From assembly GCA_946965045.2 (NCBI GenBank), contig OX337235.1:62001-126000 (forward strand): a stretch of 64,000 bases of DNA. Direction: 5' to 3'. This document shows positions 1 to 64,000 of this stretch, in pieces (within the stretch, counting starts at the first letter, position 1; every line of letters begins with the position of its first letter). Source of the DNA: Epithemia pelagica (lineage: Eukaryota; Protista; Bacillariophyta). Both the position numbers and the translations under genes were made by a program. The notes below the pieces were generated by a model, which was given only the letters and a program-made list of their open reading frames with translations, ran no database searches and was not told where the DNA came from.

Positions 1-1828
1 TGTTGGAAGAAACCATGTGTGCCGCAGGAGTTTGTTCTCGAATGGGTTCCATACTGGGACTTTGCGGAATGCTCCAAGTGGAGGAAAGGGGAACAAACTG
101 TGAATCTTCTTGTTGTTCGTGTTCTTGTTGCTGACGGTGGGCATCGGCCGCCAAGGCAGCTGCAGTCGCCGCCATGTGTTGTTTCTTGACGGCACGATCT
201 CGTTCCAACAAGGCTCGCAACGAGGGTTTGTGCGTCAAGGAAGTGGACATGGTGGAGACACTGGCAATGGTACTCGTCAATTCTTCGAGAAACAAGGAAG
301 AGGAGGACATGTTACTGGGACTCGTGGTCATGGGTGGTGGTGGAGGCAACCAGCGTTTGGAAATTTTTTGGTTCGGGGTCTTATTGGAGCGTGAGGCCAT
401 GCCGCCACTGCTTGTACTGGCCAAAATATCTTGCAACCGCTTGGAAGACGTGTACGTTTGTTCCTCATCCTCCTCATGCGCTTCTTTGGCATTCGTACTA
501 CTAAACCGTTGGGTACTATCGGGGGCCGCATCCTTCCAATCATCACCGTCATCATCATTATAGGGAAACGACAAGGAATCGTAGCAAGGTGGGATGATTT
601 CCATCTTGGCTTCCTCCTCCGGGTCGTTCTGGTGTGGCGTGCGACCTACGGCTGCTGTCGTTGTGGTGGTAGTCTTGGTGGTCGTATTGGCCAGTGATGA
701 CGTGCCCTTCTTCCACCCTCGTCGTCCTTTGGGTGGTTGTGGTTGTGGTCGCTGTGGTTGTTGATTTTGAGTGGCTTGTTGTTGAAAGGCGGACAAGATA
801 CTGTGAAAGGACGACGAGGACAAGACGGGAAGTTGAGGTGGTGGTGTTAAAGGTCTGGGACTCTGAGTCGAAGACTTGGATGCCACAGAGGAAGCTCCTC
901 CATTACTACGCAGTGCACTCGTACCGACCCGACGAAGATTGGTCTTGTTCCAAGCCAATGGTGTCCTCTGTGGCTGTTGTTGTTGTGGTTGTTGTTGCTC
1001 GGCCAAGGACGAGGAGGCAACCGACGAACGTGCCACAGATTGTTCCTCCAAATCTTGTCGTTCTTCTTCCATTCCGGCTGCTGTGGAGGACGGAATTGGT
1101 GCCTTGGTAGTATTGCTAGTAGGTCGAGGAGGCTTGTGGTAGTGGTACTGTTGTTGGTTTTTGGGACTGGGTGGGTAAATCACGAGGGGATCGCTCGAGT
1201 CCATGGGTTGGCCCTTCTTGTTGGTGATTGGTGTCGTTGGTGTCATGGTCATGTTGAGATTCTGATGTCTACTACTCGTCGTGCTATCCAGTCCTCCTCC
1301 CGTCGAGGCACTGTCCAAGGTAGATTCTTCTTCCCAGGGTCGTTGATAGGACTGATACGAGACAGCATGAGGAATTTTCAAGTGTCGTTCGATGCGGTGT
1401 CGTTCCGCCACCTTGGCTTGAATGTGTCGTTGGCTTTTGGGAAACCATCGTCGTTTGGTAATGTCGGCAATTTGTTGTTCTTGTCGATACTGACGCAATT
1501 GTTTGCGAGCGACATGTCGCGCCGTGCGCCACGCCTTGCCGCGGGCTTGGTAAATGACTTCGACGCCCAAGGAGGGCAATTCCTCCCGCAGCGGCAACGT
1601 GGGTGGTTTGCTCGTGAGACACGTGACACAAATATCCACCTGACGCGTCACATCCCACGACGACGAACATGTCGATGTCGATTCTGCCGAAGACGAGGAC
1701 GACGTCGAGGCGGCATCGGGCACGGCCATGGGAGACGCATCCGGCAATGTTCCTCGATGACGCGTCTCGACATGAATGGTTTCCAGGGGTGGTGGAGGCG
1801 TGGGAGGAGGTGTCCACTCAGACGACAT
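1..1828 (-). CDS. Hypothetical low-complexity (Pro/Ser/Thr/Gln-rich, likely disordered) protein, 3' end outside the window
   Basis: Manual reverse translation: ATG at 1828 (MSSEWTPPPTPPPPLETIHVE...) with no stop seen through to the left edge. It is missing from the ORF track because it has no stop; the + strand ORFs here are its antisense shadows. Confidence 0.6.
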   Translation of the reverse strand, partial: MSSEWTPPPTPPPPLETIHVETRHRGTLPDASPMAVPDAASTSSSSSAESTSTCSSSWDVTRQVDICVTCLTSKPPTLPLREELPSLGVEVIYQARGKAWRTARHVARKQLRQYRQEQQIADITKRRWFPKSQRHIQAKVAERHRIERHLKIPHAVSYQSYQRPWEEESTLDSASTGGGLDSTTSSRHQNLNMTMTPTTPITNKKGQPMDSSDPLVIYPPSPKNQQQYHYHKPPRPTSNTTKAPIPSSTAAGMEEERQDLEEQSVARSSVASSSLAEQQQPQQQQPQRTPLAWNKTNLRRVGTSALRSNGGASSVASKSSTQSPRPLTPPPQLPVLSSSSFHSILSAFQQQATQNQQPQRPQPQPPKGRRGWKKGTSSLANTTTKTTTTTTAAVGRTPHQNDPEEEAKMEIIPPCYDSLSFPYNDDDGDDWKDAAPDSTQRFSSTNAKEAHEEDEEQTYTSSKRLQDILASTSSGGMASRSNKTPNQKISKRWLPPPPPMTTSPSNMSSSSLFLEELTSTIASVSTMSTSLTHKPSLRALLERDRAVKKQHMAATAAALAADAHRQQQEHEQQEDSQFVPLSSTWSIPQSPSMEPIREQTPAAHMVSSN

Positions 1829-2141
1829 GACGCTATTCCTTTTGCTTTGCTAACACAAACACAAGGGAGTGCGGTGTTGTGGCTCACACGTCTTGATTGT
1901 TGTTTGTGGTTTTGGATCGATCTTGGGGTCCAATCGTATACCAACACTACACGTAGCGGGGAGAGCCTCGATTGGTTCAAGACTTTCTCTGCTCCAAGAA
2001 TAAATGGAGGAATGAAACAAGACAATCGAAACTAGGTAGTTCTTGGCATGAACCAAAAGTGTTGTTTTCCGAATGAATATTCAAGAGAACGAAAGGGTAG
2101 AGATTCGTTTCCTTTCTTGTTGTTTGCTCACTCGTTTCTCT

Positions 2142-2178
2142 AGCATCAGCATCAGCATCAGCAGCAGCAGCAGCAGCA
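2142..2178. repeat. (GCATCA)n/(GCA)n microsatellite
   Basis: agcatcagcatcagcatcagcagcagcagcagcagca read directly. Confidence 0.85.
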
Positions 2179-2942
2179 CGTTGGATGCCAGACACACAAG
2201 GAGCCTGTTGTTCCTCAATGATATTATTTGTGTAGGATCCTCCTAACTAACAAGCTAAGTGTCTCTGCTGGCGCAATTCCAGTCCATAATAGCCGTTCGC
2301 CCAATCCTCATGTACTTAGACGCAATCGATCCGTTGACTGTTCTTCCAACGTCCGTAGAGTATTGCCCTGCATTGCCGGATCGCCAGGCATCCGTTGACT
2401 TTCGATTACCTAAAGGAGGTCCATGTGGGCTGGTACGTACGTCGGTCCATCCCAGGAGTAAGTCTTTCCTTCTGTCCTCTCCATAAAAGCGACCAACAAG
2501 CGTATCCTCGGGGGCCCATTGAGTCCCTTTCCTACGGGACTCGTTTGTTCCCACGTCCATCTGACTCAGTCGGTGCTTTCCGCAACCAGCGCGGCAGCCA
2601 GCGCAACTCGCGACACGGACTGTGACTCAGTCTTGTCGTGACTGGCGTACGATTCGGAACCAGATCCGCATCTCGAGACGACGACGACGACGAGAATACA
2701 CACAAGGGTCCACCAGAACAGAGCGAGAGAGCTGTTATCTGTGAAAAGACTGAGAAAGAGGGACTGAGGTGTTGGGAGAAACACGACGAGGATCTGATGA
2801 TGAAGTGCTCATCCATCCTTTCTCCTCTGACACCACCCGGCATGCACCTATCGAGTGTCAAGTCATATCTTTGTTTTAGATTGCTAGAGAGAGTCATAAA
2901 ACTACAAACCACGAAGCCAACAACAACAACAAACATACAAAC

Positions 2943-3764
2943 ATGAAGCTTTCCATTGCCACTGCTCTTTTGCTATCCGTCCAAGGCGCTTCCGCCTTTC
3001 TTCCCCAACAACAAGTTGGTTCGGTTCCCCGTCAAGTGTTGAAGGATGCCGAATCTTCCCAAGTCGAGGAACCCGTCCTGGAAGCTGCGGCCGCCATGGA
3101 ATCGGAACCCGTCGTCGTCGCCAGTCCCAGTGGTGCGGCGGCCATGAAAATGAGTGCCTCCTTGCCCTTTCTGGAACGTCCCGCCATGTTGGATGGCAGC
3201 ATGCCCGGCGATGTCGGTTTTGATCCAGTCGGCTTTGCCAAAACCAGCCAAGAGTTGATGAATTACCGCGAAGCCGAAATCAAACATGCTCGATTGGCTA
3301 TGTTGGCCGCCGCCGGATGGCCCATTTCCGAGTTGCTCGACAAGAAGATTGCCAATGGCATTGGCTTGACACCCGTCTTGGATGCCAGTGACCGTGCCCC
3401 CTCCGTCTTGAATGGTGGACTCGGCAAAATTTCGCCCATTTACTGGGTCGCCTGTTTGGCCTTGGCCGGTGCCATTGATGTCTATGGCATTACCCAAGCC
3501 CAACAAAACAAGGCGGATTACTTTCCCGGCAATTTGGGCTTTGATCCCTTGGGTTTGTACCCCAAAACCGAGGCGGAGCAATTGGACATGCAACTCAAGG
3601 AAATCAAGAATGGTCGCTTGGCCATGATTGCCATTACCGCCTTTGCCGTGCAAGAATTTGTCCAAAAGATTGGTGTCGTCGATGAAACCCCCGTCTTTTT
3701 CAAACCCTTTGGTACGGTCATTCATGAATATGCCAACTCCGGATACATTATCCCCGGCAATTAG
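2943..3764 (+). CDS. LHC: Light-harvesting chlorophyll a/c-binding (LHC/FCP) protein, plastid-targeted, possibly Lhcz-like subfamily
   Basis: Signal peptide plus ASAFLP bipartite motif; GDVGFDPVGF; helix 1 EAEIKHARLAMLAAAGW; GNLGFDPLGL; helix 3 KEIKNGRLAM. The subfamily suggestion rests on recall of the RAPSVLNGGL segment only. Confidence 0.95.
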   Translation: MKLSIATALLLSVQGASAFLPQQQVGSVPRQVLKDAESSQVEEPVLEAAAAMESEPVVVASPSGAAAMKMSASLPFLERPAMLDGSMPGDVGFDPVGFAKTSQELMNYREAEIKHARLAMLAAAGWPISELLDKKIANGIGLTPVLDASDRAPSVLNGGLGKISPIYWVACLALAGAIDVYGITQAQQNKADYFPGNLGFDPLGLYPKTEAEQLDMQLKEIKNGRLAMIAITAFAVQEFVQKIGVVDETPVFFKPFGTVIHEYANSGYIIPGN

Positions 3765-4235
3765 TAACTACAAAACTCTGTAACATTTTAGACAAATTCC
3801 ACTTGCATAGAGAATCAGAATATCATCACGCACAGTGGAACGTTCCACCAGTGGCGTTTCTTGAGTGGAGTAGTGAATTGGATCCAGCCATGTTCCGCCC
3901 ACTTCTTCTCGTGTACTCTCCATCTATTGCTCTATGTATAGGTAGGTAGTGACAGACACAAGTCGCTCTTCCCACCCTGCCCACACAACCAAAAGACTCC
4001 ACCCAGGCAACAGATTGTTCCAGCATTGTTGGCATGCATCTGTTCAAACTTTCTCTCCCTCTGTTTGGGATGGCGTGCATGGGAAGCACATGCGCCAGGT
4101 AGCCCATGATTGAGATGCGACCTAGAAACGACCCGATCTCTTCCAAAATCTACCTCTTCTAGACAGTATCGTTGCTTCTTCTCTGATTATTTAGAGGAGC
4201 ATGCAGCATTGTTTGCAATAGATGTTACTCTTCTA

Positions 4236-5595
4236 TCCCTCGGTATCAGTGTCCACTGCTTAGCTGTTTTTTGTCTGTGCCACCTTCACAGGTTCCCAAG
4301 TGGACACAGCCAGCATTCTGTGTTTTTCGTCTGTCTGTCTACCCAATAAAATTCCTCAGGGTTGGAGCAAGGCCAGCGTGCATGTGACAGTTGACGGTTG
4401 GTGGTTGTCCTCTGGTCACCACGATTCAATTTTTTTGGGCAACCCTCCCGTCCTCGTCTGTCACAAAACACCAAAAACCGAGCCAAATGCTTGACCATGA
4501 CGTGAGGTGAGAACAATGGATGCAACATGCTGGGCTGAACCTGAACTGCTTCTCACTTCTCACTACTGTGGCTTATTTCTAATCTTCTTGTTTCTTTTTC
4601 TTTCTTCTCACTCATCACTGCTGCAATCTTTCCTCTTGTTCATGCATGATCCTTTGGCTTGTCTCTTGTTGAACGAGTAGACTAGGAGCAAGCCGCTTGA
4701 TGTCAACTGGAGTATCTTACCCGTCTCATTTGTTGATGTAGGAGTAATTGTTTTGTTGTTTGATTGTTGGTTGGTTGCTTTCATGTCTTCTGTAGGATAG
4801 ATGATTCACTATCGTCATAGGTCGTAGCATCATCTCATTTCTCAATGACCGAAGACTTTGTTGTTTTTGCTTCAAATAGATGGGAAGCCCTCTTGCTCTT
4901 GCCACACCCTACTTTCCATGTCTATCAGTTCATAGAGTCAAAAGTTGTAGCCGTAGCGTGTGAGAGCTGCTTGTGTTCATGGTGAAACTGAGAGTCATTG
5001 CCATGCTCAAAACAGAAAAGAGATCTGCAACGAATTCAGAATGCACTGAACTCTACAAATGAATAGCACTTGAGTACTATTTCTACTCCTAGTATATAAA
5101 GAAAACAATGTCTGCAGTCTGTTTATGAATCGAATGAAAGTTATCAAAAATCCGTCATTTCGACATGTAGAATGGCACGTAAGGAGCTACCCAGAGACAC
5201 AACAGATGATCGCCTCTCTTCCCATGAGCAGAGCAAACAAAAGTGACAAGTGTCAGTGATCAGTGAGCATGAGCTATGTAATTGTCATGGCAATTGGCAA
5301 CGGATCACACTCACCTGGAATGCCATTCGCACGATGTGCTTCGGCAACAAGAGAAAAGAATTGTGTGCTTGTCATTATGAATTATGGAGCAACCAGCAGT
5401 TATCCACGCACGGCCGCTTGCTGGGCATGCGTCTGTTTCAAACTGTGAAAACTCCAGCTGAGTATGCGTGCCAATTTGCCATTTGATCATTTCTATTTGT
5501 CTCAAAAGCAAAAAATGATGTCTGTGTCCACCTGGGAACCTAAAATGATGGCACAGACAAAAAACAGCTAAGCAGTGGACACTGATACCGAGGGA
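4236..5595. mobile_element. Non-autonomous TIR DNA transposon (Tc1/mariner-like, TA target), 1360 bp
   Basis: 4236-4317 is the reverse complement of 5514-5595 (first 47 bp identical: TCCCTCGGTATCAGTGTCCACTGCTTAGCTG...). TA lies at 4234-4235 and 5596-5597. No long internal ORF. Confidence 0.72.
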
Positions 5596-6255
5596 TATAA
5601 AGAGGACCATCAAGAGGAAGAACACGATGAATCATGATGAGGTATGAGGTATGAGTTGCAACGGATCTCTACTTCTTCTTGTTACTTGTCAAGTGTGCAC
5701 GGGGGATCTTTCCTTCACGGATCACGGAGCAAACGTACGACGGAACAACACCCAACAAACTTTCAAGATAGCCGCCATGTTGCAGCACTCTGTTTCGTAC
5801 ATTCTGGGTGAAATCCCATCCAGATCAATCGAAGTCTGAGAATGGCTGGGCCAGATCGAAGGTGCATCGCCGATCGGAAGGTTATAATATTATAGTAAGG
5901 GTACTGCCGAATCTTCATGGCGAACGCGAATGCTTTCCATCCCCCAGCCAACAGCTTCTCTCACAGTCATTTCCTGCACAAGAAGGATTCGATGCCAATG
6001 GGCCATCATCATCATGGTGGTGCCCTGTTCGTCTACTCTCGTATCCTCTACTCTCGAGGAGGCGAACACACGGAAGATTTTGTGGTGAGGCCCTGTAGTT
6101 ATGGGCGACAGGTCTCCTACAATGGAGCATAATCCAACCGTACAACATACCGACTACTAGAGGACTTGCATTCGTAGCTTGGTGGAGTAGTAATGCCTTT
6201 TGTTCTATTACATCTAGAGTACATTTTGCTACTAGCGTTGTTAATGTTGTTGTTG

Positions 6256-7032
6256 TCATCGTCGTACGGCCAGCGAGTCGGCGAGAGCCAAGGCAATTTC
6301 GTGCGCAAATTGTATGGATTTTCGACTCAATCGTCGACTGAGGAAAAAGCCTTGTTGTTCTCGTCGTGTCAATTCAGCAAGGTCCGGCGTTTCGCAAGTC
6401 TGCTGCTGATGCGGTTGTGCATGTGCTTGTTCTTGTGGGTATATCCGTGGAATGGCCGATGTCAAGGCTCGTTTGCGAAGAGCCGCATCTTGTTGCAAGG
6501 TTGGATGCAAGAAGAGGCGTTCGAGACCCACAAGGGTTGTAAAATTGGAACCATGTTGTTGTTGTTGTTGTTGTTGAAGGGCGTGAACCAACTTGGCATG
6601 CAGGGACCGTGTGGTGAGACCGTCGCTGTCATAGACGTGAGACAAAGTGTCGCTCCATCCGGGCACCCAATGAGGAACATCTATTTGTGGTTCTTTTGAT
6701 TGATAGTGTGCTCTTGTGGCGCTGCCACATAACGTGGCATGGTCTTGTTGAAATTCCTGCAACTCGCGGTCCGTATACCACAACACAAATGGCTGTTGTT
6801 GCCATACTGTTGCTTGGTTCAGGTCCTTGTCGTTGTTGTCGTCTTTGTCTGTATCATCCATGCAGATGGTATAGTTTGACTCGTAATAACGATTCCGATC
6901 TTCTTGAAATAAGCAGCGTTTTCTTCCAACGGATGGCAGCAGTTGCTGCTTGCTTTCCAGCTCGATATTGGGCAAGGAAAAGGTAGAAGCATGACTGCTT
7001 TCATCGTCGTCGAATTTCTTGGGAATCAACAT
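6256..7032 (-). CDS. Hypothetical 258-aa protein
   Basis: Long ORF with natural composition; WYTDRELQEF and VGLERL segments resemble a common diatom hypothetical family (recall). A decayed 5' duplicate lies at 10228-10321. Confidence 0.7.
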   Translation of the reverse strand: MLIPKKFDDDESSHASTFSLPNIELESKQQLLPSVGRKRCLFQEDRNRYYESNYTICMDDTDKDDNNDKDLNQATVWQQQPFVLWYTDRELQEFQQDHATLCGSATRAHYQSKEPQIDVPHWVPGWSDTLSHVYDSDGLTTRSLHAKLVHALQQQQQQQHGSNFTTLVGLERLFLHPTLQQDAALRKRALTSAIPRIYPQEQAHAQPHQQQTCETPDLAELTRREQQGFFLSRRLSRKSIQFAHEIALALADSLAVRR

Positions 7033-9808
7033 TGTAATACTGGTTTTCGTTCAGGGTTGATGGCTTTTATGGAGGAAAGAAAAATCAAGGAGTGAAGGAA
7101 CGAACCGTGGATCATCCAAACAAAGAAGAGAATCACCATTAGAAACGGAAGAGAACCCATGCACAACCAACATCCACTCAAAGTTGCAAGTTGCGATTTG
7201 TTGTGTGTGTCGCCTTCAGATTTATCAGGTTGTCTCGGTTCCTTGACACGATCCATCCCCCATAGAGAGCATAAGGGCAGTGTTGGAAAGTGGATGCTGG
7301 ATCGATGCCATCGAATGTCCCAGTACTTTCAAGCTGATATTCAGCTTGAAGATTGTCTCGAATGACCACCACAAATCCCCCGAAGCAATCATCGAACGGA
7401 GGCGAGGGCTGATGTTGAATGGGGGGCAACAGGCATACGTCTGACAGTCATTTCGTATATTCAGCGATCCAGAAGCGACCCAGAATAGTCTTCCATACAC
7501 CCTGCAACGTGATCAAGATCAAGCTAGCATGAAGCACGCCGACTGATCGTTCGCAATCCCCCATTTTTGGCATTTCTCACTTCTCACACCTTATGAACAC
7601 CAAAGATTAGAGGTGGTGGAATGCGATTCTCGTCAAGTGAGAACAAGAGCCATTTCTAACATACTGAAAACAAACTTTAACTTTAGTCTCTGCCGCAACC
7701 TGACTTTTGCTCTGAGAGGAATTTGAATTCATGGCCCCAAAACACAACTCTTTTGCGTACACAAAAGACAAGTTGTGGGAGTAGGATGGTTTCTTTTTTC
7801 CTTAAAGGATCTTTCAACACTGTGGTGTCATCTTAATTTTTACGGCCCCGTGCCATAAATTTGCTTCGGCCGCTTGACTCGTACAAAAAAAACACAACAA
7901 TTCTAATGAAATCGAGTGGATGCGCAAAGCCGAAGCACACAGACACACGGACCATCTCCGCCCATGGCTTCCGGGTATTGCTATCACTCCTGGTATCTAC
8001 TTGGAAGCATTATTGCTTGCGTCACTGAGTACATTTCTGGTGGTTGTTGTGGGTGCACAACTACACAACTTTAAAAATTCGAGTCTGCCCGGTTAATCTA
8101 TGCAGGGGACCCGCCACAACTGTCGATCCATCTCTGGAAACATCAGTCGTCCATCTAAACAAGACGAAAGGGCAAGTGAGACATGTGAGAACACCAAGAA
8201 GGAAAAAACATGTACTCAAATAGCATGATCATAGGCACGTACCCGAGCCACTCTCCCTCCGAACTACCAATGACATGTTCCACAACCTCCCATTGCAATG
8301 TCTTATCAGTTTTCTTGTACACGGAGACTCGTCCAGCTTCTTTTTTGGTTTTGCTGGGGGAATAAAAGGGTGTTCCCACTACCAAAACATCACCAGCATT
8401 GGAGAGACTCATGGAATGTACCACTGGACGCGTTTCAAAGGCATCGTCATCTGGCAAGACAACAGTGGCTGTAACCAGATGGCTGTTGTGACAAAATATC
8501 TCGACCTTTTGTATCAGACCAACGACCCGACAATCACCATTCACGTTAAGGGCAGAGACAGTGGAATTCGACCAGAATTGTCTCCACTCATAGTTCTGAT
8601 CGTAATTCGAATAAGAGACAAAACGAACCCTCTCATCTGGTCCCACAAGTGCCATCTGATCATCACGTGTGGTATCCGACAAAGCAACGGTCCTGTCGTA
8701 CGACATGATATTGGTGGATCGTTCAATATGCGCTGGTAGGGCGAAATCTTTGAGTTTTTTCTCCCACCTTGCCCAACGGTCATCCCAATCGTAGGTTTGG
8801 ACAATACCTTCCCAAAAGTGGTCAAACACAAGGACCTTACCGTCACCCGAAATATCGACTGTGGTGACTTCATACTGCAGCATGTCCGAGTCAATCTTGT
8901 GTTGTACTTGAAACTCCAATGCTTGATCCAGATTGGACAGATCCGACACAATGTCAAACACATAGACGGCCGTACGGCTACTTACGGCCAGTCGTGTACC
9001 ATCGCTCGACATGGCAATGCTTATTCCAAACCAATCTTCATCCATAGTCATTGTGGATGACAAGAGCGGTTTTTCCGTTATGGGTGGAAAGAGAACTTTT
9101 TCCTCTTTATACTGACCCGTGCTGGTACGACGAAACAATTGGACAATGCGTCCTCTCGAAGCTGCAACAATAAACCCATTAGCCGAGATGGCAACCTGGT
9201 GGTAGTTTCCTATGGAATCATCTGTTGGACTTCCGGTAACAACGACAAAATCACGCAAGGATTGCAAGGGATCCACCTCATTGAAAACGGTCGGTTTGGT
9301 TAATACCTTGTCGTCACCGTCATCAAGCACCAACACGAGAACCACGGCAACAATGATAGCAGCCATTAGAAGCCCGATAAAGTTTTTCAGACCAAACATA
9401 ATCTGTTTGCGTTGCTTGCTGTTGCGGTTGCTGCTGCCGCCGTTGCTGCTATTTATGTAAGCAGAAGGAGGAACAGGAGAAGAGAGATCTTGTCCATTCT
9501 GGTGACCTCCTGCGGATGGCGACGATTCTTCCACGTTGTTACTAGGAGCATCATTGTTACCATTCTTAGTATTGTTGTTACCTTCTGGTGCCGTGGTCAT
9601 GTCGTCTTCTTCTTCTTCGTCGCCGTCGCCACAGTCGCTTGGTTCGTAGGGCACGGTGGAGTTCAGAACAATCTCTGGGTCCACTACAAGCTCGGCTTGT
9701 GCTACTACCAGCTCTTCGTCGTTGTCGTTGGTGTTCATAACCGAAACGGCATGCACCACCTCATCGTTGCTGTTGTTGTTGTTATTCGTGAGCAACATGG
9801 TCATTCGA
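6928..9808. repeat. Tandem segmental duplication, unit 1 (about 2.9 kb: 5' end of the 258-aa gene, intergenic region, beta-propeller gene)
   Basis: Collinear similarity with 10228-13159 plus 31603-31650, e.g. cttgacacgatccatcccccatagag at about 7242 and 10549; agcattggagagactca at about 8395 and 11798. Confidence 0.85.
8061..9804 (-). CDS. Type II membrane protein with an FG-GAP-like/integrin-alpha-like beta-propeller (copy 1, intact, 551 aa, 2 exons)
   Basis: Acidic N-terminus, one TM helix (FIGLLMAAIIVAVVLVLVL), repeated VAISANG/IAMSSDG/VDISGDG/LSNAGDVLVVGTPFYS...AGRVSVY blades. GT-AG intron 8155-8242 (88 nt) joins in frame to GWTTDVSRDGSTVVAG; stop at 8061-8063. Confidence 0.85.
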
Positions 9809-10227
9809 GGTCTTAACCGCGAAAGACTTACACAATTTAGGAAGAATCAATAAATTGTGGCAGAGGAGTCACCAGGACCGTTGTATGTGGGTGGTCGCAT
9901 GCCTTATAAACCTGTGGGACGTTATCACTTTGAAGGAAAGAAAACAAAGTCTTGGCTGAAGGTCCGCATCGGGTTCTTTTTGGGGTTCTTGTCACTCGCG
10001 AATGAACGCGACTGAGAGAAAAAATTTCAAAATCATAGATTGGGGACAGCGGCAGCTACGAGTAGACCAAGTACAATACAAACATTCCTCTTCCCGCGTT
10101 GATGCTTGTGGGCGATATTGGATAGAAGTAGAATTTTCCGCAACAAATCGCTCAGACCGACACCCGACGAGAGTGTGTTGACACAAATATGAAACCAATA
10201 TTACTCGATTGGTGGAAATTGGAAAGG

Positions 10228-10321
10228 AACGGATGGCAACGGCTGCTGCTTTCTTTTCAGTTCGACATTCGGTATGGATGCTTTCGTTGTCGTCATCAAC
10301 TTTCTTGGCGAGAACCAACAT
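10228..10321 (-). pseudogene. 5' fragment pseudogene of the 258-aa gene
   Basis: MLVLAKKVDDDNES then, after a frameshifting deletion, IPNVELKRKQQPLPSV; these match MLIPKKFDDDES...LPNIELESKQQLLPSV. Homology stops at 10228. Confidence 0.75.
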
Positions 10322-11443
10322 GGAAGTGGTTTTTTTTTCAAGGTTGCTGGCTTTTGTGGACAAACGGGGAAACAATGAATGCAGGGACAACAACTAATAC
10401 CAAACTGTGGATCATCCATCGTGCAAGAAGAATAGAATCACCACGAGAAACGGAAGAGAGCCCACTCACAACAACCACCATGCCACATGCACAAAAAGTT
10501 GCGATTTGTTGCAAGTCGCCTTGAGATTTATCTCACTTGTCTCGCTTCCTTGACACGATCCATCCCCCATAGAGTGAGTTTCATGGGCAAGGGCACAAAA
10601 GGGCACTGGATATTGGTTGGATGCACTTCTTGAAGAAAGGGCTAATGTTTAACGGGGGGCAAGGCATTCATGCTCGTCTATTATTAGATATTTATTAACA
10701 ACGATCAACTACTGGTAGCTATTGTACAATATGTAGCTTAGGTACAGCCCTGAAGGATCAAGATCAAGCCGGCATCTCCGGACGCAGACCGATTGTTCTG
10801 TTGCCCCATTTTTACCGACCGCACACAATTATAGAAAATCAAGTGGCATCCGATTGTCGTCAACAAGTAGTGAGTATTAGAGACTAGAGATACTTCGATC
10901 TTGGACACCAACTTTGGTATCAACCTGATTTGCTGTGGTAACTAATGACCATCATACTGTGGCTCTGACAGGCATTCGAAGTCCTGGTCCAAAAGGACAA
11001 CTATTGTGCGTACACTAGAGACATAGTTGTGGGAGAAGGATGGTTCTTTTTTCTTTAAAGGATCGTTCAGCACAACTGTCAACTTAAGTTTTGCGGCCTT
11101 GTGCCGTGAATTTGCTTGAACCGTTTGACTTGTACAAAAACACAAAATGCTTGTGAAATCGAGTGGATGCGCCTTGTCTGTGTGTATCATGATTGTGCTT
11201 GTCAACACCAACACATACAAAGCAAATCCGAAGCACACAGATACGCCCGCTCCATGGCATTGGCTTCCAGCTTTCTCTATAAGTCGTGGCATAGTTGGAA
11301 GCATTCTTCTTTGTCGTTGTGGTGGTATAATTCTGATTGTTGCTGGTAGTAGTGGTCGAAGGGTTGGATGAATAGTTACTCCAGTGGTACTGGTTGTGCT
11401 TGCGTCACTGAGTACATTTCTGGTGGTTGTTGTGGCTGCATCA

Positions 11444-13159
11444 CTACACGACTTCGAAAATTCGAGTCTCCCCTCTTCGAAAAGTCTGCCCTCTACGTCG
11501 ATACTGAGGTGCGCCCACCACCACTGTCGAGCCATCTCTGGAAACATCCGTAGTCCAACTAAAGAACAAGAAAGGGCAAGGGAGCCAAGTTAGAACGCAA
11601 AGAAGGGAAAACCATGTACTCAAATAGCATGATCATAGGCACGTACCCAAGCCATTCTCCTTCCGAACTTCCAATGACATGTTCCACAACTTCCCATTGC
11701 AATGTCTTATCATTTTTCTTGTACACGGATGCTCGTCCGGCTTCTTTTTTGGTTTTGCTGGGGGAATAAAAGGGTGTCCCCACTACCAAAAGATTAGCAG
11801 CATTGGAGAGACTCACGGAATGTACCAATATCGGCGATCCAAAGGCATCGTCATCCGGCAAGTCAACAATGCTGGCTTGAGCACTGTTGTAACAAAATAT
11901 GTCCACCTTTTGTATCAGACCAACGACCCGACAATCACCATTCATGTTCAGAGCAGTGACACTCGGAATTGACCAGAATTGTGTCCATTCCTCGTTCTGA
12001 TCGTCATAAGAGACGAACCGAGCCCTTTGATCTGGTCCCACAAGGACCATCCGATCACGTGTATCCGATATCTCAACGGTCCTGTCGTACGACAGGCTAT
12101 TGCTGGAGCGTTCAACAGGCGGCAGGACGAAATCGCGAGCATCATTTTCCCACCTTTTCCAACGGTCGTCCCAATGATAGGTTTGAACAATACCTTCCCA
12201 AAAGTGGTCAAACACAAGGATGTTACCGTCACCCGAAATATCTAACGAGTCGACTTCATACTGCAGCATGTCCGAGTCGATCTGGTCTTGCACTTCAAAC
12301 TCCAATTCTTGATTTAGATTGGACAGATCCGACACAATGTCAAACACAAAGACTTCGGTGCGGCTGTTGACGGCCAGTCGTGTACCATCGCTCGTCATGG
12401 CAATATGATGTCCAAATCAATCTCTATCCAAAATCGTTATGGGTGGAAAGAGAACTTTTTCTTCTTGATACTGACCCGTGCTTGTACGACGAAAAAATTG
12501 GACCATCCTTCCTCGGGAGGCTACCACAATGAACCCATTGGCCGAGATGGCAACCTGGTGGTAGTATCCCATAGACTCATCCGTTGCACCCAAAAGTTCA
12601 AAATCTCCCACGGATTCCAAGGAATCCACCTCATTGGAAACGGTTGGTTGGGGATCGAAGCTTCCTCCCGGTGTGTTGTCATCCTTGTCGTCGCCGCCAC
12701 CATCATTACGCACTATGGCGAAAACCACGGCAATAATGACAGCAGGCACAATAAGCCCGAGAAAGTTTTTCAGATCAAACCTAATCTGTTTGCGATTGTT
12801 GTTGCTCGTGGTGTTGGTGGTGTTGGTGGTGTTGCTGGAGTTGTTGTCGTTGTTGCTGCTGCTGTGATTGTCGTTATGGACGTAAGCAGAAGGAGGAACG
12901 GGAGGAGGGAGATCTTGTCCATTCTGGTGACCTCCTGCGGGTGGCGACGATTCTTCCACGTTGCTGCTAGGAGCATCGTTGTTGTCATTGTTGTTCTATA
13001 CCGGTGCCATGTTCCCATCATCTTCGTCGCCACAGTCGCTTGGTTCGTAGGGCGCGGTGGGGTTCAGAACAATCTCTGGGTCCACTACAAGCTCGGCTGG
13101 TGCTACTTCCAGCTCTTCGTCGTTGTCGTTGGTGTTCATGACCGGAACGGCATGCACCA
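11444..13159 (-). pseudogene. Beta-propeller gene copy 2, main part; interrupted at about codon 15 by the 18.4-kb transposon
   Basis: Paralog of 8061-9804 with the same intron position and final exon (stop 11444-11446). In-frame stops TAG at 12996-12998 and TGA at 12417-12419 (DWFG becomes D*FG). Confidence 0.88.
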
Positions 13160-13174
13160 CATCTAAGGAAGGAA
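13160..13174 (+). repeat. Left terminal inverted repeat CATCTAAGGAAGGAA
   Basis: Read directly; pairs with 31588-31602. Confidence 0.92.
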
Positions 13175-13260
13175 CGGTACGCCAGTTTATGGCGGTTTAA
13201 TTATCGATAAGAAAGCACCCCTAAGCGCATCCTACTAGAATCATCCGCGCGCAGGACACG

Positions 13261-13487
13261 CGCACACCTACAAGAACATGCGCACACCTACAAGAACATG
13301 CGCACACCTACAAGAACATGCGCATGGCCCTTCCTCACGTTATTACTAAAAATGTGCTTTCCAGAACCAGCAAGCGCATGACCCACATTTCACCAACTTC
13401 AACACCATGCACAGTCAAGAACCAATAGTCATCACATCCCTCCACCTTCATGCACAGTCAAGAACCAACAGTCATCACATACCCTCC
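13261..13487. repeat. Left subterminal tandem repeats: 20-bp unit x3 (cgcacacctacaagaacatg, 13261-13324) and about 43-bp unit x2 (catgcacagtcaagaaccaa..., from 13406 and 13449)
   Basis: Read directly. Confidence 0.88.
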
Positions 13488-13687
13488 TATGTATGCACTC
13501 ATCCTTGATTGTGTCACATCACCATCATGCGCATTACTCCAGCATCAAGTGCAAGCAAGTTGAACACAGTGCATTTAACTAACACCATGCACACACTCCC
13601 ACTAACAACCAGCGAATGAATGGAACACAATACATGTAGCTATATAGGAGTAGTATATGAAATGAAACCAATTGTCACTCTGATCAA

Positions 13688-15680
13688 TCACTGCCACGAC
13701 CGTTTTCGTGGCCTTTTAGAAGGCCTTGTCACAGCATCATCATCTGCATACCCCATTCGAGAGCGATATTGCCCATTGAGAAACATCATGAACCAGATAC
13801 CGCGGTCGCCTGCTCTGTCTTCACGAGCGATTTTCTCTTCCATATCCTCAAAATAGTCCATACCATCCTCATTCATACATCGACTTGAGTTCCAACTGCC
13901 TGAATATTTGAAGCGAGGATACCTTGCTGAGGATGTATCAATCATTTGATCAACACCATTTTCATTGTACCACCTTGGATTTAATTCAAATAGTTTCGCC
14001 TTAAAAGTGGTCTTGCCCATGTGAGTCCACACATCCCAGCAATCCACAAGGATGGTCAATATGAATGCCTCGTCACTTGAAGTGAATAACTTCAAGGCCT
14101 TTTCGCAATGTTCCTTTCCCTGCTGCTCAGTGTGGTCACCAAAATTGAAATCAATCACGGTTTTATGCATATTCTCACCATAGACACATGGACCAAACAA
14201 TTGCAAGAGATATGAATAGGCATAGTTGTCACACTTCTCTCCTCTCAATAACAGAAATTCTTCCAGGGTAGGCATTGGCCCAAAGTCTTCACAGTCGTTC
14301 AAAAGGCATGGATACCTCCGCTGGAAATTACTGTCACGCCATAGATCAAGACCCACATGTTCTAGATTCAGCAACAAATTATCTCACATCTCTTTATGAG
14401 AAGACGACATGATGAACCAACACATTCACTCTTCGATTGACACTTACTTATAAATGCTTTTCGCATGGAAGCCAGAACATTTGATCGTTTGCTTCGGAAC
14501 TTGTCAAGCATATAAGGTGAATGTTCAATCCACCACTCCTCTTGTTGTTTTGCATCCGTAATGCCTTTGCCTTTGAAATAGTGCTCAGTAAAATATGTTT
14601 TGCCATACTTCCCCCAAAGACCATTCGGATCTGCCTTAGTATCTTCGGACATGGAGAAATACTTGACATAACGCCATGCCACCTTCCGAACAAATGTATC
14701 AAAGAACTTCTCCGATACCACCTCAGGCTTTTTCTTCGGCTTTTGCTTCTTATTCTTGTCCTTTTCGACAGAACCTTTGTGTGTAGTGGATGTTACAATC
14801 GTACTTGTCGGGCAAGATGATTGATTATGGTGTACTGTTGTTGTCTGTGTTTCCTGTGCCAACTGATTTTGAATATCGTCTTGTAGAAGAGTTTCCATCG
14901 CCTGATCAGGCCCTGTTGTTAGCAAAGTAGATGATGAAGATGACGACATATCCGAAAGGGAAGAAACGTCGTTAGCAAAGGTATCACCTGATGCATTCAA
15001 CCCACAAACACCCCCGTCATTAGAGCCGTCTCACCGACAAATTGTCCTCCTCTATTTTGTGCATCTAACAACTTACTGACAAGTCCTCCAGCAGGAAAAT
15101 GTCTCTCATTAGGATCAAAATCATCTCCATCATACTCACTGGGTCCATTGCTCATATTCTGCAATGCTCGTTGCATTTCAGGTCCAGTGAGAATATTTAC
15201 ACTGACGTCGTCCTCCTCCATGTTATTAACTGCCGTGTTTGTTGGTTGCGCAAAACCAGATGATGGTTGTGTTCTCAGCCCACCCTGTTCATTATTGCTA
15301 TCATCTGCTGAAGTCACATCGGCTCCATCTCTTTCTGAATTTGTTGCCTGCTCCAAAAGATTACCACTCCCTTCCACAGTTGTGCCTTCTTGTGCTTGTG
15401 CTTGATCGTTGTTCATCGAGATCTGTTCCTCTTCTTCCTCGTCATCAGAACTATCTTCTTGGAGTACTAAACCTCCATTGGCTGCTGCAATAAGAGCATC
15501 TTTGTTTGTAATTGTCCCGTCCTTGTTAGGAAGATTCTCTTTATTTCTTGTTGCCACTGCTGTCAAGATGCTTCTTCGTTGTCGTTCAACCTCTTTCTGA
15601 TTACTTCCATAGTTTGCATTTCGGACTGCTAAGGGTCGACGCCTCGTTGGAGCTGCATTTCTGGTGGTGACTCCTGCCAT
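13688..15680 (-). CDS. Transposon accessory protein ORF-A (605 aa, 3 exons), function unknown
   Basis: Three track ORFs join through phase-compatible GTAAGT...AG introns at 14988-15076 (89 nt) and 14362-14447 (86 nt); exon total 1818 nt. C-terminal motifs SSDEAFILTILVDCWDVW and KYSGSW...EDGMDYF; basic tail. Confidence 0.8.
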
Positions 15681-16244
15681 CGTTTATCTTGGATGCTCCG
15701 TCTGATTTATGACAAGGATGTGAACAAGAGCAGGGTGAAAACAAGACCTCTGATGGACAACCATTCAAATTCAAACGCTGGAATGCTCCATGTTTGAATC
15801 ATAAACTCCGTGTTTCAACGATGGTTCTTTAGAGAACGTATGAAGATGAGCATATGTGGTTTCAAGTACATCATACTTGTCAGATGGAACATTGGTGCAT
15901 GGGTTTGAATGATTGTCATTTCCTTTCTAATGTCGACAGTGTCGGTATCCTCGGCATTGACACAGTATTTGAATTCCAATCGCTGCTATCACCGTTGGTA
16001 TCTAACCCGGCAGGCTGGATTGGATTAAGTAAATACACACGACCGTTTGAAAATATTATGATCCGTTCATGTACATAAGCGATTTTCAGTCGCTTTTATG
16101 CACCAACGTCGGCCGATCCACCCAATGCGGAGAAATTCTGATATATGCCACAAGATTGACCACCGATGTCTCAATTTGCAGAAATCGATTATAGAGCATT
16201 TTTCATTACAAACCAAAATCTAAAACCACCAGCATCGTACCATC

Positions 16245-19200
16245 ATGGGCCAGCGTCGTAAAGTAAAAAAGAAGTCGCGAAAGAGATGCTCAAATACAAG
16301 CCAACAAGAGGAGTCCTTCATATCCTTTCAAGTGTGTCGTTTCTGTCAATCACGTTTCGATGCAAGAGGAATCAGCCGTCACGAAACAGTTTGTGAATTG
16401 AAAATGAACACCCAAAGGAAATGGCCAAATGTTGGCGATGACAACAATGATTGTGCCAGTAATATGAATGCTGATCCAATGAATATTGATATCATGGACG
16501 ATGAAACCACTATTCCGCATGCTGACCCACCAAAAGCATACTATGTACCTGGTGATACAGATAATATTATTCTGCGCAACAGCAAGGAGTGCCCGGTTGA
16601 TTTTCCTGCGTTCCTCGATAGAGATGGGAAGCAATTGAAACTTCATAAACACGATGCAGCCTTGGTCTCACTTATGATGTTACTTCGGAGAGCTGGTTGC
16701 CCCAAATATTTGTACAATTCGATCCTGGCATGGTCGAGTGACACATACTCAAGATGCGGTCCTGGGTTCTTCCTGGACAACCATTCAAAGAGGAAAACGT
16801 TTATCAAAAAGTTTTCTACCAAAGGTTTCAATTATCCCAAGGCCAAATTTTTCCCGGTACCAATGGAATTCACCCAAAAACAGGGTGTGGTTGTACCAGA
16901 GAGTGAGAAATCAATAACAACACCAGTATTTGATTTGATCAGTCAACTACAGCGTGTATTACAAGATCCCGATGCAACCAAGAAAGAAAATACGATCCTC
17001 GATGATGACGATCCGTATCGTCCATATGTTCCAAACAAGCACATCCAAAATATACAAGACGGAGAAGTATTTCAGAAAACAGTGGAAAAATATAGAGATG
17101 ATCCAGATGCCTTCGTGGTTGGTCTTGTCTGTTATATGGACAAAACACATGCAACAGGGGATGGAAGATATACATCGGAGCCTGTTGTAATGGTGCCATC
17201 TTTTCTAACGGAAACACAAATGTGGAAAGCAAGGCGACAGATCATCCTTGGGACTATTACAGACATGGAAATCATCAGCGGCAAAACATATCCTCGATAA
17301 AGGGACTCCTTGCCGAAATTATCATGCTCAATTGACTAAGATCCTCGAAGGTCTTGTCAGTATCCAAAAACAGGAAGGTTTATGGATGAAACTACGTCTT
17401 CATGGGATTATCAAAGTTGTCCGTTTGATATTGCCAATGATTGTTGTCAAAGGAGACGGGAAGTCTCAGGATAACCTTGCAGGTCGGTATGCCTCGCATC
17501 ATCCAAGTGTTGGAAGACTATCATGGTGTTGCAACATTAAACCAAGGGATAGCAGATACCCATGGCATGAATGTTCTTATATCAATGCTGCAAGTACATA
17601 CAAAATGTGCTTGAATGCATTGGGTCTTAATGAAAATCGAGAAAAATTGACTGAACAGGATGTTGATTACCAAGAGAGAGACAATGATACATTTTCGACT
17701 TTGACTGTTCCTACCTGTTTGAGCACATCGCAAGTAAGTCAAGAAAATAGCAGAGATGGAGGGGTCAATACCCTTGTGTCAGCTGCAAAAACCCAATTGC
17801 ATGACATGGGACAATATGCAGTCGATCTTTGTTTTTCCAAGGTTTACCTGGGTGAAGGAACCAATTCTGAACATGGGATTTTCTCGGCCAGTAGTTGTGA
17901 TGTTCTTCATACATTGAAATCTGGGATAATGAGATACATCATGATTGACTTTTTCACGTTGATGACAAAAACTGAACGGGCCATGTTTGATTATGTCTAC
18001 AATTCAATCTTTCGGGCAAGTAGACAGACTGTATTCTCGTATTCATCGAAACTTGGATATCCCGGAACATCATTCTCGACCGGGATCAGTAACCTGTCAA
18101 AAGTAACTGCCAATGAGTGGGTTGGGATCATGTTTGCTTCAGCAGCTCTATGTGCCACTGCCAGAGGTCGCCTTATATTCGCGAAGAATATGGCAAAGAA
18201 ATGGAACAAGGTGGTTGCGGAATGGAAAAAACGACAAGCAAAGCAAACATCCAAAACCACCAACAAGACATGTCAAGCGGACTTGGATCAAGTGCAAGAG
18301 ACAAGTGAACCTATTGCTGACAATGAGGATGATACTCCACCAGATGAAGAGTACGAACGTACACGTCTTGATGATGATGATAGTGTTGACATTGATATCA
18401 CAGCTGAAACTGTTTTTGATGATGACCCAGTTGCTTACAGGTCTATCTGGGATGTTGACGAGCGGGAACCATACATAGACTTCCTGCATCTATTCGAGAC
18501 TCTTTTGTGTTTCAACAGCTGGATTCGTATGGATACATTCTGGGAAACAGACCCAGACTCACAAGAAGGACAAACAACAGCATCCAAGTCTCTCGAATCA
18601 GTGCGGATTTTGATGGATGGCATCAGGAGATATGCACCCAGGCTCGATAAAAAAGGCAAATTGATGTCCAACGGGTGGATGATACCAAAATTCCACAATC
18701 TCATACATATTATACAATAGATTCAGAATTTTGGACCAGCACGACTGCTTGATGTGGAGTCAGAGGAAAGTAATCATAAGGAAATTGTGAAATTGAATGC
18801 AAAAACGGTACAGAAACGTGGAAAAGGAATTTTTGAGTCGCAACTTGCAGAAAATATCTGGTGGATGCAAAGCTTGGAAATGCTGCAGGAAGCAACAGGT
18901 CTTGAAGAAGATCATGTCACCTTTCTCCAGGAAGGGAAGTCGCCTTATGAAATAAGGAGAAAAAAGGGATCCCAAAACCAACTCCCTACCACATCAACCT
19001 CGAATAGCCGTGGAACGGTCATAGTAGTATCCATGACCAGAGAAAAATGTTTGATTCCAGTACCTCACACGAACGTACATACTTCTGGTGATAATCAAGA
19101 CCAGTCATCAGATGAAATAGACAAGGATCTTCCGTCTCCATTGGGTATGTCGATTCAAGTTCCAGGCACGACCAGAAAAGAACAAGACGGATCAAACCGA

Positions 19201-20097
19201 AACCAGACGAGTAGTGTACACAGGCGATTGACAGCAGCACCACACGAGGAGGATGTGGTATCAGTGAATATCGAATTCCATTCCAAAACAAATCATGACA
19301 TGACATTGCCACAGTTTTGTAATCACTTCTTTCGATTACATTACAAACGCTTTTTTCATCATATAGACGGGATGAGTGATGATCCAACAAATGAGACTTC
19401 AACCACACTGGAATTGTTCGGGAGCACAGAACTTAAGTTCGAAGACCCCAGGATAGGAAATATACGGGCTCATCCGAATTATCAAAGCGAGGGGCCATGG
19501 AGAGATTGGGTGATGGCTAAAGTTCCAAAGAAAAAAAGGAAACCTCTTGATGAGGTATACAACCAACCTCTCGGAGAATTTGATACCATCCTATGTCAAA
19601 CGATATGCTTCATTCAAATACCCATTACTCGAACAGACCACATACAAATGCAACCATCACCGGTATGTCAACCTTCAACTTCACCCGAGATGACCCATGT
19701 CCTTCTCCGAACAACATATGTACGGAGTACAGCTGATATCGAGAAATCATCCGTTCTCTTTCAAAAATGGCGTAAGCGTTTTGACCTACATCGAATAGCT
19801 GAAATTGTCATGGTTCCACTCCGGAATATTGTTGAGGTTGTTGGTGTAGTGGATGAGAACCCAGAAATGATTCAAGACCGTGATTCTATCCCAACATATT
19901 TCCATTCTTCACTTGAAAAAGATTTACTCCAAGAAGACAGTCGTAATTTGAGAAACTTTAGTGACAATGTCTGGGCCGTACGCAACATCAAAGAATGGGC
20001 TTCCGAATTCAATGAAAGTGGCCGTGACAATCTCGAGAAACGCTGTAATGAAATGAAAGAAAGATTGAAACAATCCGTTAGCAATTCGACGTCATGA
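16245..20097 (+). pseudogene. Plavaka/CACTA(CMC)-like DDE transposase (about 1280 codons), disrupted
   Basis: N-terminal CxxC...H...C finger; CYMDKTH...EPVVM; RNYHAQLTKILEGL; VKGDGK...AGRY; WCCN; CDVLHTLKSG; PKFHNLIH...NFG...DVESEESNHK; HPNYQSEGPWRDWVM. Frameshift near 17268 and in-frame TAG at 18718-18720. Confidence 0.82.
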
Positions 20098-20292
20098 TCA
20101 TAATTTGCCTCTATGGGGGGTTGTCACATACCAGCACTCCCCTCCTAATCTCCCCCCCAACCGTACGCGAGCCGACCAATTCAACTCAGAGTGTCACACA
20201 CAAATTGGATGAAATAGTAGATACTTTCCATCGTTTTCCAAAAGTCATCCTCGGTCTTCAGTCAGTAAGGCTATTCTACTCCTCTTCAAACA

Positions 20293-21420
20293 ATGATCAA
20301 CCCATACAAATCGAGGAAGAAAACAGTTCCACCCTTGGTGGTCAAACCAAACTTTCCAGTCACAAAGATACCTCCATCTAATGAAGAAATGATGATCCAA
20401 CCATACGAGCTAGAGGAAATAGAGACCCCCATGGTCAAAACGCACTCTCCAACCCCGAAAACTTGCAACGGTGAACATGACAAGAAGCCACCGCCTGCGT
20501 CCAAATCAATAATCAAATGTCATCCACTTCCGTCTTCTAAGCTTGATACCAAGGAAGAAGAGGAGAAGAAACTTCCACCAATCAAGCGCCCATCGTATCA
20601 GTTGATCCCAAACCCATATAAGAAGAAGCTCAAGGTTGCCGATCCATCTACTATTCCAATCTTGCTATTACATGACTCTCCTCCAATGTGTAAACCAAGA
20701 GCAAACCGAGATAAGCTGCATCTCGAAGTTATTCGGTTCACTGAGCTTGTCAATAAAATCTATGGATCCAATGATGTTCCCCCAGAGCCAGTCTGTCCTT
20801 GGTGTTTTGTAACCGACAACCTTTCAACAGATCGTAGACTTACAGGAAAATGTTGGCATCGCTTCGGTAAATCTCTCTCATGTGCCGATTGTTGTTATGG
20901 TTGTGGAGTGCCCATGAACGGATGTGATTCAGGTGGGAATGAACGTTGTTGCACCGAAGCCCTGTATATCCATGATTCGATGAATATCACACGCGAAGAA
21001 TCAGACATAAACAAGGTTCCATTGGTGTGTAAGTCTTGCTTAAGGCCATGTAATTCTTATTCAGAATGCGTCTTCTCGCATGGTTGTTGGAACTCTTGCA
21101 ACAAGTAGTTCGTCTGGCGATTCTGTCATATTGCTGGACGGGCGTTGGTGTACTCACAATTGAAGCCCAATTGCAAAGGACCAGGCACGATTCCCAAACA
21201 TGCACAGGATATTATCAAAAACGCAACAGAGTTGATGTACAACGAACTGCGAGATCCGATGGAGTCTTCTCAGTACACATCTCCATTTTGTCATGTTCTT
21301 GACCAAGACTCCTGGTCTAAATGGCTTGTCTCCATGTCTTTCGGTCGATACTACAATTACATGCCGTTCTTCCGTCATTGTTACACAGCCTTGATGTCTT
21401 CATCGAAACCATTGTATTAA
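20293..21420 (+). pseudogene. Cys-rich cargo gene 1 (about 375 codons, one in-frame TAG)
   Basis: Pro/Lys-rich N-terminus, then CPWC...CYGC...CKSC. The frame continues past TAG 21106-21108 (NK*FVWRFC) to WSKWLVSM...NYMPFFRHCY, matching the paralog at 21482-22549. Confidence 0.7.
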
Positions 21421-21481
21421 ACAAACTCTCGACTTCTTCGAAAGGCAAACTGGGAACAGATAACAAGATTTATAATATATG

Positions 21482-22549
21482 TCAATGATCATTACCATCC
21501 ATATTTTCACGTTCCAACTCCGCCGTCTCAGCCATTCTTTCGAGACAATTACGGAAGCACCTGACAAAGAGTGGCATGTAGTTGCGAAAACCAGCTGTAG
21601 AATGAGGCAACGAAAGCAACCATACTGCCCATGTTTTATCAGATGCTCGGGCATAATCGTATGGGGCACAATCGTTATCATCAAAATAGAAACGGGATCG
21701 CAATTCCTCAAGCCAAACGCTGCGGACAATAGTAAACATTGGCCAGGTGATTTGACGGGGAAAGTTCACACCATCGTAAAATGATGTTATTTGAAAAGTA
21801 CGCGCCACAATATGGCGTATGAGCATACAGAACTGCCACACGAAGTGCTTGTTCTCAGATTCCACACAGACACTGCATGAATCCAAATCTGGTTGTGGAA
21901 TCCCAAAAGGTATTGAGCGTTCGGGAATTCGGAAACATTCCCTACACACCTGACAATGAAATGTTGGATGCCTGTGGCGGTGACATAAGTTACAACGCAT
22001 CAAAAAATTCTGCTGCCAGATAACTGAATAATCGAGATATGCCGCACGTGTTACCACTGTAGTATTTCCATGATTGCACTGGTGATGTGGTGTGGGACGA
22101 CCAAGGATAACACAGTATGGACAGAGTTTCTCACCTCTAAGCATTTCGTCCACCAACCGTTTGAATTCAGTCTGGATTTCATGACCGACACGCATCTCTT
22201 CTCTGAGTTGTTCTATGACTTGTGGTACATCTTCTTCTTCATTATCGTAATCAAAAAAGATCCTCCCAGCGTCCCTGAAACAAGGCCGATCATTCACTTC
22301 CAAGTTCCTGTCGTTGATCGCCCGCATTTCTCGTCGTCGTCTACGTTCCCGAACATAAAAATCTTCTTCCTCCGATTCTTCTTCCTCCGATTCATCTCCC
22401 GATTCATCCTCCGGTTGGTCCTCTGGATTGTCAGCCATTCTGTTTGCAGTCTCCTTCTCTTCGTTTTGCTGTGAATGCAAATACCTGTACTTGTTGCTTC
22501 TTCTTTGGATTTTTATGAAACCTCTGCTGTCATATGAACGAGAGTTCAA
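21482..22549 (-). CDS. Cys-rich cargo gene 2 (355 aa), paralog of 20293-21420
   Basis: Acidic N-terminus, CPYC...CNLC...CQVC...CSVC, then NKHFVWQFC and WAVWLLSL...NYMPLFVRCF. Confidence 0.75.
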   Translation of the reverse strand: MNSRSYDSRGFIKIQRRSNKYRYLHSQQNEEKETANRMADNPEDQPEDESGDESEEEESEEEDFYVRERRRRREMRAINDRNLEVNDRPCFRDAGRIFFDYDNEEEDVPQVIEQLREEMRVGHEIQTEFKRLVDEMLRGEKLCPYCVILGRPTPHHQCNHGNTTVVTRAAYLDYSVIWQQNFLMRCNLCHRHRHPTFHCQVCRECFRIPERSIPFGIPQPDLDSCSVCVESENKHFVWQFCMLIRHIVARTFQITSFYDGVNFPRQITWPMFTIVRSVWLEELRSRFYFDDNDCAPYDYARASDKTWAVWLLSLPHSTAGFRNYMPLFVRCFRNCLERMAETAELERENMDGNDH

Positions 22550-22689
22550 CTGGAAATAGATCCACGGATAACCGATCGGTCGCGTTTGTGTACAGAAATC
22601 GTCACACTATACTATTCACTGTGAGTATTACCACATACTGTGAGGATAAGTGTAATCATTCCCAACATGGTCGCGTTTCACTCGCTGGG

Positions 22690-22975
22690 CTGACCTATCG
22701 GTGTGGCTTTGCAAAATTCCATGGACATGGAACAATGACATGCTTCTAGAACTCGAATGGCTCCAAATTTTCGTATAGACCATTTGGGTATCATTTGCAT
22801 GGACGGTAAAGGCTCTGAATTTGTCTATCATCAACCAAAAGACTTGCAATAGACCCTACCGGTGTGGTGTTGCCGTCGTCCCAAAATTCTATGGACATGG
22901 AGCAAAGACATTCTTCTAGAAATCGAATGGCTCCAAATTTTCTAGAGACCCTTGGGGTATCATAGGCATTGATTG
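22690..22975. repeat. Degenerate tandem duplication (about 165-bp period) inside the transposon
   Basis: cctatcggtgtgg...atggacatggaacaatgacatgcttctagaactcgaatggctccaaatttt recurs as cctaccggtgtgg...atggacatggagcaaagacattcttctagaaatcgaatggctccaaatttt. Confidence 0.8.
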
Positions 22976-23030
22976 ATGGTAGGTAGTGGTTTTGCTGATA
23001 GGTGGGCATGGTCTTGTATATTAGAAATCT

Positions 23031-26000
23031 CTATTCGTCACTAGATTTCTGGCCCGACGCCAAGCCTCCAATTTCATGAGAATTGTCATCATCGTTTTGT
23101 GTTACGGTAGCACTCAAAGATCTTGCATTTGTGCTAAAAAACCAACCAATCGTATGATTTCCCACATTCTTGTCTTTCGGTGGTATGGAGTGTGTATGGA
23201 CAGATGTTCCATGTCTGATGATTCTCCCGTCCCATGCGATCGCAATGCCATGGAATAACCGGATACAAAGCCCATGATAAGTCTTGTCCTTATGCTTTAT
23301 AAGGACATTGGGAAGGACGAAATACCAATTGTTGGTGCTGCCCGGGTTGGTTTCTGTCCAGATTGTAAAGGACACTGATGCATCATGAATATCATAGTGG
23401 CTTGCATTCATCAAATCGCAACTCAAAATGATGGATGATGACACACCCCTTTCGTTTCCTCCCAATTCGTTTGGGACATCCAAACCGAAGTTTGTTTCCA
23501 GGTGTCTGAAAGCCGATAACACACCAGGGAATTTCCTCTCACAGAATCGCCGAACACCTCCACAGATTTTTGGCAATATATTCATCATGTTTGGAGATAT
23601 TTTGAAAAGTTTGTCAGAAAAGAATGTACTTCTGCCACCCGTTTTTGTGCACACACCAACAGATGTCATGGTCCCCATATCACCATGGTTACACCTTGCA
23701 TTGGCTGATCTCTCTAGTGTACCGCTCTGCGCGAAGTGACATGACCTCTTGTGTAACAATGAAAGTAGGTTTTTGTCATTTTGCTGAAGTGTTGTCACTT
23801 TGACATGGCTGATGGTTTCGTTTTTACCCGCGTACCCACGTGTCCGAACAATGAATGTTGTATCTTCTCCGGTATCCCTTACATCAAACAGGAGCGGACG
23901 GACCGAAGTATCAGGCGGAGGGGACAGGTTTCTATACAATGCTCCATGGACGTACTTTCGGCATCCAGTCTTGTTAGCACTGGCTTTATTCAGCAGTGTT
24001 TCACGATACCACACTCTAAGAGAATGTTGGTCATTTGGTGTCATTTTTGGTCTGGACTTTTCACTTGTGTAATGATCAGGGGCCCAAAGTGGAGAACCAC
24101 TTTCAACATCAGACGCTTGGTAGCATTCATGGACAACTCTCTTTGCACTTTGTGTCCAATCAATACACCAACACTTGACAACCTTTTTGAGGAATGCCCC
24201 ACCACTTGGTTGGCCGTCGGAATGTCGTAAGCGCAGCCAGGATATAGGTAGTGCTACCAAAGATGAAGTGCATTCCGATGTTGCATACCCAGTATTCATT
24301 ATCATTGCCGAAGTATAAAAAATACCGGCCAAAGGGATGATAACGATCACGTCATGGAAAATATGGTCCATACAATCATCACAGTTTTTCTTGGATGTGC
24401 GACAATGGAAGATTGTATCGTCAAACGCAGACCACACGGTTTTGGGGTATTTCCGATGTCCCTTATGTCGTTGACAGCGATTCAGTACACATTCTACCAA
24501 GAAGGCACATGGAGACCGGGTTGTTAAGAACTTCGGGTCACATTCTGTCACATGAAGCTTGTTGTCTTCGAAACAACAATGGCTTGCTGGATCTTCCGTC
24601 ACCTCACCAACCATGTCTTTCATTTGTTCGTATATGTTAGGTAATTTTCCCATGATTGTCTGGAGGTCTGTTGGTGTGATGTCGTAGTCTTTCAGAACCT
24701 TTGTATAGCAGATGCCGAACATTCTCCGATCATCATTGCTACTGAGACAGAGTGATAGTAAGTCGCGTAGTCTTTTTGCTACCTTGTCCATGTCAGGAAT
24801 TCCAAAAAAACACATTTCTGTATGATCGGATTCATTTGGTTTGGAGAATTTTGTCGTCAAATGGCTAGGTTTCTCAGCCTGTCGTCTCTTATACTTCTTC
24901 ATCGTTTCATGTGTTAGTGTCAACTTCGATAGGCCCTCTTGTCGTCGTTGCTTGTTCGTGGGTAGTCCCCTGGATGAACCAATGGTCTTACATTCTTTCC
25001 TTTTCCTTTCCGGTGAAGTATTCTGTTCGTCAGTATCGTCATGATTACCGTGTATTGGAGACTTGTGAATCTCCTTCGTACCTCGTTCGTCTTGTATGCG
25101 CTGATCCGTTTGTGTTGTCGTGTTGATGCTACTTCCCTTGTTATGGTCGTTTTTTGTCATTTGGTCATCGTTGTTCTTGTTGCTACCTTTTTGTTTGTCT
25201 GTACTATCCTTTCCTTCTTTGGTTTGTGTCGCATCATCTTGGTTGACACTGTCATTGTGACAGCTAGACGGATTATCACTGTCAGGTGTGTTGTTGGCAT
25301 TCTTAGACCCGTTCTCTCCAGAATTTCCGTGTTGTTCGTAAGCAACAATCTCTTGCTTGCCACATTCCTTGCCCTTTTGTTTGTCTGTAGAACCGTTGCC
25401 ATCTCTGCTTTGTATCTCTTCTCCTTGTCCACATTCATCTTGGTGACTGGAGGTTGCTTTCTGACCGCTCTGTCTGTTCCGATCATCCCTCTCCTGATTG
25501 TCCTTGGAATTCCAACCAAGTTTGGATAGGCCATCCTGCCCTCCACGACTCGCTGTAGTGTGATGAATGTCCTTTTCTCTCTCTCTACGAGGTGATTGAT
25601 TTAGTTGACTATTACCTCTATCAGTTGAGGGACGGTTAGGCTCTCTCTGACGGGTACGCCTAGAATGATCGTTGTGTCCAGGATGACTGTCTCTAAGTGA
25701 CAAATGGTGCCTGGAATGTTCGTTGTATCCAGGGAATCTCTCCCAATCCATCGGATCCATCGGATGTCGATTAGACCATTGATTGTGGCTATCTCTATAT
25801 ACCGAATGGTGCCTTGTATGTTCTCTCGAATGTTCGTTGTATCCAGAGAATCTCCTCCAATCCATCGAATGTCGATTAGACAATTGATTTTGATTATCAT
25901 GTCTTCTTTTTCTATCCCAGTAAGTGTTTTCCATGATTTGATCTCTTCTCCCTCTAGACTCGTCTTGGTGGTTATCATGGTATCCATGTTGGTCTTGTCG

Positions 26001-28309
26001 TTCAATGACTCCTCTTCTAGTTTGTTGGTTATCTTGATCGAAATGTGAATGACGAGACCCATGATAATCCGATGTATTAGATCCTCTCGATCCTGGATGA
26101 TCATCATTGAATCGATTCTGTCCATGCTTACAATACACTGGCCTGTCATGTTCAGGTAGCGAACCCCACTCATTTGTTCTGGGGCTTCGAGTTGTCGACA
26201 GGACGTTGTTCTGATTCCGTCCTCCCCACAGCCCATGTGGATTCTCTCTCTTGTCCTTGGTTCTTTCGTTATCATGTTGGGTTTGCTCTGTTCTATGTCT
26301 TTCTTCAGGCAGCTCACTCCGGTTACCCCAATTCGCAGGCATTGCAACGGAACGTGATGAGTTATTTCCTCCCCATTGCTGGTATTTAGGCTTCTCACCC
26401 TCTGGTGACTGATAGATTGCTTTGTGTTCAGAAGGATGAGTATATGTTCTTTGAACAGAACGTGTCATAGGACAGAAGTACAATAGACTTTGAATATCCT
26501 GGCTGCACACCATACATGTGTTGTGGCCCCGCTGCATCCAATCTCCAACACATTCCCGACAAAATGTATGTCTACAAAGAAACAGTTCGCAATCCACTTT
26601 TCTGGTCATACAAATCGAACAAACCTCGGGCTTGTATTTTGTCTCAACTCCTCTTTGTTCTAGTGTTGATGGCTTGTTACTCACGGGTGATTTTTTTGAT
26701 GATTCTTCAGGGTGTCCCTCAATCGTAGTTGTAGTGTCTTTGATTGTTTTCCTATGTCCCTCTTCAGGGAATCCCTCGCTCATAGTTGTAGTGTCTTCCG
26801 CTGTTTTCTTGTGTCCCTCTATCTTCTCCGCACCAAACATGTGGATGTTACTCTTGATCTTTTGTCCACACTGGGGACACCATACATTATGATACTTGAA
26901 CCGTATTCGTAAGCAATTTCCGTGAACCAGATGTCCACATGGGATGAGGGTACAGACTTCGCTGTCTGTATCTGTTTTCAATGCCCTGTTACAGCATACA
27001 CAAGAATCTGGACAATATACAACGGTCGGTAGCAATCGATTTATATCTCTCTTGGAAAGTTTGGAGTCAAGTAACACCTCCTTGGGTTCTAATCCCACCC
27101 TCGGGCACGGTATGAACAATATGTCACCATCCGTAGTCCACGTCTCTGAACACCCACCATCAGATAGATCGACGTTCTCCTGGTATTCGTATTTATCGGT
27201 ACCACGTGAAAACCCCACTTCAACAGGATCGTCGTCGCTGTTGCCATTGAAATTGTCAGGTCCCAACACCAAAGGAGAAATCGAATTGCCTTCAACAGCA
27301 TGCTCTAGTCCTCTCGAAAATTCATTATTGTACCGTATTTGATTACTCGAAAAACAATTGGATATCGTCATACTCTTGTCTATCTGACCTTCTTTCCGAC
27401 CCGGGTTTGGTCGACTACTCATTATGTTTCCAAGCATTCTGATCACAATAGCTTGTGGCATTGGCTTTGGAGTATCCTTCTTAGGTTCTGGCATTTTCAC
27501 AATGCGATATCGCCACTTGTTACATTCCTTGTTTGTATCATCTTCTTCCACTAATGATGGGTCATAACATAGACTGACAGGCAGGGCACCTTTTGACGTA
27601 TTGACCAGGTCCCATTTCCGTAGTACATGACGCGTCGTTCCTTCCCAGTATTGGTCTGATCGATTATGTATTGGTTCGTAGATATGAAGTATCTTTTTGT
27701 CGATTTCGAAAGCCAATAAAGCTGGGTCGCTGACATCAGTTGCTGTTGTCAAGGCAATGATCGCCAATATCAGTGTGTTCGGATCCTGTTGTCTCCATGA
27801 TGACATAGGAATTTTCTTAGGAAATGGGTTCCTGTTTGCTTCATCAAATGTTACTTTGTCAACATATACTAGGTTCTGATGGTTGTGATGGACCATCAAT
27901 TTCAAACAAGTATAGAAAGACTCAATCGGCATGCCCGTCCTTGAAGTGTTGTAGCAAAGATCTCTCCGACGATGTCTATGTGGGATATGCAAAACACGCG
28001 TTGTAGGGTCCTGGTCATTCATCAACCCACTGTAAGACATGCATAGTGTGCACCTAAATAATGTCTTGATTTCGACATGCGTGTTGTCCTTCCCCATACT
28101 CTTAGCATACTGGGTTGCTAGCTTCATGGCCGACTTGATGTTCTCGTTGTTTCTGTTAGTTTGTTTTTCCGCGAACTTGTCCAAGTAACCGTCACCAATG
28201 TTGTCGATTGATTCATTCGAGTCCCATGAGTCTTTTCTTCTCTTCTGGTTTACTATAGGATCAAGAACGTGTGGAATTTCAATGAAAGGCTGTGGTACCA
28301 CACCATCAC
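23031..28309 (-). CDS. Large cargo protein: RING-H2 + RING-HC + low-complexity linker + C-terminal TET/JBP-like 2OG-Fe(II) dioxygenase domain
   Basis: Uninterrupted 1756-codon ORF. RING motifs CVCC...CGHLVHGNC...CPQC and CSIC...CRHTFCREC...CMVC. C-terminus GDMGTMTSVG, NASHYDIHD (HxD; His codon 23397-23399), YFVLPN, AWDGRIIRHGTS (distal His 23211-23213). Confidence 0.8.
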
Positions 28310-28330
28310 CTGTCTCCTCAATTCCCTTGT

Positions 28331-29548
28331 TTATGGAAGCACAACGTCTCTAAGACAAAGAGACCAATCATTTTTGAGATTGTCTAATCCTTCTCGATTC
28401 TTGGCAAGTCGCTCGAACATCTTACCTCGTTGTCTGCGGTTTTTATTGTCGTCGCTTATAATCTTCCTGACCTCTTCCACACGGTCTGATTTGAGGGCAA
28501 CTTGGTTCGACGTTGTAATGGAAGTTGGTAGTACTTGATCCTTTTTCTCGTCAGTAGGATCATTACCAGCGACGACCTTCTGTCTCTTTTTTGCCGGCGA
28601 GTCTATACTCCGACGTTGCACGGCAATTTCTTTCGATTTCCTGGCAGACAGTACCTCTTGTTTTTCTATATAATGCAGTAGATCGTAGAACATACCGCCA
28701 TCGTCTCCGTTTCTTCCATATTGTACCAAAGAATCTCTTTCTTCAAGGTACATCTTGAACCATGTGTCAGGCATCGTATACAACAGTGCTTTCTCCATTT
28801 GGATATTGGAAATCACGTCCATGTTCTCGTCCGATGTCGATTCTGAGATGAAACGGTGTATGGCCACCATATGTTCGATAACCCATGCGATTTTACCAAC
28901 AGGTACGAGACGCGGTTTCCTGTAAAGGGAGGAATCATCTAGAAGGTATCGTTTCAATGCTTCTCCAATCCCACCGATCCCCTTGCGTGTCTTCTTAGAG
29001 ACTAAGCCATGAGAGGAAAGAAATCTGATAATGGTTTGTCTCAGATTCTCAGCACCGTCTATCACTGTTGTCCCAAATGCCTGATTCCAAATATTGGAAA
29101 CAGGACTGTAGAGAGTCTTTTTGAACAACAGTCGAGCAACCATTGGAGTCAACTTGTCATCATCATCCATCTCGTTCTTAATTCTTGTGAAACAGAAAAC
29201 GGAGTGACAGATGATATCTTGGAATGCAGGCGAATAACAGATTGGTAGGAATATCTTCACATAATGGCCGTCATGTGGTACCTCCACTGTTGTCCATTTT
29301 CCTGATTTGTCTTGGAAAACACTTTCATACCAATTGAGGACACTTTCGTATGTAATGGGCATAATACCGGTGTAGTGAGATTCCTCGCTTGTGTGTGTTC
29401 GAAGTGTATGATTGGTACCAGAAACAGTCATAGTCGACACGTCCTTTCTTTTGTTTCGCACTTCATCATTCATTGAAGAAGGGTCACCAGGATTCTTGGC
29501 GGTCGGTGGTTTTTTGTAGCGAGGGCCCTTGATGCGGTTGCCCGCCAT
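28331..29548 (-). CDS. 405-aa cargo ORF, possibly exon 1 of the RING-TET gene
   Basis: Co-oriented and about 30 bp upstream of an ORF whose track start is GTG, not ATG. A donor G|GTAAGA at 28425 and acceptor AG at 28310-28311 would join in frame (2133 aa), but that acceptor is purine-rich and weak. Confidence 0.6.
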   Translation of the reverse strand: MAGNRIKGPRYKKPPTAKNPGDPSSMNDEVRNKRKDVSTMTVSGTNHTLRTHTSEESHYTGIMPITYESVLNWYESVFQDKSGKWTTVEVPHDGHYVKIFLPICYSPAFQDIICHSVFCFTRIKNEMDDDDKLTPMVARLLFKKTLYSPVSNIWNQAFGTTVIDGAENLRQTIIRFLSSHGLVSKKTRKGIGGIGEALKRYLLDDSSLYRKPRLVPVGKIAWVIEHMVAIHRFISESTSDENMDVISNIQMEKALLYTMPDTWFKMYLEERDSLVQYGRNGDDGGMFYDLLHYIEKQEVLSARKSKEIAVQRRSIDSPAKKRQKVVAGNDPTDEKKDQVLPTSITTSNQVALKSDRVEEVRKIISDDNKNRRQRGKMFERLAKNREGLDNLKNDWSLCLRDVVLP

Positions 29549-29569
29549 TTTGTACTTGTCGCGATGCGC

Positions 29570-30905
29570 TTTTTGTGTAGCGTCTTTGTTTCAACAACAA
29601 CAACAACAAGGGTAGTCGAGGAAGCGCTTTAATTGTAGCGTCTTTGAGACAACCTTGTGTACTTGTCTAAACAGTAAAAAGTGTGCGCTGAATTGTGTAG
29701 CGTCTTTGGTTTGGTCCTGAACTCTGGTGGTAACAAAACAACAACCAAATCGAAGGAATACACTACGACGCGCTTTATGTGTAGCGTCTTGTTCGTTGTG
29801 ATCCAACAATCGGTGCCAGAATTTGCTACTCCAAAACCAGGGGTTGGTTGGTTGTCCAAGCAATCTCGCGACAAGAATAGAACAGAAGCAACTGGCTACC
29901 ACCGTGTCACACTGCTTGCTTTGGGTCTGTTCTATTCAAGTCCGAGTATCACGAGGACAGGAGGGTTCTTGATAAACAATCTAACAGATAGCCCGAAACC
30001 GCTTCAATTGTAATAGCGTGATTGGAGTGAAGGACAGAGCTGGGTGAAACAAGCAACAATCAGACAGATGCCCCAAGCCGCTTTAATTGTAGCGTGGTGA
30101 TTGGAATGGCAGAGCTGCAAGATAGTGCAAGTTTCAAAGATAGGACAAATGTCGACAATATTTCGAATGCTCTGGTGGTCGTTCTTCTTCTTGGGTTCCT
30201 CTTCTTCTTGTTTTCCTGTTGTAGCGGTTTTGGAGTGAAGGTCGTGGTTGAAAGGAAGCAAGCAACAATCAGACAGATGCCCCAAGCCGCTTTAGTTGTA
30301 GCGTGATTGGAATGGCAGAGCTGCAAGATAGTGCAAGTGTCAATGTCTCGAATGCTCTGGCCGTGCTTGAGTTCCTCTTCCTCTTCTTCTGGTGCAGCGG
30401 TTTTGGAGTGAAGTGTTGTAGCGGTTTTGGAGTGAAGGTCGTGGTTGAAAGGAAGCAAGCAACAATCAGACAGATGCCCCAAGCCGCTTTAATTGTAGCG
30501 TGATTGGAATGGCAGAGCTGCAAGATAGTGCAAGTGTCAATGTCTCGAATGCTCTGGCCGTGCTTGAGTTCCTCTTCCTCTTCTTCTGGTGCAGCGGTTT
30601 TGGAGTGAAGGTGGCTGAAGAGGAAGCAAGCAACAAAAAGGTGGCTGAAAAGGAACCAAGCAACAATCAGACAGATGCCCCAAGCCGCTTTAATTGTAGC
30701 GTGATTGGAATGGCAGAGCTGTTAGGTTGATGAAAGAAGTTGGATAGGTGAAAGGATTGAAAAGGGAATCTCGGCAGAGAGAAAGCAAGCAACAAAAAGG
30801 TGGCTGAAAAGGAACCAAGAAACAATCAGACAGATGCCCCAAGCCGCTTTAATTGTAGCGTGATTGGAATGGCAGAGCTGTTAGGTTGATGAAAGAAGCT
30901 GGATA
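29570..30905. repeat. Right subterminal repeat arrays: gtagcgtctt x4 (29570-29790) and five copies of a core aatcagacagatgccccaagccgcttta.ttgtagcgtgattggaatggcagagctg with variable linkers (about 30055-30890)
   Basis: Core copies begin near 30058, 30268, 30464, 30665 and 30823; read directly. Confidence 0.9.
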
Positions 30906-31587
30906 GATAATGGGATTGAACAGGGGAATCTCGATAGCGTTGGGTGATCGATTGTTGTTGTTGCTGCTGCTGTTGTTGTTGTTTGTTGTGGTGTGTTGGG
31001 TGGAGGTGGAGGGAGATGAATGAGCATCGATTCTGGTGGTCGTTGATTGTTGAATGACTAGTATGCTAAGTTGTTCGGTTTTGTTCGATGGATCAGAGTG
31101 TCGAGTTGGTAATCCCCGCGGTTTGGGTGATTGGGAAGGAGGATCCATCTGAGACATTCTTTGGGACATCCATGTGCGTCAGTCTTTCTGGCAGCTGCTG
31201 TGTGATGTGGTGGGAGTGGAAATTCGTGATTCAAAGGTGAGGGGACAGACGCTTGCGCATGAGGGTTGCGTCATGCGCGTCTCGGGGGGGTCGAGCGCGC
31301 CAGATAGTTGTAGTGCGCATTATCGGAGTGTGGCGCGCGTTATTCGTGGTTTGATCGCGGGCTTGTGCGCATTAAAATTGTGGCATGCGCGTGATAGTCA
31401 GCTCGATCTCTAGAACTAGCTAGAGAAATGTGCATTGTTAGACCTAGATTTGCAGATTTAGTTGGGAAAGCAGGATTATAGTTAAAAACTGCGCATATAA
31501 AAATAAACTGCGCATAAAAAATTTTAATTTGGCGAATTTTTTCTAGAAATTCGCTTTTGGGGGTGGAAATCAAGCGCCGGGGCCCAT

Positions 31588-31602
31588 TTCCCTCCTTAGA
31601 TG
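31588..31602 (-). repeat. Right terminal inverted repeat (reverse complement CATCTAAGGAGGGAA)
   Basis: ttccctccttagatg read directly. Confidence 0.92.
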
Positions 31603-31644
31603 CACCTCATCGTTGCTGGTGTTGGTGTTGTTCGTGAGCAACAT
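31603..31644 (-). pseudogene. Detached 5' end of beta-propeller gene copy 2 (MLLTNNTNTSNDEV)
   Basis: Matches copy 1 MTMLLTNNNNNSNDEVVHAV; continues in frame at 13159 once the element and one CA are removed. Confidence 0.9.
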
Positions 31645-32076
31645 GGTCGTTCGAGTCGATCACAAAAGATGCGCAATGGTGTCTGTGGACTTGCACAGAT
31701 TATGTGCTCTCCGTTTCTCGACAAAGAAAAAAACTCAATAACCTGCTCCACGTCTGATTCGTCCACTGCCCAATCGTGTACTGTCTGTACCAGATCGCAA
31801 TCCGCAACCTCCGGTTTGCGCGAGTTGCGGGTCGTCGCATGCCTTGACTTGTATAGTAGGAGATTGCAAAGATTTGGTTGCAGTTTGTAGTTCTGCGCAT
31901 CTGGAACACCACCGATATTTGTATCTTAGGAACAAAAATCGTCTGTGGGCTAGGTGCTAGGTGACGAAAGAACTGGTCGCGCGCCAGCAGTCCGTTAGAG
32001 AACATGACCGCGACCTGCAAGACTAAATAGAAATCGCATTTAATACATGACGGCTAAGTAATCAACAAGGACATGT

Positions 32077-32752
32077 GTGAGTCACCGGCTAGGCCCTTAT
32101 TTAACAAATTTGATAAAAGATGTATCCTTTTGTACCAAACGGATACAGGACCAAATCTGGGGTACATTCGGCGAAGGATGAACTATGTACCCTTTTGAAC
32201 AAACTGTACCCCCTTTGTCCCCAGTTGTACCCATGTATCCATTGGATACATTTTATACATATTTTGTATCCGATGGATACAAAAACCACGACGCAGGCTC
32301 GCTCGCTAGATTTTAAAATAGTCCTAGAATATTTACAGTGAGTTTCAGTGATTTTGCCGGCGTGATGAGATGCAACCCAAAATATGAACCTGTCAGTCAT
32401 CCGTTAGGTCCTTATTTCACAAATATGATAAAATACGTATCCTTTTGTACCAAACGGATACAGGGGGTACATTCGGCGAAGGATGAACTATGTACCCTTT
32501 TGAACGAACTGTACCCCCTTTGTCCCCAGTTGTACCCATGTATCCATTGGATACATTTTATACATATTTTGTATCCGATGGATACAAAAACCACGACGCA
32601 GGCTCGCTCGCTAGTTTTTTTCATTCTTAAATAGTCTTGTTGATGTTCGAATACATAGGCTTATTCAAGACTAGAATAACGTACATACAACCGTATCCTA
32701 CAAAATCTACAATAGTGATTTTTAGTGATTATGCCGGCGTGACGAGATGCGT
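32077..32752. repeat. About 310-bp tandem duplication rich in GTATCC/GGATAC/GTACCC motifs
   Basis: gtatccttttgtaccaaacggatacagg...ggatacaaaaaccacgacgcaggctcgctcgctag occurs twice, nearly identical; the tail agtgatt(t/a)tgccggcgtga is also repeated. Confidence 0.85.
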
Positions 32753-33487
32753 TGAAACCATTTTACCCATCGGGATTGGGGCTGACCAGAAAAATGAACC
32801 TTGGTTGCAGATATCGGTGGTGTTCCTGGTTTTGTGTCTCTCAAGAAAGAGGCCCCCGTTACTCCCAAGCAGGGGTGATCCCGAGTAATGCGTGATTGAA
32901 TGCACGCTCTGCATTTGAGTGCTTGGAAGATGCTGACCCAACAGCGAACTTGACTCACCCCCGCTGGGAAGTAGTAAATATGGAGTGTACGATGTGCAAC
33001 ATAGGGCTAATAGCTTCTCTGATAGTATGTATTCGAATCGCGACGCATCACTCCTGATGAAGAAGATTACTATTTGATCGAAGAATATATTATTCGATTG
33101 AAAATAGTTATGCCCAATCAACAACCAAATGGCCATTTATTATTTGTGTTTCTACTTTCTACTGGCGAAACATCCAAGTCTTGACGAAGCAAGGATGTGG
33201 GTCTTGTTGTTCTGTGGTGGTGATGGTTCTTTGCAATGCGTGAGTTGTGGGTTTCATTGGGTGTTGGATAGCTGCTGGCCAAATGTGGAATTACCTAGGT
33301 AGGTAGTTTGCTTGTTCTATTCTGAGCGCTGTGATACTACGGATACTAAAGTTCTATCGTTCCCTCGAACCTGCGAGACGCTCCAACTGTGGACCACTGT
33401 TGATGGCCTTGGTTTGTACTAGAGAGAGAATGGACGATCTTTTGTCGGGGAACTACCTACTACCGTTACAACTTGTTGGTTGCATGC

Positions 33488-35275
33488 TTATCTTTGTTGT
33501 GGTTGCTTTTGCAAGGCCAAGAGTTCTTGGAAATTTTGTGTTCCCATGAGTTGTCCAAACCGTGTCATGACTTGCTCTTGTGTGACATATTTGGCCTTTC
33601 CCGTCGTTTGTTGGGCGTGCGCATTTTCGCTTTCCATATGTCGCATGGCTGCAACATACCATTGTTTGAGCGTGGTTTGACGTTTCGTCGCATAATCGGA
33701 ATCCGTATCCGGACTCAGTACCGCCAAGGCCCGCGGAAATTCCTCCAAGGCCTGGACATAGTTTTTCTGGGAGGCCCAGGCACAGGCCAAACTGTATCGG
33801 GGGGCAAAGCGACTGCCATCTTGGGCAATACTGGCTTGATAATGGGGAATTTCCGTGTCCTGTCCGGCTTCCAAGACCCCCAAATTACAATGTGCTTTGG
33901 CCAAGGCCAGGGGTGGCGCACTGGGCGCTTGCAAAATCCGATTCGCATACAATCGTTCCTTATCCGGTCGTCCGAGTTGCGCCGACAACATGAGCAAACT
34001 GGTCAAGGCTTCGACATCCATGGGATCGGCAACCAAACACGAGTCTTGCAAACACGCCACCGCCTCTTCCACTTTGCCTTGGGCCTGGTAGACACTGGCC
34101 AAATCGTAGGCGACATCGCCGGCGTACGGATGCACATGGTCCAAACAATATTCCAACACTTGCTGTCGTTGCTTCCCAATGGTCGTGTCGTCGCCATCAC
34201 CTTCTTTCGTTTGTTCCTGCAAGGTTCGACTGAGGACATTGTAACTGGGATCAAAGCGGGGATTGAAACAGAGGGCGGCCTGGACATTGGGGACGGTCGC
34301 CGGTGGACTCAGCAATTGTCGCACCACTTCGGGTTTGTCTTGGTGCATGCAAAAGCCACCAATGACATAACGGACCCCCGTTTCGACGGCTTGTCCACAA
34401 TGTTTGACACCACCGGGTCGAATCGTGACATGACCCTGTTGCATGTCAATCGTGGCATTCAAGCCCTCAAACCAGGTACCGCCCCCGGTAAAGTCGACGG
34501 TCGGATCATTGAGGGCAATGGTAAAACTGAGACAACCGGAATCGGTATGAATTTCCGTCCGACGGCCCGTTTCCGGCGTATATTGAAAGACATAGGCATT
34601 GTCCACACACAGCAACAAATGACTCTGGACGTCGTCAATGTCGGCAGTATGATTGGCGCCCACCACAAACTCGGGAAAGGTCCGGGCGAGGAGGGGAAAC
34701 AATTTGGTTTGCACGGCCTGGACAAACCATTCATGGACGGCGGGAATATCCTTGATCCAAAAGCCGGCCACTTGATATTGACCACTGGGCAATTGCGTCC
34801 AGGTTCCATTGTTGTAGTGGTGCGACAAAAAATGAGTGTGCGCCGCTTGAATCACGGCCTGGCATTCGTCGCTCGAAAACAAGGGCGTGTCCGTGACAAA
34901 GACGGCCAAGGGCAATTCTGTGCCAAAATCCGGCAAGGCACTGAGCGGTTCCCGGGTCAAATTGTACCGCGTCAAGGTCATGGTCGACACAATCGGATCG
35001 ACCACCACCACACCGCCATTCAAGGCTAAATGTGTGGGATAATGTTGCAAGGCAGTTTGGACGGCCCGAACATGTCGCAGTTTGGCCGTTTGCAAGGCCT
35101 CCCGCAAATCGTCTTGAGTCACATGAGATAAGAACGGAGGACGCTTGCTGGACGGAGAAAAGGGTCGTCGAGCCTCGACCATGATACCAAGATCCATCCA
35201 CTCAACAATGAGAAGCACAAGGAAAACAAGGAGGATCCGCCAAACCTGGGGACGGATCGTCGTCGTCGATACCAT
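33488..35275 (-). CDS. Secreted/ER-type 2OG-Fe(II) oxygenase (prolyl/lysyl hydroxylase-like) with C-terminal TPR repeats (about 595 aa)
   Basis: Probable start MVSTTTIRPQVWRILLVFLVLL (signal/anchor); YTPE...IHTDSGCLSFTIALND..DFTGGGTWF...KHCGQAVETGVRY; TPR-like AYDLASVYQAQG, AHCNLGVL, YSLACAWASQKNY. Confidence 0.88.
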   Translation of the reverse strand: MVSTTTIRPQVWRILLVFLVLLIVEWMDLGIMVEARRPFSPSSKRPPFLSHVTQDDLREALQTAKLRHVRAVQTALQHYPTHLALNGGVVVVDPIVSTMTLTRYNLTREPLSALPDFGTELPLAVFVTDTPLFSSDECQAVIQAAHTHFLSHHYNNGTWTQLPSGQYQVAGFWIKDIPAVHEWFVQAVQTKLFPLLARTFPEFVVGANHTADIDDVQSHLLLCVDNAYVFQYTPETGRRTEIHTDSGCLSFTIALNDPTVDFTGGGTWFEGLNATIDMQQGHVTIRPGGVKHCGQAVETGVRYVIGGFCMHQDKPEVVRQLLSPPATVPNVQAALCFNPRFDPSYNVLSRTLQEQTKEGDGDDTTIGKQRQQVLEYCLDHVHPYAGDVAYDLASVYQAQGKVEEAVACLQDSCLVADPMDVEALTSLLMLSAQLGRPDKERLYANRILQAPSAPPLALAKAHCNLGVLEAGQDTEIPHYQASIAQDGSRFAPRYSLACAWASQKNYVQALEEFPRALAVLSPDTDSDYATKRQTTLKQWYVAAMRHMESENAHAQQTTGKAKYVTQEQVMTRFGQLMGTQNFQELLALQKQPQQR

Positions 35276-35559
35276 CTTCGTAAAGCAATTCTGAATTCGT
35301 GGCTTTTGACGATTGTCAACACCACACACTTCGTTTGGAACAACCAAAACAGGTGTGTCGTGGTGGAAGAGTGGCAAGATCTTGGTTCTTTTTTTGGTTG
35401 AACAGGAAATGATCCATGGGAATGATGGGATGGCATCGATGGGGCCGAGGAAACAAGATCTTTTGTGAGATGACGTACGTGCTTTGTCTATCGCACCAAG
35501 GTCGCGTTTCACTAGCGCTGGAGTTCACATATAAGCTCTGGAGGACAAACCAAAACTAG

Positions 35560-36315
35560 TGTCTATTCTACCCCGGTCCTCATATGAGGACAAATCCTCA
35601 TATGAGGCCACTTTTCAACGTAGCATGTCAAATCATTCATGTACTCCTAAGTGGTTTTTAAGTTCAGATTCGTAATCTCCATACTTGAAAACGTACCCCG
35701 TGGTATTCTCATGGTTTAATTGTGATGAGTAGTGACGATACAGTATCAAAAACAGAATTCATCCCTAGTGATGATGACCAGTTGTCCTTTGCCTGATTGA
35801 GGCATCAGATTGAGAGAATTCAGCCAAAACAAGCCTCCATCACCACAGAGGAAAATTCTGAGACCGTAACAGCATTCGACACCAATACAGGGTCAAATGC
35901 GGCGTCTGAGCCTCCTGCACCCCAACAGTTCATGTACAGAAAGCACAGACACCTTCAGGGAACCAGGAAAGTGCAGTGGGAGACTCAAATCCGCCAATGT
36001 ATGTGAAGACAGTTGATTTCCCTCGACAAAATGGTTGGATTTGCCCTACATAAACTGGATGGATGCATTTCCAACACACGTAGTGTCTTGCCACATAAAC
36101 ATAGAACATAATGGTTGATTGTGGTCTATTACTTTTCTATTTTAGTTGTTCATTTTTTTGGTAGAACGGCAGATTCCCATGGTTGGGTTACATTTTTTGT
36201 CGATAGCTTCGTACAAAAGCTACTGTGGTCTACGTAGATATGATTTTAGTAGGATTGTCCTCATATGAGGACAAGCGCTGTCCTCATATGAGGACAAACC
36301 GGGGTAGAATAGACA
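35560..36315. mobile_element. 756-bp MITE-like element with TGT...ACA ends flanked by CTAG on both sides
   Basis: TGTCTATTCTACCCCGGT at 35560 and its reverse complement ending at 36315; CTAG at 35556-35559 and 36316-36319; palindrome GTCCTCATATGAGGAC repeated near both ends. Confidence 0.8.
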
Positions 36316-36756
36316 CTAGCCCTTCGTGTCTACTATTAGAGTAGTGGAGTAGTCCAGCAAGACGAACGAGAGACAAACGGCGAAACACTAGAGAGAAAAT
36401 GAACATGACACTCTTCTGTTTCGTTTCTCTACTATGTAGGTAGAAGGATGATGTAGTTTGCGATCGATTCGTCGTGTGTATCAACCACAGAACGGGCACA
36501 GTCGTCCAAGGGTGTGTTCTCATGTGAGCTATAAATTAAAGTAGGACGGAGTCGAGGTTATTGGCACTGTTCCGGAAACCGAATTGTTGGATTGTATAAA
36601 AGGACCCGAGAAACCAAGCGGCTCTTGTCCGTGAAAGTTTCTCGAGTCACATCGAACCACACTGCTGTTCGTTTCAGTGCCTTTGGGAGTAGTGTCTTAT
36701 TGGTCCAATGGAGTTACTTGCTTGCTTGCTTGCTTGCTGGGGATATTCTTTGTGTC

Positions 36757-37854
36757 TCACGAACTCATTGTCTCGGACTCATCGTGGGGTGGTGTTTCGG
36801 GGAGTGTCGGCATTGTAGTCGCACCGGTGGTCGAGGGACGACGATGGGACCAGAGACTGCAAGGAACTGCCGTGCTGGTCAAGAGCCAGGTGGAGGACAG
36901 CGCTCGTGGTGGTTCCGAGGACGTTGGTGGAGCAGCAAGTTCGGCGGGTGTCGTCGTCGTCGTCGTCTTGCTGTGGTCCTGTTCCGTTCCGGCCGTGGTT
37001 TGTGCTTGTGGTGTTTGGACGGCTTGGGCAAAAATATGCCAGGTCGCGGCTTGGAGGACGGCGGCCCAATCGACACAAATGGTATAGGTACACACGAGGG
37101 CCAAGCCAGCCGCCATGGTTTGCAGAGTGCCGGGCGGTGCTTGTTGAATCAACAAGAGGGCCGTTTCCACGACAAACAACAAGAGACTGGCCGAAAAGGA
37201 CGTGAACCCCCGGACGCGTTGGGGTGCGACGGATTCCAAAAAGCGACTGTAAGCGGCATCGGCATGCCGTCCCAAGGCTGTCTTGCCGTACAAGACACAG
37301 AGGGAAAAGACGACGGTCGCATGCAAGCCACAAATGGCACTCAAGCCGGCGCAATAGACAATGGCCGTCGACCAAACACTGTCGGCGGCCGTGGTCGATT
37401 CCAAGACGGAAAAACTGGCCGAGGCCGTCAAAATACTCACCAAGACGTAGGATTCCAAAGATTCCAATCGCGTCTTTTCGCGTTCCAAATCCATGGGTGG
37501 GACGACGACAAGTTCCTCGTTATTGTTATTGGTGGTGCTCGTTGGTGGAGTCAAAGTAGCTGGGGCATTCTCGAGGGAGGCTTGGGTACAGGTCGAGGAA
37601 CTTGTGCTTGTGGTAGTTGTTGTTGTTGTCAATTCGCCACCACTCACACCCGACAATTGTCGTCGGGGTGGGTGGTCGTCCTCCAAGAGGGCAGCCGCCA
37701 TTCGTCGTGGTTGGAGGATGGGTCGTTGTCGTTTGCGGCTTGCAAAGGGCCACACGGAAAATTCACAAAGACTATCTTCGGTTTCTTGTTCGTCCATGGC
37801 ATGGCCGTCCAGGTAGGCCGTTTCCATATTCAAAGAAGGGCTGATAGGTTCCAT
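36757..37854 (-). CDS. Hypothetical multi-pass membrane protein (365 aa)
   Basis: Low-complexity N-terminus, then about four hydrophobic helices (YVLVSILTASASF; IVYCAGLSAICGLHATVVFSLCVLYG; FSASLLLFVV; LALVCTYTICVDW). Confidence 0.7.
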   Translation of the reverse strand: MEPISPSLNMETAYLDGHAMDEQETEDSLCEFSVWPFASRKRQRPILQPRRMAAALLEDDHPPRRQLSGVSGGELTTTTTTTSTSSSTCTQASLENAPATLTPPTSTTNNNNEELVVVPPMDLEREKTRLESLESYVLVSILTASASFSVLESTTAADSVWSTAIVYCAGLSAICGLHATVVFSLCVLYGKTALGRHADAAYSRFLESVAPQRVRGFTSFSASLLLFVVETALLLIQQAPPGTLQTMAAGLALVCTYTICVDWAAVLQAATWHIFAQAVQTPQAQTTAGTEQDHSKTTTTTTPAELAAPPTSSEPPRALSSTWLLTSTAVPCSLWSHRRPSTTGATTMPTLPETPPHDESETMSS

Positions 37855-38326
37855 GGTCCAATCGATGGTATATTCGCGCTGTCTCTCTCGTTCTTGGTTT
37901 CTTCGCCGTTGTTGTTGTTGCTCGTGGTGTTTTTGGAACTGTTGCTGCTGCGGCTGTTGTTGTTGTTGGACCGTCCAAACGCGCTATTCGGAATGGAGTA
38001 ATAGAGAGACTCGCCTCCGAGACTTATTGGTGATTGTGGAGTCGTTACTGTTGCGCCATGGTGGTGTGGTGTGGTGTGTGGGTGTGGTGGGTGGGTATTG
38101 CTGCTGTCGTCATCATAATATCTTCTTGGGAGAGATGGGCACGCAGTCCCGGTCGTGTGACCCGGCCCGACCGGCGCACTTTCGGTCGCTCTTAGTGGTC
38201 GCCTCTCACAAACGGGTCGCGTTTGTATCTTCCAGCTGGAAGTCGCCACACACACATCGAAAAATCCACAAATCAACCACAACAACAAAACGTTGTTGTC
38301 CTCGATAGTGCAGATCCATCTCTCCT

Positions 38327-39715
38327 TTGGTAGATCGAGAAAAAGAAAGAGAGAACAAAGCTTCCCCCCTTACGATTGAGGAAACCGGCAACCGACGAAA
38401 TTCCCAACCACCACCGGAAACAAGCACACGCACCACAACCAACATGGCCACAACAACAACAGTCACCTTCCGAACCCAATCTCCTCTTTGGCATGCAAGA
38501 AGAAAACGAAGAACCATTCTAGATGGAGGATTACAATCATGGACTCTTGTGGTCTTTCTGATCTTTTTCGTCGTACAATTTGGAGGCAGAACGGTTGAGG
38601 CCCACACTCAATCTCGTCGTTGGGCGTTGGGTGCCAAACCGAGACATGGATCGCCCCTGTCGTGGTCATTGTCGTTGACATCCTCCTCCAAGTTGCTTTC
38701 GTGGCGGGGAGGATCGACCAAGACGGCCGCACCACCGACCACTCCCGATCCTTCTGCTACTACTACTACTACAACAAATGTCGGGGTGGATCCCGACATT
38801 TTGGCCTATCATCGCCAGCAACACTTGTTGTTGCAATCGCAAGGGTGGCGATTGCGGCAAGCCTTGGTGAACCGTGGCGTGGAAGGCCTGTCGGACGACG
38901 ACGACACGGACACGGCCGCCGCACAAATTGTCGATTGGGAATGCGATCAAGCCACGATGGAATCACCCAAACCTTGTCTCTTTTCCTTGCAAGCCGCACC
39001 CGGCACCAAAGTCGTGGCCCCCCGTCCTCCACATTCCAAATGGATCACCAAAGAACAAGACAAGGATTTGTCGTGGATTACCTTGTCGTCCTTGATTCAA
39101 TTGCGTCGTCAAGATCCCACCAAGGTGGAACCTCTCTGGCACGATCGCTATCGCATCTTGTCCACCTGGTTTGATCCCCATCATGCACACAGTTTGTATC
39201 CCTACTTGACCCCACGGGCGGCCCTTGTCACGAGTCTGTTGGATTCGCCCTTGTTTACTATGACGGCCCAGCATGGCCTGGCCACGACCGTGGCCACGTA
39301 TATCATGGTATCGTTGGTGGGGACGGCTGTCCTGGCCCTGGTGACGGTGCTGACCTTGCCCGTTTGGGAAGTTGTGGTACAACAGTGGTGGACGGCCTCG
39401 TGGTGGTGGCAGCAATGGCCCGTCTGGGGTCGATGGGTCCATGCCGCCTTTCCCCTCAAATTTTTGATTGTCCAATACCTGTGGAAATACATTGCCTTGT
39501 GCGTTTCGACCATGCGTACCGCCGCCCAAACCCAATTGGTCCAATGGGAATGTCAATTGTGGGAAGACTGCATTCCCCAAACACGGTCGGTTCCAGCGGC
39601 GAGTTCCAAGAACGAACTACAAGACGACGACGAGGATGATTTCCAAGATAGTTTCGACGACGATATGAATGACACTGACGACGACGAGGAGGATGAGTGG
39701 GAAGATTTGCGGTGA
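38327..39715 (+). CDS. Hypothetical membrane protein with acidic C-terminal tail (up to 462 aa; start codon uncertain)
   Basis: Long ORF with an N-terminal hydrophobic segment, further TM segments and a Trp-rich region. Confidence 0.7.
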   Translation: MVDREKERENKASPLTIEETGNRRNSQPPPETSTRTTTNMATTTTVTFRTQSPLWHARRKRRTILDGGLQSWTLVVFLIFFVVQFGGRTVEAHTQSRRWALGAKPRHGSPLSWSLSLTSSSKLLSWRGGSTKTAAPPTTPDPSATTTTTTNVGVDPDILAYHRQQHLLLQSQGWRLRQALVNRGVEGLSDDDDTDTAAAQIVDWECDQATMESPKPCLFSLQAAPGTKVVAPRPPHSKWITKEQDKDLSWITLSSLIQLRRQDPTKVEPLWHDRYRILSTWFDPHHAHSLYPYLTPRAALVTSLLDSPLFTMTAQHGLATTVATYIMVSLVGTAVLALVTVLTLPVWEVVVQQWWTASWWWQQWPVWGRWVHAAFPLKFLIVQYLWKYIALCVSTMRTAAQTQLVQWECQLWEDCIPQTRSVPAASSKNELQDDDEDDFQDSFDDDMNDTDDDEEDEWEDLR

Positions 39716-40350
39716 GAGAGTAGAAGTGGTGGTTCCACAAGGAATAGATATATAGTCTTCAAGAGAAGGACGAAGAAGAGCGAACACAACAAACCAACAA
39801 GAAGCAGATAATCAGGGATACTACCTAGGTAGGTAGACCACGGTCCTCATCCCTCTACAAACTATACAAACATGTCCACATGTCGATGACGAACCACAAA
39901 AAGATAACGAAACGAAACGAGTGCATCTGTAAAACTACTTTATACGTGGTACTTCAAGAATCTTTTCAGCTGTAGCACGTTTCTACTAGAGTGGACGAAA
40001 GGATTGGAGGCTCTCCCGCCGATGGACCACACAACAAGCCGGAGGTCGAGAGGAACAAAATGAGAGTGTCCAGACAACAAGGATGAACGGAAAAATGTCA
40101 CGGCGTGGCCCAGAAGAACAAAACGAGACACTATCAAGACAACAAGAAGATTAAAAGGAAACGAGGATGATGATAAGAATTTGGATTTGGAACAAACACA
40201 AATGAGGAACGCGGGAATGACTGACAAGATGGACGGTGACGAGAGTACTCCACAGAAAAAAGGTGCCTCCAAGAGGCACGATTGTTCTACGGCGAACCTC
40301 GCTCGCATCAAAACCTCAGATCCCACCCAAACCCCTTTTGAAAAAGGTTA

Positions 40351-41694
40351 GTGGGACCGACTCTCCACGCGGACCACCGAAGCATGCGCGTGTTCCGTGG
40401 ATCCGTTTTTGAAAGGTTCAACCTTGAACGAACACCAGTGTTTTCGTGGATTACCTCAAAACGCATCCTATATACTGCAACGGATTCATCGACAATGTCG
40501 AATGCCAACATCATGGAGATGCGAGAAGAAGCAAAATTGTCTGGCCTCGTCTTTTTGGACAGCAACTCACAGAAGCCCGAATGGACCAAGCACAAGGAAA
40601 TACCATTCCCATCGATTTTTGAAAAACGACTTTACGGCCATACATCTTTGCTTCTCCAGCATCCGAGAAATCTTCGGGAAAAATCGATTGTGTTTTTGGG
40701 AGGGATGGCTGGCTGGCCTTCATTTGAGGCCGAGTCGAAACGAGCAAGCTCTGTGAATCTTTGCAATATTGAAAACGGAGAATGGTACCAAGGACCAGAA
40801 ATGATTGAAGAGCGATTTGGTTTGGTTGCAGTAGTTTGTGGTGGCAGTGTATATGCTCTTGGTAGAAAAGCAAATATGCGTCGCACATTGGACTCAATCG
40901 AATGGATTCCAATCTCCGATTTGCTTCAATCGAGTTCCATAAACAACAACGAAGGGATTTCCATGAAAACCTGGAACGCATTGAAATCTTGTTTGAGCAC
41001 ACCACGATATCATGCTGGTGCTGTCTCGGTACATGACCGGTATATTGTAGTGGCGGGTGGGACAAACAATGATGGACACAAATTGTCCTCTGTTGATATA
41101 ATTGATACTCATGATCCAAGTCAGTCTGTGGCCATCGCTGGACCCTGTCTCAATCGTCCCCAAGATTTTTGCCAGATGGCGACTGTTGGTTCTCGGATCT
41201 TTGTCCTTGCGGGTGATACGGCCGGAAGCATGTTGGAAGGATTTGAACAATGCACAATCGATGCAGTGGCATATTGGGACTTTGATCCATCATGCTTAGA
41301 TCCAAGCCATCGCACTACACCCCTCAGATCGTGGACCGTCCAAGCAGACTTTTCTCAGCATGGGATTTACCAAGCTGCTGCCCGGGTAGGATCTTGTCTG
41401 GTAGTCGCTGGAGAAATTTATGAATCGATTTTTGCAATGAACTGCAATTCGGTTGTGGTTTTTGACACGAAAAGAAACAAAAGATGGGAGCTCTCGTCCA
41501 CAACCACGGATATGATGAATATGAATGCCCAACGCAGATTGGTGGCCCTTTCCAATGGTATTCTTTGTTTTGGCGCAGACCGTCACACGGTTGTCCGTGA
41601 ACACCTTGGATTGGTGGACAAAAACTCTGTTTTGTATGAGCGATTGTTGGTTCTTTCGGGTCATGAAATTCGGTCAGTCTTTCGCAATATATAG
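40351..41694 (+). CDS. Kelch-repeat protein
   Basis: GG-containing blades IVFLGG, RFGLVAVVCGGSVYALG, PRYHAGAVSVHDRYIVVAGG, ATVGSRIFVLAG, AARVGSCLVVAG, with W near blade ends. Confidence 0.88.
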   Translation: MGPTLHADHRSMRVFRGSVFERFNLERTPVFSWITSKRILYTATDSSTMSNANIMEMREEAKLSGLVFLDSNSQKPEWTKHKEIPFPSIFEKRLYGHTSLLLQHPRNLREKSIVFLGGMAGWPSFEAESKRASSVNLCNIENGEWYQGPEMIEERFGLVAVVCGGSVYALGRKANMRRTLDSIEWIPISDLLQSSSINNNEGISMKTWNALKSCLSTPRYHAGAVSVHDRYIVVAGGTNNDGHKLSSVDIIDTHDPSQSVAIAGPCLNRPQDFCQMATVGSRIFVLAGDTAGSMLEGFEQCTIDAVAYWDFDPSCLDPSHRTTPLRSWTVQADFSQHGIYQAAARVGSCLVVAGEIYESIFAMNCNSVVVFDTKRNKRWELSSTTTDMMNMNAQRRLVALSNGILCFGADRHTVVREHLGLVDKNSVLYERLLVLSGHEIRSVFRNI

Positions 41695-42055
41695 TGGTAT
41701 GGGAGGAATAGAGAATGGCTTTGTATACCAAGACCTGTCGAAGTATTGAGTAGATAAGCTAGACTGTCCTTCGTTGAAATCGTTAGTGTGTTTATTGACC
41801 GTATCCTCTGATCGGGCCGATATTGGAAAACCGCACAACGAGTTTCAGCAGTCTCGAAAAGAGCTATTACTGTCAACTTCTTCAAGTCCACCATCGAACT
41901 CGGTTGTACGCATGATCGCGAGGCCCTCCAAAGAGAACTACAGAGCTAGTACAAAAAACATTCAATCCAGCTGTTTACCTAGACAAACAAGCTTGTCTCT
42001 TTCTACTTTTATAGTGTGTTTGCTATATCTCTTTGGGTGTTGTTTTCACAAGGAC

Positions 42056-45000
42056 TCAAAGAGAAGCGTAAGCTGCCGGTGGCGGTGGTTGTGGGTGAGA
42101 AGGAGGACGTTGCATCCCTTGTCGAATTGGAGACTGGGGAGACGATACGGTACGTCTAACAGGGAAGAGGGCGGCCATGGTCTGCGGCTTGTTGCCCGTC
42201 CTGTTGGTACTAGCTGGTTCCCGTTGCTTTACAAGCTCCTGTTCCCACTGTTGTACCAGGGCCTTGCCTTGTGCTTGCCAGGCTTGTCGATTTTGGTGGG
42301 CCCAATTTTGAAACTCGCTGCTATAGGAACCAAAGACACCACAGTGTTGCAACCGGTCGGTCAAGGGCAAGACGGTGGAATCAAAAAATTGCAATTCTCC
42401 CTGATACCACAATTCTACAGTCGTAGAATGGGAATCAGTGTCATCCGGAACCTGATCCCGGGCGGCAAGTCGTTCGGCATGCAATTTTTGATTGAATTTG
42501 GTATAGGTTTGCCAATGTTGCATCATGTGTGCTACATCGGCTGCCTGTAAAATACATTCCAAGACAACTGTGGCGATCAAGCAAGACACAAAGGAGTGAA
42601 CAAGTGAGTGAGTTTGGACGGGAGATCTATTTATTCTATGGACAGGAGGAATACGTACGTGTTGCCTTGCGTTCCAATGTGCTATGATCCATGTTGTGGT
42701 TTCCGTGACTGCTGCGACAATCCAGTTCCTGTTGTGGCTGTTGGAGTGTCATGCGACGATGATTGCTGGAACTGAGGGCCACAGACTGTTGTCGATGATG
42801 GCTAGAATTGCTGAGTCCTTGTTGCTGTCGATGATGACTAGAATTGCTGAGCCCTTGCTCTTGCTGTTGTCGTCGATGATGACTAGAATTGCTGGGCCCT
42901 TGCTGTTGCTGTCTATGATGACTAGAGTCTCCGAGTGCTTGGCGTTTGTGATGACTGGAAGAATTCAGTCCTCCTGCTCCTCGACTAGCGTCGTATGTTC
43001 CAAAAGCTGCTTCCCATCTAGCAGTTCGAGTTTGGTACAGATCCTCATCCAACAAGTCTGTGGCCATCACAGCATTGACCAACAATTGACGGAAGCGCGT
43101 CAATTCCTGTTTGTTGGTATAGATACAGCTACGGAGTTTGTCAAAGTCTTGGTCCATCAAGACACGCCAGGCAACTTCCAAGGAGTTTTGTTCCGAAATG
43201 GATTTTCCCTTGTAAATCACAGACGTTGGTGTCCTAAGGTCTACAAGTTCTTGATTGGAAAGACCGGGATGGTCCACGTCGTGAATCAACGCCGCAAAAA
43301 CAACGCTAAAGTGCATCAAGGGATCGGAGCAAATGCCAAAGGTGGAATAGTACATATCTCGGGCCTCTTGAACCGACGACTTGCTATTGTGATTGCTGGA
43401 TGTGTTGGTGTTGCTTCGGTCCTCGTTTGAAGACTTTTGTTGTTTGACTACTCGACGGAGTAGCTTACTGGCTGATAGTGCAACATGGCTGGCATGCTGC
43501 AGTGAAAAAGAAAAAAAAGGACCACATCATCGTCAACACCAAATCAGAATATTAGTACTCACAAAGTGGAAAAGGCTACTTATCCATGGATCCAAAAGTC
43601 CTGAACGTACCTCGAAATTGTGAAATGGCACGTCACGATACATGGAGCAGATTCTTGAGACATATTCATAGAGTTGGGAACGAACCTCAGCGTTCAAGGG
43701 GCTTTCGGTAGTTCCCTGTCCATGTTCTTGCTGCTGGCAGAGCTGACGTACCAACCGGGCATCAAAGCGGGGCATCTCGACAGCCTCGACAGCTTCGTCT
43801 AAAATGGATGTGGACATGCGAATAACGGAAAGTTCATCGTCCATTAGCAACCCGTTTTTCTTTTGACTGTCCTGTCTTCGCATGCGCGGTCTAACGCTCG
43901 AAATCAAGCCTCCGGCAACAGTCGCTGCAACAGTTCGATGTTCAATAATATTTTCGAGAAAGCCACAAAGGAGTTCCACATTCCACTCGACCAGACGCAT
44001 GGTCTTTTCTTGTTCGAGGTCTTGTGGAGAAAGCAGTTGCTCAATGCTCCGAGAAGATGTCATGTCTGTTATGTCTGCCGTAGACGGATGCGCATCCGAG
44101 ACCTCGCTAATGGTACTATGTAGACGACCTTTGGCTTTCAAATCCACCCAGTATGTTTGCATTTCCCCCTTGCCTTTTGCCGTGACCAACTCGTCACGTG
44201 GTACAACCCAATGTCCTTTCCCGGTGTCCACCAGCAACTCGGCCGTGGCAGAACTCACTTGAATTTGGCCTGGGATTCCAGTCGACTCCATACGCGAGGC
44301 TGTATTCATCGTGTCGCCAAATAATTGAAACCGGGCCTTTTCTCCTCGCAAAACGCCCCCAGTAACACTTCCTGAATGCAATCCCACTCGACCTTGCAAA
44401 TCTCCCGTGGATGGACCGAGCTGGATCTCTAATTGTTTGGTGAGTTTCCGCATCCGTCGTAAACATTCGTGAGCAAAACGGGCCATGATGACAGCATGAT
44501 CCTCACGTGGTTCAGGAAGACCCTATAAAAAAGAAAAACGGAACAAACAGAGTTGTGTGTTAGCTTTTCCTGCGAATAACGGGATTTCTAATCCGTGGCA
44601 TGAGTTCATTCGTACCGTGACGGCCACATACGAGTCTCCAATGGTTTCAATTTTGAAGACACCCAGTCGACTGGCAGCGTCATCAAACGATTGATACATC
44701 GTTTCGAGCAATTGAAAGACTTGTGTGGGTTCACGCTCCGAGCTCCAGGCAGTAAAACCAGCAATGTCCAAGAACATGATTGTAGTATGGGGAAAGAGTT
44801 CCGCAATCGGTGCTGGAGAGGATTGAGGTCCCGTTTCATGAGACATTTCATTCTCGCGCCCGTGGGACTGGTTTCGTCTCAGACCTGCCCGCGGTGGAGC
44901 CTGTTCCAGGGATAAAGTGGACGCCGCCTTGTTCAAAATGCTATCTTTGGAGCTATTTCTTCGCCGACGCGCCCGGCGTAGCAATCCACCGGTTGTGGTA

Positions 45001-47393
45001 TTCCCGCCATGTCCTTCTCTACTCTTGGCTCCAGGTTCCGAGGAACCGGATTGGGTCAAGCATTCGGCACTGGCGGTGCTATGCTGAAAGACACTGCCAT
45101 GTTCGTCCAACAGACGGCCTCGTACCGATCGCGGGAACAGCGAGGAGACCAGGGCTCGCGACTTTAGAGAGGACTTGATCATGCGACGTTGTCGTCGTTG
45201 TACCAAGATATCGTACACAACAAACAAGAGGAGTACCACGACAAAGGTGGCAATGGCTGCGCCTGTATACCAGGACGTGGAATCCTCGGATTGTTGTCGG
45301 TACTCCTGTTCGAATTCGAGCGTTGGATACACATGGAATCTGTATTGACAGGAACCGTCTTGTGGGCCATTACGAGCCGACAGCTCTTCTGTAACCTGGT
45401 GCTTCATGGAAGACGAGACCGTACTCGATAGCAGACTATCAAAGTCTTGAAAGGTTGTCGAATGGACCAAATGAGAATATTCGAGATCGTGTTTATCTCC
45501 GTTTCCTCGCCACGTCCACGAAGATCCGTCAGTGTGGATTTGGTAGCTAAAGATTTGTCCACACGAATTTTCAATCACAATGCAGAGAGACAAGCTATGG
45601 ACATCCTCCTTGTCTTTGATGTCGTTCATGGAACGATCCTCGCCATGCGCAAACGAGGTGCTCCAGACGAATTCCGATGCAATCGAGCCCAACAAAGGTC
45701 GCGCAGTGTCTGGGGCACTTGATTGTGTGCTCCAGACGGGAGTGTACAAGACCAACATTGGCTCACTATGAAAGGAGTCCTCATAGTTGGTACTGGAGGA
45801 CGCATCGTGATACATTGGGCCGTCTCGACTAAAGGTTCGCGACCACAAGGGTGCTCGACTGGTTTCCAGTTCCCGGAGAGATGCCGCACGCCTGGACACG
45901 GACATTTGATTCCACAAAAACAGTCGACTCGTCAATGGGCTGTCCTCACTAGTGCCTTTCTCAGCCTCACCATGCCCCAGCAGTGAGGACTCCATCCAAA
46001 TGGGAGAATAGGGCTATATATGCAGAATATATAGCGTAACAAACAAAACGGTGAGACCAGGCATATAGGACGGACACTCCTCTTCTTCTTGTGGGTTCTA
46101 TTGCTTGTGCAGCACGATAATACTACCGGAGGAGAGGTTTCGGGTTCCGCCACGCCTTGACTATCCCAGCGAAAAATGAACCGTTCTTTGGATTCCAGTT
46201 CCTCCAGTGGAGCAGGATGATTGCTCATGACATTCATCTCGTTGCTGGTGTCCGGTTGTGCTGGTGGAGGAGGATGGCCCATGGCGGCGGCGGCCCATTG
46301 CTCCAATTCCTGGCGCTCTTGCTCGGTTGTAATCCAGGGACTCCACGCAACTTGAACCGCCGCAGAAGCCAGTCGTTGCGTGCGCAACATGTCTTGTCCC
46401 AAAAGGATAGTGTCGTTGGCACTGGTGGCGGAGAATGCTTCGTGTTGTTGTGTGACTATCAAGTGCCAATGAGACAGTGAAGTGGCGGTACTTTGCGCGA
46501 CTTGATATTTCAATGCCAAATCGGGCCAAAAGACATTATGCATCCAATGGTCGGCTTGATCATGCCAATACTCTTCAAATTGTTCCGTGTGCACGTCATT
46601 GACATAGCGATGGACTTGGAAAATGGCCACGGCCGCCACGGCCACAAACAAGGTCAAGGCCACGAGACGGAGAATGCGCAAGGCTCGTGTTCCTCGACGA
46701 ATCCCAATGGCATCGGGCGAGTCATCCTCATCCAGGAGGGCAGCTTCGTCGTCACTGCTGTTGGCGTAGTAGTCCTTGGTAAAGGATTCCCGAATCACAG
46801 CCCCATCTTCTCCTTCGTCTCCGGCCATGGTACTTTGCGTCATGGAGGGATCATTGTGATAATATTCAGCATCCTCTTCATTATTATTATTATTGTTGTT
46901 GTTGTTGAATTGGTAACGCTGGAAAGAGTGGAGAGACTGGATGAGTGTCGTCATGTGTCGGTATGGAGGAGGAGGAAGATTCTGGGAGAGAATTCGGTGT
47001 TCGCGCCCCGCTCCCAAACCAAGGAGCTTTCGGTGGAAAAGTCGTTGTCGTCGTTGCATCGGGGGCACCACTGCCAGCCCAGAGAATTTCCTTGGGTTCT
47101 TGTTGTTGTGGTGGTGGCGGATTCTTGTTTTTTGTCTTTTGTTGTTTGTTCCTTTTCTTTCTTGTTTTGGGGCTGTTGTTGGCAAAACTCACCGAAGGAA
47201 AAGTGCTGGTCTGGAAAGGACGAGGACGAGGTTGGTGCTGGCGATGTGCCGATGCGGTGGCGTCATTGACTTCTTCTTGTTGTTCATCGGAAAAGACGGC
47301 TCCACTCTCCTGGTCTCTAGGATCCTCGTGGTGTTGATCATATCCATCGAGAACATGAATGTGAGCAAAGGAATCATTGTTACCCACATTCAT
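42056..47393 (-). CDS. Receptor-type guanylyl/adenylyl cyclase fused to an HD-type cyclic nucleotide phosphodiesterase (multi-exon; 5' structure uncertain)
   Basis: Two TM helices flank an extracellular domain. Cyclase motifs IMFLDIAGFTAWSS, KIETIGDSY, GLHSG, RFQLFGDTMNTASRMES. PDE motifs HNFE-HASHV, ALIHDVDHPG, VMATD, QAADVAH. Phase-compatible introns after YVAVT, HNFE and RKAT; frame change near 46890. Confidence 0.9.
42755..42966 (-). repeat. Coding minisatellite (LSNSSHHR(Q)n-like, about 6 degenerate units) inside the PDE domain
   Basis: gatgatg(a/g)ctagaattgctg recurs; translation SSHHKRQALGDSSHHRQQQQGPSNSSHHRRQQQEQGLSNSSHHRQQQGLSNSSHHRQQ. Confidence 0.85.
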
Positions 47394-49255
47394 GATGATG
47401 ATGCAAAGAGAAGAGGGACCTGTTGTGGATATATGTGCGATGTGTATAAATGTGGTGATTCAGGAGAAGAAACGTATGGTTAGTGACTTGCAACACTGCC
47501 CTGGTGTGACGTGAAGTGGCAATGGTTGGTTCTTGCTATCGCAAGCTCTTTGTCCTGTCAACAGTCGAACCGGAGGTTTCTCGGAGGAATCCCAAACGAG
47601 ATTCTCAACGGGTGTTCTTTTTCTTTCTGTCTACCTAGCTTGTTTTGTTCGTGAGCTTTTGTGGGCGCATCAAAAAATAATAGCTGGCCTTGGCTTAAGC
47701 TCTCTTTCTCTCTTTCTCTCAAACGAGGAGGATAAGAGCAAGGAGAGAAGGTATTACTTTTTTGTGGATTGTGGAGAGTTGGTGGTTGCTGGAGCACGAG
47801 CAATACCACGATCGAAAATGTGATGCAGTCTCGACACCACACACCAAAAGTCGTCTTGCGCTGTGGGGACCCATAAATATCATTCAATGTCAATGCGAGC
47901 CGTGTATCACTCCTGAGCGCAACGCTTTCCATTATAGTTTTAGTAAGTTCATTGCATGATCTGATATACCAACGCTTGGAACTATGACCCTCCAAGACCC
48001 AAGACCAATCGAATGACAGAAGTTAGAAGTTAGCTTGAGTAGCTTTATATTTAACTACAGTGGTGGTGTTGGTCCCAACCGAGATGCCCAAACCTTCGAC
48101 AAAAGCCTCCTTCAAGGACCTGACAGTTTACAGTATAATACCCTGAAGATGACCAAAACACTTCAAAAGTCCGTAGCTCAAAAAGTATCAGTTCCGGCTT
48201 AGCTACAGATATATGAGTATTGGTCGGGATAGCCTACAATACTACATAATATTATATATCTTTTGTAGTCCTCCTCGCAACCAAGATACAAGATACGCGA
48301 CAGTTGAAATCCCCATAGGAGTATTTTCTGAAAGCGAACGGAATACCTACTCCTACTAGCTATGAGCTATTAGAGAGACTACTCAGGGTAGTCTACCACA
48401 GAAAAATGTGGACAAGAGGTAAGAGTCTGGTTGTACAGCAATTTGGAATTCGGCGTCAACGAAAAAAGGCCTACACCGATCATGGAATCACTCCGGACAA
48501 CAGGAGTCTGCACAACAAACAAGCGACGAATGGAGACAAACGACCAAGACGAATAGATGAAGGCCTTTCTGGCTTGGATCTATACTAGTAGAGAGCCTAT
48601 CGAGTCGAATTCCACATACAGCGAACGGTCGTTGTCAAGTACGTGGGTCTGGGGACAAACGAATCAAGGATTGATGAGCGCAGATCGAAAGCAACACCCC
48701 ATTCCCACAATCGACGTTTTACGAGACACTATTCCTCACCCAGTGAACCCGTAATGGTCCCGTTGCATCCATCACTCATCCTGGGTTTTCCAAAGCGACA
48801 ACGAGTCTTGCTGCACCTGGCAGTTGTTGAGTCATTGTTGGCATCACTGTGGGTTCGGACCATTGACCAGAGAGACGGACACACAGATTTTTTTGCGCAT
48901 GTAAAAAACCGCATTCCGCATGTCTGGGCTTGGACTTCCCAGTCGCGTTCATCTTCAACGTTTCTCAGTCGCGTTCGATCTACTGTTTCACCTAGAGTGG
49001 ACAAAACTTTTCCATGTGTATCGTCCGCGAGACCCACAACTGCTCCTACATGCGACCACACGTATAGACTTTATCCTACAGTCAAAGATAGAGGGGTTGA
49101 TCCAGCAGGCACGCCCGCGTGCCAGTTCCCAGTCGCGAACCCACACCAATGAAAACAGTCAGTGCGTCGCCACAAAGATCTTGAGAGGCTCACAAAAAGT
49201 TTTATCGTCGAATAAAAGACATTGAACAGTGCCCCTAGTATAAAGTCGTTGAACC

Positions 49256-51968
49256 ATGTTGGCCAGAAACATGAAGGACGAGCCAGAAGATGAGATTTTC
49301 GTGGCCCCATCGGCGCCGTACGAAGTCGGCAATGTGGAAGGAGGAGGAGGCGGAGACGTGACATGGACCGACAGCAACAACAAGCAAAGCACGGTTGGTA
49401 CGGCCACTGAAGATGACAACGAACAAAATAGCAATTATATATTTGACAATGATGAGGGACAAGCTGACGACGAAGACGACGACGAAGATGAAGATGAAAC
49501 CAACAATGATGTAGAAGAACCATCATCTTTTGGTGGAAACAAGAATGGACTGGGTGTCCCTCCTGCTTCCATGGTTCCACCGACTGTCCACAAGGGTAAA
49601 AAGATGGCACTCATTATTGGTCTTTCGTGCTGTTGCGCAATTCTTGTGGGTGTTGTTGCTGCGAGCATGATTTACGTCTTTGTGGTTGACGATGGCGACG
49701 ACGGCAACAAAAACAGTGCTGGCGGCGGAGGCAGCAGTGGTGGTGACGGCGGTGGAGAAGGAGGCTCCTCTGTCAATGGTGTAGCTGGTGGTCGTACCTG
49801 TGCGTTGGCCAGTCCCATTGAATTTGGATCTACTTCTGCTCCCGTTGGCAGTCCACAAACCTTGCAGATACGCGGCGACACACGTCTCGGTGGTTCTACA
49901 CCGTCCACCACAGCATGTGGTCTTTCGGCCACGGCCGGACCGGGTGTCTTTTACAAGTTGGAAGGCGTCACTGGACAAGTTCGCATGAGCCTCTGCCCCA
50001 CCAACTTTGACCAGAACCGCAAGAATGGATTCAATGATATCAATGTCATGCGAGTCGGTGTCGTGACAGGAAATTGCGGAGGAGACGACCAATTTGATTC
50101 CAATCGTGAGGTGCAATGTGTGACTACCCAGGCCTGGTCCAGCGTGAACTTTTGTCGTCCCGAATCGTCTTTACTCAGCTGGACTGCATTGGCCAGTGAA
50201 ACCTATTTCATTTATGTTCAAGACTATGACAGTCTGGACGAAACACCAGGAGGAAGCTTTGACTTGACCATTACCAAAGAGGGGGTGACCAACGCAGTGG
50301 ATCCCGTACAATCCTTGGGGGATTTTGAAGGAACCGTATCGGACGATACCATGGGATACCGAGTGGCCATGTCGGCCGATGGATCCATTGTGGCTACCAC
50401 GAGCGGAGGCATCTCACGACAAGGCTCTGTTCAACTGTTTCGTCGTACCAGCGCGGGCACCTATCAACAGGAAAAGTCGCTCTTACCAACCGCAAGTGCC
50501 GCAAACGAACTTCAGTTTGGATGGCACATTGCCATGTCGAGCAATGGTAAACGTCTGGTAGTAAACAGTCGCACGACTGTCCAAGTATTTGACATTGTGT
50601 CCGATGTGTCCAATCTCAACCAAGAATTGGAGTTTGAAACACAACAAGAATTCGACCTGAATGTAGTACAGTATGAAGTCGACTCGGTAGCCATTTCGGA
50701 CAATGGTGACGTCATCGCCCTGAACCACTTTAGCCAAGGTATTGTTCGATTCTTTCATTGGGATGACGGCTTGATGAGGTGGACGACACGTGTCAATGAC
50801 ATTGTCCTGTCGGGTGTGGGAGCATTGCCCAATCTCGTTTCGTACGATAGGACCGTAGCCTTATCGAATGGGCGTGATCGACTGGCCCTTGTGGGAAAGG
50901 ATCAAGTCGCTCGTCTCTATGTCGTGGACGATATCGATTCGGCTGGATTGGCAATTGCGGAATGGAGACTTGTCTTGTCCATTCCCCAAGTCACAGCCGT
51001 AAACCTGAATGGGGATTGTTTGGTGGTGGGTCTGAAACAAGAGGTCATGGTGTGGTGTCATGACCGCGAAACGTCCAGTACTGAACAATGGGGAGAAACT
51101 CTGGTCTTGCCCAACGATGATGCTCGGTCCAACAGCACCAGTACCAATGGAACGGTGGTTCATTCGGTGAGTCTCTCGGATGATGGTAACGTCTTGGTTG
51201 TGGGGACACCCTTTTATTCGCCCAGCAATACCACCCAAGGTGCTGGTCGCGTCGCAGTGTACCAGAAAAAGAACCAGCAATGGGAGGTTGTGGAACAAGT
51301 CATTTCGGATTCCGAAGGAGATCAATTCGGGTACGTTACGAGCCATGATGATGCGGCTGGTTCGGGAGGCGAGTGCTCGGCAATGAGACGGTTTGATTGC
51401 TTACCCACAATGTGCTATTTTTCGTTCTGTCTTGCCTTCTTGTTCGTGTCATTCTTTGTTTAGTTGGACCACGGCCGTATCCAAAGATGGGTCGACCATT
51501 GTGGCGGGGGCGCCATTCTATGGAAATGCCAACACCAACGCGGCAAACAGTGGACGGATTCGCATTTCCAAAATCGTTGCTCCACAGAATAGTACAAATA
51601 CTACCGGTACGGGAGGTTCCTCGACCAACAGCAATTCTACCGCCACGGGAGGCTCCTCGACCAACAACAATTCTACTGCCACGGGTGGTTCCTCGACCAA
51701 CAACAATTCTACCACCACGGGTGGCTCTTCGTCAAACAGCAATTCTACCACCACGGGTGGTCCTTCGGACAAGAACAACAATAGCACCAACAGTGGTGAT
51801 GTCGCCAGTGGTGGCAACACGACCACTGCCATTGGTTCCGCCAACACGACCACGGACAGCGACGGCCAAAATCGTACAGGATTACGAAGAACCAACACCA
51901 AAGCTTCCAAGAATACGTCCACTCGTCGCAGCTATCACCAGCAGTGGAATCCAACACAATGGTGGTAG
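49256..51968 (+). CDS. Beta-propeller family copy 3 (859 aa, 2 exons) with an extra Cys-containing domain and a glycosylation-type repeat tail
   Basis: Same blades and same intron position (51331-51463) as copy 1; TM IIGLSCCCAILVGVVAASMIYVFVV; about 160-aa insert CALASP...SLCPTNFD...VQCV. Confidence 0.87.
51608..51785 (+). repeat. 36-bp coding tandem repeat x5 (TGGSSTNNNSTA)
   Basis: acgggaggttcctcgaccaacagcaattctaccgcc and variants; each unit carries an N-S-T sequon. Confidence 0.9.
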
Positions 51969-52527
51969 AGTACGTGTTTCTGCTTTGGTTCGGTATACAA
52001 AAATAACAGTCCCTCAATCCTGTGATATCCTGTATTCAATTTCCAGTGTTCCGCATGTATTCAGAGTCGCATCCAGTACACGTTTGAGGAGAGACCACCT
52101 TGTATACCGACCTTCTCGTACAGCTTGGTGGTGTTCAACGACGATTGTGCTTTGCTAGAATCCACCAGCCAGTATCATCCTTCTTCGGTGGCTGCTTCTG
52201 GGTAAAAGGGCATGCAACGTTTCTTCTTGCCGTATTCCTCTCTTTCTTTACGAGCGGCTAATCATAGAGTGTCATGACTGCCAGTCATAGAGCCCGCCAC
52301 AGTAGGTAGTGTGGACATCACGTTCCATGTATCCTTTTATTTCTATATCCAACAAACTCAGTACAACTAATGTGAATCCTTTCCAATAGTATACTTCCTC
52401 TCTCTATTCTCGTTCTCTCTCTTTCGAGAGGAATCTAGCTAGAGAGGGACAAGACACGGACGTTTGCCACAAGAAGGCCACGCATGCCGGAAGCAATGGA
52501 CCGTCTCTCTCCTTGTCGCTGTGGAAA

Positions 52528-53388
52528 CTAATACCATCCCAAGATTCCAACCAGCATAATGGGCAACAGACCAAGGAACCGCCACCCTTCTCTTGTTGCT
52601 GCTGGTAGGAGTGTTTGTGTTGCACTACTCGTGGTTCGCAAACTTGCTGGATTGGCAAGAGGTTGATCATTGTCGGTGACACGGGAATCGCATTCGACCG
52701 AATAGGGACTTTGGGTTCCCGTATTGGTCATGAGGGCAAACAAGAGTTCGAGTTGTTGTTCCACGCCTTGCAATAAAATGTCGGCTTCTCGTTCGGCAGC
52801 CTGTCCCAAATCATTGCGATTGCAATGAGTCGGATCGGCACATTCATCGGAATTCAAATATTGAAACACGACGGTATCGACAATATCAATAATGCCATTG
52901 TTGGTCTGCAACAAGGTACAGGTAATTTGGACATGATATTCCCAAATGGCACCACCAGCGTCTTGGACACAGGCTTGGACAAAGTCTCGCGACGACGGCA
53001 AGGTATTTTCATCCACTTGACAAATGTCGGCATTGGAATCGCACAAGGACACGGCTTGTTCCACCTCGTCCGACAAGTCTAGAGAGGCTTGCTGGAGAGC
53101 AAAGTTATCTTGTTTCAATTCCAGCAAGGCATTCGAACAGTCCTTCGACAAGGTTTGACGGCCATGGTCCAACAACGGAAATTTCGATTCGACAAACGTG
53201 GCTTGGTTCGATCGACTCTTGCGGCTCGTGCGATACACATTGGCAACCGCCGTGTGGAACGCTTGTTGCATGCGTTCGGTAGTATCGTTTTCCGGAGACT
53301 CCTCCTCCTTTTCGTGTTTGGTTTGAATGGCATGGCACGACACGAGCGGAAGGAGCCATAGCAGCAGGAGTGGGGTCGTTCGGTACAT
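52528..53388 (-). CDS. Secreted, possibly GPI-anchored Cys-containing hypothetical protein (about 286 aa)
   Basis: Signal peptide MYRTTPLLLLWLLPLVSCHA; spaced Cys residues; Ser/Thr/Ala spacer and hydrophobic C-terminus FLGLLPIMLVGILGWY. Confidence 0.75.
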   Translation of the reverse strand: MYRTTPLLLLWLLPLVSCHAIQTKHEKEEESPENDTTERMQQAFHTAVANVYRTSRKSRSNQATFVESKFPLLDHGRQTLSKDCSNALLELKQDNFALQQASLDLSDEVEQAVSLCDSNADICQVDENTLPSSRDFVQACVQDAGGAIWEYHVQITCTLLQTNNGIIDIVDTVVFQYLNSDECADPTHCNRNDLGQAAEREADILLQGVEQQLELLFALMTNTGTQSPYSVECDSRVTDNDQPLANPASLRTTSSATQTLLPAATREGWRFLGLLPIMLVGILGWY

Positions 53389-54396
53389 GGTTGGCACAGT
53401 CCTGGTCACTTTTTGGGGGGGTATATAGTTCCTCCGAATGTTGGACTTCTAGTAATAGAGGAGCAAATTTGAAAACAAACCACGGTTCGAGTTTGTCGTT
53501 TCCAACCAAAAGAGTCCAGGGAGAGTAAGAGGATTACCAGAGTCTCGGAGACTGCAAAAGAGAGCAAGATATGGATTGTGACGAAGAAGTGTTCAAACGA
53601 ACGCGGTGTGTCTATTCGCTGCGATTTCTCAATATCGAGAAAACGGCGAGATGCCCCATGGTCCCCCAAACAGAACGAACGGGGCATTTCGAAAGTTCCA
53701 TGGGCCTACTGTTTTGGATCTCGCAGGGTGGCACAGCTTTTTGCTAGGAGCATAGTAGAGAATGGCGACGAGTCCTATCTCTAATACTTCTACCTAGTAT
53801 ACCGATTCTTCTGTCCAGGAATGGACGACCATGACCTTCCTCCTCCTCCACTACTCCGTTTCAATGCTGCGCTTCACACCCTGTCCAAAGGATCCTCTAG
53901 CTCTAGAGGTAGTAGTAGAGACTGGACGCATCGAACGACCATCCATATATAGTAGAAGAAAAAGCCCCACACTTTCTCATGGCTCTAATGGAACCAGCAG
54001 CCAATGCCTTCTAGCTAGAGTCCACTACTATAGTGGAGAAAGCATTCGGCAATTTCTCATGGCTGTGTGTGTTGGTCGGACCAGGTGAGTTTGGTTGGTG
54101 GACCATACCAAAGAAGAAAACTACCTCCTCCTCAACCAAAAGACTATACCCAACAAGAGCGAATTGTTGAAAGAGGAATAACAATAACTATTCCTTGCTA
54201 ATTCCTACTCATCGTTCGCGACAGAGATTGAAAACCAGTGGTAGACATTCGGATATGGCGATTCCAAGTAACCAGCATAGGATTGCAGTGCGATGCATCA
54301 TATTATGCAGGTCGAGCACAGAAATTTGAAACGAAATGGAGGATGACAATATCTAGTATTATCTGTGTAAGAAGCACAACAGTAGGAGTTTCGGAA

Positions 54397-57300
54397 TCAT
54401 TTCCTTCCTTGAGATCTCCGTAGAAACATATTCGTTTCCTTGCTCTGTGTTGTGGTGGTCTGTGCCAGACTACTGGCACTTGTTGTCGATGGACCGGTTG
54501 GTGTGGGAGCGGGGGTGGGGGCATTGCCATCCCCCAAAACGACCAAACTCACACCTTAAAAGGGCGTCGATGCGACCATTCGGAAATGCACCGTCGCCCC
54601 TTTTGTGGGCTTGTGAAAGGTACAGGTTTCAAAATTCGACGCGGAACCCGACCTGCAATCGTAGTTTGTCGTCGTGGGTGACGTGCCCCATTGGACGTAC
54701 AAATCGGCATCGCCCAATCCACCAATGATTCGAACCTCCACCACATCCGCCGCATGATCCAATAGGTAACTTCCCGTAATGCTTTCGCCCACCACCGCAA
54801 CCGATTGGAACGAGACTTGCTTCAAAACTTTGAAACAAGAAAAGGTATCCACGCTCATACAATCGGCCGAACATTGAAATCGTCCTCCAAACAAATAGCC
54901 TTGATTTTCGCAAGTCGTGGCAAAGGATTTCATATCGCACACCTCTCCTACATCCGTTTGAAGAATCCCATCTCCGCACACGCGTGGTACCGTGGGTTCC
55001 ACAGTAGGTGTGGGTGGCGTGATGGGTGCCAAGGTGGGTGTTCCGACGGGCGGAGTTCCATCCGTCAAGACCAAAACGTCCAAACCAGTTACATTCATGT
55101 TCCCCGCCGCGTGTAACATCAGGTAGTACGTACCCGATTCGTGAAAGGTACATTGTTCGTTGTTCCCATTGGCCACCGAGAGACAGTCATAATCCGTCAG
55201 TGTGGGAGGACTATTCTTTCGAACGTACAAATCCACATCGCCAACAGTAGTCCCGCGTCCTCAAGTTTCAAATCGAAGGACGGTCATCCCCCCGTAATTG
55301 GCATTGACAGTCTCGCCATTGAACGTGTACTCGGTCCCGGCGCTGAGGGACATATTGCCTTGTCGAAACAAGGCCTTGAGACAACCGACATGAGAATTGA
55401 CAATGGAACAGGTAGAATCACAGGTCAACTGACCCGGCAACGATCCATCCAAGGAGGTGGGATATTGATAGTCGGCACAGGTCAAATTCCCAAAATCCTT
55501 GCCATCGCAAGTTTCCGATCCTTGCACAATGCCATCTCCACAAACGGGTGAGGCGGTCGGACCGGGTGTAAAGGCTGTCGTGGTTGTCGTTCCAGATAAT
55601 ACATTGGGTGGATTGCCATTGCTAAAAAAAAACGATCAATTCGATTCGATCGGAGGAGGTAAATCCCCTAACAAAGAACTGGTAGGTTCCGTTGGCATTT
55701 TCTTGATAAAACGAACACACTTCTTCGGATGTAAAACCCTCGGATTTGCAATCGTACATTGATAGAGAATCGGGCGCTGTCGTTCCCCGATGGACGTACA
55801 AATCGGCGTCACCTTGGTAGGCCGACAATTCGAATTGCACGACATCTGCCGGCCAATTGACGGTAAATTCTCCTTCATAAGTGAAACCTGGTCTCAAATG
55901 AAACCATCCCGTCGTGTACACTAACTTGTAACAATTGTCGGTATGTACTTTACAGTCGGGTGTGCAGGTCAAATTGCCTCCGTAGTAAAATCCCCGCATT
56001 TCGCAACTATCGTCGGTTCCAAAGTCATTGCCATCGCATTCTTCCAACTCGTCGTTATCCAAGTGGCCATTGCCACACATTGCGGCCGGGTACGAAACAC
56101 ATTTTAAAAATTCGTACGCATTCACCAACCCGGCACCAAGTTTGCCTTCCAGGAATCCGGAAATCCGAAAGGGTTGATACTTGTCCAAATCGTCGGCGGT
56201 TTGAAACAGACAGGTCTTGAGCTCGTCCGCTGTCGCATGGGGTTTCATGGTCCACCCCAGAGCCAAAATGGCCGCGATTTGCGGGCAGGCAAAGCTCGTC
56301 CCGCTTTTGTTGCCATAGGAATTCTGAATGACCGTCGACAAAATATTGACACCGGGTGCTGCGATATCCACCCAGGTACCAAAATTTGTAAACAAGGGCG
56401 CCTCTTTGCGATTGTTGGTGGCCGCCACAGCAATTGTTTGAGAATAGTAGCCAGGATAGAATGCCTGTTGCGAACCGGAATTGCCAGCGGCAAACACAAC
56501 GAGCATATCCATGACTTGTGTGCAATAATCAATCGCTTCCAACACTGGTAAATTGAAGACATTAGGTACAATCGCACCCCATGAATTGCAACTAATGCGT
56601 GCACCATTGTTGGCCGCATAGGCCAAGGATTCCGCAAAGCCGCCCTGGCGGGGGGCCCCAGTCTCGTTCACACCAAACACGACACCATGCATCAGGGAAA
56701 CTCCCGGCAAGCCCGCTTGCCAATTGCCACCCGCGACTCCCGCGACACCAATGCCATTGTTCGTCTTGGCACCAATGGTACCAGCCACATGGGTTCCATG
56801 GAATCCATCGCCGGCCGCAACGTCCCCATTGTCGGAAACAAAATTGTAACCATGACAATCGTCAATGTATCCATTGCCATCATTGTCAATGCCATCAGAG
56901 CAATCCGTCTCCCCGGGATTGACCCACGACGTGCCTGGTGCCGGACCAATCGCACATGAGTCCAACACCGACCATTGAAACAGCAGCAATGAGTGAGAAA
57001 CCCGTTTCTCCATCATCAACAAGAACAACAGCCACAGGAGGACAAGACCTCAGGTTAGACATACCATTCAAGTCTTCATGCGTAATTTCCGCGCCCGAAT
57101 CCTGAACATGAACGACAATATTCGGCGCATACTTCCAGGCTCCGGTGGACTGCATCAAATCCCAGGCCGCATACAAATCAATGGCTTGAAAAAAGTCATC
57201 TTGCTCGTTTCGCAAAGGGTCATTGGAAAATAGGGTATCTTGCTGGGCCGTTCGACGATCATGATGATGATGATGATGATGTGGTGGTGGTGAAAACGAA

Positions 57301-57923
57301 GAGGAGGAACGGTGTGGTTTGTGTGGTTCGTTGTCAAAGAGCATCATGTCGGTTTCCACCGTGACACGTTCCAATCCCAAGACTTGAGGACCATCTCGTT
57401 GGACCAAGGCTTGTAATTTCAACACGGCTTGTTCGGCTCGTTCTCCCGGCAACCTGACATTGTCGGTTGCTGTGTTGGTGGCGGCTGAAGCCTTTTGCCC
57501 CGGTGGTGCGAGGCATGACGCTTGATACCAACGCGTCAAGCCAAAGGCTTTCATTTTGGCTTCTTGTTCCGGTTGGGCCTCTGGAAAGATGCGACGAGGC
57601 TTGTGACAAAAGCCGTCAGTCGCCTCGACAATCGTATCGGCATACTTTGGATACTCCTTGTCGTCGGCCAAGTGTCGCAATTTGATTTGCAAGACATCGT
57701 GGACCATGCCCTCGACGACATGCTGTCTCAAGTCGCGGGCATGATGCAAAAAGACGGAATCATGATCCATTTTGTCATTGTTATTGTTCCAATCATCTCC
57801 CTTGTTGGTTTCTTGGGCCATACAAAAAGTGTGTGGCTGCAAGAATGCACAAAACATCAATAAACCCCAAACCAGGCCAAATAGGCCGCGAGGTCGATGC
57901 TTGTCATACCGGAACGCCTTCAT
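54397..57923 (-). CDS. Subtilisin-like S8 serine protease with PPC domains and Cys-rich CGDG/CGNG repeats; 3' half disrupted
   Basis: Catalytic motifs VQDSG, HGTHVAGTIGA, AAGN, SGTSFACP; intron 56935-57064; PPC motif GDADLYV...YDC x3. Extra T in a T9 run (stop at 55622) and in-frame stops at 55261 and 54556. Confidence 0.88.
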
Positions 57924-58558
57924 TCTGCTTCTAGGTAAGAAGGTTGGTTCTTTTTTGTTTCTTCGTAGAGATCGAGACCTCAACTTGCTTTGGATTCCAG
58001 GGTGCAAAGCGTAAATGGTTCGTTGTTGCACTTTTGCAAATATTCCCAAAATGAACCGTAGTTGGGCGGCGGATACCACGACTCTTTCACCAGCAGCCGC
58101 CATTCTGGAGACGTCGTCACCTTCCCAATCGAAAACGACGACCATGATAACCAGAATCAAGAGAACGTTACTCAAACCTTCATCATTGCCTCTGAGGACC
58201 AAGGCGGAGAGTTTCCCTCTGCGTTCTTCAAGTATATCAAGTATAAAAGGAATTGGATGGCAAATCGACAATGCCGATCCAAAACAAAATATGCCGATTG
58301 AATTGGTCGCCCGGCGTCAGATCCATCCGTTGGTCGGTTGAATCAATCCCAGATGCACTCCATGCTCCATGGTTATGCCCTTTTGAGGTCGACCTGTTGA
58401 CAAACATGGCTGGCGTGAGACGGAACGCGACCAACGGAGACGATGCACGCGACGGTCAGGAGTCATGTGGTCGTGGTCGTGGCCGTTGTGCGACTTCTGT
58501 TCCGGAGTATGAGGCTCACCCCGCTAGCAGAGGCAGTCTTCTGTAGCTCTCGAGTAGG

Positions 58559-58793
58559 TGTTGTTTTAACCGTGATCACTGCCGATTAAAAGGGCCAACT
58601 AGTTTCGTAAAAGGGGATTGAGTAAATTATAGGTATGGTCATGTTACGCTATGGGTGCAAATGGTGTTGACGTATGAGGGTCGTCAGTGAATAGTGTCCA
58701 GTGGTGACGTGGGTCATGGGGGAAGCCCTTACGCACGGGAGATGTCCCCCCCTGGTTCCGAATGCGCCAGGCGGCAAAGGGGATCTTTCAACA
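58559..58793 (-). repeat. 3' LTR (235 bp, TGTTG...CAACA)
   Basis: Terminal inverted pentamers, immediately after the polypurine tract; flank gtagg at 58554-58558 is the candidate TSD. Confidence 0.85.
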
Positions 58794-58808
58794 CTCCCTC
58801 TCACTTTT
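58794..58808 (-). other. Polypurine tract (AAAAGTGAGAGGGAG)
   Basis: Purine run abutting the LTR TG. Confidence 0.8.
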
Positions 58809-58834
58809 CAATTTGCACCCATTTGTGACACTCG

Positions 58835-61800
58835 TTACCATCCGAGTACTCGTTTGCGCAGTCGTTCCAATGTGTCTTGCGGCAATGGTTTGGTGAGATA
58901 GTCGGCGAGTTGGTCCTCAGTTGCCACTTTGTGAATCGTTACGCTGCCATCCTCCACGTATGTACGGAAGTGATGAAGCTTAACGTTCAGGTGTTTTGTC
59001 CTTGGGCGGAACTTGTAGACCTTGGCCATCTCGAGCGCCCCACTGTTGTCCTCGAACACTTTACAGTGGACCTCTGCTTGCGTTTGTTGTATTTGGATGC
59101 CTTGTTGTTGCATCTCTTCCAGCAAACGCATTATTGGTATGGCTGCTCGGAGCGCATACGACAGCCCAGTGTACTCACTTTCCGTTGAACTGAGGGCGAT
59201 CTCCGTTTGAATTTGTGATTTCCAGATTACTGGGCATCCCATATAACGGATTATGTACCCATGTCGCGACCTTGCCGTATCTCGGTCTGTCGTTGCGTCC
59301 TCGCGCTTCCAGTTGCCTGCGAAGTCAGCGTCCACCCATACTTCCAAGCCTGCCTCCTTGTCTGGACGGAACGACATTCCTTTGTCACGTGTCGCGTGTA
59401 GGTACCGTCCAATCCATCGGACTGCGTCTCCATGTGGCTTCCGAGGGTTGGAGGCAAAGCGTGCGCATTGGTGTGTTGCGTACGCTATGTCGCTCCTTGA
59501 CCCTGCTTCGATGTAATTCAACATCCCGACGATGGATCGATAATTGAAATTGTTATCGAAGGGTGGTTTCTCCAGATGGCGATGGAGTATCTTGGACGGT
59601 GCTGCTGGCGTATCCTTTGGGACTGTGTCGGGTCCCAGGCGCAATCCTTTCAGTACCTTGTCGATAAGGTGCGGTTGGGAGAATGTTATTTCTCCGTTGT
59701 CGCTCTTGTGGATATTGACGCCAAGGAAATCCTTGATGTTTCCTTCCACTGTGATATTGAGCTTTGCGGCTCGGATATCGTTGATTGCTTTGTTAATCTC
59801 CGCCTGATCCGGACCCACGATGATACTATCGTCAGTGTAGAGGACGTAGATCACTTGGCCCCTGTAGAACACACACTCATCCACAGCCGACTTGGTGAAC
59901 CCCACCTGCTCCACCAGTCGCCTTGACAGGTGTTGGTACCACACCCTACCGGCTTGTTTTTGCCCGTAGAGGTTGGCATGGAGCTTGAGGACATAATCTC
60001 TTTTGGACTTTCCTTCGTCCAGATCATACCCCACTGGGATCTCCATATAGACTTCCCTTTCGACCGGTGCCTGTGGGTATGCCAGGACGTAGTCAATTTG
60101 TTGTGTGTGCCAATTGAATGCTGACACCAGAGCTAGGACCAGTCTGATGGATGCCCACGATGCAACTGGGGCATATGTCTGGTCGTAGTCTATGCCCTTT
60201 TCCATTTTGGACCCATCGAAATTGAGTCTTGCCTTGTGTGTTTTGATCTCGCGTGTCATGATGTCCCTTTTTCTACGCATTTGCCATACTGCCTTGAAGA
60301 TGCGTTGGCCTGCTGGGACTGAATCGCGGCGCACGATAGATAGATTTCCATCTTCCATCTGTCGCTCCATTTCTTTCTGCATGCCCTTTATAAACTCCGC
60401 CCTGTCCGGCTCTTTCATAGCCTCATGATGATACATTGTATCCGGGTCGGAGACTGCCGCTTCGTATGCTAGGAGTGGGTCCTCCCCCTCCATATCGTCT
60501 TGCGGCGTGAGGGTGGAGAGAGCAAATAGTTCCCCCGGTATTGTCGCGTCATCCTCTACCTCTGCGGACATTACTTCAATGAGGCGTTGCGTCGGTTTAC
60601 GCAGTCGTCCCGATCTAGTCCGCATTTGGTTGGTTGTTGTTGTTTGCGGGGGTTGCCGCTCCCTCTGGCCGTGTGCTCCCTCTGAGTCCACTGGAGGCAT
60701 TCGTTCCATGGTTCGTCCGGTCTGTGTTGCTTGTGGTGGCGTCCCACCTGATGGACCTGTGGTTGGACTTTGGTTGGGTGCCTCATCCGGCCATGTATTG
60801 TTTGGCAGTTGTTGTTGCCCTTCTTCCGGTGGGGTGCCAGTTGGAGTGTGTTGTGGGGCTCCCTCTTGCCCCTTGTGCCTCCTCCGTCGTTTTCCTTTCT
60901 GGCTCCTCTGCGGTTGTCCGGTTCGTTTGGCGTCAGCGAAGAATGTACTGACTTGCCATGTTGCCGTCAGTTGTTCCTGTTGGAGGGTGTGGAAACTGCG
61001 GTCGAATCGTACGTGGAATTGCGGACTTACGTGTCCAGTGTGTCGGTTGAGGACCAGTGCCACATTCCTGTTGTGGATTGGCGACTGGCCCAAGTAAATT
61101 CCCACCCTGGCTCGATTTTCCCACTTATTGTGTGGTTTGTTCCCTTGCAATCGTTCATCCAGCACGTACACTGGGCATCCAAAGGGCCTCCAGTGCTTTT
61201 TGTTCGTGTTAATGGCTGTCTGGGAGAACAGTTGGATTGGCGATTGCTTCGTTTCGTGTTGCATATTGGGGGGCCGCGTTAATGCAGTCGTTTGCATGGC
61301 GCACGGCGTAAGGCCACAAGTTGGCAGTGATTGCCTGTGGCCATCGCTTGTTCGCGTGCAAAAGCATTGTGCGCGCCATCCCTTGCAACTCTCTTATTCT
61401 ACGCTCCGCCTTTCCATTTGAATGGTGGGCGCCAACGGCTGCGAACGTGAGGTCTTGTCCTTGGTCGTGACATGCCTTCACCCACCCGTGCGCCTTAAAA
61501 ATACCGTTGTCGGCGTGGTAGGCACGCACTGACACTCCTCTGTTAACTGCATAGCGCTCAAAAGCTCTCTTGCCTTGCAGTGTTTCTTCAACGGTTGAAG
61601 TCTTCTGTAGGAAAACGAAACCCAGTGACGTCGCTTGGTCCACATACACGGTAGCGTATCTGTAGCGCTGTTTCGTGATGAACCCTGTCATCTGGGCCAC
61701 GAGTCCTGGAGTGGGCGATACTAACTGGTCAACCGACACAACCATGCCTGGTTTGCTTGGAGGTGTCTTGTTCGACCAGTCTTTCGACGACCTTGTGCGC

Positions 61801-63122
61801 CATGCTCGCTTCGTTGCTTTGGCGAAATTGCATGCCGAGCACACTGGGACGTGACAATTCGCCAGTCGTTTCGGCAGTATTCCGTCCTTTGCCATTTGTT
61901 GTAGTTTAGCGAATGGCAGGTGCCCAAAGTTGTAGTGGTACCTGAGCAACTCTGCTTCCGCCGTTGGCCGTTCTTCCTCCTCGTGTGGGATGATGTCTGG
62001 CGGTGGAATTTCGTCGGCGGCGGTCTTCCCATCCAGATCGAAGTCAAACTTGCGAGGCTCTGCTTCGTCCGTTTGTTGGGTTGCTGCGTCCGGCGTTGCC
62101 TCTGTCGTCGGTTTTGGTATGGCCTGGTGCCATTGTTGGGCTTGGATTGGGTAGGTTGTTTCGTCGTTCTCTCCCTCGTCATCGGATATCACCATTGACG
62201 GCATGGCTTGATGCTGTAATAATGGGTCTTTGTCGTAGTCGCGGTCGCGCTCAGTCCCACATTCTTTACAGTAGGCATGGTACTGTTTGTACCCACTCGC
62301 GAGATGGAACGTAGCCACATTATTGCCGTGTGTATCTATTTGGATCGTCCTTCGTGACTGACGGTCGTTCCAGAATAGTACTACTTCTGTGCCTGTGGTC
62401 ATTTCGCCCGCCCCTCCGCGCTTTTCACTACTTTTCCGAGTCTGCGCCCAGTGTTGCGGGCTCAGTAGTCGGACCTTACCTTCTGGGACATAGTACGAGT
62501 TGGGAATCACCATCGTATGGATCTTCCCTTGGTCATCCTCCCAGTCCCAGTGAATGGTGCCCGTCCACACTTCATAAGTTTTCGCACCTCCAAAACCTTT
62601 GATTGCTTTGTTGCACTGCTTCAAGGCTCCAGGTATGTCGCTTCGAACGTGGGTGATGCATCCCGAACACCTGTTGTCGATGCCAATCATCGTTGAGTCT
62701 GAGTCGAATGGGTGGCAGTTGGTTGCCGCGGCGCATCTGGCTGCCATGGCCATGATTGCAGCGCTGCATATCATCTTTCGCGCCCTTCTTCTTCGCCATG
62801 GTCTCACTTTCTTCCTTTGCTTCGTGTCTAGGAATTTCGTGTCTACCCAGTTTGCTGTGCTTTCGACTGTCTCATTGGTCATCGTGATGGCGTGGTGCAT
62901 CCAATCCTTCTTGTTCGTCGTCGACTCGTGTTCCTCCCCCTGGTGGAGAACGACTATGATGAGCTTTATCGCTGCTTCTATCATGGTTGTCGTTCGTTTT
63001 AGGAATTGGACAAGAGTCCATAACCACAGGTAAGTGATTATTTCTTCGAGGGAGAGAGTGGTGTACATGTACAAGATCAGAGTTACTAACGTTGTTACTG
63101 TTTTCCACCCTCTCCATAAGAG
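58835..63122 (-). CDS. pol: Copia pol (protease, integrase, RT, RNase H) with a +1 frameshift in a C6 run near 61270
   Basis: IGIDNRCS; HYNFGH...CSAC; VSVDQ, HADNG, NGKAERRIR; KARLNFDG, QIDYVLAY, LYTDD; WVDADFAG, SSTESEY, FEDNSGA, ADYLTKPL. Confidence 0.92.
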
Positions 63123-64000
63123 TCACGATTCGTAATCAGAGTCCTCCTGCTCGTCCTCCATGCTCTCGACCAGTGTCTCATGCGCCACTGCCATCTTCAG
63201 AGCTTCTTTCTTCTTCTTTTCTTCTTTTGCGTCCGTTTTCGGTGCTGGTTTCGCATACCCTTTACAATCCGCCGGCTTGTGGGTCCTCCACTTGCCACCA
63301 CATTTGCCGCCTGTGGCTTCATCGCACCAGTACCACTTGGTACCATTCCATGTGCGGTACTTTGTCAGGCTTTCTTGTTTTGGCTTCGTGTGGTCCTTGA
63401 GCCAACCTGGTTGCTCGGGTTTTTGCTTGGTGTTCTCCGGTTTTGCTTTGGTGCCTTTCTTGTGGACTCCCTCTTTTCCTTTTGCCTTGTCCGCGTTGTT
63501 CTTGCTGGACTGCTTTTTGAGGTGGAGTACCTCGGCCTGGAGGGCTAATACCTCCTTTTGGTGCTGGGTTGGTTGCTCCCATTCGTCGCGCGTCACTTGT
63601 TTCTTGTAGAAGTTGACGGCGCGAACCATCAATTCGTTTGCGCTCGTGATGACATTTGAACCGTCTTCATGGCCGTCTTCAATCTTTTGGATATAATCCT
63701 GAAAACGGTCGTCCTTGACGGCTTTGTAGCCTTTAAACAAGTTAACGATTAGGTCTAGTGATGTATGTCCTCTGGATGCCAATCCGTCAACTTGACTCTG
63801 CACGTAGGCGTTGAATGCGACGATATCAGACCCGTTCGTCTCGATGTAGCGATCGAGGTTTGTTAGGTTCAGTCGCAACGTAGTGGCAGTCGCGTTAGAG
63901 TCAAGGTAACTCTCGCGAATCACGACCTTGAAGAGGCATCCTCCTGCATCTTCCCCATTCACCTTGGTATCATTCGTCCAAATTTGGATACGTTGAATAC
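63123..64000 (-). CDS. gag: Copia gag (5' part outside the window)
   Basis: LFKVVIRESYLDSNAT...LFKGYKAVKD...WYWC...CGGKWRTHKPADC, typical of diatom copia gag; ends in TGA in frame with pol. Confidence 0.85.
   Translation of the reverse strand, partial: IQRIQIWTNDTKVNGEDAGGCLFKVVIRESYLDSNATATTLRLNLTNLDRYIETNGSDIVAFNAYVQSQVDGLASRGHTSLDLIVNLFKGYKAVKDDRFQDYIQKIEDGHEDGSNVITSANELMVRAVNFYKKQVTRDEWEQPTQHQKEVLALQAEVLHLKKQSSKNNADKAKGKEGVHKKGTKAKPENTKQKPEQPGWLKDHTKPKQESLTKYRTWNGTKWYWCDEATGGKCGGKWRTHKPADCKGYAKPAPKTDAKEEKKKKEALKMAVAHETLVESMEDEQEDSDYES

Follow-up and report, generated by a model that had tools for sequence, protein, structure and literature searches.

Plavaka, a lineage of cut-and-paste DNA transposons, was reportedly first named by Iyer et al. 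in 2014. The lineage belongs, together with EnSpm, Mirage, Chapaev and Transib/RAG1, to the CMCT clade, which is characterized by 5'-CA..TG-3' ends and by target site duplications (TSDs) 2-5 bp long (Kojima 2025, PMC12730594). Within Plavaka, the PlavakaB families have the ends 5'-CATCA..TGATG-3', TSDs of 2 or 3 bp, and comprise all TET-carrying Plavaka families (PMC12730594). Giant, cargo-carrying Plavaka elements are known from fungi (PMC12730594) and from red algae, where those of Bostrychia moritziana measure 17.4-19.1 kb (bioRxiv 10.1101/2025.02.11.637652). No description of Plavaka elements from diatoms was found in the literature.

The stretch of DNA analyzed here (the window, 64,000 nt, to which all positions refer) derives from the diatom Epithemia pelagica and harbors an insertion of 18,443 bp at 13160..31602. 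Its junctions, the presence of ~25-30 copies in the genome and its homology to Plavaka mark it as a PlavakaB-like DNA transposon. Very probably, 13160-31602 is a young copy of a giant (~18.4 kb) cut-and-paste element that belongs to the Plavaka lineage, has ends of the PlavakaB type and, as such, forms part of the CACTA/Mirage/Chapaev/Transib-RAG1 clade. Like the PlavakaB elements of Agaricomycetes fungi (PMC12730594), it starts with CATC, ends with GATG and is flanked by a 2-bp TSD (2 or 3 bp in the published families). Its transposase family connects to the Pfam domain PF18759 and shows the residues D, D, H(3)H plus E, and the element carries a putative TET/JBP-like dioxygenase, as do all published TET-carrying Plavaka families. 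It differs from the fungal elements in its host, in its very large size and in the fifth terminal base, which is T instead of A. A further difference is that the TET-like domain and two RING fingers are encoded in one frame of more than 1750 aa, an arrangement unmentioned in PMC12730594. Moreover, neither Pfam Tet_JBP nor Pfam Plavaka was matched directly, and the C(2)C motif of the published families was not evident.

With the giant red-algal elements the insertion shares its size class, a non-fungal host, accessory genes (among them one 2OG-dependent oxygenase domain) and tandem arrays adjoining the cargo. The red-algal elements, however, carry a three-gene cassette consisting of an unknown gene, an N6-adenine methylase with SET, and ParB with a 2OG oxygenase, whereas the cargo of the diatom element consists of a RING and TET-like protein and Cys-rich open frames, a contrast drawn by gene content only.

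The insertion and its empty-site proxy

The element lies 40 nt past the start codon of paralog B, one of two old tandem paralogs. Since it landed in only one of the two, the undisturbed paralog stands in for the empty site. This intact copy, paralog A (8155..9804, - strand), is an open frame of 549 aa. Its protein is acidic and of low complexity at the N-terminus, contains a single hydrophobic segment and matched no Pfam family. The interrupted paralog B, likewise on the - strand, is split into two parts. Its body, downstream of the insertion, was located by tblastn at 11562..13159. The part upstream of the insertion, at 31605..31647, consists of the first 13 codons with a putative ATG at 31642-31644 and a preceding Thr codon at 31645-31647.

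At the left junction the flank gcatgcacca is followed by CATCTAAGGAAGGAA, placing the first base of the element at 13160. At the right junction TTCCCTCCTTAGATG is followed by cacctcatc, placing its last base at 31602. A copy of CA is present at either side of the element (13158..13159 and 31603..31604), and the corresponding site within paralog A (9750..9765) reads catgcaccacctcatc, with a single CA at 9757-9758. In a three-way MAFFT alignment the left flank matched the paralog as far as CACCA, and from CACCTC onwards the match was with the right flank, the overlap being exactly CA. When the element and one CA were removed, blastn aligned paralog positions 8014-9809 with 11397..31655 as a single segment, which ran uninterrupted across the rejoined junction with 78.7% identity over 1892 columns. 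Tblastn of the 549-aa protein of paralog A on the rejoined flanks likewise yielded one frame, covering residues 2-549 at 66% identity and reading TMLLTNNTNTSNDEVVHAV at the junction (TNTSNDEVVHAV; SNDEVVHAV). In the whole genome the rejoined site was matched once, by the tandem paralog alone. The pair of insertion flanks was the sole joined sequence used, in this local comparison with the paralog; all other searches were carried out with pieces and with the intact, intron-less copy.

The original prediction had been that the flanks, minus one CA, rejoin to the sequence of the paralog and restore the reading frame NDEVVHAV. Both parts of it were borne out by these alignments, and the coordinates and strings given with it (the junctions, the length of 18,443 bp and the paralog site at 9750-9765) proved exact on re-reading. 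The restored frame would not revive the gene, since paralog B contains two more in-frame stops (12996-12998 and 12417-12419).

As evidence, the paralog is a valid control for the empty site, and evidence of this kind is routine in transposon curation. The control used here is non-allelic and 21% diverged at the DNA level; it fixes the position of the insertion and is no proof of a recent polymorphism. No empty counterpart of the interrupted paralog, whether allelic or orthologous, turned up in the assembly itself, and the metagenome contigs scanned gave 0 matches. With the empty state seen in the paralog only, the block could be thought to be ancestral to the tandem duplication and to have been precisely lost from paralog A, or to be an assembly artefact in which unrelated DNA was joined. 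We regard either account as highly improbable. The divergence of the paralogs, compared with 0.6-1.5% among copies of the element, shows that the duplication is far older than the insertion. Furthermore, cut-and-paste excision seldom restores its target exactly, as a precise loss from paralog A would demand. As for an artefact, the same two termini occur at more than 20 unrelated loci, each with its own TSD, which excludes a faulty join. A young insertion into paralog B also agrees with the close similarity of the copies: over 5 kb the window copy was 98.6-99.4% identical to 7 other copies and had 19 private substitutions.

Termini, target site duplications and subterminal repeats

The ends of the element were searched for in the genome (60.5 Mb in 23 contigs, the window being C8:62001-126000). 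This resulted in 30 matches to the first 401 bp and 27 matches to the last 400 bp. All of the close matches have the start or end base in common, and also the terminal 15-mer. Of the 25 left ends with at least 78% identity to the query, 23 carry the left terminal inverted repeat (TIR), CATCTAAGGAAGGAA (13160..13174, + strand), unaltered, and each of the other two deviates from it by one base. The right TIR, which reads CATCTAAGGAGGGAA inward (31588..31602, - strand), was unchanged in all complete right ends (25/25). The TIRs are thus 15 nt long with one mismatch, 14 of the 15 bases being common to both.

Left and right ends on the same contig, 3.6-20.3 kb apart, could be combined into 21 pairs. 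Eight of them span 18.0-18.5 kb, and a copy on contig C2 is also exactly 18,443 bp long. The 2-bp flanks matched in 20 of the 21 paired copies (binomial P ~1.6e-23 at 1/16 per pair). In the exceptional pair, C16:3130006-3144168, a 4-bp flank repeat, ACTC, was present in place of the 2 bp. The TSDs of the 20 pairs were GA (five), TA (four), TG (three), CA, AG and AT (two each), TT and CT. No strong target motif was apparent among them; the second base was A in 11 of the 20. Different ends or TSD lengths in other copies would have spoken against the original prediction, and the paired copies, with the exception of the one just described, had the same termini and a 2-bp TSD. That the block moved as a single unit, exact to the base, is likewise supported by the 7 other copies of 18.0-18.5 kb, which have unrelated flanks and 2-bp duplications of their own.

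Taken alone, the window permits two readings of the duplication. The empty site has 17 bases, of which 11 recur in the left flank and 9 in the right flank; hence, either CA may have been duplicated, giving the ends CATC..GATG, or CAC, giving ATCT..GATG. The second reading would make the insertion a canonical EnSpm/CACTA element with a 3-bp TSD (CAC) and true ends shifted by one base, and a CAC overlap is formally possible in the flanks of the window. However, a 3-bp duplication of the form xxC fits 5 of the 21 pairs only, which is the chance rate of ~1 in 4, against 20 pairs that fit 2 bp. In addition, the shifted ends would make the termini asymmetric, and none of the relatives of the transposase matched Pfam Transposase_21, Plavaka alone being matched. 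A canonical CACTA element with a CAC duplication is therefore very hard to credit. The length of the TSD is settled as 2 bp by the other copies in the genome.

As a candidate class, EnSpm/CACTA (CACTA/CAC..GTG ends and a 3-bp TSD) was ruled out by the CATC..GATG ends and the 2-bp TSD. The element does share a number of properties with EnSpm/CACTA, Mirage and Transib/RAG1, namely a DDE transposase whose catalytic E is preceded by an H(3-4)H motif, ends of the form 5'-CA..TG-3' and short TSDs. Subterminal repeat arrays are a further feature in common with CACTA. It is set apart from CACTA by the absence of CACTA ends and of a 3-bp TSD, from Transib/RAG1 by a TSD of 2 bp instead of 5 bp, and from EnSpm/CACTA by sequence relatives that match Pfam Plavaka and not Transposase_21. 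The ends CATC...GATG given in the original prediction were exact. Their description as a departure from canonical CACTA did not stand, since these ends, in combination with a TSD of 2-3 bp, are the published signature of PlavakaB (PMC12730594). What had appeared non-canonical is thus the hallmark of a known lineage.

Both subterminal regions contain short repeats. The left region (13256..13593, + strand) is composed of a 20-bp unit present 3.5 times (13256-13324), a 43-bp unit present 2.2 times (13406-13498) and 7 copies of the motif ATGCRCA on the + strand (13278-13593). The right region (31254..31522, - strand) contains 6 copies of ATGCRCA on the - strand (31254-31515), which have the same orientation when read inward, as well as a 19-bp unit present twice (31486-31522). 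Within ~450 nt of the ends there are accordingly 13 oriented copies of the motif, compared with ~21 in the rest of the window (63 kb, both strands counted). In analogy to the subterminal repeats of CACTA elements, the ATGCRCA arrays are candidate protein-binding sites. Near the right end, units of 197 and 159 bp make up an internal tandem array (30217..30933).

The transposase and its placement in Plavaka

The transposase gene (16245..20097, + strand) of the window copy is broken. Three open frames on the + strand (16245-17300, 17248-18720 and 18754-20097) are pieces of one gene; relatives in public assemblies continue across both breaks. At the first break 5 nt are missing after 17268, and the frameshift lies past the first catalytic Asp but ahead of the second. 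The second is a C-to-T substitution at 18718 (CAA to TAA), and the resulting stop comes after the H-x3-H motif, ahead of the catalytic Glu. Copies on contigs C17, C2 and C16 contain an uninterrupted frame of 1292 codons, encoding a protein of 1285 aa, and a full, stop-free transposase frame is present in at least 7 other copies genome-wide. Compared with the C17 copy over 5 kb, the window copy has the two lesions and a further 31 substitutions. None of the other aligned copies (0/7) has either lesion. This suggests that the window copy was probably intact when it landed and has become non-autonomous since then.

Related families in the same genome have ~62% protein identity to the transposase. 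In an alignment of 28 sequences, the residues D99, D206, D211, C231, C245, H357, W613, K617, H619 and E643 were invariant and H623 nearly so (numbering of the core; 200 has to be added to obtain the position in the full-length protein). They comprise a DDE triad with H-x3-H shortly before the Glu. The core was modeled with AlphaFold (pLDDT 69.7, pTM 0.72) and compared with the PDB using Foldseek. The 44 best matches were chains of RAG1 or of the amphioxus RAG-like protein BbRAGL (best E 3.7e-7), followed by HzTransib at E 0.035; the TM-scores were modest (0.25-0.46), for this model and for that of the TET-like domain described below alike. In its predicted structure, the catalytic core is closest to RAG1.

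Assignment to Plavaka was reached through intermediate sequences. The transposase itself gave no hmmscan match to Pfam Plavaka, even at E<=10, and the intact full-length protein was without any Pfam match. A word-based protein search with a piece of the transposase retrieved 5 close relatives only, all of them unannotated. The nearest neighbors in the ESM Atlas, on the other hand, were Plavaka clusters. When 1.84 billion representatives were searched with a profile of the core, 1496 relatives emerged at E<=0.001. Three of the full-length ones, P0019 (E 4.7e-56), P0049 (E 2.6e-44) and P0151 (E 8e-29), individually reach the Pfam gathering score for Plavaka (PF18759). Within the alignment of full-length relatives, PF18759 was matched by 12 of 28 and other families by none (0/28). 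As the direct match is absent and the intermediates match PF18759, membership in Plavaka follows by transitive homology; at the sequence level it rests on these intermediate relatives and on the features of the termini. The termini, CATCT..AGATG, agree with the published PlavakaB ends, CATCA..TGATG, in 4 of the 5 terminal bases per side and differ in the fifth.

The 2-bp TSD invites comparison with Mirage, the other lineage of the CMCT clade known for TSDs of this length. The element might belong to Mirage, or to an unnamed sister lineage outside Plavaka proper, with CATC ends that arose convergently. Such a placement would be in line with the missing direct match of Pfam Plavaka to the protein and with the C(2)C motif, which is not evident: in the interval in question the invariant C231 and C245 stand 13 residues apart, as counted in the alignment of 28 sequences. 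It is nevertheless unlikely. Each of the profile matches, with E-values from 1e-56 to 1e-29, clears the gathering score for Plavaka on its own, the 12 relatives with a Pfam match have Plavaka and nothing else, the neighbors in the Atlas are Plavaka clusters, and the CATC..GATG termini are common to the element and PlavakaB. We conclude that the insertion is real and precisely bounded, and that it represents a well-documented addition to the known Plavaka group and not a new kind of element.

A mechanism of transposition can be proposed on the model of RAG1/Transib. The transposase would recognize the 15-nt TIRs (CATCTAAGGA.GGAA) and nick the DNA at the CA...TG ends, whereupon hairpins would form on the flanking DNA and the element would be released. 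Strand transfer would then place it in a target whose cuts are staggered by 2 bases, and repair would give rise to the 2-bp TSD. In both subterminal regions the oriented ATGCRCA motifs may act as binding sites in this process. Having lost its transposase by the 5-nt deletion and the stop, the window copy would depend on other copies, being mobile now only with transposase supplied by intact copies elsewhere in the genome.

A TET-like cargo and its implications

The largest cargo frame of the element (23031..28301, - strand) has 1756 codons and encodes RING fingers and a C-terminal, putative TET/JBP-like dioxygenase domain (23034-24314). Pfam analysis of the large open frames of the element detected RING fingers only, at residues 559-605 of this cargo protein and in a second, weaker RING-type stretch. 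Pfam Tet_JBP (PF12851) did not match the cargo, and a profile of the TET-like domain found nothing among the PDB sequences. One homolog of the domain matches the Tet-like family PF20515 (E 0.0014). When the last 427 residues of the cargo protein were aligned with 20 diverse homologs, H306, D308 and H368 were invariant, and H355, R364 and R367 nearly invariant. As far as the conserved residues indicate, the HxD...H iron ligands are present together with an Arg for 2-oxoglutarate, for which more than one candidate is available.

An AlphaFold model of the domain (pLDDT 74) was compared with the PDB in the same way as the transposase core. Foldseek ranked human TET2 first (E 1e-9), followed by CMD1 of Chlamydomonas (3e-7), CcTet of Coprinopsis (2e-6) and NgTET1 of Naegleria (2.5e-6); AlkB and FTO ranked behind these four. 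The C-terminus of the cargo protein is thus predicted to adopt a double-stranded beta-helix fold closest to that of the TET-family enzymes. The element also carries two Cys-rich open frames. That these two might be paralogs of each other received no support from BLASTP (E 0.82).

For fungal TET-carrying transposons it was proposed that the TET enzyme counteracts 5mC-based silencing (PMC12730594). The TET-like dioxygenase of the diatom element probably has a comparable part and would counteract methylation-based silencing of its carrier.

With the exact ends, the length of the TSD and a list of which copies are intact and which are broken, this family of ~25-30 copies can be masked and classed as Plavaka, instead of as 'unknown' or 'atypical CACTA'. 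The PlavakaB signature, CATC..GATG with 2 bp, would thereby be extended beyond fungi, as would the association of Plavaka with a TET-like cargo. Tentatively, one may go further and suppose that TET-carrying PlavakaB elements are not specific to fungi, in that the diatom harbors an active family with CATC..GATG ends, a 2-bp TSD and a TET-like enzyme in frame with two RINGs, and that this bears on an ancient partnership or transfer and on anti-silencing. We offer this wider supposition as a speculative one, in which our confidence is low. If it is true, a partnership between Plavaka transposase and DNA-base oxidase would be ancient and repeatedly retained across eukaryotic supergroups, or would have passed between fungi and stramenopiles by horizontal transfer. 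The cargo would then constitute an anti-silencing device that couples ubiquitin ligation with DNA demethylation. As a young family with intact transposase genes, these elements provide a system in which transposition, as well as the anti-silencing role suggested for the cargo, may be tested.

The transposase gene of the window copy

The transposase gene of the window copy (16245-20097, plus strand) was found to carry two private lesions: a deletion of 5 nt after window position 17268, which causes a frameshift, and a CAA to TAA change that creates a stop codon at 18718-18720. The full frame of 1292 codons is present in the copies on contigs C17, C2 and C16. The window copy is at present non-autonomous. 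Comparison of window positions 15660-20660 with seven other copies showed that C>T or G>A changes account for 10 of the 19 substitutions private to the window copy; only two of these 10 fall at CpG sites. Several of the other copies displayed similar excesses.

The same genome also encodes further Plavaka-like transposase families, at approximately 62% protein identity (e.g. G000:C3:487822-494415). Among them are three tandem matches on C3, reported inside an open frame of 2730 codons.

Target-site duplications and subterminal repeats

The copy at G000:C16:3130006-3144168 (L008/L041) has normal ends, but its flanking repeat is 4 bp long (ACTC), in contrast to the 2-bp duplication seen in all 20 other pairs. 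Analysis of the subterminal regions of the window copy revealed arrays of the heptamer ATGCRCA, with seven copies on the left (13278-13593, plus strand) and six on the right (31254-31515, minus strand). Read inward, the heptamers have the identical orientation in both arrays, which are candidate sites for binding by the transposase or by an accessory protein.

The interrupted paralog and neighboring genes

Paralog B, the minus-strand gene that carries the insertion, contains two additional in-frame stops (12996-12998 and 12417-12419); it is a pseudogene even without counting the insertion. Elsewhere in the window, a Copia-type retrotransposon open frame was detected at 58835-61297 (minus strand; Pfam RVT_2, E = 5.9e-39). 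Among the genes in its vicinity are a subtilase (55622-57028) and one with an adenylate/guanylate cyclase domain (44523-45995).

Cargo and accessory open frames

In the left arm, three consecutive minus-strand open frames of 229, 210 and 227 aa (13688-15680), without a Pfam family, may represent one accessory gene that is broken in the window copy. Two convergent Cys-rich open frames, at 20293-21108 (plus strand) and 21482-22549 (minus strand), likewise lack a Pfam family. BLASTP of one against the other gave no significant match (E = 0.82), hence paralogy of the two is unsupported at sequence level.

An open frame of 405 aa (28331-29548, minus strand) lies upstream of the 1756-codon RING/TET cargo frame, ends 30 nt before it and is in a different reading frame. 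The two may belong to a single gene that a frameshift or a short intron has split, with the 405-aa frame as its N-terminal part. Within the TET-like domain of the cargo frame (23034-24314, minus strand), the nearly invariant residues R364 and R367 adjoin the invariant H368 in the motif ...WDGRIIRHGTS..., so that the domain does possess a candidate 2-oxoglutarate-binding Arg.

Follow-up and report, generated by a model that had tools for sequence, protein, structure and literature searches.

Positions 13160-31602 of the window (the whole 64,000-nucleotide stretch of DNA analysed) are a single copy of a multi-copy, cut-and-paste DNA transposon of 18.4 kb. Taken together, our results make it quite probable that the element belongs to the Plavaka lineage, that its cargo is conserved, that the largest cargo gene, R, encodes an enzyme putatively modifying methylated DNA bases against silencing, and that this association holds across the family.

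Ends, repeats and copies of the element

The boundaries and non-coding features are:

13158-13159, target-site duplication (TSD), left copy, CA; five further complete copies have their own 2-bp duplication
13160-13174, plus strand, left TIR, CATCTAAGGAAGGAA; homology between copies begins exactly here
13175-13660, plus strand, left subterminal region, with two tandem arrays and four ATGCGCA heptamers
29563-30933, no strand assigned, repeat field upstream of N and R
31250-31587, minus strand, right subterminal region; five TGCGCAT heptamers, inverted relative to the motif of the left end
31588-31602, minus strand, right TIR, CATCTAAGGAGGGAA as read on that strand; identical across all copies
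31603-31604, TSD, right copy, CA

The earlier note described exact 15-bp TIRs and a CA duplication; the length and the CA on both sides stand, but the two repeats agree at 14 of 15 positions, with one mismatch. At two or fewer mismatches the TIR occurs three times in the window, against 0.15 occurrences expected by chance, and the termini read CATCT..AGATG. Homology with other copies, drawn from the same assembly (ENA ERZ21939226), begins precisely at 13160, and every complete copy shares the outermost 20 nt at both ends. All six complete copies (6/6) have a perfect 2-bp TSD, each a different one (CA in the window, then GA, TA, CT, TG and GT), for which the chance probability is about (1/16)^6; the expectation that other copies would share these termini and 2-bp TSDs is thus borne out. 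In L002 and L015, two diverged relatives, the first 9 nt of the terminus (CATCTAAGG) recur upstream of the transposase, at a distance of about 3 kb.

The subterminal repeat arrays reported previously are confirmed. The left region contains a 20-bp unit repeated 3.5 times (13256-13324) and a 43-bp unit repeated 2.2 times (13406-13498). The ATGCGCA heptamer occurs four times in the first 500 bp, five times inverted in the last 500 bp and nowhere in the 17.4-kb interior; the left subterminal region probably comprises transposase-binding sites. The repeat field consists of three copies of a 33-nt unit (29563-29799) and five of a 160-200-bp tandem unit (30046-30933), with the motif GC(C)GCTTTAATTGTAGCG in all units.

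Identity among copies is 98.6-99.4%, and clustering at 90% identity gathers 21-53 member sequences for C2, A1 (a piece of gene A), N and the transposase. In one copy, L008, every ORF is intact; another, L006, is a deletion derivative missing 9 kb with its left end unchanged. The element is young, recently multiplied and about 18 kb long. The window copy is structurally complete yet non-autonomous: with a 5-bp deletion and a nonsense codon in its transposase, it cannot move on its own.

The transposase and its superfamily

16245-20097, plus strand, transposase gene, inactivated in the window copy and intact elsewhere

In the window, the reading frame is shifted by the 5-bp deletion after 17268 and interrupted by a CAG>TAG stop at 18718-18720. 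The earlier note proposed a search with the repaired transposase; repair is unnecessary, because intact 1285-aa ORFs exist in two other copies (L008, 12345-16199, and L013, 3380-7237, both minus strand). The 1285-aa protein has an N-terminal CxxC...HxxxC zinc finger, followed by D299 (YMDKTH), GDGKSQD at 402-408, H817-x3-H821 and a Glu at about 834-839 (FGP..DVESEESNHK). Even relatives with as little as 27-38% identity keep the D, D, H(3)H and E motifs. Transposases of the CMCT clade (CACTA/EnSpm-Mirage-Chapaev-Transib) carry a C(2)C motif that is degenerate here, reading CC in the element family and CxC in its close relatives. Evidence for a diatom host is circumstantial: the sole relative with a name is a transposase fragment that EukProt labels Attheya sp.

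To which superfamily does this transposase belong? The element's own protein has no match in Pfam even at E <= 1, so Plavaka membership rests on transitive homology. Among 22 members of the transposase family, Pfam Plavaka is the sole recurrent transposon family (5/22 match), and none of the 22 matches KDZ or Transposase_21. The transposases of L025 and L028, detected by the family HMM at E 9e-36 and 7e-38, score 31.9 and 29.7 bits with Pfam Plavaka, above its gathering threshold of 26.3. Alignment of the family profile to the L025 environmental transposase with hhalign gives 99.7% probability and E 9e-26 over 576 columns that cover all catalytic motifs. The Plavaka check proposed earlier therefore gives no direct Pfam match, but a strong one to a transposase that itself passes as Plavaka.

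Classical EnSpm elements have CAC..GTG termini and a 3-bp TSD, unlike the element described here; the earlier label of CACTA-like survives only in the wide sense of the CMCT clade. KDZ elements have 7-8-bp TSDs, against 2 bp here, and the PlavakaB lineage has a TSD of 2-3 bp and termini CATCA..TGATG (Kojima 2025, PMC12730594). The termini CATCT..AGATG and 2-bp TSD thus fit PlavakaB rather than KDZ or classical CACTA, and sequence comparison supports a Plavaka-related transposase. Could the element instead belong to KDZ, classical EnSpm/CACTA or a new superfamily, its Plavaka likeness being a generic RNase-H-fold resemblance? The missing direct Pfam match and the degenerate C(2)C motif would agree with this, as would the poor structure model (pLDDT 46.7). 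On the Plavaka side, the weak Foldseek matches of that model are nearly all RAG1 or Transib, alongside which Kojima (PMC12730594) places Plavaka in the CMCT clade. Given the 576-column alignment to a Pfam-validated Plavaka transposase, the 0/22 matches to KDZ or Transposase_21 and the ends just described, we regard such an assignment as very unlikely.

Accessory genes and the TET/JBP-fold dioxygenase

The cargo ORFs are as the earlier note described them, including two RING fingers in R:

13688-15680, minus strand, accessory gene A, three consecutive ORFs in different frames (13688-14377, 14368-15000, 14997-15680)
20293-21108, plus strand, accessory gene C1, Cys-rich protein of 271 aa, shortened by TAC>TAG at 21106-21108
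21482-22438, minus strand, accessory gene C2, Cys/His-rich protein, 318 aa from ATG; 21-member cluster at 90% identity
23031-28127, minus strand, accessory gene R, the largest cargo gene, 1698 aa from the first ATG; ORF open up to 28301
23070-24797, minus strand, TET/JBP-fold Fe(II)/2OG dioxygenase domain of R, from an AlphaFold2 model and Foldseek
26499-26621, minus strand, RING finger 2 of R, C3HC4, residues 561-601 of the 1756-aa ORF; Pfam zf-C3HC4_3
26862-27014, minus strand, RING finger 1 of R, RING-H2-like, residues 430-480 of the 1756-aa ORF; Pfam zf-RING_2
28331-29548, minus strand, accessory gene N, 405 aa in the window copy; 36-member cluster

All copies keep the three-ORF layout of gene A, as does L015, a relative diverged by 38%, and the ORFs are probably exons of one spliced gene; known domains were not found in it, and its A1 piece forms a 25-member cluster at 90% identity. 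C1 is 375 aa long in L007, L008, L010 and L012, the four examined copies with a long ATG-initiated ORF; in L011 its length is 313 aa. The gene is conserved in L001, L003 and L004, and Pfam and PDB sequence searches give no match. C2 has weak similarity in L001 and L003. Gene N, in which no domain was found, has a C-terminus altered by a 2-bp deletion at 28444, which makes it 405 aa long in the window, whereas most copies have 388 aa; N may belong to R as an upstream exon.

R comprises an N-terminal region, RING1, RING2, a long low-complexity linker rich in H, R, D and N, and the C-terminal dioxygenase. RING1 weakly matches the RINGs of AMFR and RCHY1 in PDB, while RING2 scores 31 bits against zf-C3HC4_3 (cutoff 27) and matches the RNF8 RING in PDB at E 4.7e-6. 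The HxD motif of the dioxygenase (NASHYDIHD) lies at 23382-23408 and the distal His (WDGRIIRHGTS) at 23202-23234; an exhaustive search found 659 homologs of the domain. Its AlphaFold2 model is confident (pLDDT 89, pTM 0.91), and the top 25 Foldseek matches in PDB are all TET2, CMD1, CcTET or NgTET1 (E 2e-10 to 3e-5), with moderate TM-scores to TET structures (0.4-0.57 on target). The H, D, H iron triad is invariant across eight sequences, diverged element subfamilies included. Searches with Pfam Tet_JBP and against PDB sequences miss the domain in R, and Tet_JBP matches only 1 of 52 homologs (E 0.0055). The earlier proposal of a TET/JBP-like C-terminus is thus supported by the modelled fold and the intact HxD...H triad, but the Pfam Tet_JBP HMM is blind to it. 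No conserved Arg after the distal His was seen in the family alignment, so the co-substrate could differ.

Linkage of transposase and dioxygenase

Is this cargo part of the element's life cycle? The R dioxygenase domain is also present in the diverged subfamilies L001 and L004, and the gene order A-T-C1-C2-R is common to subfamilies that share only 40-55% identity in their transposases. An R-family dioxygenase lies next to the transposase, and convergent with it, in four unrelated environmental contigs (L016, L021, L025 and L028). Since this dioxygenase family accompanies transposases of Plavaka type in several unrelated environmental eukaryote contigs, the association is a family trait and not a one-off capture. 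R is intact (1698-1702 aa) in the window, L008 and L009, and the dioxygenase domain is complete in L010 and L012 as well. Against this conserved order, linkage, intactness and invariance of the catalytic residues, passive capture of the accessory genes from a host (Pack-type cargo), with no part for them in the life cycle, is very unlikely. What would speak for such capture is that cargo is lost in some copies (the near-identical L005/L007 copy lacks the catalytic core of the dioxygenase, and L006 its 9 kb), that no dioxygenase was found in subfamilies L002 and L003 within the stretches of DNA examined, and that genes of unknown function are common in giant algal transposons (PMC12477816).

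Probable methylation of the copies and a proposed role for R

Among copies, transitions number 0.066 per site at CpG and 0.013 per site at other C/G positions, a 5-fold excess for CpG (Fisher p = 6e-26); transversion rates are flat. This substitution pattern indicates that the copies probably undergo cytosine methylation. Such CpG decay implies that methylation reaches the copies, so that protection could be partial at most.

We propose that the 1285-aa DDE transposase of intact sister copies would bind the ATGCGCA subterminal heptamers and the CATCTAAGG termini, excise the element and reinsert it, presumably by a 2-bp staggered cut that would leave the 2-bp duplications observed. R would most probably modify methylated DNA bases by 5mC oxidation, as TET, NgTET1 and CcTET do, which would weaken CpG-methylation-based silencing of the element. 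Its RINGs, of E3-ligase type, may add a chromatin- or protein-directed activity. In line with the earlier note, we infer from the modelled fold that the element may counter host 5mC silencing through its own base-modifying enzyme.

The cargo might instead mark or regulate rather than demethylate, the dioxygenase being no 5mC eraser: it could hydroxylate thymine (a JBP-like 5hmU or base-J-type mark), add glyceryl to 5mC via ascorbate as CMD1 does, or act on RNA or protein. Among the structural matches CMD1 ranks second, and the RNA/DNA demethylase FTO comes after the TET group; that the family alignment showed no conserved Arg after the distal His and that Tet_JBP fails to recognise the domain point the same way. 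Kojima (PMC12730594) leaves other chemistries possible for divergent fungal types, and a published TET/JBP enzyme of a dinoflagellate reportedly produces 5hmU and silences transposable elements (PMC11572971). Against this, the five best matches are TET2-DNA complexes, the top 25 are all TET/JBP-family proteins with 5mC as substrate, and the CpG decay points to 5mC on the copies. We consider a non-eraser role possible but somewhat unlikely, and 5mC oxidation remains our preferred reading.

Comparison with known systems

Plavaka was reportedly first named by Iyer et al. in 2014. Published precedents exist for TET-carrying Plavaka elements, in fungi, and for giant Plavaka elements of 17-19 kb that carry a 2OG oxygenase, in red algae; we found none of TET-carrying Plavaka type described in diatom-like algae. 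The novelty is thus smaller than the earlier note suggested.

The solved TET/JBP structures compared were human TET2, Naegleria NgTET1, Coprinopsis CcTET and Chlamydomonas CMD1. The R domain shares with them the double-stranded beta-helix fold and the HxD...H iron triad. It differs in its low identity (about 10-13% in structural alignments), its lack of a Tet_JBP match, its larger size (about 575 aa) and its RING-RING N-terminal architecture, which is new.

PlavakaB TET+ DNA transposons are known from the Agaricales fungi Agaricus bisporus and Gymnopus confluens (Kojima 2025, PMC12730594). They share with our element a Plavaka-lineage DDE transposase, a 2-(3)-bp TSD, CATC-initial termini, a TET/JBP-type dioxygenase cargo and a presumed role in escape from methylation-based silencing. 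Our element differs in its non-fungal host and in the HxD of its dioxygenase, HxE being the hallmark of the fungal PE type on PlavakaB. The enzyme is also fused to two RINGs (about 1700 aa) and accompanied by four further accessory genes, and the transposase is too divergent for Pfam, with its degenerate C(2)C motif.

Giant Plavaka elements of 17.4-19.1 kb with accessory genes PAG1-3 occur in the red alga Bostrychia moritziana (bioRxiv 10.1101/2025.02.11.637652) and are reported from Chondrus crispus as well. By description, they share with ours the size class, the Plavaka lineage, several accessory genes including a 2OG-dependent oxygenase, and tandem repeat arrays adjoining the oxygenase gene; the proposal that the element modifies its own chromatin or DNA is also common to both. 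In contrast, their PAG2 is a DNA methylase with a SET domain, whereas no ParB, methylase or SET matches were found in our element. The oxygenase here is clearly TET/JBP-like by fold and RING-fused.

In the brown alga Ectocarpus, giant EnSpm and KDZ transposons exceed 10 kb, are multi-copy and have transcribed accessory genes; their transposases are often pseudogenised and mobilised in trans (PMC12477816). By description, these are likewise giant multi-copy DNA transposons with accessory genes in a stramenopile, but they are EnSpm/KDZ rather than Plavaka, with no TET/JBP cargo reported.

VANDAL, a Mutator-like element of Arabidopsis, encodes VANC, an anti-silencing, sequence-specific DNA-binding protein. 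VANC is not an enzyme of the TET/JBP kind, and the transposon superfamily is unrelated. As a functional analogue, VANDAL would nevertheless parallel our element, each being a DNA transposon that encodes its own factor to lower the methylation of its own copies.

Ends, copies and mobility

The element at 13160-31602 of the window has exact ends. Its left end at 13160 is CATCTAAGGAAGGAA and its right end at 31602 is the reverse complement of CATCTAAGGAGGGAA, which gives a terminal inverted repeat (TIR) of 15 bp with 14/15 positions matching, and a CA dinucleotide lies on both flanks. Allowing up to 2 mismatches, the TIR 15-mer matches three times in the window versus 0.15 expected by chance. The third of these matches, at 20375 (2 mismatches), falls inside the C1 coding region, in the same position in each copy, and was treated as a coincidence.

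Is the element mobile? The window proteins are on record in ENA assembly ERZ21939226, contig ctg1297l, and belong to 90%-identity clusters of 36 members for gene N, 25 for A1 (one of the ORFs of gene A) and 21 for C2; the cluster of the intact transposase holds 53 member sequences. Whole copies were fetched through the centrally placed gene C2. Their homology to the window begins exactly at 13160, the first and last 20 nt are common to all complete copies, and the TIR sequences are identical throughout. Complete copies measure 17.0-18.5 kb, share 98.6-99.4% pairwise identity and, in 6/6 cases, are bounded by a perfect 2-bp target-site duplication (TSD) that differs at each insertion.

Target-site duplications of the complete copies (L numbers denote other fetched loci)
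Window copy: CA
L007 copy: GA
L008 copy: TA
L010 copy: CT
L011 copy: TG
L012 copy: GT

With TIRs, a TSD of fixed length and variable sequence, and multiple loci with exact shared boundaries, this is a class II TIR transposon, and the earlier note's claim to that effect stands. An empty allele was sought via the left-flank gene, which was carried by the window's own contig alone; insertion is therefore evidenced by the duplications as a set and not by an empty site. The insertion site is a (GTT/GTG)n-rich stretch (12405-13166 on the plus strand and 12417-12959 on the minus strand), with a minus-strand N/T/D-rich low-complexity frame on both sides of the element. When the flanks are joined with one CA removed, the open frame that crosses the junction is only 72 aa long. 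The insertion may lie in a host gene, in a low-complexity part of its coding sequence or UTR.

The two ends also carry subterminal repeats. The first 500 bp contain four copies of the heptamer ATGCGCA and the last 500 bp five inverted ones, and the 17.4-kb interior has none. Between 29563 and 30933, just upstream of N and R, we noted eight GC(C)GCTTTAATTGTAGCG motifs within 33-nt and 160-200-bp repeats, which may serve as binding sites in an array or as part of a promoter.

Tandem arrays of the element
13256-13324: 20 bp x 3.5, left subterminal
13406-13498: 43 bp x 2.2, left subterminal
30046-30933: five units of 160-200 bp

Outside the element, the window holds a retrotransposon and four apparent host genes. 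RVT_2 elements also lie beside other copies (L002, L003 and L011). A search of the window against Rfam gave no match.

Neighbouring features in the window
33488-35512, minus strand: TPR protein, apparent host gene
40351-41694, plus strand: Kelch-repeat protein, apparent host gene
44523-45995, minus strand: adenylate/guanylate cyclase domain protein, apparent host gene
55622-57028, minus strand: subtilase with PPC domain, apparent host gene
58835-63074, minus strand: Copia-type LTR retrotransposon with two overlapping ORFs (RVT_2, retroviral SH3-like, gag-pre-integrase)

Several lesions separate the window copy from the consensus of its family. Its transposase is frameshifted by a 5-bp deletion after 17268 and interrupted by a nonsense codon at 18718 (CAG>TAG), C1 is truncated by TAC>TAG at 21106-21108, and a 2-bp deletion at 28444 alters the C-terminus of N. 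R has lost 12 bp in frame at 27537 and is still open, with 1698 aa from the first ATG. These lesions imply that the window copy is non-autonomous. Every gene is intact in the L008 copy, which encodes T (1285 aa), C1 (375), C2 (318), R (1702) and N (368).

Several other copies are rearranged. L005 and L007 represent the same copy (L007 1843-19284), 98.7% identical to the element and without window 22846-23770, a deletion that takes out the catalytic core of the dioxygenase (HxD...H) and leaves the rest of R as an open ORF of 1458 aa; this natural R-deficient copy is useful for comparison. At L006, 7205-16660 is a deletion derivative of about 90% identity that lacks window 17653-26783, and with it C1, C2 and the larger part of T and of R. 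On the right it stops about 100 bp short of the TIR, where unrelated sequence takes over. L009 (element part 626-20957, left end beyond the fetched DNA) has two tandem transposase ORFs of 1334 and 1157 aa, which hints at either duplication within the element or a second copy nested in it.

Transposase and class assignment

Neither the transposase pieces of the window nor the intact 1285-aa protein matched any Pfam family, and a PDB sequence search with the transposase profile was empty or returned noise only. Within the same assembly, word-based searches turned up paralogues of 40-68% identity, and a profile search reached relatives elsewhere, among which the Attheya fragment is the sole one carrying a name.

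Transposase relatives found by profile search
P0240: 1325 aa, 38% identity, ENA metagenome contig
P0241: JGI
P0249: 27% identity, a fragment that EukProt labels Attheya sp.

Motifs kept across the relatives comprise an N-terminal CxxC...HxxxC finger, YxDKTH (D299), GD(A/G)KSQD (402-408), D(V/I)(L/M)HTLKxG, H817-x3-H821 and FGP..DxExxESNHK. The H(3)H motif (HNLIH) stands about 15 residues ahead of the conserved E. In place of the C(2)C motif of Plavaka and other CMCT transposases there is a cysteine pair, CC in the element's family and CxC in relatives, with CRIC at the aligned place in the Pfam-validated transposase of contig L025. In transposases of the CACTA/EnSpm-Mirage-Chapaev-Transib (CMCT) clade, H(3-4)H comes just ahead of the catalytic E, and in this part the motif layout here is of the CMCT type as set out by Kojima 2025 (PMC12730594). 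An AlphaFold2 model built from a 22-sequence alignment was poor (pLDDT 46.7), and its Foldseek matches, nearly all RAG1, Transib or RAGL at E of at least 0.011, are a weak hint only.

To which superfamily does it belong? Pfam Plavaka is matched by P0249 at E 0.001 and weakly by 5/22 family members, and no other transposon family recurs. The L016 transposase, which adjoins a dioxygenase homolog, reaches Plavaka at 24.1 bits (E 2.5e-5). Two JGI transposases, on L025 and L028, match the family HMM at E 9e-36 and 7e-38 and score above the Pfam Plavaka (PF18759) gathering score, at 31.9 and 29.7 bits vs 26.3. By hhalign, the family alignment pairs with the L025 transposase over 576 columns (probability 99.7%, E 9e-26), spanning D1, D2, the Cys motif, H(3)H and E. 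Because the element's own transposase gives no match and the connection runs via L025 and L028, membership in Plavaka is transitive, not direct.

The ends of the element bear on the same question. PlavakaB elements have a 2-3 bp TSD and termini CATCA..TGATG, and CMCT elements generally have CA..TG (PMC12730594). The termini here, CATCT..AGATG, agree with PlavakaB at 4/5 positions and follow the general CA..TG rule, and the TSD length of all six copies is one of the two seen in PlavakaB. Classical CACTA/EnSpm elements (termini CACTA or CAC..GTG, 3-bp TSD) share with this one the presence of subterminal repeat arrays; the CATCT termini and the 2-bp TSD rule them out, and EnSpm profiles (Pfam Transposase_21 and related) were unmatched by the element transposase or any of the 22 family members. 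Kyakuja-Dileera-Zisupton (KDZ) elements have a TSD of 7-8 bp (PMC12730594); the 2-bp TSD rules out KDZ membership, and KDZ Pfam families matched neither the transposase nor the 22 family members. Of the original label "Plavaka/CACTA-like", the first half is thus retained by transitive homology and TSD, and CACTA holds only in the wide sense of the CMCT clade.

The diverged L002 subfamily has the terminal 9-mer CATCTAAGG too, some 3 kb upstream of its transposase. The same 9-mer is found at 38-46 of L015, a metagenome contig of another sample (ERZ27315315), about 3.1 kb upstream of a transposase with only 38% identity; on the opposite strand to that transposase, L015 412-2331 carries the same three-ORF gene A. 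L002 also has, at 18104-20686 on the plus strand and about 5 kb downstream of its diverged transposase, a gene for an 860-aa protein with VWA_2 and alpha-kinase domains.

The dioxygenase and RING domains of gene R

Among all window ORFs of the element, Pfam detected RING alone, with zero domains in A, C1, C2 and N, and PDB sequence searches with N and C1 returned noise only. The cargo had been described as a RING-RING-dioxygenase, and both fingers were recovered. RING2 (residues 561-601) passes zf-C3HC4_3 at 31 bits vs a cutoff of 27 and matches the RNF8 RING at E 4.7e-6; RING1 (residues 430-480) gives a weaker RING-H2 match (second stretch for zf-RING_2; AMFR/RCHY1 at E 0.01-0.1). Gene A is split over three ORFs, each in its own frame, in all copies as well as L015, a layout that points to splicing.

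For the C-terminal 607 residues of R, sequence searches of Pfam and the PDB gave no match. An exhaustive HMMER search identified 659 dioxygenase relatives among 1.84 billion representatives (50% clustering), and the ten relative clusters sampled were all environmental sequences. Pfam Tet_JBP (PF12851) was matched by 1/52 homologs only (E 0.0055) and not by the window protein, and profile-vs-PDB sequence searches were empty. An AlphaFold2 model from a 105-sequence alignment was confident (pLDDT 89, pTM 0.91). Its top 25 Foldseek matches in the PDB, at E 2e-10 to 3e-5, were all TET/JBP enzymes (TET2-DNA complexes, at 2e-10 to 3e-9, CMD1, CcTET and NgTET1), followed by FTO. The domain is thus predicted to adopt a double-stranded beta-helix fold closest to TET/JBP structures.

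Two motifs, NA(S/T)HxDxxD and WDGRxIRHGT(S/T), are kept in distant homologs and in diverged element subfamilies, and together supply an HxD...H triad. The iron ligands would be H1635, D1637 and H1697 (ORF numbering; window 23382-23408 and 23202-23234), which are near-invariant in the 105 homologs and invariant in an 8-sequence core alignment. A fungal PE-type dioxygenase was ruled out, with HxE there vs HxD here. No arginine could be assigned to 2OG binding, so the co-substrate and the exact reaction may differ from those of known TET enzymes. The proposal of a TET/JBP-like dioxygenase therefore survives by fold and triad, and fails in the Pfam Tet_JBP match.

The P0065 cluster (P0234-P0237, on ENA contigs of 10-12 kb) comprises distant dioxygenase homologs of 1719-1756 aa. 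Like R, these have the dioxygenase at the extreme C-terminus and the same overall size and layout; Pfam RING is unmatched in P0065.

Linkage of transposase and dioxygenase

The L001/L004 subfamily, with a transposase of just 40-55% identity, keeps the gene order A(-) T(+) C1(+) C2(-) R(-), and the dioxygenase domain is detected there too. Beyond the assembly, four contigs place a dioxygenase of this family next to, and convergent with, a transposase of this family: L016 from ENA, and L021, L025 and L028, three of the 16 JGI contigs that the 8-sequence core alignment retrieved. The remaining JGI contigs are mostly too short to show linkage either way. The four outside contigs with both genes make the association a recurring trait. 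The transposase-TET linkage that the earlier note proposed to survey in diatom genomes was seen here in environmental contigs.

A methylation footprint on the copies

In an alignment of six copies (window, L007, L008, L010, L011 and L012), the transition rate per site was 0.066 at CpG vs 0.013 at other C/G (about 5x; Fisher p 6e-26), and transversions were equally frequent at both classes of site. Such a CpG transition excess is what deamination of 5-methylcytosine classically leaves behind, so the copies carry, or once carried, CpG methylation. This makes a 5mC-directed cargo enzyme plausible; the same footprint also means that protection is incomplete. CpG observed/expected is 0.77 in the element vs 0.85 and 0.94 in its flanks.

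Implications and comparison with known systems

Why would a transposon carry such a gene? A DNA-base-modifying enzyme on a transposon is a direct counter-move against methylation-based genome defence, and we infer an anti-silencing function for R. Its RING-RING-TET/JBP arrangement is a new architecture, and several environmental eukaryotes, unrelated to one another, link the same dioxygenase family with a Plavaka transposase. It is possible, if doubtful, that these proteins form a large unannotated TET/JBP-fold clade which is regular cargo of Plavaka-type transposons in protists, both marine and freshwater, fused here to two RINGs as a dual "DNA-mark plus ubiquitin" anti-silencing effector. 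The chemistry of the clade might differ from that of canonical TET, being for example CMD1-like or thymine-directed. The divergent dioxygenases may also prove useful for sequencing chemistry, as new enzymes that modify 5mC or T.

The family is also a good experimental system. Its copies are about 99% identical and very young, with a clear CpG-deamination signature; at least one (L008) has all genes intact, and others lack only the dioxygenase core. Together these features allow a direct test of a TET-like effect on the methylation and activity of the element's own copies.

In the limited literature searched, we found no report of a TET-carrying transposon in diatoms or stramenopiles, or of a RING-TET/JBP fusion. 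TET-carrying DNA transposons, PlavakaB included, are documented in fungi (PMC12730594), where alpha-kinase genes are regular cargo of the TET-carrying IS3EU transposons (Kojima 2025). Giant EnSpm/KDZ elements with accessory genes are reported from the brown alga Ectocarpus (PMC12477816). The red-algal giant Plavaka is reported to be 17-19 kb long and to have three accessory genes, one of them a 2OG oxygenase flanked by tandem repeats (bioRxiv 10.1101/2025.02.11.637652); the GC(C)GCTTTAATTGTAGCG repeats upstream of N and R recall those beside the red-algal oxygenase gene, PAG3. This element would extend to a stramenopile-type alga a phenomenon known so far from fungi and, more loosely as 2OG oxygenases, from red algae.
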